DNA from: Microthyrium microscopicum
Lineage: Eukaryota
Assembly (NCBI GenBank): GCA_010405405.1
Contig: MU004236.1
Span: forward strand, 260,576 to 324,575
Direction of reading: 5' to 3'
DNA length: 64,000 bases
Under the pieces are notes generated by a model. It was not told the origin of the DNA. It did no database searches and saw only the letters and a program-made list of their open reading frames with translations. Positions 1 to 64,000 of this stretch are shown here, one piece after another; within the stretch, counting starts at the first letter, position 1, and each line of letters opens with the position of its first letter. Position numbers and translations under genes: made by a program.

Positions 1-510
1 CCTAAAGGTAAGTTATATTCTATTATTTTATTAATTAATATCTAATAAATAATAGACGTCCTAAAAGCCCTATTTTTAGGCCCTAAGAACTAACTATTTA
101 GAAAGCTCTTCGTATACTTATTAAAAAGTATTTAGACTAAAAAGCTACTAAAAAAGAAGCTATAAAAGCTAAAAAAGTAGCTTTTAGAGCTAAATTATAA
201 TAAAAGCACTTAGCTAAAGTAGCAAACGATTAGGCTATTAAAAAAGCTAAAATAGTAGCTAACGCTATTAAGTATATAGCTTATATTATAAGTTACTAAT
301 TATTATTAATTTTAATACTTTAGCTAATTTTTTTTAGGTAGAAAGATAGGCTCTAGTAAAGCTTAAACTAGTAGCTTTTAAAATAGCTCTAGATAGTTAT
401 ATTTCTAAATTAGGAAATACTTCTTATCTTAGCGCTAGTTTTATTACTACCGCTAATACTAAAGATAAAGTAGACTTTAAATAGAAAGATTTAGATATTA
501 TAGATTAGTA
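1..510 (+). pseudogene. RIP-degraded intron-containing gene (3' part; helical/coiled-coil-like product)
   Basis: Intron 8-55 (GTAAGT...CTAAT...TAG, 48 nt) and intron 288-337 (ATAAGT = RIP'd GTAAGT, GCTAAT branch, TAG, 50 nt). The reading frame is kept across both junctions with only TAA/TAG (RIP-type) stops. Confidence 0.6.
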
Positions 511-1014
511 GTTCTTATTTTTAGTTCTTATTTTTACGTCTATACTTATTTAGTTTTTCTTTTATACTAGAAAACTAACGAAAATTAGCCTAGAAAATAT
601 AGTATTTTTTTCTTATTATAACGTATATTTTTTTATATCTTATTCTTTAGTTATAATTATAATAACTATTAAAGTATAATATTATTCTAAGAATTTATAT
701 TATTAAAATTAAATTTAGATAAGAGAAACTAAATACGCTATTTTATATAGCCTAGTGTTTTCTATAGTATACTAAGTTTATTAAATTAAAATTCTAAGTA
801 TTTACTAGTATTAATAAATAATTAAAAATATAGATTTTTATATTAAATATTTATAATAGTTATAACTATTATTTATACTAAATATAACTACTTATATATA
901 GAACTAGCTATACTAAAGTACATTATATCTTTATAACCTCTTTACTACTACTATAAAATAATATATAGTTACTTTTAAGTAATAAACATTATAAAAAGAT
1001 ATATAACTACTATA

Positions 1015-1236
1015 TGTAAGGAGCTATTAGGCACGATTAGGCAAGCAGAATATAGCTAGTATTATAGGATCTACGTATAAAGAGAGGAGATCTAGAGATA
1101 GAGCTACGGATATAAAGATATAGGGTCTAAAGGATCCTTAAACATACTAACCCTAAATAGGATAAAGAGATCTTATCTATAGGATTAGATCTTTAGATCT
1201 AATACTAAAATACTAAACTTATAAAGATTCCTTATA
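1015..1236 (-). repeat. 3' LTR of element A
   Basis: Direct repeat of 23366-23587; starts TGTAAGG on +; PPT adjacent. Confidence 0.95.
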
Positions 1237-1288
1237 TAACTTCCCCCTTCTAAAATAGACCTTTTAGGCTATTCTAATCTATTTTATT

Positions 1289-1330
1289 CTAGGCTAGGCT
1301 AGGCTAGTCTAGTCTAGTCTAATCTAGTCT
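1289..1330. repeat. Pentamer array (CTAGG/CTAGT)n in the 3' UTR of element A
   Basis: ctaggctaggctaggctagtctagtctagtctaatctagtct; equivalent arrays in B (6751-6797) and C (48401-48440). Confidence 0.85.
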
Positions 1331-1589
1331 ATATAAATACTAAACTCCTTTATATATATTACTACTAAGAGATATATAATATATTATCTACTAACCCTAG
1401 CAACTATTAAAATTTATTAATAAAGGTAAGGATGTCTATTTAAGATAGTCTATAGTGTCTAATAGTCTTAATAGTAGCGTTATTAAAATAAACTAAAAAT
1501 AAGAAGTATAAAACTATAAAAATAAAATACTTTTATGCTATATAATCCTAATCTATAAGTAAATTATTAATATTATAATCTTCTTCTTA

Positions 1590-4500
1590 GTTAAGCTTTA
1601 ATAGCTTCTAAGAGAGATATAGACTTAGTTTATTAAGATATAAATAATAAAACTCTAAGATAGTATTAGATACGTTAAGTACGTTTTACTATAGTTACTA
1701 ACTCTTATTATAATAACTATTCTACTTAATCCTATATTTTAAGACCTTACCTTTACTATAGCCTTCCTATTTACTATTAGTAATAGCGTCTATAAGCTAT
1801 TTCTCTTTTTTGCCTTTAATTTTACTAATAATAGCTAGTAAAGAGTTAACTTTCTTAAGAAGCTTAGCCTTATCGTTAATAGGATATAATAACTAAGCAT
1901 AAAATACTAAATATATTTTTATTAACTTAGGTAGGTCTAATTTATAAGTAATACTATTAATTTTATGAAAGACTTTAAATAGTTCTATACTTTTATTATC
2001 TAGCGTTTTTAAAGGACGTATTATATTATAGTTATAAACATTAAGACGAACCTAATCTCCTAAATAAAGATTAAGCGCTAAATGCTAATACTTATTAGTA
2101 TAGAGCTTTTATTATAACTATACCTATACTAATTATTTCTTTAAGAATTAGTATAACTTCTCTCTACTATCCTAGATATAGTCTACTAAGGTAACTTTCT
2201 TATAAGTTATTATAGATTTGTATAAAGCCTTAAGTAGTAGATAATAAGCTAATTTTAATCCTAATTTTAGTAGGAAACTATTTTAGGCCTTAAATAGTAT
2301 AAAGCCTATAGTAGCGCTTATTACTAAGTTAACTATAAACTTAGTAAAGAGTAATAATAAGGCTTAATTATCTTAGTCCTAGTTAATAAATAAGTATAGG
2401 TACTATTTAAGTATAGTAATTAATATTTCTATAATTCTATCTATTTTAGGATACTAAGCTATACTTAGCTTTAGAGTAATACTAATATATTTATAAAGGT
2501 AGCCCTAAAATACTAATATAAACTAGGTCTCTCTATCTAATAAGATAGAATTTAGCTAACTATAAAGCTTCTAGATATAGTTAATAAACGCTATAACTAT
2601 TATTTTAATTAATAGGTTAAGGAGGGTAATAAATCTCTAAGACTATATAAAGCGATTAACTATAACTATAATATAGTAATAAATAATTCCTTAGTATATA
2701 TATTTTAGTAAGGAGATAGTAAAGTTAATAGAAATATCTAACTAAGTATAATCTAGTAGCAAGAAGGATCTTAATAAACTTTACTTTTTTTAACGTATAG
2801 GTTTAGTAAAGATATAGTAATAGCTCTTAATAAAAGTCTTTACTAACTCTAATATATATAGCTATTAATAGTCTTACTATAAATAGTAATATATTATTAT
2901 AACTCCTCTATATCTTATAACCTTATATTAATAAGCCTACTTTATAGCTTTATAGCGTAAGTAGGTAGTAAAAATAAAGAGCTTTTACTAGTAAAGTACT
3001 ATACTATCTAGTATAGCTTTATAATTTATTAACTTAATATACTCTTAGTTAAGGATATTAAAAAGTAGGAAGTAGTCTTTTTATACTTTAGCTATCTAAA
3101 TTATAATTAATAGTTTATTAACCTTGCTTACTTTTATTACTTCTTTTAAGAACTATTCTAGGGCAAAGTCTAGGAATTCTTTATTAACTAGTAAAGAATT
3201 ATCTAAACTAGCTAGAGCCTTATTCTAAAGGCTTTTCGTAATAAGTTCTAAATATAACTCTTCTATTATAGTAGTATCTAACTTATCTACTATAATTATA
3301 GCTACTTATAAAAGGAATAAGGTAATAGAGTTAATAAGAATTATAGTAAGTTTAACTACTTTTTTTATACTAAACTAGTAAAGAAATAAAAGTAGTTAAT
3401 ATTGCTAAGTAATCTATAGATTATTATTACTTTAAGAAAGATCTTAAGAATATCTTATAAGAGCGTTAGCTTTACTATTAGCTATTCTTAGATGATATTT
3501 AATAAGAAAGTAGAACTATAATAGGAATTTAGCTTATTATATTTAATAGTAAGTAAGCTTCTTTATTTTTATAAATATCTAAAGGTTTTAATAATCTAAG
3601 AAGACCTTAATAACGTCTTCTATACTAAAGAGTTTAGGTTCCTATTCTTTAAAAGCTTAGATAATAGCTAATAGTTCTTTATTATAAATATTATAATTAT
3701 ATTTTATAAGTATTATCTTTTTAGATAGGAACGTAATAAGTTTAAGATTTTTATTAGCGTCCTTTTATAATAACACTACTATATATACCTAATCTAAGGC
3801 ATCTATTTCTATCTAAGTTTCCTTATTATAATTAAAGTAAATAAGAATAGAGGTAGAAGTAAAAGCTTCTTTAAGAGCTTTAAACGCTCTTTTTTTTAGC
3901 CCTTCTAAATCCTATAGAAAGACTATAATAGCGTCTTTTCTTATAAGATTAGTTAATAGCGTTACTATAGCTAAGTAACTAAATATAAAGTAATAATAGA
4001 AATTAGTAAATCTAAGGAACGCCTAAATATTTTTTAAGTACGCTAATTATTCTTATTCTAATATTACTTAAACCTTAGTAGAATCTATTTTAATATCCTT
4101 AGTAGTAATAATTAGACTAAGATATTTAACTTCCTAGACGTAGAATTTAGACTTCTTAATATCTAGAAATAAACCTATACGTTTTAATATATTTAAGATA
4201 AGATAAATATATATATTATATTTCTCTAACGTTTTACTAAAGACTAAGATATTATTAAGATAAATAATAACAAAATTATTAAAGAATTATATTAATACGT
4301 AATTAACGTAAGATTAAAACGTTCCTAGCCTCTCTATAAGACTAAAGAGGAGGACGTTAAATTTAAAGAGGCTATATTAGGTAAGAAAGGCTATTTTATA
4401 CTTATTTCTAGGTTTAATCTAAATTTATTTAAACGCTATAATAACGTTAAATTTTAAGTAGAACTTTATATATATTAAATACGTAAGTATTTTATTAATA

Positions 4501-5500
4501 AGAAAAGAAATATTACTATTCTTAATAGTAATTTTATTAAGTTTATAATAATTAATATAAACTCTAATATTTTTATCTAGCTTACTAACGTAAAGTATTA
4601 ATATAGTATATTAAGACTTAGAAGGCCTTATAAACCTACGTGCTAATAATTACTCTATATACTACTTTACTACTAATACCTACTTTAGAGATATTAAGAT
4701 AGAATAACGTTTTAGTATTTTTACGTCTAGAATAAAGTTAATAGCATAATTAAATTTGCCTTAATATAGTGTAAGAGTATTAGCTTATTTTAGGTTAAAA
4801 ACCTTAAAGTATTATTAGAACTTCTCTAGAATAAGCTTTAGTATTTTCTCTTATAATATATATAGGCTATTCTACTTATTTTGCTATTTAATATAATTCT
4901 CTTTAGAGATAGCGTAAGTAGAGAAATTTATTGCTTCTTTATTATTATTATCCTTATCTATTATTCTATTATCTTTTATTTTTTTAAAATCTTTTAGCTA
5001 AAAGGCGTTAATAATAGCGTCTTTATGCTTTAAAAGCTTCTTAAATACTATAGTAAATATAAACGTAATATCTATATCGTTAAGAAGAGGAAGGTTAATT
5101 ATACGTCCTTTTAGATCTATAAATATTAAGTAACGTAATATAATATAATTAGTAATATATTATATACTACTAAAGGTTAAGATTCTTAATCCCTTATAAA
5201 GATTAACTTTATATTAATCTATTTAAAGCGTTTCTAATATTAAGTCGTATAAGGTAACTTTTATAACGAAATAACTAAGCTATTTAACGTAGTAGCTAAT
5301 ATAGATATTAATAAAGGTAGCCTTATTAACTATAGAAATAGACTTACTATTAGTAAGCTTAATAATTTAAGGTTAAGTAAGGTTAAATATTAGTATACTA
5401 TATTATCTTAGGTAGTAAGGATTAATAATACCTATAGCGCTACTACTTATATTAATTAGGATACCTATATTAGAATATATTTTACTATATAGGACGTAAA
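1590..5500 (-). pseudogene. pol: pol relic of element A (protease-RT-RNase H-integrase-chromodomain)
   Basis: De-RIP'd RT YLDD motif; colinear with pol of elements B and C; ends approximate. Confidence 0.85.
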
Positions 5501-6464
5501 CTTGCTTTACTATAGTTTACTAGGAAGCATTATCGTACTAAAAGATTAATTTCTTAGAATTATTCTATAAAACTATTATTATTAGGTTCATCTCATTAAG
5601 ACTATTACAATAGTATAACTTTTAACTAGACGTAAGTAATAGCTAGCGCTATAGAGATAGATAAAGATTCATAGTAGATAGCTATTATTACTATAGAGGC
5701 CACCTATATCGAAAATAAGGTAATATAGAAATAAAAAGACAACCTAAAACTACTACTTATAGGAGCATAGAGAGGAATTAAAGTACTATTAGAAGGACTT
5801 ATATTTAAAGAAGGAGATTTAATACGACTATTTCTTAACTAGCTAATAGCTAATTTTATATAATACTATACGTCCTTTATTATAATATAAGACTACGTTA
5901 AATAACTAGTATTCTACTTAGCTCTAACTATAAATAGGGCCCCTTTGTTAACGCGCTTTAAGACGCGTCTTAACTAAAAACTTAATATAATTATAAAGTA
6001 GATTACTAAGATTAAAATAACTCTTAACTCCTAAGCAAAGGTTATAAAAGGACCTAACCTACTAATCTCTAACCAAAGGGCCCTCTTTATAAGCTTAATA
6101 GTCTAAATTAATATTATAAAAGTAGTTAAAAATATATTAGAAGAAGATAAATAGGATAGAGTAAAGCTATTTAAAAAGATTAAGAAAACTATCCTATAGG
6201 TAATAGCTATTAGGCTACTACTTAGTAAGAACGTTAATATTATAGTTAATATATAATTAGATAAGGACTATATCTAAAATAGGCTACGCTAGATAGGCTT
6301 AAATAAAGTCTAGGTCCTATAATAAGACTATTTAATAAAGATCCTAGGGGCTCTACTTAAACTAGATATAGCTTATAATAAGAATATAGATAATAGTAAA
6401 CTAATTAAAGAACTAGTTAATAGAAATAAGATAAAGTTTAAACGCCTAAAGATAAGAGTAGTCT

Positions 6465-6692
6465 TGTGAGGATCCAACGGGCACGTAATTAAGCAAAGGG
6501 TAGATAATATTTAACGATTTAGCGTATAAAGGGAGAGAGAGAGGTAGAGTAGAATCTACGCTAAGGGAAGAAGAGAGTAATGCTTAGTAAATCCTTAGAG
6601 ATGCTAGCCCTAATTAGGACTAGCGCTGTTAAATCTTTGTAAAGATCTAGCTTAATACTAAAGCTATTATGCTTTAGCGAGGAATCCTTATA
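6465..6692 (-). repeat. 3' LTR of element B
   Basis: Direct repeat of 14005-14232; TGTGAGG start on +. Confidence 0.95.
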
Positions 6693-9600
6693 TTACTCTC
6701 TCCTTTAAAACTAGCGCTCTAAGCTACGTTCTAACCTATGCTATCTTATTCTAGGCTAGGCTAGGCTAGTCTAGTCTAGTCTAGTCTAATCTAATCTACT
6801 TTATATCTAATAAAGTGCTATCTATGCTCTTTCGCTATTTTACTATCTTCTAGCCTATTAAGGCAACTATCTAGGCATTAACGAACCTAGATATCCTTAG
6901 AATACTCTAGTTTATGGCGCTAATGAGGCGCTAATAGTAGCGTACTATAAATAAATAAATACTTTTATTCCTTTAACTAGTCGTCTAATAAACTATTACT
7001 ATTATAGTTAGTAGAGTTAGATATGTTAGGTCTAATAATGGGTGGTGATTACTTAGGGTTAGGGCTAGGCTTCGTGGGATTACGTTTATAGAAGTTATAG
7101 ATTAAGTCTGCTACGTTCTTAAGGTCTTTCTATAGCTGCTATAAAGGCGTATTATAACTTGTCTATTTTATAAGGTATTCTAACTTCTTATAAGTACTCT
7201 TTTTATAGTAGCTATTAAGGATCTTATTAACTTACTATTCTTTTTCTTCTAGTGCTTTACTTACTACTACTAGTAGAGGGTTATGCTAACGTAGAAGCTC
7301 TATATCGTCTATAATAGTATATAGTAACTAAACGTGAAATATAAAGTGTATCTTTATATACTTTAGTAGGTTAAGTTTAAATATAATAGCGTTAAGCTTC
7401 TTTAGGATGCGGAAAGGCCCTACGCTTTTACTATTAAGGGTTTTAGACGCGTATATTATATAGTAGTTTTAAATATCTAGACGTACCTAGTTTTTAAGTT
7501 AAAGATCTAGTACTATACGTTAGTGCTTATTAGCTTATTTAGCTTATTATGCTTATGCCTACGTTAGCTATTCTATAAGATAATTATATATATCTTTATA
7601 GCTTTCCTATATCTTGTTAGTATCTTTCTATTCTTATTAAGCTAAAGAGGAGGAGTATTAGTATAGTGCTAGTGCTTAGTAAGCTAATTTAAGTCTAGAT
7701 TTAGGGAGGAAGCTATATTAGATCTTAAAGGGAGTAAAGCTTATTATTATACTAATAGTAAAGTTAATAGTAAATTCTATGAATAGTAGTAACTAGACCT
7801 AATTATTTTAATTTTAGTTAATAAAAGCGTGAAGATATTGCTTAAGTACTAATATTAAGATCTCTATAATCCTATTAGTTTATAGGTGTTATATAGTGCT
7901 TAGCTATAGTACTGTGCCTACTTAATTATATAATCGTTTTTAAAACGCTAAAGTAAACTGTGACCCTCTATCTAATAGGATTGTTTTTAGCTACCTAGTT
8001 AATTTCTAGACTTAATCTATAAATATAAGAACTATTATTTCTACGAAGAGGTTAGATAGAAGGATAAAGCGTTATTAGTAGGTATATTAGTTTATAATAA
8101 CTATAACGTAATAAAAAGTAATACCTAAATAGGTATACTAAGGTAAAGAGATAATAAAGTTAATTAAGATATCTAATTATGCTCATTCTAGTAAAGGGAA
8201 GGCCTAAAGAAGTTCTTGCTTTTTCTAGCGAATTAGTTTAGTAAAGATATATTTATATTCTAAAACGTACTTCTTTATATCCTATAATATATGTAGCTAC
8301 TAGTAATCTTGCTAGAGCTAGTAATAAGTAGTTACTAAGCTTCTATAACCTATAACTTTATAGCGATAGGTATATATTATAGTGTGATAACGAAGTCTAC
8401 CTTTAAGTATTAAAATATATTGGTAATAAAGGACTAGATCCTTCGCTAAGATTATATAGTTACTAAGCTTAATATCCTAACGTTCTAAGATACTAAAAGA
8501 AAGATATAATAATCCTTCTTACTTAGCATAGTGAATAGTATTTAGTAATGTATTATCTTTACCTACTTTTATTATCTCTATTAGAAACTAATTAACGTTA
8601 AAATCTAGGGATTTATTAAGCTCTAAGAAGTTGCCCTTAGGCGTATTCTTAGGCTAGTCCTTATTACTAAGGTCTACTGTTATAGGGTCTTCTAATAACT
8701 CTTCTACTTTAGTAGGGAAATTTAACTTATTTATAATAATGGTAGTAATCTATATAAGAGATAACGTAATAAGTTTAACTAGTAGGCGTGCTATCTTAAT
8801 TATATACGTAGTATTAAACTAGTAAAGAAAAAGTAGAGAATATACTTAGTGCTAAATACGTAGGTTATTATTGCTTTAAAGAAGATCTTAAGAGCGCTAA
8901 GTTAGTACGTCTACTTTTCTATTAGCTAGTCTAAGACGATATACGATCTTAAAGTAGAACTATAATAGAAATTCCGCCTAGCGTACTTAATGGCGTAATA
9001 GCTTTTTAGTAGTTATAAACGTCTATAGATTTTAATAATTAAAGAATACTTTAATAAGATTATCTATAGAGAATAGCTCTAGTTCCTATTCCTTAAAAGC
9101 GTGTATAATTATAAGAAGCTCTTTATTATAAATATTATAGTTATACTTAGCTAGAAATATCTTCTTAGATAGGAACGCTATAAGATATAGATCTTTATTA
9201 TTATCCTTTTAAGACAATACTCCTATATATACCTAGTCTAATGTATTAGTTTTAAGCTAGGTCTCCTTAGTATAGTTAAAGTGTTTTAAAATAGGTGCTA
9301 TTATAAACGTCTTCTTTAGTTTATTAAATGCCTAGTCCTTAAGACTTCTAACATCCTATAGGAAGATAGTTATAACGTCCTTCTTTATTAAAGCTATAAG
9401 AGGTATAGCAATTTCTAAGTATCCTTATATAAAATAATAATAAAAGTTAGTAAAACTAAGGAAAGCTTAGACGTCTTTTATATATAATAGTTATTTCTAT
9501 TCTAATACTAATTCTATCTTTGCTAGGTCTATCTTAATACCTTCTATAGTAATAATTAGCCTTAGATATTTTACTTCTATAGTAGTAAACTCTGATTTAC

Positions 9601-12600
9601 GAATATTAAGATATAAACTAGCTTTCTCTAGCTTATTAAGTACTAAGTATATATGAGTTATGTATTCTTTATATATCTTGCTAAAAATAAGAATATTGTC
9701 TATATAGACTATAATAAAGTTGTTAAGATACTTTATTAGGACGTAGTTAATGTATGCTTAAAAGGTACTAAGAGCGCTTATTAATCTAAAAGGTATAATA
9801 ATAAACTTATAGAGACTATATCGTATAGAGAAGGCTATTTTATACTTATCCTTAGGTTTAATTCGTATTTACTTGTAGGTTATAATAACGTTGAATTTGC
9901 TATAGTACTATGTATAATATAGCTTTACTAAAGTATTAGGAAGTAGCGGTAGTATGTTCTTATTCTTATAAGAGATTTCGTTAAGACCTTAATAATTAAT
10001 ATAGACTTAAATACCTCCTTTAAGTTTATGTGTATATAATATAGGTACTATAAAGTGTAATTTTAAAGGGCGTATAAAGCTTTTTCTTAGTAAACCTTCT
10101 AGATACTATTTAATAATGATATTCTGTTTTGGGTTTATACTAGTACTACGTTATTTAGGCATAGTAGCGTCTAATATAAGATTAATAGAATAATTAAAAC
10201 CTAGGTAGTAGGGTAGTAATTTGTCTACTTTTTATAAGTTAAAGACTTTAAGATAGTAGTAAAACTCTTCTAAGATTATCTTATAAAGTTCTTCGTAAGT
10301 AAGATAAGGTTGTTTATACTTCTCTTGCTATTTCTTAAAGTTATGCTCTAAGATAGTAAATAAGTTAATTACTACGTTATTTATAAAGAAGATTAGGTCT
10401 AATATTCCTAAGAGATTAAATGGTTCTAGTTCCTTTATTAAAGAGCTCTTTAGTAAAGGGCTATCTAGTGGTTTCTTTTCTTTAGGCTTAGTAAAGTCCT
10501 TAAGATAGAGAACTTCTACTTTCTATCCTTTTTACTTTACTAATATTACTATAATATATATAAATATAACTACTACTTCTTTATCTTTAGGAAGTTTTGT
10601 AACGAAATTATATTAACTATAAGTATTAACTTTAATAAGGCGCCGTATTAAAATATAGTTATAAAGGTAATGATAAGAGTTAAACGTAATAGTCTTCTCT
10701 CTCTCTCTTAAGTATACCTTATAAAGTTAGATCTAAGGGTTACTAAGAATAAGATTATAAGTAGCTACTTCTATAATAAAATAATACATTTGTTTAATAT
10801 AACTCTTAATATATATAGTAACTAGTACGGCTTTATTAATTTTAATAATAGTCTTCTTATTTATAAGCTCTACTAAACGTAGTTAATTAAGCTATATTTT
10901 TAGTATATTATACTATTTAATAAAGTAGGTATAGATAATTCTAAGTGTGCTATTACTAGTATTAATTAGTACGTTATATTTCTTAAAGGCGTTAGCCTCT
11001 AGAATTAATATACTCCTAACTATTATTTATTATAGCCCTATGAAAGGCATATAGTTGACGTTATTTAGTAGTAGCTATCCTAGATTAATTGTTGCTATGG
11101 ATAGTTAAATAATATAATATACTTTTAGTAGTAGATTTAGGTTGGCTTACTAAGCTTCTAGCTCTTAAATCCTATCTTAAATCTAGCCTAACTTACGCTT
11201 CTTTTACTAATTATATGCTTCTTATAGGTTTAGCTCCTCCTTGCGTTAATAAGGTAGAGCGTTTAGTTTAAATGCTTGCGTAAGTACGCGCTAAGCATCT
11301 CTACTTATAAAGCATTTATAATAATAGTAAGCATTACTAAGACTTTTAGTTAGATTTTATTATCTATTAAGTAAGTCTTCTATCTATAGGGAGCATCCTT
11401 TTATCCTAAGGTATAGCCTTTCTTACTATATTTAGGGTACCTATTTTATACTTATAAGGCTAGGAAGATATTATTAAGGTAGCGTAGACATTTGCTATTA
11501 TTCTAACTATTATTATTATAGGCGCCTCTATTCTAATTCCCTAAATTATTAGTTAAGTTATTATTATTAGCGCTACCACTATTAGAGTTATTAGTATTAG
11601 AATTATTATTATTATTTTACTTTAAGAAGTTTAGGTCTTACTCTACGTTGTATAGATATATATAGAGCTCTAAGTAGGTTTTAATGTTGCGTTCTATTAA
11701 AAGGCGAATAAATTATCTTAAGAGAAGTAAGCGTAGTTTAGTAACTTTATTATGATCCTCTAAGTCTATGTCTTTAGTCTTTTCTAAAAAGTGGCCTAAG
11801 AATTCTATTAGGTCTTCTATAGTTTTTATCTTAGCGTCTACTAAATAGAGCTATTACTTCGTAACATTATATCTATTTATTACTTTATTATAAGCATCTA
11901 GGTCCTTCTATATATTATTAATAGTAAGGTAAGGGCTTATAGAGTTATAGCCTAAGCAACGTAATATTAAAGACTATGCTAGATTATTTAGGTTATTATG
12001 AATGAACTAAATCTTCTTCTTATTAGTTAGGTAAAACTAAGTATCTTCTTTTAGAACGTCTAATACCTAATCCTTCTATTAATAGTATTTGCTCTTATCT
12101 TTGCCGTTATACTATTTAATTATATAATAAGGTTAACTAATATATAGAGTAGTATTATTTAAGGGGTTAGACCCTACTTCTAAGAAAGGTAATGCAAAAC
12201 GCGTTTATATTAGGTTAGGTTAAGTAACTATGGGTTAATATAGTATATTACTAAGTAATTTAGCGTCTTCTTTGTCTTCTAGGTATATGAAAGCTAGTAT
12301 ATTATAAAGTTTTATAAAGGTTAGAAGATTTTATATCTACTACTCTATGGTATAAAGATATTAAGTAAGGGATTTATTTTTGGTATTAAGGTTCGTAATA
12401 GTAGTATTCTGAAGTTATATCTACTCGCAATATTTTTAGAGTTATTTTATATAATATGCTAACTTTGCTTTTATAAAAGTAGCGTGGTTTTCTACTACCT
12501 AAATGTTATACTATAGTTAATAATAATTAGAGGTAAGTTTGTAGTAATTAATTATGCTAATCTAAAGTTTTTTAACTTCTAAGAAGAGCTTATCTACTTC

Positions 12601-14004
12601 TGTCTTGTAGTTAGCTATAGAGCCTTTTAAGTTATTAACTTTGTTTATAAGATCCTAGATTTCTTTTAAGGATTTAGCTATTTAGATATTACTCTTTTAT
12701 AGTTTATCGTGATAAAATTAGTAGCGTACTACTATAGCTTAGTTTATGGCTAAGGTAGTATAAAGTTAATTAAATAAGAGCTAAGGATCTTTCTATATAA
12801 CTTCTTACTTTAGCTCTTAAGCGTTGTAAATTAGATAGTAATCTTTAAATACTCTAATAGTAGGATTAGGTTCTTTCTAATAGAATAGTAGTGATGGGTT
12901 TAAGAAACCTTCTAGTATAGCTACTTTTAAATCTTTATATGCTTATATTTAGAGAGGGCTTTAGAAGACTTAAAAGGATATAATATATAAAGCATTATTA
13001 ACTACTAGGTAGTTGTTCTAGAAAGCTAGAGGGACCTCCTTATGGCTATTATTCTTAAGCTATATGTCTTATAACTAGACTAATATAGTAGGATAGATTC
13101 TTTTAAATATTTTTCCTTCCTTTACGCCTTGCACATCCTTACGGAAAGCTAAAGGTGTTACTAGAGCGACTAGCACTAAGGGCGTAGTAAACGCTATAGT
13201 TTTAATTAGTTATAGGAGTTTACTATTAGGCGCGCGCTAAGCAAGTAGCAGGATTAGCTTTTAGTTTACTTAACTATAAGTAGATAGATTAGAGAGTAAG
13301 AGGTTATTATCTTTATTAGAATTAATATAAGATAGCTAGCGCTTACTCTTTTCTTATTAAGAGGTCTAAATAATAGCTTACGTAGAGTCCTACGTATTTA
13401 TTACTACTTTCTTTATAAATAAGCCTTTAGGATCTTAATCTTAATAGTAGCTAATAACTAACGTATAGTGGCTCTAAGAAGGGCTTAGAACTGTTTTGTT
13501 TTAGCATTAAGGAGATATGAACTATAATTAAGAGCAAGTAGTTATATTAAGGCCTAGAGGCGCTAAGAAAGGAAACTCTTTAAGAGGGTCTATGGTTTTA
13601 TTAATAGGTAGTTACGTAAGGGTAATAACGAATAATAATAATTAGATAATTTCTTAATTACTAGGGATAGATAAATTAATAGATTAAGGGTAATTAGAAT
13701 ATAGGTTAGTAGTATAGAAAAGCGAAAGAGTGAAGGTTCTACATAGCTAAGTAAAGAGGTTCTAAGAGCTTAGACTACTGTAAGATCTAGGTATTTATGT
13801 TAAATACCTTATAAAGATAATTAATTAGTATTTTAGAAGGTAGTAAAGATATGCTACCTAACTATATTAAGGAGTCTATAAGTAAGAACGCGCATAAGCT
13901 ATCTCTTAAGTATAGGTCCTAAAATTTAGGAGCGCTAATCCCTAAGGATAAATATGCAAATAATTTTAAAATTAATTTTTTAGTTTAATAAGTATACTAG
14001 ATTA

Positions 14005-14232
14005 TATAAGGATCTAATAGGTATGTAATTAAGTAAAGGGTAGATAATATTTAATGATCTAGCGTATGAAGGGAGAGAGAGAGGTAGAGTAGAATCTATA
14101 CTAAGAGAAGAAGAGGGTGATGCTTGGTAAATCCTTAGAGATACTAGCCCTAATTGGGACTAGCGCCGCCAGATCTTTGTAAAGATCTAGCTTAATACTA
14201 AAGCTATTATGCTTTAGCGAGGAATTCTTATA
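14005..14232 (-). repeat. 5' LTR of element B
   Basis: Direct repeat of 6465-6692; differences are mostly transitions. Confidence 0.95.
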
Positions 14233-15029
14233 AGTCTAGTAGCTCTATAAAGGCGCAAAGTATAAATAGATAAAAGAAGAACTAGAAAAGTATAGAAAAG
14301 TATGTACTAAGGAATTACTTATACTATACTACTTAATAATAGTAATAAGAGATAAGGTTATCTAGAAAAAGTTTATTATTAGGGTAAAGAAGCTCTTTAC
14401 TAAATTATATAACTTAAAATATATTACTAAATAGTACTTTTATTACTAAGTCTAGGGCTATATATAAATAGCTTATATTTAGTATAAACTAAATTATAAT
14501 AAATATATAAGTAATTATAATATTAGGGACTATACTAGAATAAGCCTAGTTTAATACTCTAACTATAAAGATAATAAGAGAGAAAGAAAGAAAAAGAAAA
14601 AGTAAGGCTAAGAATACTACGTATAGTAAAAGAATATATATAAAGTATACTAAACCTACTTTAAAAGTATAAAAAGATTCTAGGTAGTAAATAAAAAATA
14701 TATAAAATAAATAAAAGCTATAATACTTACTTAAATTATACTAATCTAGCTTATAGATAATAATAGATATACTATAGTAAATAGTATAAAGAAAAGAAAA
14801 GTAGAGACTAAGAACCTTAGAAAACTATTAATATTATAAGAAGTAAAGAATAAGATACGTAATAACTTAGTCTAGGGTACTTAGAGATTAATTATAAGTA
14901 TATTTAACTTTAATAGAGGTAATAATAGCTTATAAACTATAAGAGATAGCGCCCTAGAAGACTAATAAGAGAATAACTATAGGAGAGCAAGATAAGCTAT
15001 AGATAACCCTAAGCTAACCTTTAGTAATA

Positions 15030-18000
15030 AAATAAGCAGAATCTAAATAATAAACTTAAATAAATAGTATTAATATTATATAATATAACTATAAGAAGTT
15101 AAATAGAAGGAAAGTAAGGCTATTCTTTAATTTACTAAATAATACTAAGTAACTAATTATAGCAGTCTAAGACTCTAAAGGAATTATAAAGCTAAGGAAG
15201 ATATACTACCTCCTTAGCTACGCTCTAGTATACAACTAGGACAATTAATTAAGAGTATACTTTATAATAAGTAAGGCGCTTAATATAAGGGACTAGTAAG
15301 TAAGATATTATAACTAATTTATCTTAATACTACGCCTCTAACGTAAGTATATAATACTAATAATTATTAATATATATAGTAAAGGCCTAATAGTAAGTAA
15401 CTATAACTATATTACTAAACGCCTAATACTAATAAAGATAATTAATAAGGTAAAAGGAGAGATCCTATTAATAGAAGACTTTAACTACTACTATTATTAA
15501 TAAGGAGGCGTAGTATTAGCTACTAAACTCTAAGCAAATACCTTATTCTATAATATAATCTAATAGGGACTCTACCTAGGTATACTAGAAAGAGAGCTAA
15601 CCTATAAGTTGCGTAAGGAAAGAGAAGTAAGAGTAGTAGAGATAATAATTAACCTTACGTTTATATCCTAATTCCTTTAAGAAAGACTAGAGTTCTATAG
15701 CCTAGTTAATACCTAAATACTAATAGAAGATTATGTCCTAGTACTAATTTAGCTTACTCTAAGATAAGAGAAGTATATACTAAAAGTATAATATAATATA
15801 TAAAAACTAAATATAAAATAATTTATTAAATACGTAAATAATAGCTTATAAGATACTAAAGACATACTAATAGAGGCTCTATATAGGGTAATAATAAAAA
15901 TACTAGAGATTTACTACCTAAAAGTAAAACCCTTAAAGTAAGCTTTATATAGGTAGTTACCTATAACTATCCTATTAATATAAAGAAAGTACTATATAAG
16001 AAGAAGATACTTTTAGATAAAGAATAACTAAGATAAGTATATATATAAATTAGTTATAGTCTAGCTAAGAAAATCTCTATACTAGAATAAAGTAGTATTC
16101 TAGTAAACCTTTATAGAAGAAATTATAAAGAATTATAAGCGCTATAAGAATTAAGGCCTATAAAGAATAAGTAAGTAGATAAGAGCTAAAGCTAGCAAAC
16201 TAAAAAAAGACCTATATCTACTAGCACTTAGATAGATAACTAGTAATAACTATACTTATAATAACTAAGGTAAAGTAGATATACTATTTATAAAGTTCTT
16301 CTCTTAAACTAGAGTAGTAGACCTAAGTAATATAGAGGATACTATCCTACTCCTAGAACTAAAAATAGACTATAAGGTAATAATAAAAGAAATAGATTAC
16401 ATAATTAATAGCCTTCTAAATTATAAGGTAATAAAACCTATTAATATACTAAATAAGGTCCTAAAGGCTCTTAGACTTAAGGCGTAGCCTAAAAAGAAGA
16501 GTAATAATCTAAAACTAATAAAATTTAGTAAAAGACTAGTACCTATAATTAGTAAAATACTAATAAATAGTATAATCCTAAAATACTTAAAGCAATCCTA
16601 TATACTAGTACTAAAAAAGCTAAGTAAGAAAGACTACTTGCTACTATTAGCCTACTAGCTAATTACCTTTAAGAATACTATAGTAAAGTTAATTAAAAAG
16701 ATTATTACTAATAGACTTACTTAACTTATAGAAGATAATAACTTACTACCTTAAAACTAGATAAAGACTAAGGTAGAGTAGTTAATACTAATAGCAGTAT
16801 AGCTCCTAAGGAGTACTATTAAAGTAGTATAAAAAGGAAACATAAGAGCTATAGTATTAGTACTTAGCCTTAACCTTTAAGGAGCGTATAATAATATTAA
16901 TTTAAGGAGACTTCTTTATATCCTAGAGATAAAGGAAGTTCCCTAGTAGCTAATTAATATAGTAGTAAGCTTTATTACTAATTATATAACCTAAATTATA
17001 TTTACTAGGCACTAAAGCTTAGTAATAATAACTAATATAAAGATCCTCTAAAGATTTTCTCTTTTACCTATCCTCTTCTTCTTCTTTATATTAGAACTAC
17101 TAGAATACTTCTAGGACGTAAGTAATAATATCTTTAGATTTAAGTTTATAAATAATATTATATTAGTTATATAGGGCAATACTACTTAAGAGAACTATAT
17201 AAGACTAGAAAAGGCTTACTAGAAGTATACTAACTAGGTAAATAGATATAGCGTAAAGTTTATCCTTAATAAGTACTAAGTAATATACTTTACTTAGAAT
17301 ATCTATTACCTAAAAGTAGACTTATAATCTATAGTAATAGTAGATAATATATTTACTAAGCTTATGTTAGAGAGTATTAAGGTACTAAGTATATAAGTAG
17401 ATAGAAGAATAAACTAGAAAGACTATATTAAAAAGACTAGAATTAAAGGATTTAAGTAAGTAGTAGTACTTTTAAGAATAGTATAGTTAGGATAGAGACT
17501 AGTCTTTAGAAAAATAAAGCTTCTTTATATAGTAGTTATTAGGCTAACCCTTATATATAGAGTATAAGTATAAGGTCTAAGATTACTATTCTCTAAGGCG
17601 CTAAAGGATTATTATAAACTACTAGTAGTAGTTTAGAATAATATATTCTATAAGATAATAAGAAAGTATTAAAGAACTTCTATTACTTTATTAAATAAAG
17701 AAATAAGAATTAAACTACTCTAGATAAATACTATAGTTTTAGTAGAGGAATATACTAATAAGAATAAAGACTTAATAATAATATAAAAGATAAGTAAAAT
17801 TATTACTAAAGTATACTAAGTAAACTTCTTAAGAAACTAGAGAATACCTCCCTAATAGTAATAACTAAGAAGCCTAGTAATACTTAAACTAGTATAAATA
17901 CGTATAACTAAGGTTATAACTTAGAGAGTTAATATACTAAAGTAATAAAAGAAGAGATTAGAAATAAAGCAAAAGTAGGATACTAACTATAAGTAAGTAA

Positions 18001-18560
18001 TATAATTAATAAATAGTGTATTATAGAAGAAGAAAGAGGTAAAAACTAAACTAGAGCTAGAGATATCTTTAATTAGAGTATATTACTATAAGCTCTAAAT
18101 AAATACTTAGGTATAGCTTATAAGAATATAGTAATATACTACTATAGTGTAGAGAATATTATAAAGTAACTAACTAATTAAGCTTTATAATAGTTTTAAT
18201 AAAGTATAAGTAATAGTACTCTTCCTTATATAATTAAAAGTTATTAGACTTAATAACTAGCTATATAATATATAGGTACTAATAGTCTCTCTACTATAGT
18301 ACCTATATAGTTACTAGTAATAAATAGTTTACTATATATTACTAAACTACTTATAATATTATAGAAAAAGATTGCTAGAATAAGTAATAATACTAAATAA
18401 GGCCTATATACTCTCTAATCTAAGGAATACCTAGGTAGTAGCTAAATAGCTACTAAAGAGTAGAGCTCTTTAGTAATTTAGGCTAACTAAAAAGATTATA
18501 AAAATAAACCTTAAGGCGTATAGAGAACTACTAAGACTTAAGGATCTTATAAATAACTAA
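15030..18560 (+). pseudogene. LINE ORF2 relic (APE endonuclease, reverse transcriptase, C-terminal Cys/His knuckle)
   Basis: De-RIP'd motifs: IIAVQDP (~15156), GDFNxHH (~15473), KPGKKDYS..AYRPITL (~16617), GIPQGSPLSPILF (~17040), FVDD (~17146), CPCG...HILLNC (~18300). Confidence 0.9.
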
Positions 18561-18639
18561 CTATAATACTATAGTACTAATAAGCTAGTAATATATAATT
18601 ATAAAAGAAATAACTAAGTCTAAAAACATAATTAATTTT

Positions 18640-19560
18640 ATTCTATATCTATCTACTACTCTTTATTAAATAATAATACTACCCTACTTAATAACTAGGA
18701 TATTTCTACTAATAAATTTATCTTTACGTTTTAAGTATAAAGCTTTAGCAAGATAGCTTATAAATAAGCTAAATTAGTAGCTAGTATAGCTATATTAATC
18801 TTTAGCTTCTTCTTCTTCTACTATGCTAGTAAGGCTATAGTAAAAGCAAACTAGGCCCTATAGCTAGTAAACTTATCTATTAAATCCTCTATAACCTCTA
18901 CCTACTTAGTAGCCTTCTTATCTATACTTAATAATATATACTCCTTAATACCTTAATAGGAATTAACTAGGTTAGTTATTACCTTATTAAAGGCGTATTA
19001 AAGGCGCTTACCTTACTTTTTTAACTCTACTAGTACTTTACTATAATATTAAAAAAGGTAGAAGATTAAGAGTAAGGATATACTTATAGCCTTATACTTA
19101 GAACGTTACTCTTTATAATAAGAATAAGGACGCTAGCTAAGGCTAGCCTAATTATAAATATAGGTAATTACTATAGTAAGTATACTAAAACTAATTAGGT
19201 ACTTATTATTAAGTAACTCTACGTAATAGTATAATACTTAAAGATAATATAAATAAATTCTTATGCTAGGGGCGTATATAGTCTATATTATAATAGTTAA
19301 TACTATATATAAAAGAATACTAAAAGACTTACGATAGGAGCTAGGATAGAATTAGCTAATTTTATATTTAAAGATAAAGTAGTATTTTTAATATTTATAG
19401 ATGAAGTAGTTTTTACCTTCTTTAAAAATAATAAAAAAGGGATACTTATAGGCGTAGGACGTTTACTAAGTACTTAAAGATAAGAGAAAGAGGGAAGAGA
19501 AGAGCCTATAAAGGACTTACCCTTAAAAGAAGAATTAGAGAGAGTAAGAGGTATAATAAA
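18640..19560 (-). pseudogene. Antisense multi-intron passenger gene relic in the LINE 3' region
   Basis: Minus-strand GTAAGT donors at 19520 and 19332. Branch/acceptor GCTAAT..TAG ending 19341. 8-nt micro-exon 19340-19333. Introns 19332-19283 (50 nt) and 19087-19041 (47 nt). Last exon ~130 codons with only TAA/TAG stops. Confidence 0.65.
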
Positions 19561-20559
19561 AACTTAGAAAGGAAGAAGTAACTAAAACTATATAGATTTA
19601 AGATACTTTATACTCTAGAGGTAGACTATATAAACTACTAGAAACTTAAAGGCTACTATTTAGTAGCCTATTATGTAATATTAAAGAGCATAGATTAATA
19701 AGAAAAACTTAGTTAAAAGATATTATAAGTACCTTACTTAATAGGCATTAAAAAAGAGGGCTTAATATAGCTAAGGGACGCTATAATACTAGAGCTTATT
19801 AAGGGTAAAAATTAATTATAAAAACTTAAGAATATGTATTATATACGCCTATTATAAAACTATATAGAAAGTTAACTATATAAGGATAATAGCTATAAGC
19901 CTCTAAGAAGGAGAAGATTAATAAAAACTTATTAAACTATAATAGTAAAACTTAATAATAAGGTAATACTAAATAGAAATAGGCGCTAAAAAGCTAGATC
20001 TAACTTATCCTAAGGGACGCTATAGCTTTAAGTAATTAGGTAATAGATAAGCCCTAAAAGGAAAACTAGTAATAGGGATAGTATTAAGGATTAAGATCTT
20101 AGCGCGTAGTATAGAATCTATATAATATATAGTATACTTAAGCTATATAGGGCCCCTAGTAGTTAGTAACTACCTATTACCTACTATATTAACTTACTAA
20201 CTAGAATTTCTTTAATAAGCTTTATAGTTTATAGAGAGATAATATAAGTCCTTCTATTTAGAAGTAGTAGACTAAGAGGGTGTTATAATAATACTAAAAC
20301 GAGGCTGCTAAAAGGCAACTAAAGGAACACTATAGGTTTCCCTATAGGAGGTTTTTCTAAAAGTAAGAGTAGCGTCTACATAGCTCATTAGTATAGCTAA
20401 AAGACAATAAACAAGATTCATTATTATAGTTTACTAGGATTTAATAATAGGGTCTTTCTTTTTAATATTCTTTAGCTATACTATAAGTATAATAAAAGCT
20501 AGTAATATATAAATAGCTTAAAAGTATACTAGTATAACGTAGCCTTTATAGACTACTTT

Positions 20560-23050
20560 TTTATATTTAAGGCGCTTAATATAATAATATAAATATCTAA
20601 TAATAACCTCTTTATTCTTATAAAAAGTCTTCTTAGCTTTTTACTTATTAGTTTTAATATTAAGTAGTTAAGTATTAGGTTAGTTATTCTAACGTTTCTT
20701 TTGTTTATTTTGCGCTTTATTCTTATTTAGCTTCTCTTTATAGCTTAGTAAAGAAGTATCTAGTTTAATAGATAGTAGTTATCTTTATCTTAAGTTTCCT
20801 TAATAAAGGACTATTAACCTTAACGTACGTACGTAAATACTATAGCTAATTAAGTAACCTTAGCTTTAATCTTTTAATTAGATAATAATTCTTAACCCTT
20901 ATAAGATAGGTTCTTAGTATTAGTATAATGTCCTTTTTTACTATAATAAATATAACGTTTCTTAGCCTTTAGTACTTAGAATATATTTAGGAGTTAAGAA
21001 ATATTATTATTTTTAGCGTTAATATTATTTTCTTAATTAAAAGATTAATTATTTTTTTAACGTAAGTTATTCTAATATAGGTTACTATTATTTAAATTTA
21101 CGTTAATATTTAGTTTATAGTTAATATAATAACTAACATTATAAAGTTAGGTATAAAAGGTAGTAAAGTCTTTAATATTATAAGTTACTAAGGGATTTAT
21201 AAACTTTTTTAGAATTAGATCTTTAAGTTTAATAATCTTTTTACGTTCGTTAAGTTCTATATCTATAAAGTTAGCTTTAAATTATCCTAGGAACCCTTAA
21301 AGAGTCTTAGAATCTTTTATCTTAGCTTTAGGTAACTTTAACTAAGCTTTAGTATCCTTAAAACCGTTTTTAGAATAGAAATAGCTATCTAGATTAGCCT
21401 ATATCTTATTTATATACTTATATAAATTCTTTAATTCTTTACCTTCTTAAATAATAGTAAGATTATAGGTAGTATTAATAAGGCGTTAGTAAATAAACTT
21501 AATCTTTTTCTTTTTTATTAGGATATATAAATATGCCTTATTATTAAGTAGAATATTAAGTATCTTCTCTTTCTATATCTTATACTTAGTTATATTAATT
21601 TTAGTAAAGTTACTAAGTTTCTTAAAATAAAGGTAACTACCTATTATGCTTATAGTAGTTAATAATAGAGTTAGATATTATATACCTATAGGTTAGATAT
21701 TACTTAATACTACTAAACGTATAGAATTTAATATATAATAACTTAAAATAGCGTTATTTTCTAAATCTTTATAATTAATATAAAGAGGTAGTACTATAAT
21801 TAATACTACTTATAGCTATTTTTCTAATTTAGTAATTTTAGTACGTAGTAAGCTAACTAATTCTTAATATTAAAGGTTAGTAGCTTGTTTAGTCTCTAGC
21901 TTTATAATAGCCTATTATTTAGACTAGCGTGCTATATTTAATTTAATAGCATAATTATATTATAACTAATTAATATAGGCTTAAACGTCCTTTATTAAAC
22001 GTTATTAATCTATAGCTTTATTCTATAAGGTTTTAAATAACTTCTTAAGACAAGCTATATTAAAGTTTAATTCTAGAAAATTCTTTATAATAATATCCTA
22101 TACTAATCTTAAAGACTAATAGTAGAGAGCTATAGTCTATAATATTACTAACATAGTATAAAGTTATTTAAAGAAATCTTTAGGATAGCTAAACTTAATA
22201 TAATAGTATAAGAAATCTTTCTCTTTAATAGTAAGGTATTAATTCTATACTAGGTTTAATAAGTTTACTTCATCTTAGTAAATTACTAATACTTATTTCT
22301 CTTATTTTAGTTTAATTCTATATAAGGCCTATATAAATAAAGGCTTATCTACTACTAATAAAGCAACATTATAGTTTAGGTTTATAAATATAATAGGTAA
22401 ATAAGAAAGAAATCCTAAAGGGACGTTTAGAAGGTTAGGTTAACTAAGTAGTAAATCTAACTAGAGTTATATATCTTTTAGAAGATATGCTTTATTATTA
22501 TCTAACGCTTTTACTATACGTTCTTTTTTTTTAATTACTTTTACTACAAAAGGGCTAGCAATCTAGGTAATACTAGAGGTTAATACCTCTTTCTTTAATC
22601 CTAGCTCTTTTATTAATACTATAATAAGTACTACTTTAGAAGCTTTCTCTACTTCCTAAATATCTATAGCGTTCTAATATAGGAATTTAGCGTCTTTATT
22701 ATTAGAGGGTCTTTTATCTTTTTTAAGTATTAGAAGAAGTTTAATAGTATCTTAAACCTTAAGTAGTTTATATTAAAGGATTAACTATAAGGTTAATATC
22801 TAATTAGCTTCTATATCTAATATAACTAACGTAGCCTTTAAGAAGCGTCTATATAAGTTATAAAAAGGTAGAGAACGCTCTAGTAAATAAGATTATAAGT
22901 ACTTATATTTAAGATAGAGAAAATAAGGCAACGTACTATAATTAGCACGCTAGTTATTCTTATAATCTATAATAATATTATTTTTATCGTTATTAGAACT
23001 AATCTAATAGAATAATAAATATTTTTAGATAAGGAATAGAGTATATATAA
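20560..23050 (-). pseudogene. gag: gag relic of element A
   Basis: Lies between the 5' LTR and the LINE insertion; colinear with the gag region of element C (~41550-44000); ends approximate. Confidence 0.75.
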
Positions 23051-23365
23051 GTAGATAGTAAGTAGAGAGAATATAGAAACGCTTCTATAGATTATTAATA
23101 GAAGAACATAATAGAGTAAATACTTTAACTACTTTATACTCTTTATTTTAGTAAACGATACTAAAAAGGCGCTTATTTAATTAGGTATTTATAGCTTTGC
23201 TAGTACCTTCTATAAGAATCTAAATAGCGCTAATTCTAACTAAGAATAGTACTATTAATTTATTATTATTATTTAGTAGATTTAAGTATAACTTTAGCTA
23301 GTAATAATCTAGTAATATATAATAAACACATAGAGTTATTTTTTAGTATAAAGGTATATAAATTA

Positions 23366-23587
23366 TATAAGGAGCTATTAGGCACGATTAGGTAAGTAAA
23401 ATATAGCTAGTATTATAGGATCTATATATAAAGAGAAGAGATCTAGAGATAAAGCTATAAATGCAAAGATATAGGGCCTAAGGGATCCTTAGACACACTA
23501 ACCCTAAACGGGATAAAGAGATCTTATCTATAGGATTAGATCTCTAGATTTAATACCAAAACACTAAACCTATAAGGATTCCTTACA
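23366..23587 (-). repeat. 5' LTR of element A
   Basis: Direct repeat of 1015-1236; ends CCTTACA on +. Confidence 0.95.
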
Positions 23588-23681
23588 CTATAAATAGTTA
23601 ATTATAAACTAAAACTAACTTACTAGCTTATAATAGCTATATTTATTAGTATAATATAGTATAAATATTATCTTATTCTCT

Positions 23682-23756
23682 NNNNNNNNNNNNNNNNNNN
23701 NNNNNNNNNNNNNNNNNNNNNNNNNNNNNNNNNNNNNNNNNNNNNNNNNNNNNNNN
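23682..23756. other. Assembly gap (75 N)
   Basis: Run of N. Confidence 1.
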
Positions 23757-24008
23757 CTATAGTTTTTATTAAAAAATAATTAAGTTTAGTATAAAAACTA
23801 GTATTTACTATTATACTATTATAATAGTAATTATAATAGTTTTTACTAGAGTAGTATTATTAAATACTAGTATTAGAATAAAGTAATCTTAGAGCATACT
23901 AGATAGTAGTATAGTAGAATAGCGCTAAAATTTTCTCGTACTAGTATTAGAATAGAGTAGACTAGACTAATAATAGAGTAGTTTATACTAAGTAGTTTAC
24001 CAACCCTG
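23757..24008. mobile_element. Terminus of a probable hAT-like DNA transposon
   Basis: The AT block ends at GTTTACCAACCCTG (reverse complement CAGGGTTGGTAAAC, a hAT-like start). Subterminal direct repeat TACTAGTATTAGAATA at 23865-23880 and 23939-23954. The partner end is not visible. Confidence 0.5.
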
Positions 24009-25962
24009 GTTGTTGCTTGATCTTGTGGGAGTTGGCGATGTCTTGAAATTTGTAGTAGCGGAAGGAAGCATTAACCGCAGCGAAGTTGTATATCATTCAA
24101 ATTTGTACAAAGTTTAAGACTCTGAGATTAGATCATTTAGTGAACATGAATCAAGTTATGGATGACTTTATAGTTCTAGCCAATATTGGCTGAAGTAAGT
24201 GTACTCCATAATCCATATGAATCGTTTATGTTTCTATGACTTGCGACATAAAGTTCTAGTATCAGTTGTATCAGAATGAGATGTGCCAAAAGGATTTACT
24301 ATTCTATAGTACTTTCATCGATTTCAGTCATTCAGCTGCATCACCTCATAACTCTCTGTCAAAGGATGAATTGCCATATATGGGATCAACAGTCCCATAC
24401 TCAAAGTAGTATCTCATCCCGACCATCCATCTCATATTTAGCTTACCTAACTTCAGTATATTCGTGTTCTTTAATAACGAGCTTCCGTAGCTTACGGCAA
24501 AACAGCCCAATATCAGACCAACGACCTCCCAAGCACGCGACCAATCCAGCATACCAAACCTCTTCACCGCCCATATCCACACAAAAGCAAGTGACAAAAC
24601 TTAACTTCGTCCTAAGAATATAGTCGTCCAAACCTTCTTCTAATATACCACCCGGAAATCCATTTCCCATACAAACTTCAAGAAAGTCTAATCTCCACAC
24701 ACTCATATCAATATCAATGACATATGTAACAACAACTTTTCCCCACGCATAAGCATCTTATCAAAATCTGGTCCCCCTATGCATCTCGCTACCCAACAAT
24801 CTTCACACACACACACTTCCCCATACTCAAGTCATATCGACCTTGTCTGCATATCAACTTTATCTCTACACCAACTCTACATCATACATACCGTATGAAA
24901 TAACCTATCCATTAGTTCCGTAAATCCGCAATACCACACCCACCCACTCATCTCCTACCCGATCCACCGCGGATCCTATTCGGCGCTTCAATCGGAGATT
25001 CGGTGTGTGGAGTTTTCACCTGACCCACAGTGCCAACACCGAACCAACGTCCCCCTCGTTTGTCGCACGTTTGTTCCTAGCGTGCCAGTGAATTAAGAAA
25101 GTACCCGGGACCGGGCGTTGGAAGAAATGCGTGTTGTGTGGGTTGTGCGCAAGCAGACTAGTACAAAGTACACGCGGAAATAACGTTTTTTTTTACGCGC
25201 AACGCGGAAATTGTAAAGACGTGGATATGTTTGGTACGGTACGGGGGGTGTGGAAACCACGTTTAGACTTTGGAGCCGCAGTTTTTTGAGCTGGACTATT
25301 TAAGGGTACCGCTGTATAAAAGTGGGACGTGTATGGGGAGATTGACTTCCAAAATTGTTGTTCAGGCGGAGGAAAATGTGGTAGCGAGGAGAAAAGTGTC
25401 TTGAAAGTGTCATATGGTTGATGCTGGTGGTGGTGTGGAGAAGGTTTTATGGTGAATATCATGTGAATTGTTAATTTCGCTACCGCTTTATGCTTAATGG
25501 TACTGTCCCAAATCTTCTCCTCCTCATCAATGGTATTACCGAGATGTGGTGTCTTCATTCTCCCTCTTTCTTCCGTGTACAATGCATATGCTCGTTTTCC
25601 TGTAAGAACATGATTCTCAGGATTACATATCCTTCGCTGTGATACAAGAAAAGATAAGATCGTATGTGAGACAACCACCGTAAAGGTCAAAAACTCCAGA
25701 ATCCGAGTGGATTCAATCATTAGTGCAAATGCAGTCCATAGAATGCACTTCCGCAACGCCATGCCAGTGTAAAGAAGATAAAATGTTGCAGTGCTGGGGA
25801 AAACAGATAGGGCCCGAGATAAAATGCTGGTGAAATATGCCTGCTGTCTGGGTTTATGCCGTTCGCTAAGTCTAGTTTTGAGGTACCGAAACTCGAGGAT
25901 AGGCCGTTATGGGGGTATAATAGGATGTTATCGTGGATGTTGGAGCTCGCGGATACAGACGA

Positions 25963-26907
25963 CTACTGGTGGTACCGATAAGCATGGGAGAGTTGGGTTG
26001 GACTGGATATGGAGGCTCGCCGAAGAGCGGCGCCTTCTGTGTCCTCCTTCATGTATGCGTCAAAGGCGGGATCAGATGCCATATTGGAGCCAGGCGATAA
26101 ATCTCGAGCAGCGGTATTCAGACGGTGAACAATATCCTCGTCAGGCGTCTCGATATCTGTATCGCTGCCCGAATCTGCAGCACTCGTTGCTGAACTCGAT
26201 GGGGCGGTCGATGGTGCACTAGACTCTTCCACATCCATCATATCAGTGTCTCGCAATGATGGCATAGACATCGGAACGAATCTCGCTGGAGCAGTTCGAA
26301 CAGGGCTCATCATGGACAATGGCAGCGATGTGGGCAATGGCAACGCCACTGTGGTTGGCATTTGACGAGCAGTCGCTCTCTGCGCGTGAATGCGGCCAAA
26401 CGCATCGGCGCGGTTGAAAGCATCGACAATTTCGACCTGGATATCCGTCTTGACCTTGATTGCTGGAGCTGGTCGTTTGCTCACGCTCATCCGCTTGCGC
26501 TTTGTAGTAACAGGAGAATGCCAGGATCGGATATCGTTGCCGGTAGTGTCCATAACTTTGATTCCCTCGTCTCGCTCATAGCGCTGGCGCGCCCATAGAG
26601 TGCCTTCCCATTTGCAAAGGTCGCTGATTTCGGTGGGTGTGAGTTGCAGGTCGTCAAAAGCGCGGAATAGGCGAGCGTGGTGTTGGAAATTCGCGAGCCG
26701 TTTCCGGTGCGGTGGATGTGAGTAGTTGAGTCCTGGATATTTGGCTTCTATGGTATCAAGACCGCCGTAAAAGCGTTGTGTCTCGATTCGTACTTCGGTG
26801 ATTAGATGTCGAATTAAATGTTGAGGGAAATCCGGAGGGTCTGCCGATGTTGGCGTGGGATAGAGTTGCTGGTAGACCAACATGGCAATTGGGTGTTGTC
26901 GCCGCAT
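25963..26907 (-). CDS. Conserved fungal hypothetical protein
   Basis: 323-aa ORF (start at 26934 or MRRQ at 26907). The N-terminal motif set (EVRIET..FYG..D.IEA.YPGL.Y..PPHR.RL..F..H.RLF..FD.L.LT..EI...C.WEGT.WAR.RYE.DEG) is one I recall from Pezizomycotina hypothetical proteins. Low-complexity C-terminus. Confidence 0.85.
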   Translation of the reverse strand: MRRQHPIAMLVYQQLYPTPTSADPPDFPQHLIRHLITEVRIETQRFYGGLDTIEAKYPGLNYSHPPHRKRLANFQHHARLFRAFDDLQLTPTEISDLCKWEGTLWARQRYERDEGIKVMDTTGNDIRSWHSPVTTKRKRMSVSKRPAPAIKVKTDIQVEIVDAFNRADAFGRIHAQRATARQMPTTVALPLPTSLPLSMMSPVRTAPARFVPMSMPSLRDTDMMDVEESSAPSTAPSSSATSAADSGSDTDIETPDEDIVHRLNTAARDLSPGSNMASDPAFDAYMKEDTEGAALRRASISSPTQLSHAYRYHQ

Positions 26908-29900
26908 GATTGCTGGGAGAGATTGATGGCCCACAGAGTAGCTGGTGGTGAAGAGGGTGATTTGGCAGTTGCTGGAAGTTGCAAGAAGTAAGAAACAGTA
27001 GGTTGCGGTGAGAAATGTGGGCGAAACGGGGGAGATCTAGGGGCTTTCGGAACGCAACAAGTCGGACATGCAGTAGGTTGCAGATGCAGCGGCACGGGTT
27101 GCTTTGAGGGCCGGAATGCAGGATTGGCGCAAGTAAATTGAATAGGAGTGTGGGCCAGTAGATGTAGTCAATATGGGATTTGATGGGCTCAGCGGGTGGT
27201 AGCGAGTTATTGGCCAGAAGAGTTGAAGTTGAGCGGTGATAGTGGTACGAGAAGGGAAGTAGTCCGTGTAAGAGATCAATGGGGGTTTGGCCTGTTGGCT
27301 TGTTTGACAGCAAGAGGAAATTATATTGGGGGGGACAGGGCAAACGACAATGGACGAGAGAGAGGAAGAAGAAAGAGAGCAAGGAGCGGATAGCAAGGGC
27401 GATATTTATTATTTGAGCAAAGGGAGAGACAAGGCGATGAAGGAGCCTGTGAGCCTAAGACGGGTGTCAAGAGGCCCGATCAGTGACAAGCACAGCAAGA
27501 CGGCAGTTTCGGTAGTCACAGAATGATGGTTAATGATCAATGGTAACCCAAGACACGGATGGTTGGTCAGACCTGAGTCGGATGAAGAAAATGGCTGGGT
27601 TCGTGGGCGGTGATAGACTAATGAACATGAGGGTCTCTTGAATCTAATTCACTCTGGACTGCAGTAGCGGACCAGCGAGAGAAGCAAGACCAGCAAGACC
27701 AGTTGATGGCGGTATGGTGTTGCCCAGGATAAGGTGGCAGGACCGGTTGTGACTAGAGGTGTGAGAGTGGAATCAAGTGGATGGGATTGGCATGGTCAAG
27801 AGCCATGGACAGGGCCAAGCAGGCAATAATTTAGCAAAGCGCAACGCAGGCAAAGGACGCTTGAGACGCAAAGACAAAGACGAGGGAGAGAAGTGGACGG
27901 AACAGGCGGGAGATGCAATGTTTGGTTTGTGGTCAACACCAACCGAGCGTGAGCCATGAGAGGCCAAGAAGGCTTAAAGCGCGAAAGGTCAAAGATCAAA
28001 GGTCAAAGACCAGGCAAGGTTTAGCAGATGTAGGGTCCCGCCAGCAAGCAAGCCGAGCACCGCTGTTGAATTCAGATTGTGGTCAAGTTGTGGATCAATC
28101 AATCAATTGAATGGATCAGGAATGGCGATGCATATCTAGGATCAGGGGCTACAGTATCCAAGCTTGCCTACAAACCACGAAACAAAGTGTGCTGTAGTGC
28201 TGTACCTTGTAGACCTTCTTTTGAGAAAGAGAAAGCGAGAAAGAGAGAGTCAGTAGGATCATGATGGAATGGTTGGTCGTGGGGGGCAGTTGTACTTTTA
28301 GATTCAGTCCACAAGTCCAAATAATGCCTTGTAATGCATACACACCACTTCCATCAATCCACCACGATACATGTCATCCGTACATCCATTTCCAACCAGT
28401 TGTAGGCCATGGGATGGATCACAGCAGCCACATGGAACTCCAAAAACGGTTTGTGGGATTCAATATCATCCAATCCTATCTTGAATATCTTCCCCGTCCG
28501 GTAGCTCGCTCAATCCATCCCTTATTTCCCTTAAAGCCCCCCCATCAGGTACCTAGCAACACCTTATCCTTCGCGAGCTCTTGCATCTTGTTGCATTTCT
28601 CACGCACTCCAATATTCTCCAAAGTGCTATTTACAGGGTATATCTGTTAACAAATACCTAGGCTTGTCTGGAGCTTTTCCCTTCATATCCTCTATGCTCT
28701 TCTCCCACCACTCACGTCTCCCAGTTCACCATATTATCTATCCCCGGTAGGGTACATAAAGCTACGAACCTACCATGTAGAACCTACATACGGAGTACCA
28801 TGGCTTTGTTCAAAATGGAAATACTTGGCCGCGTTATGCCTACACGCACTCCTTTGGCCGTGCCTTCAGCTGCACTGTCTGCTGTTTGTTCTCAACGCCA
28901 GACCAGTGATATCTACTCCAGGGCTATGCTTCCTGGTCGAGCTTTTCTTTTTCCCAATCTCGCTGGCTTCTTTTGTGAGTTGGCTTTGATCATGAGCTTG
29001 TGGTTCCAACTGCTCACAAATATCAATTCGTCATCTGCAAGCTCTGTCGCCGGTGCTGCAGCGACTGCATTATTCTGTACTGCAAGCTTGCCAGACACCA
29101 AGAGCTCTTCCCATCATTTTCAACCTCGGCTGCTCATACATGTATATAAGATATCTGGTTGGCTGCTCGATGTTTAGTAGTTACAAACACTCCACCGTTG
29201 GCCTCCACATTTCACTCACACCTTGACCAGTTGACATCAATCTGGCAAACGTGCTGGAGGCGTGTGTACAACCCCCAAACCTTGCAAACTCTCTGCCCCA
29301 TCGTGCCCATCTACCAAATAGGACTGCTGCCCTTAGGATCCCAATTGTGCAACATCCCCAATGAGAAGGACGTGTGTGCGTCGCCCCATGGACGCTAGAA
29401 CATCATCTGCATCTTCGTCCAGGTTTCCTCCATCAAACTCCAACCTCCGCCGGCGACTCAGACTTGACACATTGCCTTTATTGCCTACTCAAGCCAATAC
29501 TCAATCCAAGCCTGTTTACATGCCTAGTCTCTTCGATTAATATGATGCTGCAGGACCACGTAGCAAGGCTTTAAACTCCAAACTCATCGCCTGCAGCTCC
29601 TGCTACTCGTCCAGAATAAGCTTGAGACACATTCCAGATGTATTTGTTCTCATAACCCTGGCAATATACCATCAGCACAAACCATGTCAAACTCAACACT
29701 ATTCGGCAGCTTGGCCCTCTCTGGTTTTCGTACGGTTCTGGATCTACATGTGTACTTTACTCTCTCCCGAGTGCAAGGGCTTCCGCAACCAGGCAGCCAA
29801 GACAAGTTTCTGATCAAGTCACGTTCGACAGCCCACAAGAGCTTCCCATGGACACTGGCCAGGCTTGCAAAGGTCACCATGAACAACCTAGAGTCAGCGT

Positions 29901-31199
29901 CCTGGCTGTGCCATCGTCAGCACCATTCCAAAATCACTCTGAAAAAAGATATTGCATGTCGAAATGGTTCATCAGTTGTCTAGTCACCTGGAACCGCCGC
30001 AAGTGTTCCGCCAATACCGCCGCATCTGGCCATACCAGGGCAAATGAGGATATTGCGCCGGCTAGAGAAATCAAAGCGTTCTTTTGTCGGAAGCATCTGA
30101 AACAGTTCCCTCCAAAACTCCAAATTCTGAGACATCCACACAACATCTAAGAGTCGCATCGAGGCCCTTTTCATTAACCTTTGGGCGCGTCCCTTGGTAC
30201 CGAGCTAATCTAGGCATCCCGTATATATGGCCTATATCATCTTCCGCAGCCAATGATTTGTTCCTCTTCTCCGGCCAGAAGCCAGTCTGTCGACGATTAT
30301 GCCCTTTTAAGCCGCGAAATTAAAAACTGTACCCCAGTTGACATTTGCAAGGCTGATTCATAAATTTCGAGTCCGTTGAAATTTGCTGACATCAGCCGAA
30401 TCAAGCAATACTGGTTCGCTGGTTCATCATACCTAGGTAGCCTTGCATGATGAACACGAGTACGGATACTTCCCGCTTTTAGGATGATTCTTCAAGTGTG
30501 CTTGGTCCGTTTGGCTTCATGTCCCTCCCAATCGAGAAAGCTTGGTATCGTGAGCTTTCGATAGTTTGTATCCTTCGCAACCTACCGAAGGACAAAGTAG
30601 ATTGTATCATACGCTATCACTCTAGGTCCTAGATACGCAAACTCTGGAAACGGCATAATTTTGTAACCAATCTTCTAGACATCTAGTTTTCGACTGTTGT
30701 TATCCCAACGTTCCTTGGTACGATACTAGCTTTGGTAGCCTTAGCAAGAAATTTGTTGTTTTATGGCTCGGAGATTTTATCTAAGGTAAGATATTCCATG
30801 CTTTCGACCTAACCAAAATTAATCCCTTTTCAACTTTCAGCTGCCTTGACGTCAGCTCTATTCTATCAGCTGTAAGAAAAGATGAAGACTCTGAAAGGGT
30901 GAGAGTGAAAAAAAGTGCCATTAATACTATAGCGAATACTCATTCTTCAACACCAGCGTGCTATCGCGACATTCAGCCTCAATTTTAAGTGAGAAAGTTC
31001 ACATATGTTATTCACATGAAAACAGTCACAATCAAAAGACAAATCATCAGTATGACGACTACGCCTCACGTCGCTAAGCGCGTTGGGGAAACTAGCATAT
31101 GGATATACTTCAGTCCCTTCGATAAATACATATTGCTTATCAGAAATCAACTCATCGCATTCTTCTTGGTTGAGCTATGATAACTTCTTCGCATAACCA

Positions 31200-31880
31200 T
31201 TATACACACGCTCTATTACCCAACGGTCCCCCCACGCCTCCTCCAACACCACGCTCGAGCACAACTCTTCAGAAAACAACCTCAAGCACACGTACACTCT
31301 ACAACAACCTGGGCCAGTTTTCGCCATCTTCATGGCCATCTCCGCACTCCGAGGATTGTAGATGTCTGCCTGTGATCATCTGTCCAATGCTTCGCTCAAT
31401 ACATCCAGCTATAGAATTGTGCTCATCCAGCTCACAATATTGACACAGCAACTCTGGTGCTTGGAACACTTCCTCGAGGTCGTACCGTCTTCTCCTTCCT
31501 TATACCAACGACCTGCATCTGCCTCGCCGACCAGACTGCTATATACGCCGGGAGACGTTGTCAAGAACACGCCCTCAAGCAATAGATCCTCGCGGGTACC
31601 CTTTCATGATGAATGGTCTTGGCTACTTAAGCAAAGAGTTGATGGTGGCAGGTCTTATCATACCATCGCGCGCCGAGCTGTGTGTCCTGGGTTTCAAGGA
31701 GGTTAAGGTCAGGTGCGCGGAGATATAGCGATGCGCGCCGTGTTGTTTAGGTTCGGAGGTTATTGGAGTTTTGCTGGGGTAAGACTAGGCGGACGGGTTG
31801 GCTTCTGGACGTTGGGACTTGGCTTTACACATGGTGTGTTGAAGTTGAGTATACGATGCGTTGAAGAAGGTTGGAGAAGG
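31200..31880 (-). ncRNA. Spliced, probably non-coding or micropeptide transcript
   Basis: CT-rich leader and strong-context CACACCATG. Introns 31828-31687 (GTAAAG..CTGAC..CAG) and 31663-31539 (GTATGA..TTGAC..TAG). The spliced frame gives ATG-TGA. Exon 3 has hairpins and no long ORF. Confidence 0.5.
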
Positions 31881-32174
31881 AGATGGCTCGCATGGCTGCG
31901 GCCATATACTACAGGTTAGAGCTACCCACGACGTGGCATCTTAGTTAATGTAGGAGTGTCAAGTTGGAAAGGAGTATGTGATGCTGTCGAGCCTGGTGCG
32001 CGATAGGCTGGCGAGGATACTTTCATTCATAAGAGGTAGAGACATTATGTGGTAGCTCTCGAGTTCAACAGACGCTATATGGAAACAGACTTGGTAAGTT
32101 AATCACCTTTAGTTTTATAGTTTCAATGTTTGTCCTTCATAATCTTTCATATTATTACATATTCTTATCGCCTC

Positions 32175-34683
32175 TTATGCATCTGTCTCGACAGGTATGA
32201 AGCTATCCCACGGGATCGTGCCCGTAGTCAATGGCGTCCAGTCCGGTAGTCTGGGAGATACAGATATAGGAGTGAAACTCCCTGGCTCAAAGGTTCCCGT
32301 GGGTGTTGGCTCGGCTTTTATCTTCAAACTGGTCTCGCGTAACCGAGAGATATGAATTCTTGCTGAAAGAGCAAACTTATCTGCGTCGGCCTGTCCTTTT
32401 GGCCATGGAGTCGCAAACGCTGTGGAGTTTCTTGGGTTAATAAAGTTTGCATTATCGCTACGAGGGATGGTGGCGGTCGAATTGCTGGATATATTGGAAT
32501 TTGTAGTAGAGGTACTATCGTCCTTGCACAGCTTTGAGGCATCGATGGTCCAGAAATCAGATCCAATGCCAGGAGCCGCGAAAAATACGTGGTTTGGATC
32601 GTATTTGTTCTTGATCGATTCAAGGCGGTTGTAGTTGGAGCCCCAGAAGAGGTTTTTCCAGTCAGTAGCATTCCAGTAACCCTGCGATTGTTAGGAATCG
32701 AATAATAATGTGAAATAGACAAGACTTACTTCTTCAACATACGACCCCATATCAGGTGAAATTGCTCGAATGGAGCTAACGTTTGTTCCAGTAATTAGAA
32801 CATATGCTTCTTTCCAAGCTGGATGTATGGATGTATCATCTTGCTTCATGACATTTCTACCGGCTATAAGATATCCTTGGAGCATAGCATCTGGCACCAT
32901 TTTGCCTCCGTCTCGAGGCATGGCCTTTTCCAATGCATCTGCGAGCTTGAAATCGCTCAAATGTTTGACTCCCATCAATTGGGAGTCGACATTATATCTC
33001 CCAGCAGGTTGCTGTTACACAAGTCCGTTAGAAAACCATCATTGCTGGTAGTAGGAACTTGACTTACAGGATCTAGAACGTTCTTGAGAAGAGGTTGCTG
33101 TCTGCGTCTTATGCGTCCTGCATACTTGGTGGTTATGTTGTACTGACATTCAAACAGATCTGGACGCCATTCCCATTTCTTGTGACATCTGTCCTCCGGT
33201 TCATAGGCAGTTTGATTGAGCATACCAAAAAGCCCGTCAAACATCTCCTTGTAATTCGCGTAATATTCGTGTTCCTGAATGACAGCTGACATGCCTGGAA
33301 TTCCTTGCAAGCGTTGAAGCACTGGATCCCATATCTGCTTGGCTTCTGAAATCCCTTTACTTGGGAGCAGAAATACGCCTCGAATTGCTTTGGGATAGAT
33401 ATTATAATATCCTTGCACTTGTTGCGCGTTCAAAGCCGGGAATTGCGAGTGAAGGTAAGCTGCTGCCTGATACGTCGCTGTCGCATTGCTTGATGTGGTA
33501 GCATTTATCCACCAAGATGATACGGTAACTTCAGGACTCTTGTAAACTTTGACCGTTGCTTGAACCACAACTCCAAATGTACTGCCCGAACCGCCTCGAA
33601 GGGCCCAGAACAGATCTGGGTTAGAAACAGAGTTGGCAATCCTTAGCTCACCATCTGCTGTTATCACTTGATACTCGAGCACCTGATGTGCTCCCAGTCC
33701 GTAAGTGCTCGATAATGGGCCATGGCCACCTCCTTGACTCCAACCCCCTGCTATTGTAATTGCGCCGCTTGCTGGGCCTGGCATGAATACATTCTTGTCT
33801 TCTAGAGAATTGTTTAGCTCTTGCGCGGTGACACCTGCGCCGACTGAAACAGCAATTGGGACTTGAGGGGCACTCGAAGATGAACTAGCGTTGGAGTATA
33901 CGGAGTCAGCACCGCTTTGGTTGGCTTCAAACTCGCTCAATTGCCGAATGCCTTTGAGATGTTTTAGGGAGAGCAATAAGCCATTTGGCGCATTGTTCCT
34001 GTTTGAATGAGCGCGTGGACTTTCGAGCATTCTGCAAAAACTTACCGGCCTAGGTAGTCCAGACCACTTGATATTATCGACAATCGAATATTATGCTTTG
34101 CCGCAAACTTGACCGCTGCTTGAACATCGCTTGGAGTTTGCGCTGCCAAAAAGTAGTTTGGATGAGCGTCTCGTCCTATGACAAACAATGGCATAACCCC
34201 AGGTATTTCAGCCTGCCATACATCGTATGTAGGCCAATTGTTATCTCCTACTGTAGTCTTGCATCGCAATAGCGGTTCATTAGGATAAGAAGGGGAGGCC
34301 GCCAGCGGTGGGTCCACGTCTGGTGGTGTCGGTTCTGGTCTGAAGGGTCGAGATATGGTGACATTAAGTTTCTTTGGTTGCGCTCTGATCGGTCCTGACA
34401 CAGATTTTGCGATTGGTGGTCTCGGGGCTAATGAGAGCAGCGAAGGCCGTGAACCTGGAACCGACAGAGAAACTGTTGCGCTTGTTGCTGGTGCCAGTGA
34501 AGATGGGGAGAGAATTGTAGACGAAGCGGGCCTAGTTGAGATAGAAGTACTCGATGCACTCGGAGCAGTAGGAGAAGATGTACTGGTCCAACCAGTTTCC
34601 AAGGACAATGCCTCAAGCTCTAATGACTGTGAACGAGTCGCGAGGATGTAGATGGTAGCCACGAAGGCACAATTGACATACAT
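32175..34683 (-). CDS. Secreted FAD-linked oxidoreductase (berberine bridge enzyme-like; FAD_binding_4 + BBE domain)
   Basis: Exons 34683-34046, 33998-33068, 33011-32730, 32681-32175 with GT-AG introns. Signal peptide and Ser/Thr/Pro-rich linker. Motifs GGWSQGGGHGPLS, DLFWALRGG, FWGSNYNRLESIKNKYDP. Confidence 0.93.
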
Positions 34684-35712
34684 GACTGACAGTCTATACA
34701 ACTGCAGGTACTTCTACATCTGAAAGCTTGTTGCCGCCCTCAATTCTTCTCGAGTCCATCAAAGGTGAAGGATCTCAGTAAATATCCATACATGGGAAAG
34801 CTGAGTTATCTCTCCAGCATTGACCATTTTCCAGACGACTTAATTGCAATCTACTATATCAGTCAGGACGGGATTCAATTATAAAATAGATTGTTATTAA
34901 ATGTTGAGATGCTACTTACCAAGAACCTAGGAGCTAGTCCATGATCTGCACAGGGATTGTTCTCTTCGGTAGAATTATTATAGGAAATAAAGGGTTCTAG
35001 CCGTGGTCAGGTGGGAGTATAATAAGGTGAACATGTCCTTGATTACGACTCTCGAATTTCACACAGCAGCATCAAGCTTTTGATGGACCTACGCCGAGCC
35101 GAGCCACTGCCACCTTTAAATAATTCGAGTTGGACTGGGGAACAAGTGAATGTTGCTTCCTTCGCCTTTCTCGAGAGCCAGTCAGCACTTGACCATACTT
35201 CACATCTTTTGGCCCATAATATGCTTCTTCTTGTCTTGTATGGCGTTTGATGAGATGTTGAGGTTTGTAGAAGACCAAAATGTTCCTTGTGCTTCCGGGA
35301 GCTCTGATCAAGAATCGTCAGTAAGAAAGATTGTGGATAATAAAGGAAAGAAGAAAGGGGGTCAATAACTGTGATTGCCATTGACGAGGGCCACATCGCA
35401 GCAAGAAAGGCTCGATTAAGTCTTTTGCGGTTGCAAGATTCGAGAATGGCGCATTCACTCCAACCTCTATAGTTTTAAGCTGTGTGTTGTGCTGAAAGAA
35501 ATTCGTCCAGAGACAGTAAGTTAGACAATATGCTCTTTGACCTCTCGGAAAGCTGCAGCACTTTCGTTATTCTCGTAGCTTCTTCGGACTATGTGATGTC
35601 GCGACTCGTAGACAAGTTTCAGTTAGCATGGGAGTCCACGATTTGATCGAACAATAGTTGAACATAGCAAATGCCATTGATGGTGACTTTATATCTACAT
35701 TGTTGAAAACGC

Positions 35713-36504
35713 CTACTCATCAGGAAGTGCCTATGACGATTAGAGAGCAATACGCTTGCAGAGTGCGGTCTACTTACCAGAAGTGCACCTTTGCCGCCTA
35801 ATTCCACCTCGAGGCCATTACCTGGGAACGTCCGCTTGGTACTTGGTTTTTGGGGATACGCAAAATAGTAAATAGAACCAGCAAAACCAGCAATGACTGT
35901 AAAATAACCTGCGAAATAGCGTAGTGCTTTTCCAGGCGGCCATTGGTTGTACTCTTCTAGCGAGAAAACTCCCAAAATATCATTGTCCTCATGAACAGGT
36001 TCGCCATAGTTTCTTCTCTCTTGTTTGTCCCACCAATCTTCGTATGGGTCTCGTTGTGATCGTTTTATGGCAGGTGGGTTGATATATCCGCCGTTCTATG
36101 CAAATATCAGTCCTATTCGCACTCCATGCAAGACGTATTTCAATCTCGTGCATACCATTAACGGATCATCTATCACTGGTTGTGTCATAGTCTCAATCTC
36201 CTCCTCTGTCGCGCCTTCCTCCTTCAGATGCCGCACAACATGCTTGAACTTGGCGGTCTTCTTGAATGCGTCGAGTTGAGTTTCGGTAGGATGGGTCTCT
36301 AGGAACGAATGGAAGGCATTGATATCGTCTTCGGTCACTTCCTGGACCTGGGAGGCATATCTAACTAGTATCCGACTGGGAAGTGGGCGTGAGATTGCTC
36401 GAAGAGGGACAAGCCGGCGGCTCAATATCTAACACTGGGGTCAATTGTAAAGCACTAAATCGGTGTGCAGCACTATAACTTACCGAAGCTCTTGACGAGG
36501 CCAT
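35713..36504 (-). CDS. NDUFB8: NADH:ubiquinone oxidoreductase subunit NDUFB8 (ASHI)
   Basis: Exons 36504-36484, 36428-36156, 36095-35778, 35730-35713. Motif DPLMNGGYINPP..KR..RDPY.DWWDKQERRNYGEPVHEDNDILG; one TM helix. Confidence 0.93.
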
Positions 36505-36967
36505 TGCAGCAATAGCATTGACTTTACCAAGATGTTAAGCTGGTACGAGCAGTGAGGTAAGGTTGTTGGTACAGCTTCCGCTTGATGCTTCGGCAACACT
36601 TCGGAATAAAAGCTTCCTTCTCGGCATCCCGATTAGCAACCGCTTGAGACTTCGATGCTCGAATGTGTTGCAAAAGAATCTCTCCATTTCACATACAACC
36701 ATCGCATCCGTTGGAGGCATGAAATGAGGACTATCTCATCTCCTATCCGAAATAGCGGCCTTCCGAATTGCTAACACACTTGTTTCCATCACTAGATATG
36801 GCCTAGCACAGCTCACTGGACAACCACAAACGCTCGAACTATACACCATAAATTATGGTTGCGGTTTTGCCTGTTGCCTCTAGAAATTCGTAACGAGTGA
36901 TAGACGTTGACGGGTTCATCTAGCGGATCTGTTCTGTTAGGCTGGCTACGTAAGCTTCGCGATATCT

Positions 36968-38403
36968 ATGGCGGCTGACTCCATTGCCCTTGCTGTAACT
37001 GAAGCCTTTGCTCGCTTACCCAAGAGATACAAGCCAGGACTTAGAAGCAACGGAGTGCACGAATGGATTCCCTTAGCAGGTATTGTTTTAGAGAAAGGTA
37101 ACAAGATGTGTTGAAGCAAATTGCTCGTCCTCTTGATGCTAACTAAGTCCTTCTAGAAGGTCTACCGCTATACTGCATATCCGCTTGGTAGATACTCTAC
37201 GTTTTGTAGGCTCCTTTGGCGATATTTTCTAACCTTTTTCCTAGTACTGGTTCAAAATGTCAGGCTCAAGATCGAATTCAGATTAGTAATGGCAACATTA
37301 TTCATGATTCACACGCGGAAGTTCTAGCCATACGAGCATTCAACTATTGGTTGATACATCAATGTGCTGATCTCGCCCGGAGCCTCGAGAACAGCTCCTT
37401 GTATCTGAAACGACGAGAAAATAGCCATGTTACCAAATTTTCACCACAGCCTTTCACGATACGCGCTGACGTAAAGATTCATTTGTATTGCTCAGAGTCT
37501 CCGTGTGGCGACGCAAGCTTGGAGCTCTCACTGGAAAGACAGGAAGATAGCACTCCTTGGGGAGAAGGTCCCGAGCGAGGTCCAGAAAATCTCCTTGGAC
37601 ACAGCCATTTTGGTGAAGTCGGGGTCGTTAGACGCAAGCCGGGTAAGTTCTATTGCATTTAACTTGACAGTTCAAAGCACACACTGTCGAGGTATCTAAG
37701 GCGTGCTCTTTACGTCGCATGGTTGCCGCTCCTTTGGTTGACTGACTGATCATATTCATTAGGTCGATCGGACTCACCAAATTGTCTTAGCAAGTCATGT
37801 ACGGATAAACTGGCTATGCACCAGTGTACTTCATTGATCAACGCAGCTGCGGCACCTTTGATCCACCCTGAAAATGCGTACCTTCATACTGTTGTGCTAC
37901 CCACAAGTAGTAAACTAGATTCCTGTACAAGAGCATTCAGTCAGCAAGGAAGAATGAGTCCTATTGCAGAAAGTTCCAAGCTCAACTGGCCACTATCCTT
38001 TGCATTCAAGCCTTTCAGGATTGTGCTCACAACCTTAGATTTTGAGTTCTCTCGAGCTGATCCGAAGGTCAAATATACGGCTTGCAATCGCACTGCAATT
38101 TATTCACCGCTTTTCCAAGAAGCGATCATCAATGGCATGGTTCAAGGTTATAAAGCTGGTAGCACATCTATCGATGCGATCAGTCGATTGTCGCGCCGAC
38201 GCATGTGGGAGGCGGCGATAAGAGTCGCAGAGCAGACATACGCTTCTTCGCTTCTCTCGATGATTCAGCAACCGTTGTATCACGAGTTTAAAACGATTCC
38301 AATTTTTGGCGCTGCGCGGAAACAAGTTAAAAGCGATGTTATCAGAACCTTGGGCTATTGGCCACGAAACGAAGGGGATGACTTTTTTACAAGAGAAGAG
38401 TGA
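36968..38403 (+). CDS. TAD1: tRNA-specific adenosine deaminase 1 (ADAT1/Tad1, A37 of tRNA-Ala)
   Basis: Exons 36968-37097, 37157-37187, 37245-37642, 37763-38403. Motifs TGSKC, HDSHAE, SPCGDAS, RRKPGRSDS, SKSCTDKL; no dsRBD. Confidence 0.93.
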
Positions 38404-38896
38404 CAAAGGATAAAATAGCTCACGCTTTATCCCTTTTAAGCGTCGAAAGGTTAGTAGTAAGTCGATAACTTACTTTAGTATATTTTTACTATATTAATAC
38501 CTAAATTATTTAAGAATCATTTCCTCTTAGGACTATACGGCTAGTACTATAGTTAAATACAAGTACGGAAGCGCATTATAGCCTACTTAGTAATATTAAG
38601 AAAAACTAAAAACTAAAGATTAGTATATAAATAGATCTATATAAATAATTTTATTTTATTTCTAAAATATATATTTTAATTATTTCTAATATAATATTAT
38701 AAAACTTATATTTTTAACTTTCTTTTAGCTTTTTTAAAAATACTTTTAAAGTACTTTTAGTTAATAATATTTACTATATTATAACTATAAAATAAAAATT
38801 ACTTTTTAGTAAAAGTATATTTAAGAAATTAAAAAGAAGAATTTTCTTTTATTAATTTAGTAGAAGCTCTACTATATTAGTAGCTTACTTTATTAT

Positions 38897-39256
38897 TATT
38901 AGGAATTAAATCTAACGAACTCTCTAAGATAGGCATTATAGCCTAAGTGCTTTAGCCTAATAGCTATTAGAAGCTAGTAGAGCTACTTCTTTAGCTTTAG
39001 TATATTCTATAGTTAAGAGAACTAATAAGTTCCTAACTATTATAATTAGTAGCTAAGCGTATTTCTAAGGTATCTTAGCTTATAAATAAACTACTCTAGC
39101 TTAAAGAGAAACCTTAGAGGTTCCTAAGTAATAAGATAAAGGCTAAGGAATTTCCTAGTAATTCTTTAATAATTACTCCTATTCCTATTTCTATATACCT
39201 AATCTATTAAGTATCTTATAATCTTCTTATTTACTCTATAACCTTAATCTTTAATA
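38897..39256 (+). repeat. 5' LTR of element D
   Basis: Direct repeat of 54966-55325. Confidence 0.93.
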
Positions 39257-40998
39257 TTATAATTACTTCTTACTAATAGAGTACCTATAAAGCTTTTCCT
39301 TTAAAATATTATAATTAGTTATAAGTAATAAACTAATAAAACCTAAGGATAAGGCTCTTAGAGTAAAACTAGCTAGACTAAATCTAGTTATACTAAATAT
39401 AGCTATACTAACTTTAGTAAGACTAAGTAGCCTTATAAGTAATTTTATTAATATAGAATAAGCTTATTTAGAACTAGTAGTAAATATAAAAAAGACGCTA
39501 GAATAGCTATAAGTTAAAATATAGTAAATACGTAATATATTTAAAATTAAATAACTTAAGGTAATAAAAGTAGCCTATAAATATAGAGAATTCTACTTAG
39601 TTAAATAAATTAATAAATAAGGTTAATATAATACTAGCTTAGCTATTTTAGCCTATATTAAATATAATAGCTCTAAATTAGCTTATAGTAGTAATAAACT
39701 ATAAATATATAAAGCTAAAAGTTTATAAAAGTATAAGGATTAGGTCTTTAATATAACTAATATGCTTACTATAAAGAAATATAAGAAGGACCTATATTTA
39801 GTAATCCTTTAAGCTTATAATTACCTTAATAAGAAGGTTATATAACCTACTTAGAATAATTATATTAATTTCTAGACCTAGTTAGTTAAACTAGATTAAT
39901 ATAAACCTATATAGACCTTTATAGAATAATAGGCCTTTAAACTTCTTAGTCTACTTATTAAGAAATATTATAAAGCCTTTTAGAGCCTTTTAACTACTAT
40001 AATAGAAAAAAAGACCTTCTAAGAATACTTTAATAAGCTTATATCTCTTTTTTATAAGTATAAGATTAATAATATATTAATTTACTTATTATTCTTTAAT
40101 AATAAACTATCTACTTATCTTAGAAATAATATAATCTTTAATTTAAACTATATAGTTAAGATAACTAAAGAAGCTTTATCTTAATATATTTTAAAATACT
40201 TAAGACTTATTAATAACTAGAAGATACTAACTACTTTTAAGAAAAATATTAGGAATAGTAAATCCTCTAAATAGTATTTAATATCTATAAATTTAAAGGA
40301 TAAGACTTAATAAAGTTCTTAAAAAGATAAGTTAAAGAAGTTTAGATTAAGCCCTTCTAATAGAGCTTTAAAACTAAATAAACTAAAGAGTAACGTAACG
40401 CCTAGAGTTAAATAGCTATTTCTTAGTAATTCTAGTAAAGATAAGTACTAAAATTATAATAAAGTAGGCTATATAGCTTATAAGTGCCTTAACCTAAAGC
40501 TAAAAGAAATTAAAAGAAAAGACTAAGCTATAAGGTAGCTAATTAGAATCTTATAGCTTCTATTATAAATAATTTAGTTCTTAACCTTTTTAATAACTTC
40601 TATAAAGTTATTATTACTTAAGTCTTAAAAGTAATAAGGAATAAGAAGATTCTAAATAAAAAGGTATACTAATTAAAAAAATTACGTTAAATTATTTTAT
40701 AAGAGACTACTTAGAATTAAATAAGCTAAGATTATATATTATAAAGCGTAATAATAAATAGTAAAGCCTATTTTAATATTATAGACTATACTTTAGCTAA
40801 GAAGCTTTAATTAGAGATATATTATTTCTTAGAGAAGTTAACTAAGTACTTAAATAGTATACTTATAGCTATTTATAGAGTAGTAACTACTAAAGTAATA
40901 ATAGTTAACTCTAATAGGATCCTAAAGACTAATAAGGTATTATTTTATATTATAGACTTATTATATTATATAATTATTATAAGGATACCTTAGCTTAA

Positions 40999-41221
40999 TG
41001 TAAGGAATCCTTACAGGTTTAGTATTGTAGTGTTTAGATGCTAAGATCTAATCCTATAGATAAGATCTCTTTATCCCATTTAGGGTTAGTATGTCTAAGA
41101 ATATCCTAGGCTCCTACTTCTTTATATCTATAGCTATATCTCTAGATCTCTTCTCTCTATACTTAGATCCTACAATACTAGCTACTTTCTACTTACCTAT
41201 TACGCCTATTAGCTCCTTATA
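40999..41221 (+). repeat. 5' LTR of element C
   Basis: TGTAAGG start; direct repeat of 48495-48717. Confidence 0.95.
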
Positions 41222-44200
41222 TAATCTAAGTACCTCTATATTAAATTTTATGCTCTACGTATATTTTATATATTATTAATAAACGCGTAGAGGCGTTTAA
41301 TAATTCCTATTAAATTACTATAGTTATACTATAAATCTAACTAATTAGTATTTAGCAATACTATCCTTAATTAAGATTAGCATTATTAAAGGTACTAACA
41401 AATTTATAAATACTAACTAGAGTAACATAAATTTAGTATCGTTTACTAGAATAAAGACTACTTAAAGGCCTAAGCTTTGCCTTATAGTATTCTTCTTAGA
41501 TCTATAAAGGCGTTTATACTACTTCCTTTCTACTAACTATAAATTATACTTACCTTATTCTTTATTAATCTATATTTATTAAATCTATTAAATTAGTTCT
41601 AATTTATTAAGAAACACTATATTATTTAGCTGCGTATTACTATAAGTAAGGCGCTACTTATTTCTAGTCTTAAACTAGCCTTCTTAAGCAATTCTTATAT
41701 TACTTATAAACGTAGTAGCGTTAGTATTTAAAGCTATTTAGTTTTACTTTATTATAGCAAAGATAGCTACTTTGTTAAGAAGCTAGTCGTCCTAAATATA
41801 GGAACTAATTAATAGTCTATTATTACGTTAATGCTATAGTAAGAGAGTATTCTAGTAGTTAAATTTATTAAAAAGTTATCTTTATTACTTAAAGTAGCTT
41901 TAGATAATAAAGACGAAGAATTCCTTTATTAGAATATTTAAGTTAGTATTAATATTTAATAACCTCATAAGATTATTACTAAACTATTAACTATAGTATC
42001 TATTATGCTAGTAAGTATAATAAAAGAGCTAGGATTAAAAGGTAAAGAGGTATTAACCTTTAGTGCTATCGTTAGTAATTTACTAGATAAAGGTATATTA
42101 GAAGTAAGATTACTTATTAATATTTACTGCTAGTTAGAATTACTAATACGTAAAAAAAAACCTTATAACGTTTCTATATTATTTCTATTTTACCTACTTT
42201 TAGAACTAGTAGACCTTAATAGTAAAGTTGCCTTACTTACTAGTATAAAGCTTTTATTTATATAAGTATTATATAGAGTAGGACTAGAGGTAAGAAAGTA
42301 GATATTAGTAGTTCTTTAGGACAATCCTAATAATTTTGCTACTCTCTAGAAATATTATATATTAATATCTAATAGTAAGTATCTAGATTAATATATTAAG
42401 TTTATAGAAGAAGATTAATTCTTTAAATAACTATATACTACGTTAGTAATTAATTAAACTATAGTATTACGTTACTAGTCTACTTAAAAACTTTAAGATT
42501 AGCTAGTAGAAAAACTTATAGACGCTAACGTAGAAGTAAGTTAATTAAGTAAGTTAGTAGATATGCTATAGGAAGAGATAGCTACTTATTAGTAGATAAT
42601 AATAAATCTTAAAGCGCTTACTAGCTAAATTTACTATAACTATAAGTTGGCGCTAACTACTACTTATTTAAATAAATAAGCTACTCTTACTAAATTAGTA
42701 AAGAAGCGTAATACTAATCTATAATATTATAAGTTAGTTATTAACCTTTATTATTAAATCTAAGAACTTAAGAATAGACTTTAGACAAATTTAAACTAAG
42801 CCTACGTTAATCTAAATAATTTAGAAGATAATATCTTTTTAGGTTGCTCTATATTATAAGTAACGTATTTAGTAGTTTTATACTTATAGCTTTAAGTTTA
42901 AAGAATACGCTATATCTTATTATTATTAGTAGCTAATAGTAGCTTCTTAGTAATACTTACAAAGTTTAAAGAACTTAGTAATTTTAAAAGTAAATTTATA
43001 TACTATAAATAGTAGAAGAAGAAGATATTAGATATACTTCTTAATAAGAATATATACTTTTACGTCCCTACTAAAAAGAAGAAGATTAAGTTTATTTATA
43101 TTTATTATACTAGCTCTATCTATAGTATTATAGTTATACGTAAAGGTCGTAAGTTAAAGAATCTTTATAGTACTATAAAAGAAATATAGGTAGACTTAGA
43201 TAAATATTATTGCTCTAAGAACGCTTTTAAGGATGCTAAGATATAGTTAAAGTCCTTAGATATTAAAATAAAAGATATAGAAGGTCTTTAAGCCTTTATT
43301 AGCTACTTCTTAATAAATTTAGTAAATATAGAACTATTTAAGCATAAGAAGATTATTAAATTATAAGATCTTATTAATTATAAGTTTATAAACCTACTAG
43401 TAGGCTAGCATTTTAGTAGCTTTATTATATTTTATGCTTAACTTTACTTAGTTATATGCTAAATTAACTATAAATCTATAGCTATAAATAATAACTCTTA
43501 TAGCTATAATAATAATTAGTTTACTAATAAAGAGGCCTAAAATAATAAAACTAATAATATTAATCGTTCTATAGACGTCTTTAATGCTTTAAAAATAGAT
43601 AAACGTTACGTCTATTATAATTAAAAGGATTATTACTACTTTAATAAGACTACTCTATATAAAGATTAGAAACCTTTATCTAATAATAAGATTAAAGCCT
43701 TAGTTATATCTTTAGTAGTAATATTTATAAAAGTTTAAAAAGAATAGTAACCCTCTATAGAGGATATTACTAAGGATAATAACTATTAGTCTTTAAATTA
43801 AACGTTTCTTCGCTAAGTTATAAAGAGGAGCTAAATAAGACTAAAGCGTATAATAAAAAAAAGAAACGCACTTTTAATACTATAACTAAGCGTATAAAGG
43901 AAATATTTCGTTAATATAATAAAGAATAGCGCTAAAATACTAAAAAAGCTAAAGAGATATTTTATTAAGTAAAAGAAGACTATAAGAATATTAAAGAAAA
44001 AGCTTAAGAGAAGACTAAAAAGATACTTAGTTACTTTTACTAGTATATTTAGCGCCTTAAGTATAAAGATACTATTTATAAAGGATATATCTCTTTAGTA
44101 TATTTATATACTATTTATATCTTACTAGCCTTTATTATATTAGTAGCATAGCTTTAAGATATTAAAAAGAAAGATTCTATTATTAGATTATAATAAACTA

Positions 44201-47200
44201 TTATTAGCTTAGTATTTATACTATAGCGTTTAACCTATTCTAATACTAGTATTTTAATTAATACTAGTAGTAGTATAATAAGAATTATTAACTCTTATTA
44301 TCTTTAATAATATAATATTTCTACTTTTTAACTTATATATCTATACTTAGTAATACTTACTAATAGTAAGTTAGTATTTATAATTAATAAAGCTACTATT
44401 CTTAACCTACGTATTAGATACTATGTTAAGTAGATTAGCTATTTCGTTATAGAAGTAGCCTCTTATAATTTAATCTTAAGAGTACTTTAGCTAAATTAAT
44501 ATAAAGTTAACCTATATAGAGGTTTAAGAATATTAACCTTCTATAGTATAAGATATATTATAAATTATATTATATCGTAACGTCTAATTACTATAAACTT
44601 AAAAGAACGATTTATAAACTTAGAATTACCTAAAGAATTAAATATTATTTTTATATCTATAGTAACGTTTAAGAAACTAATAAAGCGTAAAGACGCTATA
44701 GTTAATATATTTTAGCTTAAAGATTTTAATAATAAAAAAGAAAAGAAACCTTCTAATAGCAATAAAGATAATAATAATAAATTTACTATAAACCTTACTA
44801 TATATACTATATTAGAAGAAGATTATCTTAAATAGTAAGATAAGTAAGATTGCTCTTACTTATTAAAAAAGGAAATCTTAAAACTTATTTTAGAACGTTT
44901 CTACTAATATTTTAAAGTCTTTAATCTAAAGCGTTTAGATATTCTTATGCCTTACTATAGTAAATATAACTACGCTATTAACTTTATTTCTAATGCCAAA
45001 ATTCTAAAACGCTAACTTATATTAATGTTACTAAAATAAGCCTTAGTTATTAAATAATATATTAAGAGTCTACTTTAGCACGGTTTTACTATAAGTTTAA
45101 AATCTTAATATACTATATTTATGCTTTATATAAGCAAGCTAGAAGGAGATATCTATATCTATATTAATTATTGTGAGTTAAATAATATTACTATTAAAAA
45201 TAGTAATATTCTATTGCTTATTAGTAAGATACTTATACGCTTTATATAGGCAAAGTATTACTTTAAGTTTAACGTTATTATTGCCTTTAAATATATTTAT
45301 ATTAAATTTAAAAATAAATATAAGATAGCATTCTTAATACATTACGGCCTATTTAAGTTTAAAGTACTATCTTTTAGCCTTATAGGGGGACTAGGGACAT
45401 TTTAAGCGTACGTTAATTATATACTAATATAGTTTTTAAATAATTTTGTAACTATTTATTTAGATAACATTCTAGTATTTAGCAAGACATTAGAAGAATA
45501 TAACGCCTATATATATTTAGTACTAAACGTATTAGAATATATAGGTTTATTCCTTAATATTAAAAAGTTAGAGTTTGCTATCTAAGAAATAAAATACCTT
45601 AGTCTAATTATTATTATAGAAGGTATTAAGATAGACCTCTTAAAGGTTAATACTATAATTAACTAAGAATAACTAAGTTATTTTAAGGATATATAGGCAT
45701 TTCTTAGATTTATTAACTTTTACTAACGATTTATCTTTAATTACTCTACTATAGTAGTATCGTTAATAAATCTTACTTAGAAGGATGCTCTAGCTATATT
45801 CCTCTAGGACCCTAATAAGCTTAAGGAATAAGCTTTTAAGAAGCTAAAAGTAGACTTTACTAATATACTAATTCTATAATACTTTAATTATACTAAGGAA
45901 ACTTAGATAGAGATAAACGTATTAGATTAAGCTTACGCTACTATATTATTATAAAAAGATGCAAATAGTAATCTAAGACTAGTTACCTTTCTTTCTAAGA
46001 AAATATTACTAGTAGAATATAATTATAATATTTATAATAAAGAACTACTTACTATTGCTTACGTCTTTAAGAAGTAAGAACCTAAGTTATTTAGTACTAA
46101 AAATATTATAAAAGTATTTTTAGATTATTAGAATCTTTAAACCTTTATAAAGACTAAGAAGCTTATATACTATTAAATACGCTAGACTAAATTCTTATTA
46201 TAATTCTACTTTTTAATTAAATACTACCTTAATAAGAATAATAGCAAAGCTAACGCTTTAATCTAAAGATTATAAGACGTACTATAAAGTAATAAAGACC
46301 TATAAGTTAAGCAATAGTATTAACTATTCTTATTCTTATATTAATTTAGTACTAAATAAGCTATTAAGCTAGCTATAATCCTTATTAACCTAATTACTTT
46401 ATTCTTTATATAGATAGCTATACTTATGTTAAATAAGCTAAATATTACTATAGTAGGAGAGTCTAATTTAGAACTTATTATAAAAAGCTCTTAGAATAGA
46501 GCTCTAGCTAGTTTAGATAATTTACTACTAGTTAATACTAAATCTTTAGATTTTAACTTAAAGTAGTTTATATAGGAAGTAATAAAGGTAAGTAAGAAAG
46601 ATAAGTTACTAATCATAATTTAACTAGTAAAGGCATAGAAAGACTACTTCTTATTCTTTAAAGTACTAAATTAAGATTAAATTAAATTAATAGATTATAA
46701 GGCTCTACTAAATAGTACTATCCTTTATTAATAAAAGTTATTTATACTAACAATATATTTACGAAATAAAGTAATAAAATAGGCATATTAATATAAAGTT
46801 ATAGGCTATAGAGGAACTATAACGACCTACTACTACCTTTAATAAGATTACTAGTAGCTAAGAATATTAGAATATATTAAGAAATATATTAAAGGTTATT
46901 ACTATATCTTTTTAAAGCTAGTACGCTAAAAGAAGTAAAAGCTTCTTTACTTATTTCCTCTACTAGATTAAGCTTAGTTTAATATCTCTATAGACTTTAC
47001 TATCTTACTACTACGCTATATCTATTAAAGTATAGTTTACTAGTATATTATAGTTATTATTAATCGTTTAATATAATTATAATAGTTTATTACCCTTTTA
47101 AGTCTTTTAATAGAAATAATAGTTATAGTATTTATTAATTAAGTATAAAAGCTATATAGTTAGCTAGACTCTATTCTTTTAGATTAAGGAACTTAATTTA

Positions 47201-48494
47201 TATCTACCTTTTAAAGTTACTTATATAAACGTATAAGCATTATATTAAGATTAAGTACTATATAATATTTAGAGTCTAATAATATTACTAAAATAACTAT
47301 TACTACCTTAAAATAGTATCTTAGATTCTTTATTAATTAGAATTAGAATAATTAGGTAGCCCTATTACTATTTACTAAATTTATAGTAAATTTTGCTATA
47401 AATACTACTACTAGTTTTATACTTTTTAAGGTATAAAATAGTTTTCTATTAAAATTAGGACTTAAGTCTACTTACTATTTACTACCTAAAGCATTATATG
47501 CTTTTATTATAGTACGTAAAGAAGTTATTACTACTAATTAAGTATAGAATAGTTAAGAGAAGCTTTATAAGTTTTTAAAGGAGTAATTAGTATAGGCTTA
47601 GGCTTAATAAAAACTCTACGCTAATAAGTATTAACGTTTAGTACTAGATCTTTATTCTAAAGACTAGATATAACTTAACGTTTAAAATTATAATATAACT
47701 TACTCTTTAAAAATACTTAATAGCAAAAGCGCTAGTTTCTTTAAGGTATTATACAAGATTAATAAAGTAACCTATAAATTAGATCTTTCTAAATTAATAA
47801 AAATATACCTAATATTCTATACCTAGCTACTATATTTAATTAATAATAATATATACTTATTATAGGAATTAAACCTACCCTTAGTAGTTATTAGTAAAAA
47901 AAAAAGCAAAGAAGAATAGCTTATTAATACTATTATTAATAGTAAATAAGATAGTAGGGGTAAGAATAAGGTACTTAAATATAAGATTAAATAGATAGGA
48001 TTTTATAATAAAACTTAGTAGCCTTAGAAGAATACTATTAACGTACTTAATACTATATTAAAATTCTATAAGCTTTATCCTTAGAAGCCTAGTCTATACC
48101 CTTCTTAATCTTTACTAGTAAATAAAGTTAAAGAAGAAGATTATAATGCTAATAAACTACTTACGAATTAAGATTATATAGTATAAAAAGCGTTATATTT
48201 ATTTATTTTTACTAATAGTATTATACCCTTAGTTTAGTTTTTAATTTACGCTATTAAAGGGATTATAGAATACTATAAACTAGCTTAAATAGATATTCTC
48301 TTCTTTATTAAATAGATTTAGATAGTACTAAGGTAAGTAGATAGTATATTATTATATTCCTTAGTAGTAATATATATAAAGGAGTTTTATATTTATATAG
48401 ACTAGCTTAGCCTAGCCTAGATTAGCCTAGACTAGACTAGAATAAATTAGATTAAGATATAGCCTATAAGGTCTATTTTAGAAGAGAAAAGTTA

Positions 48495-48717
48495 TATAAG
48501 GAATCCTTATAGGTTTAGTATTATAGTATTTAGATACTAAGATCTAATCCTATAGATAAGATCTTTTTATCCTATTTAGGGTTAGTATGTCTAAGGATAT
48601 CCTAGGCTCCTACTTCTTTATATCCGTAGCTATATCTCTAGATCTCTTCTTTCTATACTTAGATCCTATAATACTAGCTACTTTCTGCTTACTTATCGCG
48701 CCCATTAGCTCCTCATA
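48495..48717 (+). repeat. 3' LTR of element C
   Basis: Direct repeat of 40999-41221; preceded by a purine tract. Confidence 0.95.
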
Positions 48718-51700
48718 CTTAAAGATTAGAACTCCTTACTAAACTTTAAGGCTAAGACTTTATCTTTTATTTATCTAAAGGATAACTACTATAATAAGAT
48801 TAGTTCTATTTCTCTAAAGAAGTTACTCTAATTAGGTTAAGATAGATTTACTTAGCTCTTTAAGTATCTAGTAGGTTTATTAAACTATATTAGCTTATAA
48901 AACTTACTATATTACTATAAGGAGCTTATAGAGGCTTTTAGTAAGAATAAAGTATAAGATTTAATAAAATATAGTTTATAGGACTTAGTTATTAACTTTA
49001 AGCTAGGTATAAGTATACTCTATTAGCTTATTTATAGTTTATTAAAAGTAGAACTAGTTATTTTATATAAATACCTTAAAAGAGATTTTAAGAAAAGATT
49101 TATTTATAAATCTTAGTTTTCTACTAGAGCTCTAATTATCTTTATAAAGAAAAAGAATAATACTTTATATTTATATATAGACTATAGAGGCTTAAATAAT
49201 ATTATAGTTAAGAACTACTATACTTTACTATTAATTAAAAAGTTATTAGACTAACTATTAAGAGCTAAGCTCTTTATAAGCCTAGACTTTTATAAAGTAT
49301 ACTATTATATCTATATTTATATTAGTAATAAGTAGAAGATAATATTCTAAACTAAATATAAGTTCTTTAAGTATTAAGTAATATTTTTTAGGTTTACTAA
49401 TACTTTTACTATTTTTTAAGTATATATTAACTAAGCTCTATATAGCTTTATTAATATAACTTATATTATTTATCTTAATAATATTCTTATCTTCTCTAAG
49501 AATAAAAAAGATTATATTAGATATATAAAGAAGGTACTTAAAAGACTTATTAAGTTTAAGTTATATATTAAGCTATTAAAGTATAGCTTTTATATAGACT
49601 AAATTAAGTACTTTAAGTATATTATAACTTTAGATAGTATTATAATAAAATTAAAATAAATTATAATAGTTATAGATTAGCTAATATTATATAATATATA
49701 TTAAGTAAGAAAGTTTATTAGCTTTATAAATTACTATTAATATTTTATTACTAACTTCTCTTATATTACTTCTTTATTAAACTCTTTAACTAAGAAGCTT
49801 CTAGAATAAGCCCTAAAAGGCTAATAGCTATATAATAAAGAATTAGTTTCTATTAACTTCTCTCCTAAAGCTATTTAATCCTTTAATAATCTAAAGGCTA
49901 TTTTTATATATATACTAATTTTTATTTATTATAATTTTATATTAGAGACTTATTTAGAGATAGATACCTTTAAGTAAGTAATCTATAGTATTTTAAGTTA
50001 AAAATAAATTAAGCTAGGCTAAGAAAGCTAATAGTAACTTATAGTATTCTACTTAAGGAAGTTATTAGAACCTAAGAGTTACTATAAGACTCTATAGTAA
50101 AAATTCCTAGCTATTATTAACTCTATAAGAGTCTTTTATAAGTATCTATATAATATTCTAAAGTTCTTAGTCTTAATAGATTATATAAACTTTTATTTAC
50201 TTAATACGTCTTAAAATATTTTTACTATATATATAAGATAAGTAAATTTCCTTATTAAGTTTAAGTTTAATATTAAGTACTATTTAAGGAAGATAAATTC
50301 TATAGATAGACTCTTATAAAGACTAGACTACGTCTCCTTAAGTAATATAAAGTAGAAAAGAATTATAGATATCTTATTAAACCTTATTTAAAATAAACTA
50401 TAACTATTTAAGGTTCTTAAGCTTAATAAAGACCTAACTAGATTTATTAATATTTTAATTATATTTATTAGTACCTTATTATAGTACTTAAGAAATAATT
50501 CTTAAGAAATAGATATTATTACTATATTAAATATATTTAATAGCTTCTTTACTAAGCTAATAGAAGATAAATAAACCTATTTATAGATAGAGGTTACTAT
50601 AAAGAATAGTAAAGTCTAAATTCTTTAATATTTCTATAATAATTTTCTAAAAGAAGGCTATAAAGGCTAACATAAGACGTTAAAGAAGATTTAATACTAT
50701 TATACTTAGAATAATATTAATAAAGATATTTAAGAGTACTATATAGCTTATTTAGAGTATAAATAAAATACGTCTATTAAATAAGGCTAAAATAGACTTC
50801 TTTTATTCTTATTAGTACTAATAGCTTCTTAAGAAGATATTATAGTTAATTTTATTACTAACTTACTTTTAAGTATTTTTTAAGGATAATTATATAACTC
50901 TATTATAGTAATTATTTATAAGCTAACTAAAATAGCTTATTACGTACTTTATTATAAAGATATAAATGTAAATAATTTTATTAAGCTTTTCTTATATAAG
51001 GTAGTATAACTTTATAGCGTACTAAATATAATTATATTTAATAAAGGCTCTATATTTATCTTTAAGTTCTAGAATATATTTCTTTACTACTTAGAGATCT
51101 AATAGAAGCTATTTACTATATTCTAACTTTAAATAGATAGATAAATAGAGTATTAAAACTAAGAGATTAAGTACTATTTATATATTTATTATAGCTAAAA
51201 ATAGGATAATTAAGCTAAAAAGCTTAATTTTACTAAGTTTATATATAATAATAGTATATATAGCTTAACTAGTATTATTTTATTTATAGTATATATAAAT
51301 AGATACCTATATATACTAGAAGTATCTAAAGAGTATTTAATAAGTACTACTCTTAATATAAAGAAACTAATAAAATATATTCTATCTCTTTAAAGAGCTC
51401 TTTAGACTTATTTAGAGAATATTTAAACTCTATAAGCTAAATACTATAATAAAAGCTATAAGGACGTTACCTTAAAGATAAATAACTAAGTTCTACTTAA
51501 TATAAAGAATATTAGAATAGCTAAGTCTAAAAAGAAACTAGATATTAAGTATATAGGCCTTTTTAAAGTAATAAAGATTATTAATTATAATATATATTAT
51601 ATTAATCTACCTAAGGGCGCTTTAATTTATAACGTCTTTTATATTTTCTTATTATAATAATATATACTTAATATATACTTTTTATAGTAAATAGTCTTAC

Positions 51701-52660
51701 CTTAAAAAACCTTAGATTTTAAAGAGACTAATTACTATAAGGTTAAAAGCGTAATTAAATATAAGGTTAATAAAGATAGTACTTATTATTATAAAGTAAA
51801 GTAGAAGAACTACTTTATATCTAAAATAAGCTAGAAACCTACTAGTAACTTCTTCTTAATTACGCTAAAGCGCTATTAAAAGAAATTAAAGAAAAAGAAT
51901 ATCTCTTTAGCTAAATTAGCTTTAATAGAAGTAACTAAATATAAATTAAAATAACTTAACTTAAATAAACCTTATCTAAAGCTTAAGAAGTTAAGAAGAC
52001 GTTTAAAAAAGTCTTTAGTACCTATTAAACTTATATTAGCTAAGAAAGAGCTAAGTAGACTAAAATAATTATAATAAGACTTAAAATAAGTCTCTTTTTA
52101 TAAAGGAAATAAGTATAAAAGTATAATTACTTTATAGTATATATAAATATATAATAATAATTTACTTTACTTATAATTAAGATAAGTCTATATAAATAAA
52201 ACTAAATAGTACTTAAATAGTACTATTATAATACTTTAGAATAAATAGATTTCTATAGATATATATATAAATATAGTCTAAATAGAAAAGACTTAGAGAA
52301 AATTTAGAACTAGATATAGAATTAATTTTAAATTTAAACTTAAAACTATTAGTATTACTTTAGCTTTACTTATTAATCCTTAAAGGGGTACTCTTTAAAT
52401 ACCTTAAAATAATAATTTTAAGTTTATAGAGATATACTCCTAAGTACTATTTAGGTTTATAAAAAAGAACTTAGAAATTTAAGAAAGTATTTTATTAAAA
52501 GAAATTATCTTATACTATTTATATAAATTAATTTAAATAAAACTTAATAGCTACTAAGTACTAATAAATAGCTTATAATAAATCTAAAATATAACTAACT
52601 TTATTTATTAGATACTAAATATATTAACTTAATACTAGATATATCTACTAGATATTATAT

Positions 52661-54560
52661 CTACTCTTTAGACTCTTTAGTTTCTAAATTATTATTATTA
52701 GAATTAATCTAACCTATTATAACTAGATAGTAATAAAGAACTATCTACTTACTTAAACTAAGCTTATACTTATTAATCTAGCTCTAAAGGATTATAAACT
52801 AACTTATATTAAAAGCCTTCTTTTTCTTTTTAGTACTATTAGCCTATTAAGAAGTAAGTATCTTTATAACGTTAGTAAGCTTACTAATTTAATATAATAA
52901 AGTACTTATAACCTAAAATAGAGTTAGTTAGAATCTAAGTAATATAATTAGAGTACTTATATCCTCTTAGCTACTATTTATAAGTAATTTAAATTTATAA
53001 TAATAAATATAAAGATTATTATAGCGCTTAATATAAATAGTATTAATAGTAGCTCTAAGTAAAGCTACTTTAGAGTAATAGATAGCCTTCTTAGCCTTAA
53101 GAATATCTTTATTATTTTTATAATATACTAGTATTATATAGATATTATTATATTTACTTTTAGCAATACTAGAATATAAAGGAAAGATATTATTTATAGT
53201 ATTAATATAAATATACTTATTTATATTAGTTTAAACCTAAGTATAATAAGAAGGTTTACTTATATTTAAATAGCCTTTATAACGTCTTTATTAGTAATAT
53301 AAACTACCTTTTTAGTATAAAGGAGCTAACTTATATTATACTTACTTAAATTACTATTATAAGTTTACTAATAAAGTATATAAATCTTTATTATATTATA
53401 ATACTTTATAATAAGGTTCTTAATAATACCCTTCTTATAAAGAATAACTTAAGAAATAATTAGTAATAATTAGATTTAAATTAAATTAATTAAGAATAAC
53501 TTACTTTAAGATACTACTAATAAAACTTTATAATCTTATAAGTTATATAGTAGTAACTATTTTAAACCTTAAAGGCTAATACGTAGTTCTTATAAGCTAT
53601 ATAGTACTAATCCTTTAGATTAATATATAAGAAGGTCTTAGTATATACTTTAGTATATTACTAATATAAATTAAGTAAGAAAAACTATTTAATAATTAAC
53701 TTAGTTTTATTCTTATATAAAATAGACTTATCTATATTAGATAGTTTTATCTTATTATTATTAAAGTTATATAGAAAATATTTACTACTTAACTAATTAT
53801 AATTAATTAATACGTTATAAATAAGGAAGATTTAGTATAATTTAAACTAAGCCTAAGCCTTATTAGTATATATAATACTATTAATATATATTTACTTTAT
53901 ATTAGGCTAAGAAGGTTTAGACTTATTATTATAATTACGCTTAGAAATCTTTTTTTTTTCTTAGCCTAGATAGTATCCTTTTTAATTTCCTTAGATTTAG
54001 AAGGCTTTAAAAAGAAGTAGCCTAAACTTAATAATTTAATATAATTATTATTAGTATTAATTTTAGTACTATTAATAAATTTAACCTAGTTAGTTACCTT
54101 TTTAGTAATATTAATATTAGTAGAATTAGTTAGTTTTATAACGCTAATAGTTAGAGTCTTTAATAAATTAATAGTATCTTTAAAAACCTTAGAGGTATTA
54201 AATAGAGATAAACTAGATCTATTTAAAGCCTTATTAGCTTCTACTTTATTCTTTATAGTAGTTATTAGAGAGAATAGGTATAAAAGAGTATAAAGTATAT
54301 TAAGTAGATTTATAAGGAAGCTACTAGTAAAATATTAAGACTACTAGCTAAGACTTATTCTTATACTATAGTTCTATTTATAAAGATTAGCTTTACTTAG
54401 TTAATTAGGATTTACTTAAGTATATACCTTAATTCTATAAAAGTAGAATAAAGAAGAATTAGAAGAAGTACGTAATTATAAAATTAAATATACCTTATTT
54501 AATACTTTTTTACTTAATTAGGTTAGTAGAGAGTAAATATTTATTTTATTAAGTACTTCT
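52661..54560 (-). pseudogene. Antisense multi-intron passenger gene relic in the 3' region of Gypsy D
   Basis: Minus-strand introns 54493-54435, 54427-54374 (7-nt micro-exon between them), 53504-53448 and 52960-52913. Long nearly stop-free frames (54250-53900; 53215-52961). Acidic C-terminus ending TAG at 52663-52661. 5' end approximate. Confidence 0.7.
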
Positions 54561-54965
54561 TATTAAAAAAAGCTTTAATATTAATCCTTACTATAAGTAA
54601 AGATTCTAAAGAAGGAAGTTACTTTTAGTAAGTAATAACTTATAGATTAAGTAGACTTAAGGTAATAGCCTAAGGAAACTTAAAAACGTCTAAGTCTCTA
54701 ATAAACTTAGATAAACCTAAATAAGTACCTAATAATAATATTTAGCTTTATAAATTATTATTTAAGGAGTACTCTTTTAAGTAATATTTAAAACTAATAA
54801 TAAGTTTACTAAGATTTACTAAGATTATTATCTAACTAGCTAGATAGTAGCTAAGTAGTTTATATTATTATAATATAATATATTCTAAAGTATATTAGTA
54901 CTATTAGAATATAGTTAATCTTTTAGAGACTTATAAGGACGTTTAGATCCTTATTAAGGAGATAA

Positions 54966-55325
54966 TATTAGGAATTAAACCTAATAAATTCTTTAAGATA
55001 AGCATTATAGCCTAAGTACCTTAGCTTAATAGTTATTAGAAGCTAATAAAGCTACTTCTTTAGTTTTAGTATATTCTATAGTTAAGAGAATTAATAGGTT
55101 TCTAATTATTATAATTAGTAGCTAAATATACCTTTAAGGTATTTTAGCTTATAGATAGACTACTCTAGCTTAGAGAAGAACCTTAAAGGTTCTTAGGTAA
55201 TAAGATAGAGGCTAAGGAATTCCTTAGTAGTTCTTTAGTAATTACTCTTATTCCTATTTCTATATACCTAATTTATTAAGTATTTTATAACCTTCTTACT
55301 TACTCTATAACTCTAATCTCTAATA
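54966..55325 (+). repeat. 3' LTR of element D
   Basis: Direct repeat of 38897-39256; preceded by a degenerate purine tract. Confidence 0.93.
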
Positions 55326-55907
55326 ATTATATTAGTAATAATTTTACTAAATATTTATTATTATTTTATTTTAGTAATATTTTTACTAATTTAGTAATAT
55401 TCTTATTAAATTATAACTAATAAAAAAATAGAATATTAATTTAAAAACTTTAGAAAGAAGCCCTTAGTCTATAAAATAAAATAGCTTATTTATATAATTT
55501 AAAAAGGGTAACAATAAGAGTATAGGAAAGGTAGAAACTATTAAAAATACATATTTTAGATGTAAGTTTTTAGTGTTCTCTAATGTTGCCGGGTAGGCCG
55601 CAATGCGCTTCCGTAGACGACCATCGGATGAGGGACCTTTGGAGCGATCATCAACACATGCAGAAGTCGACCCATGTATGACGGCTCTCGGACCGATAAC
55701 GCGCGTTTCTTGATCTGCATGATGCGCCAACCACAACCTCTCTTATCCTCACTCAGTCATCCTGCAGGCAGGATCCTCATTCTTTAACTACCAAATACAC
55801 GACAAACCTACCGCTTAAGAAGCTTCCTATTCGTAATGAATCCTTAAAGAGGTCGCTATCAGGCTCAGCCAGCCATCCGTTTGGCAGCCCCTCGGGCCCC
55901 GGCCGAC

Positions 55908-57835
55908 ATGACTAAAGTAAGGGACTATCAACCAGTTGTCGCGATTGAAGACATCGACGCAGATTCTGGTGTGTTCAACAGACGGAGACTCGAAGAGGAT
56001 GAACAATCACCTCTACTTTCGTCTGACATGTTAGACGAATATGGCCCTTTTCAAAAAGATACAGATCCAGCAGAGTTACCATGGTGAGTTGGACACCTAA
56101 GTGTTTCTATGGTTCAGCGTGTAACGATGTCTTGAAGCTGTGATATAACTACAATCTTTCAGTCTGACGTGCATGGGATCGCGCTCATGTCCGATGGACG
56201 ACCACGGCTGCTTGCGTATTAACTCTGAGATATGTACTGGACTGATCTCGTGTAGGTACAAACGACCATCGATATATTGGCTTATAGGTCCATTTGGAAT
56301 CTCAGCAATGGCCCATGGAGGAGTCATGGTTCCCAAAGTCAACTTGGTACTTAATTTGATATGTCACAATTACTTTAAAGGCCAACCAACATCAGATCAA
56401 GTGACGTTATTTGACGTCGAAGGACGATGCCGAATACCAGAAATTCAATCCCGCGTAGCCACATTTAAGCTGTGTATGGCTTTGATATCCGGGATTCTAG
56501 CAGCCATTGTTGCTCCACGGATAGGCGCATTGTCTGATCGATATGGTCGAATACCTATGCTCTGCATAGTAAATTTTGGTGTAAGTAAATCAGTCACGAT
56601 GATCATGGGTTTCTAATTCTCCATTTCCCAGACCATTGCGCTGGAAATAATTACCATCTTAGCTGCCAGATTTCCTGATACAGTCTCAATATACTGGATG
56701 TTCTTAGGGTCCTTTTTCGAAGGCCTTGGAGGATCACCATTAGCTGCGATGGCCATATCGCACTCATATGCTGCCGATTGTACACCTTCCAGCAAACGTA
56801 ATGTTGTATTCGGATATTTCCATGGATGTCTCTTCACCGGTGTTGCAATTGGTCCTATACTCGCAGGATATCTCATCCAGAAGAGCGGCGATATGATATC
56901 CATGTTTTACATCTCATGTGGAGCTCATTTTTCTTTTCTTTTGGCATTATTGTTTTTAATCCCGGAATCAGTTCCTAAAAGGAGACAGCTGCTAGCTCGA
57001 CAGAAACATCGGCGAGATAACGCGCATAGAGCAGGCGGTTGGAAGAACCACCTTCGGAACTTCAATGTCTTCGAACCTCTGAAGATTCTACATGGACCTG
57101 GTATCCCAGTTAACGTACGGCGGAATCTCATCCTTCTGGCTTCCACGGATACTATTGTCTTTGGAGTTGGTATGGGCGCTCATACAGTTATCCTTCTTTA
57201 CTCCAACTACACTTTTGGCTGGGGAACCTGGGAGCAATCCAAATTCGCCTCAATAGTCAACACTTGTAAAGTCTGTTGTCTTCTCTTCCTATTACCAACT
57301 TTGACACACTGGTACAGAAGGCGACAAAGTCGACGTGGAGACCAGAGCCCCCTCGTTGCAATAGATCCTGACATGCCAGAGGGTACTGACATTTTCGAGC
57401 TTTCTGTCATACGATTCGCGATCTTTGCAGATATCTTTGGCTTTCTAGGATATGCATTAGCACCGACGGGGACGGCGTTCATTCTGTCTGGAGCTATTGC
57501 CAGCATCGGCGGCATCAGTTCACCCACAATGCAAGCGGCGCTCACGAAACATGTACCAAAGGAGTCAATTGGTCAATTGCTGGGAGCAATGGGGCTTCTG
57601 CATGCTCTTGGTAGGACCATAGGTCCATCCTTGTTCACTGGAATATACGCGGCTACGGTCAAAGTCGCGCCTTCAGCGTACTTCTTTGTTTTAGCTGTGA
57701 TGTTCGGATTTGGTTTTGCAGTCAGTTGGCTGGTCAAGCCAGGCGGTACGTATTGCAACATTATATGAAACAAGGCACTTTCTAATCATGATTTACCAAC
57801 TAGACTTTCGAAGAGCTGCGCCACGCCTAGATTAG
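55908..57835 (+). CDS. MFS transporter (tetracycline-efflux/SLC46-like)
   Basis: Exons 55908-56083, 56256-56580, 56632-57745, 57804-57835. MFS motif A GALSDRYGR, SHSYAADCT, multiple TM helices. Confidence 0.93.
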
Positions 57836-57973
57836 ACTATGGAAGCATGAATAATAACGAATAGGTGCTTTAAACGAACTTCAATTCCGAACAGTGTATC
57901 TCCTTCTAACCTTCACTATTCGTGTCATACAATCGGCACGTGGACCCCTACACTTGCATACCAAGGCTCAACC

Positions 57974-59324
57974 TCAAGAAAGGCCAATCCTGTGGAGCTG
58001 GCAGAAATGACTGTGACCGTTATCCCAATCAAACAGCTGACAGTGAATAGAGCAATATACTACCGCTCTACAACCTTCACACTGTACGGTGATTGTTGGG
58101 AATGAACAGACCATACAAGAAAGCATAGGCACATCTGTGGAGCCGCCAGAATTTGTATTTTGGGTTCCCTCTGGTGGCTGTTGGCTTGTCTGCAGTGATG
58201 TCTGTGCTGCCTTTGATAGTGTTTGTGTCGTCTCTGGTGATGTCTGTGCTGTCTCTGGTGAGGTTTGCGCTGCCTCTGACGATATCTGTGATGTCTCTGG
58301 AGTCGTAGTAAAATATCCGGATCCCGAACTCTCTAAACGCGTCATAGGCTGACCATCACGAAAACTCGTTCCGGCCATCTGGTCAATGAAAGTCTCTTTT
58401 TGAGACTCTGTCAACTCGCCGAGATAGCTCGCAGTGAGAGCCTCCTAAGACTGACTAAAATCAAGGCTGCTCGTATCCAGTGATGGGTCAGTCGTTTGAG
58501 AGTCCGCCAAAGCCTGCGTTCCTGCGAAATTGGTCAGAGATCCCAAGCCTGGAGCCTCCTGAAATATGCCGGAGTCAGCGTTGTTCGTATATCCTGGTGG
58601 TGGGCCAATTCCATGAGTGCTCCTCCAATTTCCATCCCTCGCGAAATCGTTCAGAATCAGTTGGGAGGAGAGCGGGCCGTGCTCGATAGCATTCACGTGG
58701 TTTTCTGTGCTTGGTGTTTGAGTGTCCAGGCCAGGATATGTCGTTATCATGTACTTTTCGTGCATGTTCTCAACACCTGTCGCGCACAACTCTCTTCAGA
58801 TTTTGGCAGTCAGCGAGGCTCTGGAAATTCAAGAGTGCAGGATTGAGATGCTCATACCGCGCCTTTTCGGAACAATTGTGTAAGTTGCAAGTTTGCAAGA
58901 CATAGATCCAAATTGAGACTTTCATATCTGTGTAACGACAAAGCTTGACTGCAGTCTCACACTATATTCATCAGCCATGTCATACCAAGTAAAATGGATT
59001 GCTGCAATACATACACGAGTTCGATCACCTGCACATATATGGCACCTATGACGAGGGGCTTGCATGGCCCATGAATGATTTGCATCCAGTATGGGTCTGA
59101 GGATAGTATTGAAGTTTTCATCAAAGTCTGATCTAAGGTTTTGCTTTTTGGCGAAGAAGTAGACTGGAAGCATAACATCGCTCTTCAGGATACCTCGGAT
59201 GATTTAGTCTCATGGTTGCTGACAATGGAGCACAACATCGTCATGAGCGGGACAAACCGTAATGATAATTGTACACGACACTGGCGCGTTTGTACGGTCC
59301 TTGACCAGATACCAAGCAATCCAT
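57974..59324 (-). CDS. MYND-type zinc-finger protein
   Basis: ATG at 59324. Introns 59257-59194 (GAG acceptor), 59014-58962, 58857-58794, possibly 58455-58408. C-terminal CxxC..CxxC..YC..CQ..DW...H...C. In-frame TAG at 58447-58445 unless spliced out. Confidence 0.7.
58170..58300 (-). repeat. 21-bp coding tandem repeat (7-aa units, PETAQTS-like)
   Basis: PETSQIS SEAAQTS PETAQTS PETTQTL SKAAQTS LQTSQQP. Confidence 0.8.
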
Positions 59325-59679
59325 GATGGGGAAGTTATGTAGTGAAAGGCGACAGACAAGATGAGCAAGCCGATAGACAAGATGAATAAGGCGATGGATA
59401 GATCAATGATACGACGAATCATGCGTGAGGTGATGGATGAAAGAAAACTAAGGAATCAGCAGGAATACGTATGAGTGGCTGGTGTCAGGAATTGTAACAA
59501 TGGAAGGACCGACGTACTGTGCTTATAGAACAATAAGGATTTGAGAACTGAGTATACCTTCCACAATGCCAAAGTCATAAGTAGCAGTGACATTCTTGCC
59601 ACAAGCCCAGAAAGAGCTAACAAGCATTGGAAAAAGAATTGGACTGGTCAGGATGGAGAATATATTGATAATCGCAAGC

Positions 59680-60653
59680 TCATGATTCCGGCCGGATCGC
59701 ACCTTTTCTTTGCCTCATCTCTTTAAGCTTCTTAGCATCGTTTTCAAATTTCTCGCGGAGGTCTCGTTCTCGCTTCTTGGCCTCTTCTCTTGTCTGGAAG
59801 CGATAGAAAGTAGCACCTATTCTCTTCTTCTCTCTTTCCATCATCCTTTCTTTCGCCGCCTTGGCATCTTCCATTCGCGCAGGGCCAGTGCGTCCGCCAC
59901 GAACAACAGTGACGAAACCGTCTTCGTCAGGCTCATTGCGGAGTTGCTTCATTTTCTTAGATCGTACTTCCTCGAGAATAGCATATTCGGCTAGATACGA
60001 GTTCACCTTGGCCTTGAGCTCATCGCGAGGCGGATAGGTCAGTGAATGATGCTCTTTATATCCTGCTATCGTTAGTTGGGCCTGCCAAAATGACATTCTC
60101 ATAACTAACGGGCAAGACCAAGCTCATGTGCCTGCGTCCATGGGACAGAAAGGCCTTTCTTTGCTCGTTTACGGCATTCCTTCATTACTGTGTCCGCTGT
60201 AGCGCGATCGACGAAAACCACAACGGCAGAACTACCACTGCGCTGAGTTTGACAGGACCATGTGCTAGGCAGGACCTTCGCTGTTGACACAATATCACCG
60301 TCCTGCTCCGTACCTCTTTTCCGCTTCTTGCTGCCTTTCTTATCTGTCTGTTCGTCCCAGACCTGACCTTTAACTCTTATTTGCGCATTCTCAGCATTAT
60401 CGTCCTCGAAGGCTACGCGCTCTACCAGACCACCCAATTGCTTGAAGAAAGCCCGGAAAGCAGCCTCACTAGAATCCACCGGTACGTTGCTAAGAAAGAG
60501 ACTGCGCGGCGAGTCTGGAGTGGGCACAGAGTGGTTGTCAGCGCGCAAGTAGAGGATGTGATCAGCAGCATCAGGTCGGCTGGGAGCTGGTGGAAGGGCG
60601 AGATGGAGAGAAATATAGGCATCCAATGCGGATGAGGGTTTATCGGCGGCCAT
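59680..60653 (-). CDS. RRP7: Ribosomal RNA-processing protein 7
   Basis: Exons 60653-60110 and 60062-59680 (47-nt intron). N-terminal RRM-like RSLFLSNVPVD. C-terminal PDEDGFVTVVRGGR and FYRFQTRE motifs. Confidence 0.95.
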
Positions 60654-63600
60654 TGCGAATTGCTCGCGATCAAAGATGTTTGATTTAAAATTTGTTGCAA
60701 GTTAAGGTAGCCAAAGAAAGTTCAAGCTTCAATAATTGTTAAGATCTTAAAAAAAAGTTGACAACGTGGGGCGGGCCGTAGCGGGGATCAACTCGGCATG
60801 CCGGAAGTGCTCGCCCACGTGCCCTCTCGGCAGCATTCGGAGGTTCGCCAACTACTTCATTACTTGATGTGACATGACTCATGAGAGATTATTTGCTCGC
60901 ATTTACTCTGATCAAGAGAAATGACAAAGAGACGATCAATGAATAATCTCCAGTGATAACCACTTTGCTAGCAAAGCCGACCTCGGAAGTGGGCACTCAG
61001 CGCCTGAAAAAGAAAGGAAAAGTGCCATGCAAGATGCTGCAGATCTTGGACTTTGACAGGTGAATGACTAGCGACAGAAATCGGATGTGTAAATAATAGA
61101 GGCGCATTCCATCTCTGCTGAAATGCTGCACTGTCAACTAGGTTTTGCCCGGTCTACAACGCTTTGGATACATACTGTAAGCATGGTATCCGGGTATGTA
61201 GACGAACGACTGGTTGGTTGTTGATGTAGAGTCAACTTCCTATCAAGGACGATCGACAGCAAGATTTCAATGCTATTTACCACTGTACTGGAAATGTACT
61301 GGCATGGCAACATGCTTTTTCTCTCATCTGATCCTGAGAAACGCAAGGAGGTAAGGAATAGCTAGCACTTGTTTATGCCTTTGTCCAGACAAGCATTTGG
61401 GAACTTTCGTCCGTATGTGATGATGTGGCTCCCATCTTTTATATGCAATATCTCCAATGCTATGGAACGCCATATTGGCTCTTAGACAACACAAGTAATG
61501 AAGCTATTGCTTTCCTTGGACACAATGCATCTGGTCTTCGAAAAGCAAAGATTATGCATAAACGAATGCAGTTCGGCAAACCTTGCCCATAAACGAATTT
61601 GTCCAGTTCAGTATTATTGATCTGTTTGAGGAGTATGGATTAGAGAAGTAAAGCAAACCACTATCTTCACTTCCTACAGATACCTGTGGGTTTGTCGCGC
61701 CGATCTTAAGCATACAAAAGCAATAACCCTTCCGTAGGATTCTCAAACCTAGATCCCAAGTACGAAGGAATAATCGGGCCCCATAATTGACAGGTACTCT
61801 TTACCAGGGATCCCTTCCTCCCATCGTTAGCGCCCCAGACAATCGGAGAATTTTTGGAGGTTCCCACCACGGTCCTTCTATCCATTTATAAAATTATAGG
61901 CAACTAAGGTTCTAGAAGTGAAAACTACATATTCGGTGGGCTCTTTGAAACATTTCGTACATGAATGTATTATCTTCACGCCTATCTGCAGCTGCTAGGA
62001 CCATGCCAGCTTTCAAGATGATGCTGCAGACTGGTTCATCCTATCTGATTCGCAGCTGATCCACACCAAATGCGGGCCCGCAGAGCTGAATGGGTCTGGA
62101 GACTGTAGGAGGCGCGCGCACATAAGGTGGATGAGTAGCAGGCTACTTCGCTCTAGATTCAGATCTGAGATGGCGAGAGAGGGTATCCGAATCCGTCTGT
62201 TTGAGTAGTGACTTATCGCAAGCAGAAGTTATTTGCTACATCAGCGCAGGCCAGTATCTAAAACTGAGTATGCACCAATATAGCTAGCTGTATGCAAAGG
62301 CAATAACTGATCAAGCGACATCTTACTGTAATCTGCGGACTTCGACTGAACCAGAGGGGACCAAAAAAACTGGAACATACTCCAATACCAGCAAGCACTC
62401 CCAATCCCTCAGCTCAGCCCTTTAGTTAAACCTGCAAAAAGCGAGACATTTCTCATATCCAAAAGACCCGAATACGATCCCAACCAAGCCGTATTTTCTC
62501 ATCCTACGGAATCCTACACACCTGCAATCAGCCGTCCGAAAGAGGAAACCCAAGAGCAATAACGGGCGGCCCGCAGCGCGAATCCCGGGGCAGTGGGTAG
62601 CACAAGAAATGTGTTGGTGGCACGGGAATCCTTGACGGGAACCATCTTGATTTTTCTGCTTGCGTAGGAGCAAAAAATAATAGGTGCGTAGTTGAATATG
62701 CGGATTTTCATGCGAAATTGCGGTTGAAATGGACGGCAAAGGGAGTGTTTGGCTTAGGACTTGCGATGGTTGGTAGTGGGTGCATGAATGATCTGGCCAA
62801 TCCAGAATCGTCATGTTACTTGCTTAATAGCTCGAAGACGAGAGGACACAGAACACTGCCCACCATTGCTTGTGTTGGTCTTCAAGAACAGCACGCGAAC
62901 AAGGCATATAGGAGAGCATGAGGCAGAGAGCATAAAACGAGTAACTTTGTGTAATAGTGATTTGGCAACTTTGGTATGATGATCATCCCTACGATCTTGT
63001 TGCTAATGGATGCTAAATCTCCCCTTATAGAACAAAAAAAGGTCTGTTTGAAATCATGAATCATGGGAAAAGAGAATTTGGCAATCAGCAAACAGAAGCC
63101 AAAGGAAAAAAGGATTAATACATGAAGATATAAGACAAAAGAGGTAGAAGAGTAACCAAATTTGCAGACCTCAAAGACACAGTCTTAGTCGGCAATTTAG
63201 CGATCAGAATAGTTCGGAAAAAGTTGAGTACCAAAGGCAAGAAATACGTTTGTTGGTATCGTGCGAAATGGAAAAGCAGGTTAGTTGACCCGAAACGCCT
63301 TTTTCCATGTTTTTGAATGATCCGCCCAAGGACGAATAAAAATGAACTACCCCAGGACTTAAGCGAAGAATATTATGCAAATCCTGCTGCATGTTCCTTC
63401 CAAGATGCTCCGCGGCAGACGAAAGTGTTGGTATTACGGCAGGAGAAAAGAACGCAGGATCATATGAAAAGCAGTTTCCGTGACCGACAGCAAACACGGT
63501 ACCGGCACATGCAAAGATATGCAGCGACGAGCCAATTGATGCATGATGGAAGGGGGGTTACGCCACGAAAATCGAAAAGTTGTTTGTCGGCGGGTGATTT

Positions 63601-64000
63601 TTGATCCCAATTATCGCGGGCAAAAAAGTGTGGGAGGGCAGAAATTGTGTCGAAACAGGGTGGTGAAATGTGCCCCGCAATCTAGTCTGTACAATGCAAT
63701 GCAGCTAGGCACAGGGCGAGCATTTGGTCTGGGCGTCTTGGGCCAGGGTAGCTGGCTTCTTTATCCGAGTGGCTGTGAAAATGGGCCATGAGAAACGTAG
63801 AGCGGGAATTGCGTATATATTTGGAGAAAGCCGTGGCAAGTCATACTTGCTGATGGCGGTGAGCGGTAGCTAGAGACCGGAGAGTTCAAAATTCGGAGGG
63901 GTCGGGCCTATAGTAGTTTGCATGGCGGAGCGCCACGTTTAAGTTTGTCGAGAGAGACATGCATGGCGCCAGTATCGGATGTATTCGAGGTGATAATGTT

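Follow-up and report, generated by a model that had tools for sequence, protein, structure and literature searches.

The region 18640-19560 of the window, the whole stretch of 64,000 nucleotides of Microthyrium microscopicum DNA that was analysed, is probably the 3' portion of a full-length, RIP-inactivated LINE whose long 3' region is the family's own and holds no demonstrable gene. For routine repeat annotation the region is a dead LINE nested among LTR elements in a RIP-degraded, AT-rich block. A functional antisense gene, which a sequence-only reading had proposed here, appears to be absent. The features of the element and its surroundings are given below in window coordinates.

5511-5525, no strand: left TSD copy of the LINE, TATAGTTTACTAGGA, an exact repeat of 20424-20438, within LTR element A, where the homology of element A to element B breaks off
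5526-6464, plus strand: 5' part of the LINE, comprising the 5' end and the beginning of ORF1, degraded by RIP and bounded by the TSD and by nested element C
6465-14232, plus strand: nested LTR retrotransposon C, an insertion within the LINE and foreign to it, with its own LTRs and its own TSD
14238-15059, plus strand: rest of ORF1 and inter-ORF stretch of the LINE, ahead of the point where ORF2 begins to align to relatives
15060-18560, plus strand: ORF2, with endonuclease, reverse transcriptase and C-terminal Cys/His motif, riddled with RIP stops, placed by library matches, profile and codon model
18561-20423, plus strand: 3' region of the LINE (the "extension", here the tail), 1.86 kb, RIP-degraded, without ORF2-like coding in any frame, within the TSD and repeated like the LINE body
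18650-19072, minus strand: candidate coding-like stretch (the "last exon" of the sequence-only reading), weak and unproven, seen in skew, periodicity and codon-model margin
19283-19560, minus strand: leader, GTAAGT "donors" at 19520 and 19332, 8-nt micro-exon and 50-nt "intron" of the same reading, the motifs being there at background frequency
20364-20420, plus strand: last 57 nt of the LINE, which recur within an abundant sequence whose flanks differ and have normal G+C (X6, X1 and X3 contigs)
20407-20412, plus strand: AATAAA, 11 nt before the 3' end, read directly
20424-20438, no strand: right TSD copy of the LINE, TATAGTTTACTAGGA, an exact 15-mer at which LTR element A resumes

The AT-rich blocks of the window comprise positions 1-24000 and 38500-55000 and have a G+C content of about 0.2-0.25, against about 0.47 in the genic blocks. 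The RIP signature of this AT-rich DNA is extreme: TpA/ApT is 1.87 in the LINE body and tail and 0.75 in the genic block, and (CpA+TpG)/(ApC+GpT) is 0.06-0.12 and 1.30, respectively. For the tail by itself (18561-20423) the two indices are 1.87 and 0.12. The AT-rich blocks are stacks of nested elements.

Self-comparison of the window places LTR element A in two parts, 992 to about 5510 and about 20424 to 23590, its LTRs being 992-1234 and 23347-23585; LTR element B (40998-48717) is its homologue on the other strand. The LINE sits in element A with an exact 15-bp TSD, TATAGTTTACTAGGA at 5511-5525 and 20424-20438, in keeping with APE-type LINEs, whose insertions have a TSD of variable length and no terminal repeats. 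It is itself interrupted by element C, whose LTRs (about 6465-6692 and 14004-14232) are 90% alike and whose own TSD is the 5-bp AGTCT at 6460-6464 and 14233-14237. Other copies in the source organism run from ...AGATAAGAGT directly into 14233 without element C (7 contigs, with a loose end at 14233). Because TSDs can be read at both the A/LINE and the C/LINE junctions, the element is delimited as 5526-6464 plus 14238-20423, a full-length, RIP-destroyed non-LTR retrotransposon of 7125 bp. The frame with the fewest stops starts at 5528 in the 5' part (25 stops in 313 codons) and at 14234 in the region of the rest of ORF1 (23 in 242 codons). Self-BLASTN gave no second copy of the LINE or of its tail within the window. 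The LINE has no poly(A) tail, its last letters being ...GATTCATTAT.

The sequence-only reading had followed the element past ORF2 as far as 20419, with element A resuming thereafter and ATTATTA as the TSD. The continuation is confirmed with an end at about 20423, and homology to element A does restart directly after that point; the proposed TSD was wrong, the true one being the exact 15-mer. The 5' part at 5526-6464, set off by nested element C, had been missed.

ORF2 lies on the plus strand, its frame having position mod 3 = 0, and stops with TAA at 18558-18560. An exhaustive protein library search with ORF2 returned 1213 matches at E<=1e-3, the best of which was P0001 (E=7e-87, 29% identity). 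The relatives found are metagenome proteins, the closest of them 1104-1196 aa in length. ORF2 matched a profile of 10 intact relatives with E=1.4e-128 over profile positions 4-1111; the match covers residues 56-1212 of a 1220-residue reading from 14901 and ends 8 codons before 18560. In Pfam, both Exo_endo_phos_2 and RVT_1 were found in the closest relatives, 8/8 in one scan and 10/10 in another. The N-terminal apurinic-like endonuclease expected of an APE-type LINE is thus present, with ORF2 aligned from profile position 4 and Exo_endo_phos_2 in every profile member, and the library matches together with RVT_1 establish the reverse transcriptase domain. The alignment passes through the C-terminal Cys/His motif to the ends of the relatives and includes columns that set FxDD against FINN and PQGSPLSP against RFSLLP. 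Since the ends of the intact relatives align to the window frame, ORF2 is placed at about 15060-18560, in agreement with the end near 18560 given before. On held-out sequence, the codon model chose the ORF2 frame in 9/9 blocks. Likeness to the ORF2 profile was sought in the six frames of 18561-20423 and was not found, all scores being negative.

Three further searches were blind to the RIPped ORF2 copy. Pfam, run in six frames with X at stops, returned 0 families in 13000-20700 or in five sub-stretches, the true reverse transcriptase included; a word-indexed protein search with ORF2 left 0/8000 scored candidates at E<=0.01; and phmmer of ORF2 against PDB produced only one spurious 10-bit match.

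The element had been called Tad-like. This label was not confirmed, because RNase_H was found in 0/10 closest relatives of ORF2, even at E<=1, while an RNase H domain is present in the published Tad-clade LINE RtPc5. In the profile, the window's ORF2 can be aligned over its whole length with its 10 relatives, the part from the reverse transcriptase thumb to the C-terminal Cys/His motif being gap-rich and of low conservation.

The 1.86 kb after ORF2 are the 3' region of the LINE family itself. They lie inside the 15-bp TSD and were therefore inserted together with the LINE. Family coverage was assessed with Logan contigs from two runs (X1 and X3) of one sample of the source organism, matched at >=80% likeness. 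This gave 3413 contig pieces in X3 and 3755 in X1, with 30/30 bins covered; 24 of about 7280 pieces were seen individually. Depth in X3 was of similar magnitude in tail bins (8,227-16,980) and in bins wholly inside ORF2 (4,595-13,799), contig depth not being equal to copy number. Transitions account for nearly all differences in X3 (C>T 337, G>A 483, A>G 302, T>C 213), which is the expectation among RIPped copies. Run X5, which is differently labelled, as a second organism, has pieces at 18311-18605, 18641-18875, 18909-19300 and 20237-20418, the first of them a 295-nt record that crosses the ORF2 stop with 7 differences. Among the loose ends listed (21 of 365), none lies between 14233 and 20222, and the known LTR/LINE junction at 14232/14233 appears as a loose end in 5-7 contigs. 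The tail is thus repeated throughout the family, and the earlier suggestion that the ~1.85 kb after ORF2 belong to the LINE and are not a one-off holds: the tail lies inside the TSD, all bins are covered, X5 has pieces of it, and no internal boundary occurs among the loose ends listed.

It is extremely improbable that the 1.86 kb are an independent high-copy repeat beside or inside the LINE copy, either a separate element or a later nested insertion. The nested-element stacks of these AT-rich blocks would suit such a repeat, yet the TSD encloses LINE and tail as one insertion. The Logan contigs are only about 300 nt long and no single record reaches from ORF2 to the 3' end, which also leaves room for a separate repeat; the X5 record nevertheless spans the ORF2 stop, and no internal cluster, unlike at 14232/14233, is present among the loose ends listed. 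In X3, some tail bins are deeper (up to 16,980) than most ORF2 bins, but an increase in depth towards the 3' end is expected of 5'-truncated LINE copies. The last 57 nt turn up again elsewhere with an end at 20420, the pattern of a short 5'-truncated copy: a 1514-nt contig of X6 (depth 732) matches the LINE only at 20364-20420, and X1 and X3 contigs share its upstream flank at these 57 nt. At position 20385, the alternative letter C has a depth of 31627 in X3.

Within the tail, a tRNA scan found 0 tRNAs, and the 5 Rfam rows obtained were all far under gathering scores. Repeats inside the tail were limited to short, low-identity pairs. The six frames of the tail gave only composition-driven weak matches to the rest of the window by tblastn with composition statistics off, and 0 matches to 80 loci.

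The length of the tail was compared with that in a related intact LINE family, represented by 46 copies on metagenome contigs (loci L010-L080), of which 35 with more than 300 bases of flank were followed; in the remaining 11 the sequence ends before similarity could be followed. The ORF2 of this family has the same architecture and length as that of the window LINE; in tblastn it is 32-42% identical to P0001 over query residues 1-1097 and 27-34% identical to the window's RIPped ORF2. Similarity between copies ends 300-360 nt past the end of the ORF2 match in 33/35 loci followed, the exceptions being 237 nt (L074) and 0 (L042), and an (AAT)n tail closes the copies of this family. The family's 3' region thus measures only about 0.25-0.3 kb, which leaves no room for passenger sequence, against 1.86 kb in the window LINE. 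By this comparison, the 3' region of the window LINE is unusual, at about six times the length of that in the related intact family.

The sequence-only reading had filled the tail with an antisense multi-intron passenger gene. The cues on which it was built are where they were said to be, but as gene signals they occur at background frequency and have no weight. On the minus strand, GTAAGT begins at 19520 and 19332. The 50-nt interval 19332-19283 closes with TAG, as does the 47-nt interval 19087-19041, which opens with ATAAGT, so that a de-RIP edit is needed for a donor. Over 130 codons, the KVLVELKK... frame, which begins at 19039, meets 12 stops, each of them TAA or TAG. What was read as a pyrimidine-rich "leader" is a GA-rich tract at about 19470-19560 seen from the other strand, and the part of this tract at 19479-19502 differs by indels among copies (8 of the 12 indel differences listed).

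Background frequencies were taken from the AT-rich DNA of the window. There, 43 of 9753 stop triplets (0.4%) are TGA and the other 99.6% are TAA or TAG, so that any frame shows "only TAA/TAG stops". When 130-codon windows were drawn at random, 29% of the 6114 had no more than 12 stops; over the same length, the true ORF2 frame has 12.4 on average. Background rates per kb per strand are 0.6-0.8 for exact GTAAGT and 2.6-2.7 for [AG]TAAGT; the minus strand of the tail has 3 of the former versus about 1.2-1.5 expected and 9 of the latter versus about 4.8-5.0 expected. TAG "acceptors" are found everywhere in this AT-rich DNA. In a run presumed to be RNA, 2 pieces matched, neither of them in 18561-20363. 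What was read as an antisense multi-intron gene was put together from motifs of which RIP produces many. It is not supported: its cues are at background in RIPped DNA, it requires an 8-nt micro-exon and a de-RIP donor edit, and the coding tests are inconsistent. In RIPped DNA, stops that are all TAA or TAG, GTAAGT donors and short TAG-ended introns are without evidential weight, and the case serves as a caution.

It is distinctly improbable that the family bears an antisense passenger coding unit in its 3' region, either multi-intron or a single ORF of about 125-140 codons (19072-18650), RIP-destroyed in this copy. The promoter of such a unit would lie within the final ~850-1300 bp, and any introns would survive retrotransposition because they are unspliceable from the sense transcript. 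The tail, being family-wide and far longer than that of relatives, needs some explanation, and a passenger unit would be one. GC skew is -0.15 to -0.31 over about 18500-19100, where GC and AT skew invert locally, as such a unit would have it. With a codon model trained on ORF2, the frame 18651-19040 on the minus strand, precisely the one claimed, scores 5.6 bits and 24.4 bits over the next frame (p~0.006 against an order-2 Markov null). This fits a passenger unit, but as a maximal segment score the candidate reaches 15 bits, matched by four other tail frames (with a same-strand background, five tail frames reach 15-19 bits) and lower than what frames known to be false reach opposite ORF2 (25-46 bits). 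A training-free test of 3-periodicity likewise favours the unit, with p=0.005 at 18653-19042; this test segment, 1 of 15 in the tail, was picked post hoc, and the value becomes about 0.07 when corrected over the 15. Under a 9-parameter position model, the candidate scores -4.9 at best, with a margin of 12.1 and a null probability of about 0.11 per window, and 3/12 tail windows pass versus 1.3-1.5 expected (P about 0.17-0.19). The stop density of the candidate (12 per 130 codons) is the same as that of the true ORF2 frame, which fits a passenger unit, but splice and stop cues are at chance, the micro-exon and the ATAAGT donor have to be accepted, and the upstream "exons" sit where the plus strand, not the minus strand, resembles the sense strand. 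Antisense spliced transcripts are known from the LINE TART (PMC1636488) and count in favour of the unit.

The coding-like signal of 18650-19072 is therefore weak and is lost under simpler nulls. By the codon model, some plus-strand windows of the tail (19601-19990) are equally coding-like, so that the tail may contain degraded coding remnants. The candidate minus-strand ORF gave no Pfam family at E<=10, and the word-indexed search gave 11 word-sharing candidates with 0 at E<=0.1; both searches miss the true ORF2 too, and the missing homologue of the candidate therefore says little. The stronger proposition, that before RIP the family carried a real antisense gene, no smaller than an ORF of about 125-140 codons (19072-18650) and perhaps extended upstream by spliced exons, and that the LINE machinery spread it to thousands of copies, is very doubtful. 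If true, the antisense ORF would show a LINE ferrying an intron-bearing gene, for which the present evidence leaves a small chance, and with such a passenger gene fungi would have their first described antisense cargo gene on a LINE.

The limited extent of the skew inversion and periodicity, about 500 bp, also bears on another origin, in which part of the tail (about 18560-19230) would be a fragment of another transposon or of a host gene, captured in reverse by a master copy and propagated as non-functional cargo. An old coding frame in such a fragment would yield weak periodicity. This account is unlikely. In its favour, one X1 contig links 18564 to 19230, omitting 665 bp, although the joint has 22 letters on its shorter side, a class that is often spurious. 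Relatives are without any such region, which is in keeping with capture; on the other hand, the direct repeat that would flank the segment (18532-18556 and 19232-19256) is at chance, with an alignment score of 79 versus a null of 68 +/- 14. The segment has no likeness to the rest of the window or to the 80 loci, and no match to the LINE ORF2 profile.

For the preferred reading, a long 3' region that is the LINE family's own, the following history is proposed. Target-primed reverse transcription would have placed the LINE, one unit of 7.1 kb, in an LTR element and left the 15-bp duplication; a second LTR element would later have split the LINE. The 1.86-kb tail would have been copied at every retrotransposition, because reverse transcription begins at the 3' end (about 20420-20423). 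The extra sequence of the tail was most likely taken up by a master copy, which may have acquired it by read-through or 3' transduction, by template switching or through an old nested insertion, and part of it (about 18500-19100) may sit in reverse orientation. The 1.86-kb 3' region is a concrete case for how LINEs acquire and retain 3' sequence.

Among known systems, 3' transduction by L1 shows how a LINE can acquire sequence from downstream of its 3' end. Such events are usually unique or confined to one lineage, whereas the tail of the window LINE is family-wide. L1 ORF0 is a precedent for a small antisense ORF in a LINE and lies in the 5' UTR, whereas the candidate of the window lies in the 3' region. 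TART has a long 3' UTR.

The fungal non-LTR retrotransposon LINE-Tad-like-RtPc5 of Paracoccidioides, a member of the Tad clade, resembles the window LINE in having two ORFs on one strand and an ORF2 with an N-terminal endonuclease and a reverse transcriptase (PMC4427930). RtPc5 is 5905 bp long, its two ORFs encode 572 and 1312 aa, and it has both an RNase H domain and a poly(A) region, so that almost no UTR is left. The window LINE differs from RtPc5 as it is described there in its 7125 bp, in the 1.86 kb after ORF2, in having no poly(A) and in the RNase H found in 0/10 of its closest relatives. The nearest precedent for LINE-borne antisense introns is the telomeric LINE TART of Drosophila, for which antisense transcripts with multiple introns were demonstrated by RACE and ESTs (PMC1636488); the abstract of that paper claims no protein-coding passenger gene. 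TART belongs to another clade and to another host kingdom, and its antisense introns were established on transcripts, whereas the antisense "introns" of the window are read from the sequence.

The interval 992-23590 of the window contains three levels of nesting, with LTR element C lying within the LINE and the LINE within LTR element A. The features are as follows.

992-23590, LTR retrotransposon, element A, outermost level.
5526-20423 including element C, plus strand, RIP-inactivated LINE with a 15-bp TSD, middle level, within element A.
6465-14232, LTR retrotransposon, element C, with TSD AGTCT, innermost, within the LINE.
40998-48717, element B, a homologue of element A on the opposite strand.

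A run of 75 N beginning at position 23682, shortly past the 3' LTR of element A, is an assembly gap within the AT-rich block.

ORF2 of the LINE ends near position 18560 and is followed by a 1.86-kb 3' region. Within this region, small indels between copies of the family are concentrated in the GA-rich tract at 19479-19502, which accounts for 8 of the 12 indel rows among those listed. Read on the minus strand, the same tract is the CT-rich leader of the antisense gene proposed by the sequence-only reading. That reading also suggested a like architecture, a 3' extension bearing an antisense gene, for a Gypsy element of the window (intervals 992-5510, 20439-23346 and 40998-48717); since RIPped DNA yields such cues by chance, this suggestion would call for equal caution.

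An abundant sequence, whose flanks have a normal G+C content and do not resemble the window, also contains the final 57 nt of the LINE (20364-20420). A contig of 1514 nt and depth 732 from sequencing run X6 matches the window at 20364-20420 only, and the flank upstream of this match is common to the X6 contig and to runs X1 and X3, which represent one sample of the source organism. At position 20385 the alternative letter C was found at a depth of 31627 in X3. The abundant sequence may represent a LINE copy, 5'-truncated and very short, that lies in a high-copy locus; alternatively, it may be a non-autonomous element that has the tail of the LINE in common.

Among the library proteins that match the LINE ORF2 best per residue are P0064 and P0101, with 42-45% identity. 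Judged by their reverse transcriptase motifs, with changes of the D-to-N type, both look RIP-mutated themselves; gene callers have therefore turned degraded copies of fungal LINEs in metagenome assemblies into predicted proteins. A further relative, P0153 (1150 aa, in the cluster of P0010), carries endonuclease and reverse transcriptase, and its record assigns it to a Verrucomicrobia MAG as a hypothetical protein; its 4.6-kb contig is more likely a eukaryotic LINE contamination of the MAG bin.

A related, intact LINE family is present in dozens of copies at the metagenome loci L010-L080 (e.g. L041:6001-9720), located in two metagenome contig sets on contigs of up to 172 kb, which have the look of large eukaryotic, probably fungal, contigs. 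This family has an ORF2 of approximately 1120 aa, a 3' region of approximately 0.3 kb and an (AAT)n tail.

What the first reader, a model, noticed from the sequence alone, without database searches (positions are those of the whole stretch)
52661..54560. Gypsy element D carries an antisense, multi-intron passenger gene between pol and the 3' LTR
Seen: D has ~2.9 kb between the end of pol (~52070) and the 3' LTR, against a few hundred bp in A, B and C. On the minus strand this region has fungal-sized introns with donor, branch and acceptor: 54493-54435, 54427-54374 (7-nt micro-exon between), 53504-53448 (perfect GTAAGT) and 52960-52913 (CTAAC branch). Between them run frames that are almost stop-free despite extreme AT content: about 2 stops in ~115 codons from 54250, and 1 stop in ~85 codons from 53215. 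The relic ends in an acidic tail that de-RIPs to DSDDDDSETEESEE. Established: introns antisense to the genomic RNA survive retrotransposition, and extra antisense ORFs are known in some plant Ty3/Gypsy lineages. Inference: a roughly 500-aa accessory protein, expressed from its own promoter or the 3' LTR, that travels with the element. Its function is unknown and I cannot assign a family. I am not aware of a description of this in fungal chromoviruses.
Basis: partly seen in the sequence, partly recalled or inferred. Interest (0 to 1): 0.82.

Follow-up and report, generated by a model that had tools for sequence, protein, structure and literature searches.

The report
Dead antisense gene inside fungal retrotransposon
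A heavily mutated fungal retrotransposon carries, between its polymerase gene and its end repeat, the wreck of a roughly 550-codon gene on the opposite strand; this layout is already known in plants and in the grey-mould fungus, so it is a modest addition and not a new kind of thing.

Summary
Element D is one complete Ty3/Gypsy insertion: LTRs at 38897-39256 and 54966-55325, a 5-bp duplication ATTAT, and another gypsy nested at 40999-48717. It has 2.9 kb between pol and its 3' LTR, against about 95-230 bp in three other elements.

The minus strand of that stretch holds a real coding relic at 54316-52664. A codon model trained on other elements' RIPped pol scores it 47.4 bits, against 1.3 +/- 2.5 in 300 simulations. 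Its stop density equals that of pol.

The frame changes three times. One change sits at the only A10 run (an indel). One fits a 71-nt GTAAGT intron. One is ambiguous. "Multi-intron" is therefore weakly supported.

The stretch is RIP-saturated exactly like D's own genes and unlike the younger elements, so it shared D's history as repeated DNA.

No homolog was found, but D's own gag is equally undetectable.

The main rival is an early nested transposon. An intact relative (L002) shows this very layout, but no convincing terminal repeats exist here.

The novelty claim fails: Boty of Botrytis carries the antisense gene brtn (2011).

The parts
38892..38896 (.). Left copy of D's 5-bp target-site duplication (ATTAT)
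   Evidence: identical 5 bases at 38892-38896 and 55326-55330.
38897..39256 (+). 5' LTR of element D (360 bp; ends read TATTAG...CTAATA, the RIP products of TG...CA ends)
   Evidence: 87-89% identical to 54966-55325.
39257..40993 (+). D's gag/protease region, cut by the nested insertion
   Evidence: plus-strand coding signal at 39729-40976 (about 40 bits); 0 Pfam families in any plus-strand frame.
40999..48717 (+). Younger gypsy element nested in D (224-bp LTRs 92% identical; TSD CTTAA)
   Evidence: Residual CpA+TpG is 10.45 per kb, against 0.6 in D's pol.
48718..52051 (+). D's pol: RT, RNase H, integrase, Tf2-type SH3 and a chromodomain-like C-terminus
   Evidence: RVT_1, RT_RNaseH(_2), SH3_Tf2-1, and Integrase_H2C2 (weak); one frame throughout; the C-terminus aligns to four intact chromodomain-bearing pol ends (z = 5.0-6.1).
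52052..52663 (.). Non-coding spacer between the converging ends of pol and the antisense relic; its last three bases, 52661-52663, are the relic's final stop codon (TAG)
   Evidence: no coding signal on either strand. GC is 0.156.
52379..52401 (.). Left copy of a 23-nt near-palindromic motif that brackets the relic
   Evidence: 20 of 23 bases identical to the inverted copy at 54759-54781, and all 3 differences are transitions. 2 of 60 null comparisons scored as high.
52664..53238 (-). Coding relic, segment 4 (frame -0); ends in a stop at 52663-52661 after an Asn/Lys/Glu/Ser-rich tail
   Evidence: includes the 87-codon open run.
53239..53433 (-). Coding relic, segment 3 (frame -1); its 3' boundary is either a 1-nt loss near 53238 or an intron ending at 53237
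53434..53504 (-). Best intron candidate: 71 nt, perfect GTAAGT donor, TACTAAT branch-like site, joins frame -2 to frame -1
   Evidence: One search places the frame switch at 53503; 20.1 bits against 18.0 for a 1-nt loss. The acceptor is AAG, which is atypical.
53505..53960 (-). Coding relic, segment 2 (frame -2)
53950..53959 (.). A10/T10 homopolymer at the first frame change
   Evidence: the only homopolymer of 8 or more bases in 48718-55000; a 1-nt loss here scores 41.5 bits, against 38.5 for the best intron.
53961..54316 (-). Coding relic, segment 1 (frame -0)
   Evidence: includes the 82-codon open run.
54317..54953 (.).
   Evidence: no coding signal. for the motif.
54954..54965 (+). Polypurine-tract-like run abutting the 3' LTR
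54966..55325 (+). 3' LTR of element D
55326..55330 (.). Right copy of the target-site duplication (ATTAT)

Best explanation
The 2.9 kb between pol and the 3' LTR of element D holds the RIP-killed relic of one protein-coding gene of about 550 codons on the minus strand (54316-52664).

Most likely it was part of D's own repeated unit. That would make it an accessory or passenger gene of the 'antisense additional ORF between pol and 3' LTR' type known from plant Ty3/Gypsy elements and from Boty/brtn of Botrytis.

Inferred working, when it was alive:
- It was transcribed from its own promoter in the roughly 640 bp between its start and the polypurine tract, converging on pol.
- Being antisense to the genomic RNA, any intron in it (best candidate 53504-53434) would pass unspliced through reverse transcription.
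- The protein, or the antisense RNA itself, acted on the element's own cycle.

Today it is dead. It has 40 or more in-frame stops, at least one 1-nt frameshift, and every CpA/TpG but one removed.

Shown: the coding relic, its strand, its place inside one element, and its shared RIP history.
Inferred: that it belonged to the family and not to this one copy, the intron, the promoter and any function.
For: 1. Coding signal. A codon model trained only on other elements' RIPped pol recovers D's pol frame as a control. On the minus strand it gives an ordered path of frames: -0, then -2, then -1, then -0. The Viterbi score is 47.4 bits on the minus strand and 22.5 on the plus strand (pol: 68.4 sense, 28.8 antisense). 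In 300 Markov simulations the mean was 1.3, SD 2.5, maximum 15.5. Elsewhere in the RIPped DNA, 8 windows that I read as sense strands score 36-116 and the other 10 score 0.7-12. A second model trained on D's pol alone gives the same segments.

2. Stop density. 46 of 587 codons, against 86 of 1134 in pol.

3. Location. It lies inside one insertion with 360-bp LTRs, a perfect 5-bp TSD and a polypurine-like tract.

4. Same RIP history as D. Residual CpA+TpG per kb is 0.34 here, against 0.60 in D's pol and 1.15 in D's gag, but 10.45 in the nested gypsy and 17.6 in elements A and B. Fisher p = 3e-10 against the nested element and p = 1.0 against D's pol.

5. It was probably a RIP target itself. RIP fades within about 300-500 bp outside D, while the stretch is saturated 1.45 kb from either repeated flank.

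6. No sign of a separate insertion. It has no LTRs of its own, no convincing TIRs and no TSD. A positive control, L002's nested transposon, shows perfect 28-bp TIRs.

7. Precedent. Antisense ORFs at this position are known in plants and in Boty (PMC7264820, passages).
Against: - This is a single copy. Nothing else in the window resembles 48718-54965, and no other copy could be fetched.
- No homolog was found: 0 of 1.84 billion representatives at E <= 0.001, no Pfam family and no PDB sequence.
- There are three frame changes in 1.65 kb, against none in 3.3 kb of D's pol. That suggests a gene that was already decaying, or one of a different origin, unless two of the changes are introns.
- Among intact relatives, the identifiable large antisense ORFs downstream of pol were other transposable elements: DDE_3 in L002 and its relative in L039, Plavaka in L051, and RT in L080. 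The element-borne antisense ORFs were small (168-216 aa).
- A 23-nt near-palindromic pair brackets the relic (2 of 60 null comparisons were as good). These could be short terminal repeats.
- RIP can spread into unique DNA lying between repeats, so saturation does not strictly prove that the stretch was repeated.
Confidence: 0.5

Rival explanations
1. An unrelated transposable element (a DNA transposon, Crypton, LINE fragment or the like) inserted into D's short pol-LTR spacer soon after D arrived. It was then RIPped together with D. The relic would be its transposase or other element protein.
For: - D already holds one nested element.
- Intact relative L002 shows this exact layout: a 3.1-kb block with a 555-aa DDE_3 transposase, antisense and downstream of pol, with perfect 28-bp TIRs.
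- The relic's size (about 550 codons in 2.4-2.9 kb) fits such elements.
- A 23-nt inverted, near-palindromic pair at 52379-52401 and 54759-54781 brackets the relic.
- The excess of frame changes relative to pol fits a different origin.
- Pfam has little power here: D's own gag and the integrase core are not detected either.
Against: - The transition-blind TIR search found nothing beyond that 23-nt pair (null maximum 24; 2 of 60 reached 23), and the similarity stops at the motif.
- There is no TA or other duplication at its edges.
- RIP-aware alignment, which scores D's integrase at z = 80 against an intact relative, gives z = -0.7 against the DDE_3 transposase and z = 0.4 against Plavaka.
- No transposase, RT or recombinase family was found by Pfam.
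- The insertion would have had to land in a target of a few hundred bp without touching pol, the polypurine tract or the LTR.
- Its RIP level equals D's and not that of the later nested element.
Confidence: 0.28
2. A one-off capture of a host gene (transduction or template switch) by this particular copy or a small sub-lineage. That would make it a passenger with no role in the element.
For: - PMC7264820 (abstract and passages) notes that such captures occur and are then found in one or a few copies.
- The antisense orientation would let host introns survive.
- The frame changes fit a gene under no selection.
Against: - Saturating, uniform RIP implies that the stretch was repeated.
- No fungal protein matches it, although RIP would hide most matches.
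Confidence: 0.1
3. No gene at all: the open frames are a by-product of RIPped, TA-rich sequence, or the shadow of something on the plus strand.
For: - An 87-codon antisense shadow run exists elsewhere (44094-43834).
- The stop-excluded codon test was noisy.
- The plus strand of the stretch scores 22.4 bits, higher than the ten low-scoring (presumed antisense) windows at 0.7-12.
Against: - 47.4 bits against a simulation maximum of 15.5 (0 of 300).
- There are strong differences between the three frames of the same strand (for example +14 against -15 and -15).
- A second training set gives the same result.
- The minus-to-plus ratio matches pol's sense-to-antisense ratio.
Confidence: 0.07

Closest known systems
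[quoted passage not shown] 2011, Virology 417:248). The paper itself is not held; it is known to me only through citations in PMC7264820, PMC8365987, PMC4227169 and PMC5987419 (passages read).
   Same: A fungal Ty3/Gypsy element with a chromodomain-type pol. The extra gene lies between pol and the 3' LTR, antisense to gag-pol. The function is unknown.
   Different: The host here is not Botrytis or Sclerotinia: the best named relatives of a flanking gene are Pezizales and Dothideomycetes at 42-54% identity. No brtn sequence was available to compare. The relic here is dead and RIP-saturated. Presence in other copies is not shown.
Antisense additional ORFs between pol and the 3' LTR (aORF-3R) of plant Ty3/Gypsy elements: maize Grande gene23, rice RIRE2, Silene Retand, Phaseolus PvRetro13 (review PMC7264820; abstract and passages read)
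   Same: The position, the orientation, the lack of recognisable protein families, and the proposed own promoter.
   Different: A different kingdom and lineage. The plant ORFs are conserved across most copies and some are shown to be transcribed; neither could be tested here.
Zn2Cys6-type antisense ORFs found here in intact fungal gypsy elements (L064, L067, L071, L077, L078; 158 database relatives)
   Same: Antisense, inside the element, between pol and the 3' LTR.
   Different: Those are 168-216 aa with six invariant cysteines and a long helix. The relic here is about 550 codons, lacks the Cys (or RIP-derived Tyr) signature, and shows no RIP-aware similarity (z from -0.1 to 1.8).
Tc1/mariner-type DNA transposon nested in a gypsy element (L002:2493-5578; DDE_3 transposase of 555 aa)
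   Same: The size of the block and of the ORF, the antisense orientation, and the position downstream of pol.
   Different: L002's element has perfect 28-bp TIRs and a Pfam DDE_3 hit. The window's stretch has neither, and it shows no RIP-aware similarity to that transposase.

Membership tests
Antisense additional ORF between pol and 3' LTR of Ty3/Gypsy elements (aORF-3R; includes Boty brtn) | Lies inside one element, between the pol stop and the polypurine tract/3' LTR | tested here: met
   LTRs, TSD and polypurine-like tract. Pol ends at about 52051 and the relic spans 54316-52664.
Antisense additional ORF between pol and 3' LTR of Ty3/Gypsy elements (aORF-3R; includes Boty brtn) | Protein-coding on the strand opposite to gag-pol | tested here: met
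   Codon-model Viterbi score 47.4 bits on the minus strand against 22.5 on the plus strand; 0 of 300 simulations reached it.
Antisense additional ORF between pol and 3' LTR of Ty3/Gypsy elements (aORF-3R; includes Boty brtn) | Present in all or most copies of the element family | not testable with these tools
There is only indirect support from RIP saturation equal to D's own.
Antisense additional ORF between pol and 3' LTR of Ty3/Gypsy elements (aORF-3R; includes Boty brtn) | Transcribed from its own antisense promoter | not testable with these tools
   No RNA data could be examined.
Antisense additional ORF between pol and 3' LTR of Ty3/Gypsy elements (aORF-3R; includes Boty brtn) | Sequence homology to BRTN | not tested
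   No BRTN sequence was held. None of the 120 listed of the 158 Zn-cluster relatives bears that name.
Zn2Cys6-type antisense ORF of fungal gypsy elements (alignments A2, A3) | Six cysteines spaced C-X2-C-X6-C-X5-12-C-X2-C-X6-8-C (Tyr allowed after RIP) | tested here: not met
   0 hits in the minus-strand frames of 52000-55000. The single plus-strand hit is full of stops.
Zn2Cys6-type antisense ORF of fungal gypsy elements (alignments A2, A3) | Alignable to family members | tested here: not met
   RIP-aware alignment gave z = 1.8, 0.6, 0.2 and -0.1 against four members; the controls gave z = 56-80.
Nested DNA transposon (Tc1/mariner, Plavaka and the like) | Terminal inverted repeats at the ends of the inserted block | tested here: inconclusive
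   The best transition-blind inverted match is 23 nt; 2 of 60 null comparisons were as good. It is near-palindromic and the similarity does not extend.
Nested DNA transposon (Tc1/mariner, Plavaka and the like) | Target-site duplication flanking the block | tested here: not met
   The flanks of both candidate repeat pairs are not duplicated.
Nested DNA transposon (Tc1/mariner, Plavaka and the like) | Transposase domain | tested here: inconclusive
   No Pfam family and no RIP-aware similarity to the DDE_3 or Plavaka proteins held. However, Pfam also misses D's gag and integrase core, and other transposase families were not available for the RIP-aware test.
Spliced (multi-intron) fungal gene | Frame changes coincide with GT...AG introns of fungal size | tested here: inconclusive
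   1 of 3 frame changes fits a canonical donor (GTAAGT at 53504; 71 or 74 nt). One is better explained by a 1-nt loss at the A10 run, and one is a tie. Intron-like motifs occur by chance at 0.5-1.5 per kb. The loosest pattern is enriched on this strand (9 against about 2.9 expected).
Spliced (multi-intron) fungal gene | Junction reads in RNA | not testable with these tools
   No RNA data could be laid.
Chromovirus (chromodomain-bearing Ty3/Gypsy), for element D itself | RT, RNase H and integrase in gypsy order | tested here: met
Chromovirus (chromodomain-bearing Ty3/Gypsy), for element D itself | Chromodomain at the pol C-terminus | tested here: inconclusive
   No Pfam Chromo hit at E <= 1. 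RIP-aware alignment to four intact chromodomain-bearing pol ends gives z = 5.0-6.1, each above all 30 shuffles.

The most novel reading that the evidence does not exclude
Element D represents an undescribed chromovirus-type lineage, in a poorly sampled ascomycete, whose members all carry a large (about 550 aa), intron-bearing antisense accessory gene. That gene would be unrelated to the small Zn-cluster antisense genes of other fungal gypsy elements. It would be a further, independent acquisition of an antisense gene at the same position, pointing to a recurrent selective advantage of that slot.
Probability: 0.3. Interest if true: 0.5.

Novelty: new member of a known kind. Interest (0 to 1): 0.3.

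Why it matters
If the relic was a family-level gene, it adds a second, much larger type of antisense accessory gene to fungal Ty3/Gypsy elements. It would also strengthen the case that the slot between pol and the 3' LTR is a recurrent landing place for extra genes across kingdoms.

As it stands it is one dead, unidentifiable copy, so its own value is limited.

Two things may be more useful in practice:
- The method: a codon model trained on RIPped pol, plus RIP-aware alignment, recovers frames and homology in DNA of 18% GC.
- The side observation: many intact fungal gypsy elements encode a small Gal4-like Zn-cluster protein antisense to pol.

Tried and rejected
- Whole genome: none is held.
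No copy-number, variant or splice-junction evidence was therefore obtained.
- Sequencing runs: 6 listed, 5 holding part of the stretch, from 2 studies. No RNA holder is listed, and one run under another organism label holds a 0.23 share. None was laid, so none is used as evidence.
- Stop-excluded codon model: too noisy, even on its own training pol.
- phmmer of the frame -0 read-through (stops as X) against 1.84 billion representatives: 0 hits. Only segments 1 and 4 were in frame in that query.
- Pfam on all pieces: 0 families. In one search my first reference was one base out of frame.
- PDB sequences: 0 hits.
- Metagenome contigs with the relic as query: 590 pattern matches, none confirmed.
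- Viral contigs with P0004: none.
- tblastn of the relic against the window: only itself. The next hits (E = 6e-5 on the opposite strand of the same stretch, 7e-4 antisense to D's pol; 29-31% identity) were obtained with composition correction off, and I regard them as compositional.
- Pol search by shared words: only 9 hits, the best being P0004 at 26% identity. D's pol is equidistant from all 80 fetched loci at 22-26% identity, so D could not be placed.
- First two versions of the RIP-aware alignment: the controls failed. I had mis-framed the control pol sequence, and I also used a maximum-over-ancestors score that I judged too permissive and replaced. Those runs were discarded.
- Earlier notes of this scan: nothing.
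- The best plain inverted repeat (52116-52159 and 54863-54906; 44 nt, 70% complementary): rejected, because many of its mismatches are transversions, which RIP cannot make, and its flanks are not duplicated (sequence).
- Literature searches that found nothing: 'antisense ORF' + 'LTR retrotransposon' + 'fungi'; 'Zn2Cys6' + 'LTR retrotransposon' + 'antisense'. PMC3248453 has 0 occurrences of 'antisense' or 'additional ORF' in its main text, and PMC10799480 likewise.
- The supplements of PMC8365987 (its Figure S1, which draws brtn and other extra ORFs) were not seen.
Full report
**Setting.** The window has two AT-rich blocks (1-24000 and about 38400-55600, GC 0.18-0.31) between stretches of normal GC. 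CpA and TpG are almost gone from these blocks and TpA/ApT is 1.5-2.2, which is the signature of RIP. No whole genome is held for the window.

**Anatomy of element D.** A self-comparison of the window gave 15 repeat pairs. Two of them define a nested structure:
- An outer pair at 38894-39261 and 54963-55331 (87% identical).
- An inner pair at 40998-41221 and 48494-48717 (92% identical).

Alignment and motif search fix D's LTRs at 38897-39256 and 54966-55325. Their ends are the RIP products of TG...CA. A perfect 5-bp duplication (ATTAT) sits on both sides, and a purine-rich tract abuts the 3' LTR. The inner element has its own duplication, CTTAA. D is therefore one complete insertion of 8.7 kb, not counting the nested gypsy.

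Its plus-strand pol, with stops read as X, still matches RVT_1, the two RT-RNase H families, the Tf2-type SH3 domain and, weakly, the integrase zinc domain. Pfam finds no chromodomain. A RIP-aware alignment of the pol C-terminus to four intact chromodomain-bearing pol ends gives z = 5.0-6.1.

Pol's coding signal ends at about 52051. That leaves 2.9 kb before the 3' LTR. In elements A, B and the nested gypsy the corresponding gap is about 226, 200 and 94 bp.

**Is there a gene on the minus strand?**
- The minus frame that starts at 54421 has 46 stops in 587 codons, the same density as D's pol with 86 in 1134. The other five frames have 125-160 stops in about 1066 codons.
- Its two long open runs (82 and 87 codons) are in the same frame.
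- Runs alone are not proof: an 87-codon antisense shadow run exists inside the nested element, and a codon test that ignored stops was too noisy.
- I therefore trained a codon log-odds model on the sense frames of three other RIPped pols, against their five other frames. As a control it picks D's pol frame in nearly every window.
- On the minus strand of the stretch it gives an ordered signal of the same strength as pol: frame -0 (54316-53961), then -2 (53960-53503), then -1 (53460-53239), then -0 (53238-52666), with nothing beyond.
- The Viterbi score is 47.4 bits on the minus strand and 22.5 on the plus strand. Pol scores 68.4 sense and 28.8 antisense.
- 300 second-order Markov simulations gave 1.3 +/- 2.5, with a maximum of 15.5.
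- Other 3-kb windows of RIPped DNA fall into two groups: 36-116 (8 windows, read as sense strands of TE genes) and 0.7-12 (10 windows).
- A second model trained on D's pol alone reproduces the segments.

I regard the coding relic as real, with a probability of about 0.9.

**Introns or indels?** Each of the three frame changes is a step of -1.
- The first falls exactly at the only homopolymer of 8 or more bases in 6.3 kb, an A10 run. A 1-nt loss there scores 41.5 bits, against 38.5 for the best intron, which has a poor donor.
- The second falls at a perfect GTAAGT (53504). An intron of 71 nt (to 53434) or 74 nt (to 53431) restores the frame, contains a TACTAAT branch-like site, and scores 20.1 or 19.5 bits against 18.0 for a 1-nt loss.
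- The third falls at a TAG acceptor (53237), but the possible donors are poor. A 1-nt loss scores 36.6 against 34.7.

The 3' one (52960-52913) is in frame and cannot be tested.

Intron-like motifs occur by chance at 0.5-1.5 per kb per strand in control RIPped DNA. In fairness, the loosest pattern ([GA]TAAGT with a branch and acceptor) is enriched on this strand, at 9 against about 2.9 expected. I cannot say whether that reflects introns or Lys/Asn/Ser-rich codons.

Net result: one plausible intron, one indel and one undecided change. Three frame changes in 1.65 kb, against none in pol's 3.3 kb, is itself odd and counts somewhat against a gene that was kept intact by the element.

**What is it?**
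- Nothing matches. There are 0 proteins at E <= 0.001 among 1.84 billion representatives (segments 1 and 4 were in frame), no Pfam family for any piece, no PDB sequence, no relative in the metagenome contigs and no paralog in the window.
- This silence has little weight. D's own gag gives no Pfam family in any plus-strand frame, the integrase core is missed, and pol keeps only 26% identity to the best un-RIPped hit that the search recovered.

**Part of D or a later insertion?**
- No direct or inverted repeats with flanking duplications bound the stretch.
- RIP makes only transitions, so I repeated the search in purine/pyrimidine code. The best inverted match is 23 nt (52379-52401 and 54781-54759; 20 of 23 bases identical, all three differences transitions). 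Among 60 random RIPped segments, 2 scored as high. The motif is nearly palindromic, the similarity stops at its edges, and the flanks are not duplicated. It remains unexplained.
- RIP history is more telling. Residual CpA+TpG per kb is 0.34 in the stretch, 0.60 in D's pol and 1.15 in D's gag, but 10.45 in the nested gypsy and 17.6 in elements A and B. Fisher p = 3e-10 against the nested element and p = 1.0 against D's pol.
- Outside D the RIP signature vanishes within about 300 bp on the right and 500 bp on the left. Yet the stretch is saturated 1.45 kb from either repeated flank.
- The stretch therefore went through D's whole RIP history and was most likely itself repeated. That fits an integral part of a multi-copy element, or a very early nested repeat. 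It argues against a one-off capture of a single-copy gene.

**Intact relatives.**
- With P0004, the best un-RIPped pol hit, as probe, a metagenome scan kept 80 loci out of 592 confirmed matches.
- D's pol is equally distant from all of them (22-26% identity), so they are context and not close kin.
- Among the 22 loci with a usable LTR pair, the gap between pol homology and the LTR is in most cases a sense-strand extension of pol.
- In 4 of those 22 loci (L064, L067, L071, L078) it holds an antisense ORF of 187-216 aa, measured stop to stop. L077 carries a 98% identical copy of L078's ORF.
- Among 67 loci with enough downstream sequence, the identifiable large antisense ORFs were other mobile elements. 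These were a DDE_3 transposase of 555 aa in L002, inside a 3.1-kb block that interrupts the gypsy sequence and has perfect 28-bp TIRs; its relative in L039; a Plavaka transposase in L051; and an RT in L080. L044 (459 aa) and L024 (289 aa) have no family.
- This shows that the nested-transposon rival is realistic.
- A RIP-aware alignment (each codon weighted over its possible pre-RIP ancestors) scores D's integrase at z = 80 and RT at z = 56 against P0004. It gives z between -1.6 and 1.8 for the relic against all nine proteins tested, including the DDE_3, Plavaka and Zn-cluster proteins. Two earlier versions of this test were discarded because their controls failed.

**Comparison with what is known.**
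- The review PMC7264820 (abstract and passages read) describes antisense additional ORFs between pol and the 3' LTR in maize Grande, rice RIRE2, Silene Retand and Phaseolus PvRetro13. It says they are also present in Boty of Botrytis cinerea and Sclerotinia sclerotiorum, citing Zhao et al. 2011 for the gene brtn.
- That paper is not held.
- PMC8365987 (passages) places brtn in BcGypsy1 and mentions further extra ORFs in other BcGypsy families. Its supplementary figure was not seen.
- PMC5987419 (passage) reports a Monilinia transcript 63% identical to BRTN.
- The arrangement is therefore already described in fungi.
- The host here is a different, poorly sampled ascomycete. A flanking FAD-oxidase gene has its best named relatives in Pezizales and Dothideomycetes at 42-54% identity.

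My probabilities are:
- about 0.5 for a gene that belonged to D's repeated unit;
- about 0.28 for an early nested transposon;
- about 0.1 for a one-off capture;
- about 0.07 for no gene.

Interest is modest (0.3).

Noticed in passing
L064:6592-7239, L067:5412-5972, L071:4951-5565, L078:4986-5555 (all minus strand); L077:5360-5929: Intact fungal gypsy elements from metagenome contigs carry a conserved antisense ORF of 168-216 aa. It overlaps the end of pol by 32-83 nt and ends 121-697 nt before the 3' LTR.

Six cysteines are invariant, with the spacing C-X2-C-X6-C-X8-C-X2-C-X6-C; that this is the Zn2Cys6 spacing is from my recall. A profile search finds 158 relatives. Many are on 6-7 kb contigs, and the named ones come from Pseudogymnoascus, Exophiala, Stromatinia and Fonsecaea. 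6 of 30 members reach Pfam Zn_clus at E <= 0.01.

The AlphaFold model (mean pLDDT 80) has a small N-terminal domain followed by one long helix at residues 72-144. Ranks 1-21 of the 23 Foldseek matches, as far as they are listed, are Gal4-type Zn-cluster DNA-binding domains, but none has E <= 0.001.

Whether this family is the published brtn is not known. A search for 'Zn2Cys6' + 'LTR retrotransposon' + 'antisense' found no paper.
   Followed up: partly
window 52379-52401 and 54759-54781: Two copies of a 23-nt near-palindromic motif bracket the coding relic, 263 nt beyond its end and 443 nt before its start. They differ only by three transitions. Four other places in the window share only the motif's 14-nt core in purine/pyrimidine code and do not resemble the pair in actual bases. 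Possible readings are short terminal repeats, binding sites or chance (2 of 60 null comparisons scored as high).
   Followed up: partly
L002:2493-5578: A 3.1-kb DNA transposon is nested in a gypsy element downstream of pol. It has perfect 28-bp terminal inverted repeats and a 555-aa DDE_3 transposase. L039 holds a relative that is 40% identical.
   Followed up: partly
window 38397-38896: The 500 bp left of D's 5' LTR is also RIPped (GC 0.198, CpA/TpG index 0.15), although it lies outside the element. It is either RIP leakage or the remnant of a still older repeat.
   Followed up: no
window about 23680-23770: A translated run of X shows a run of N in the window. The assembly therefore has a gap, which makes a homopolymer error at the A10 run (53950-53959) conceivable.
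   Followed up: no
window 14246-23312: Further RIPped coding relics lie on both strands: plus strand 14246-18090, and minus strand 23312-20442 and 19039-18718. They are presumably two or more other retroelements and were not delimited.
   Followed up: no
L044:2164-3540 (minus strand): A 459-aa antisense ORF lies 516 nt downstream of pol in an intact gypsy locus. It has no Pfam family and no relative among the other 79 loci. Whether it lies inside the element is unknown, because no LTR pair is present on the contig.
   Followed up: no
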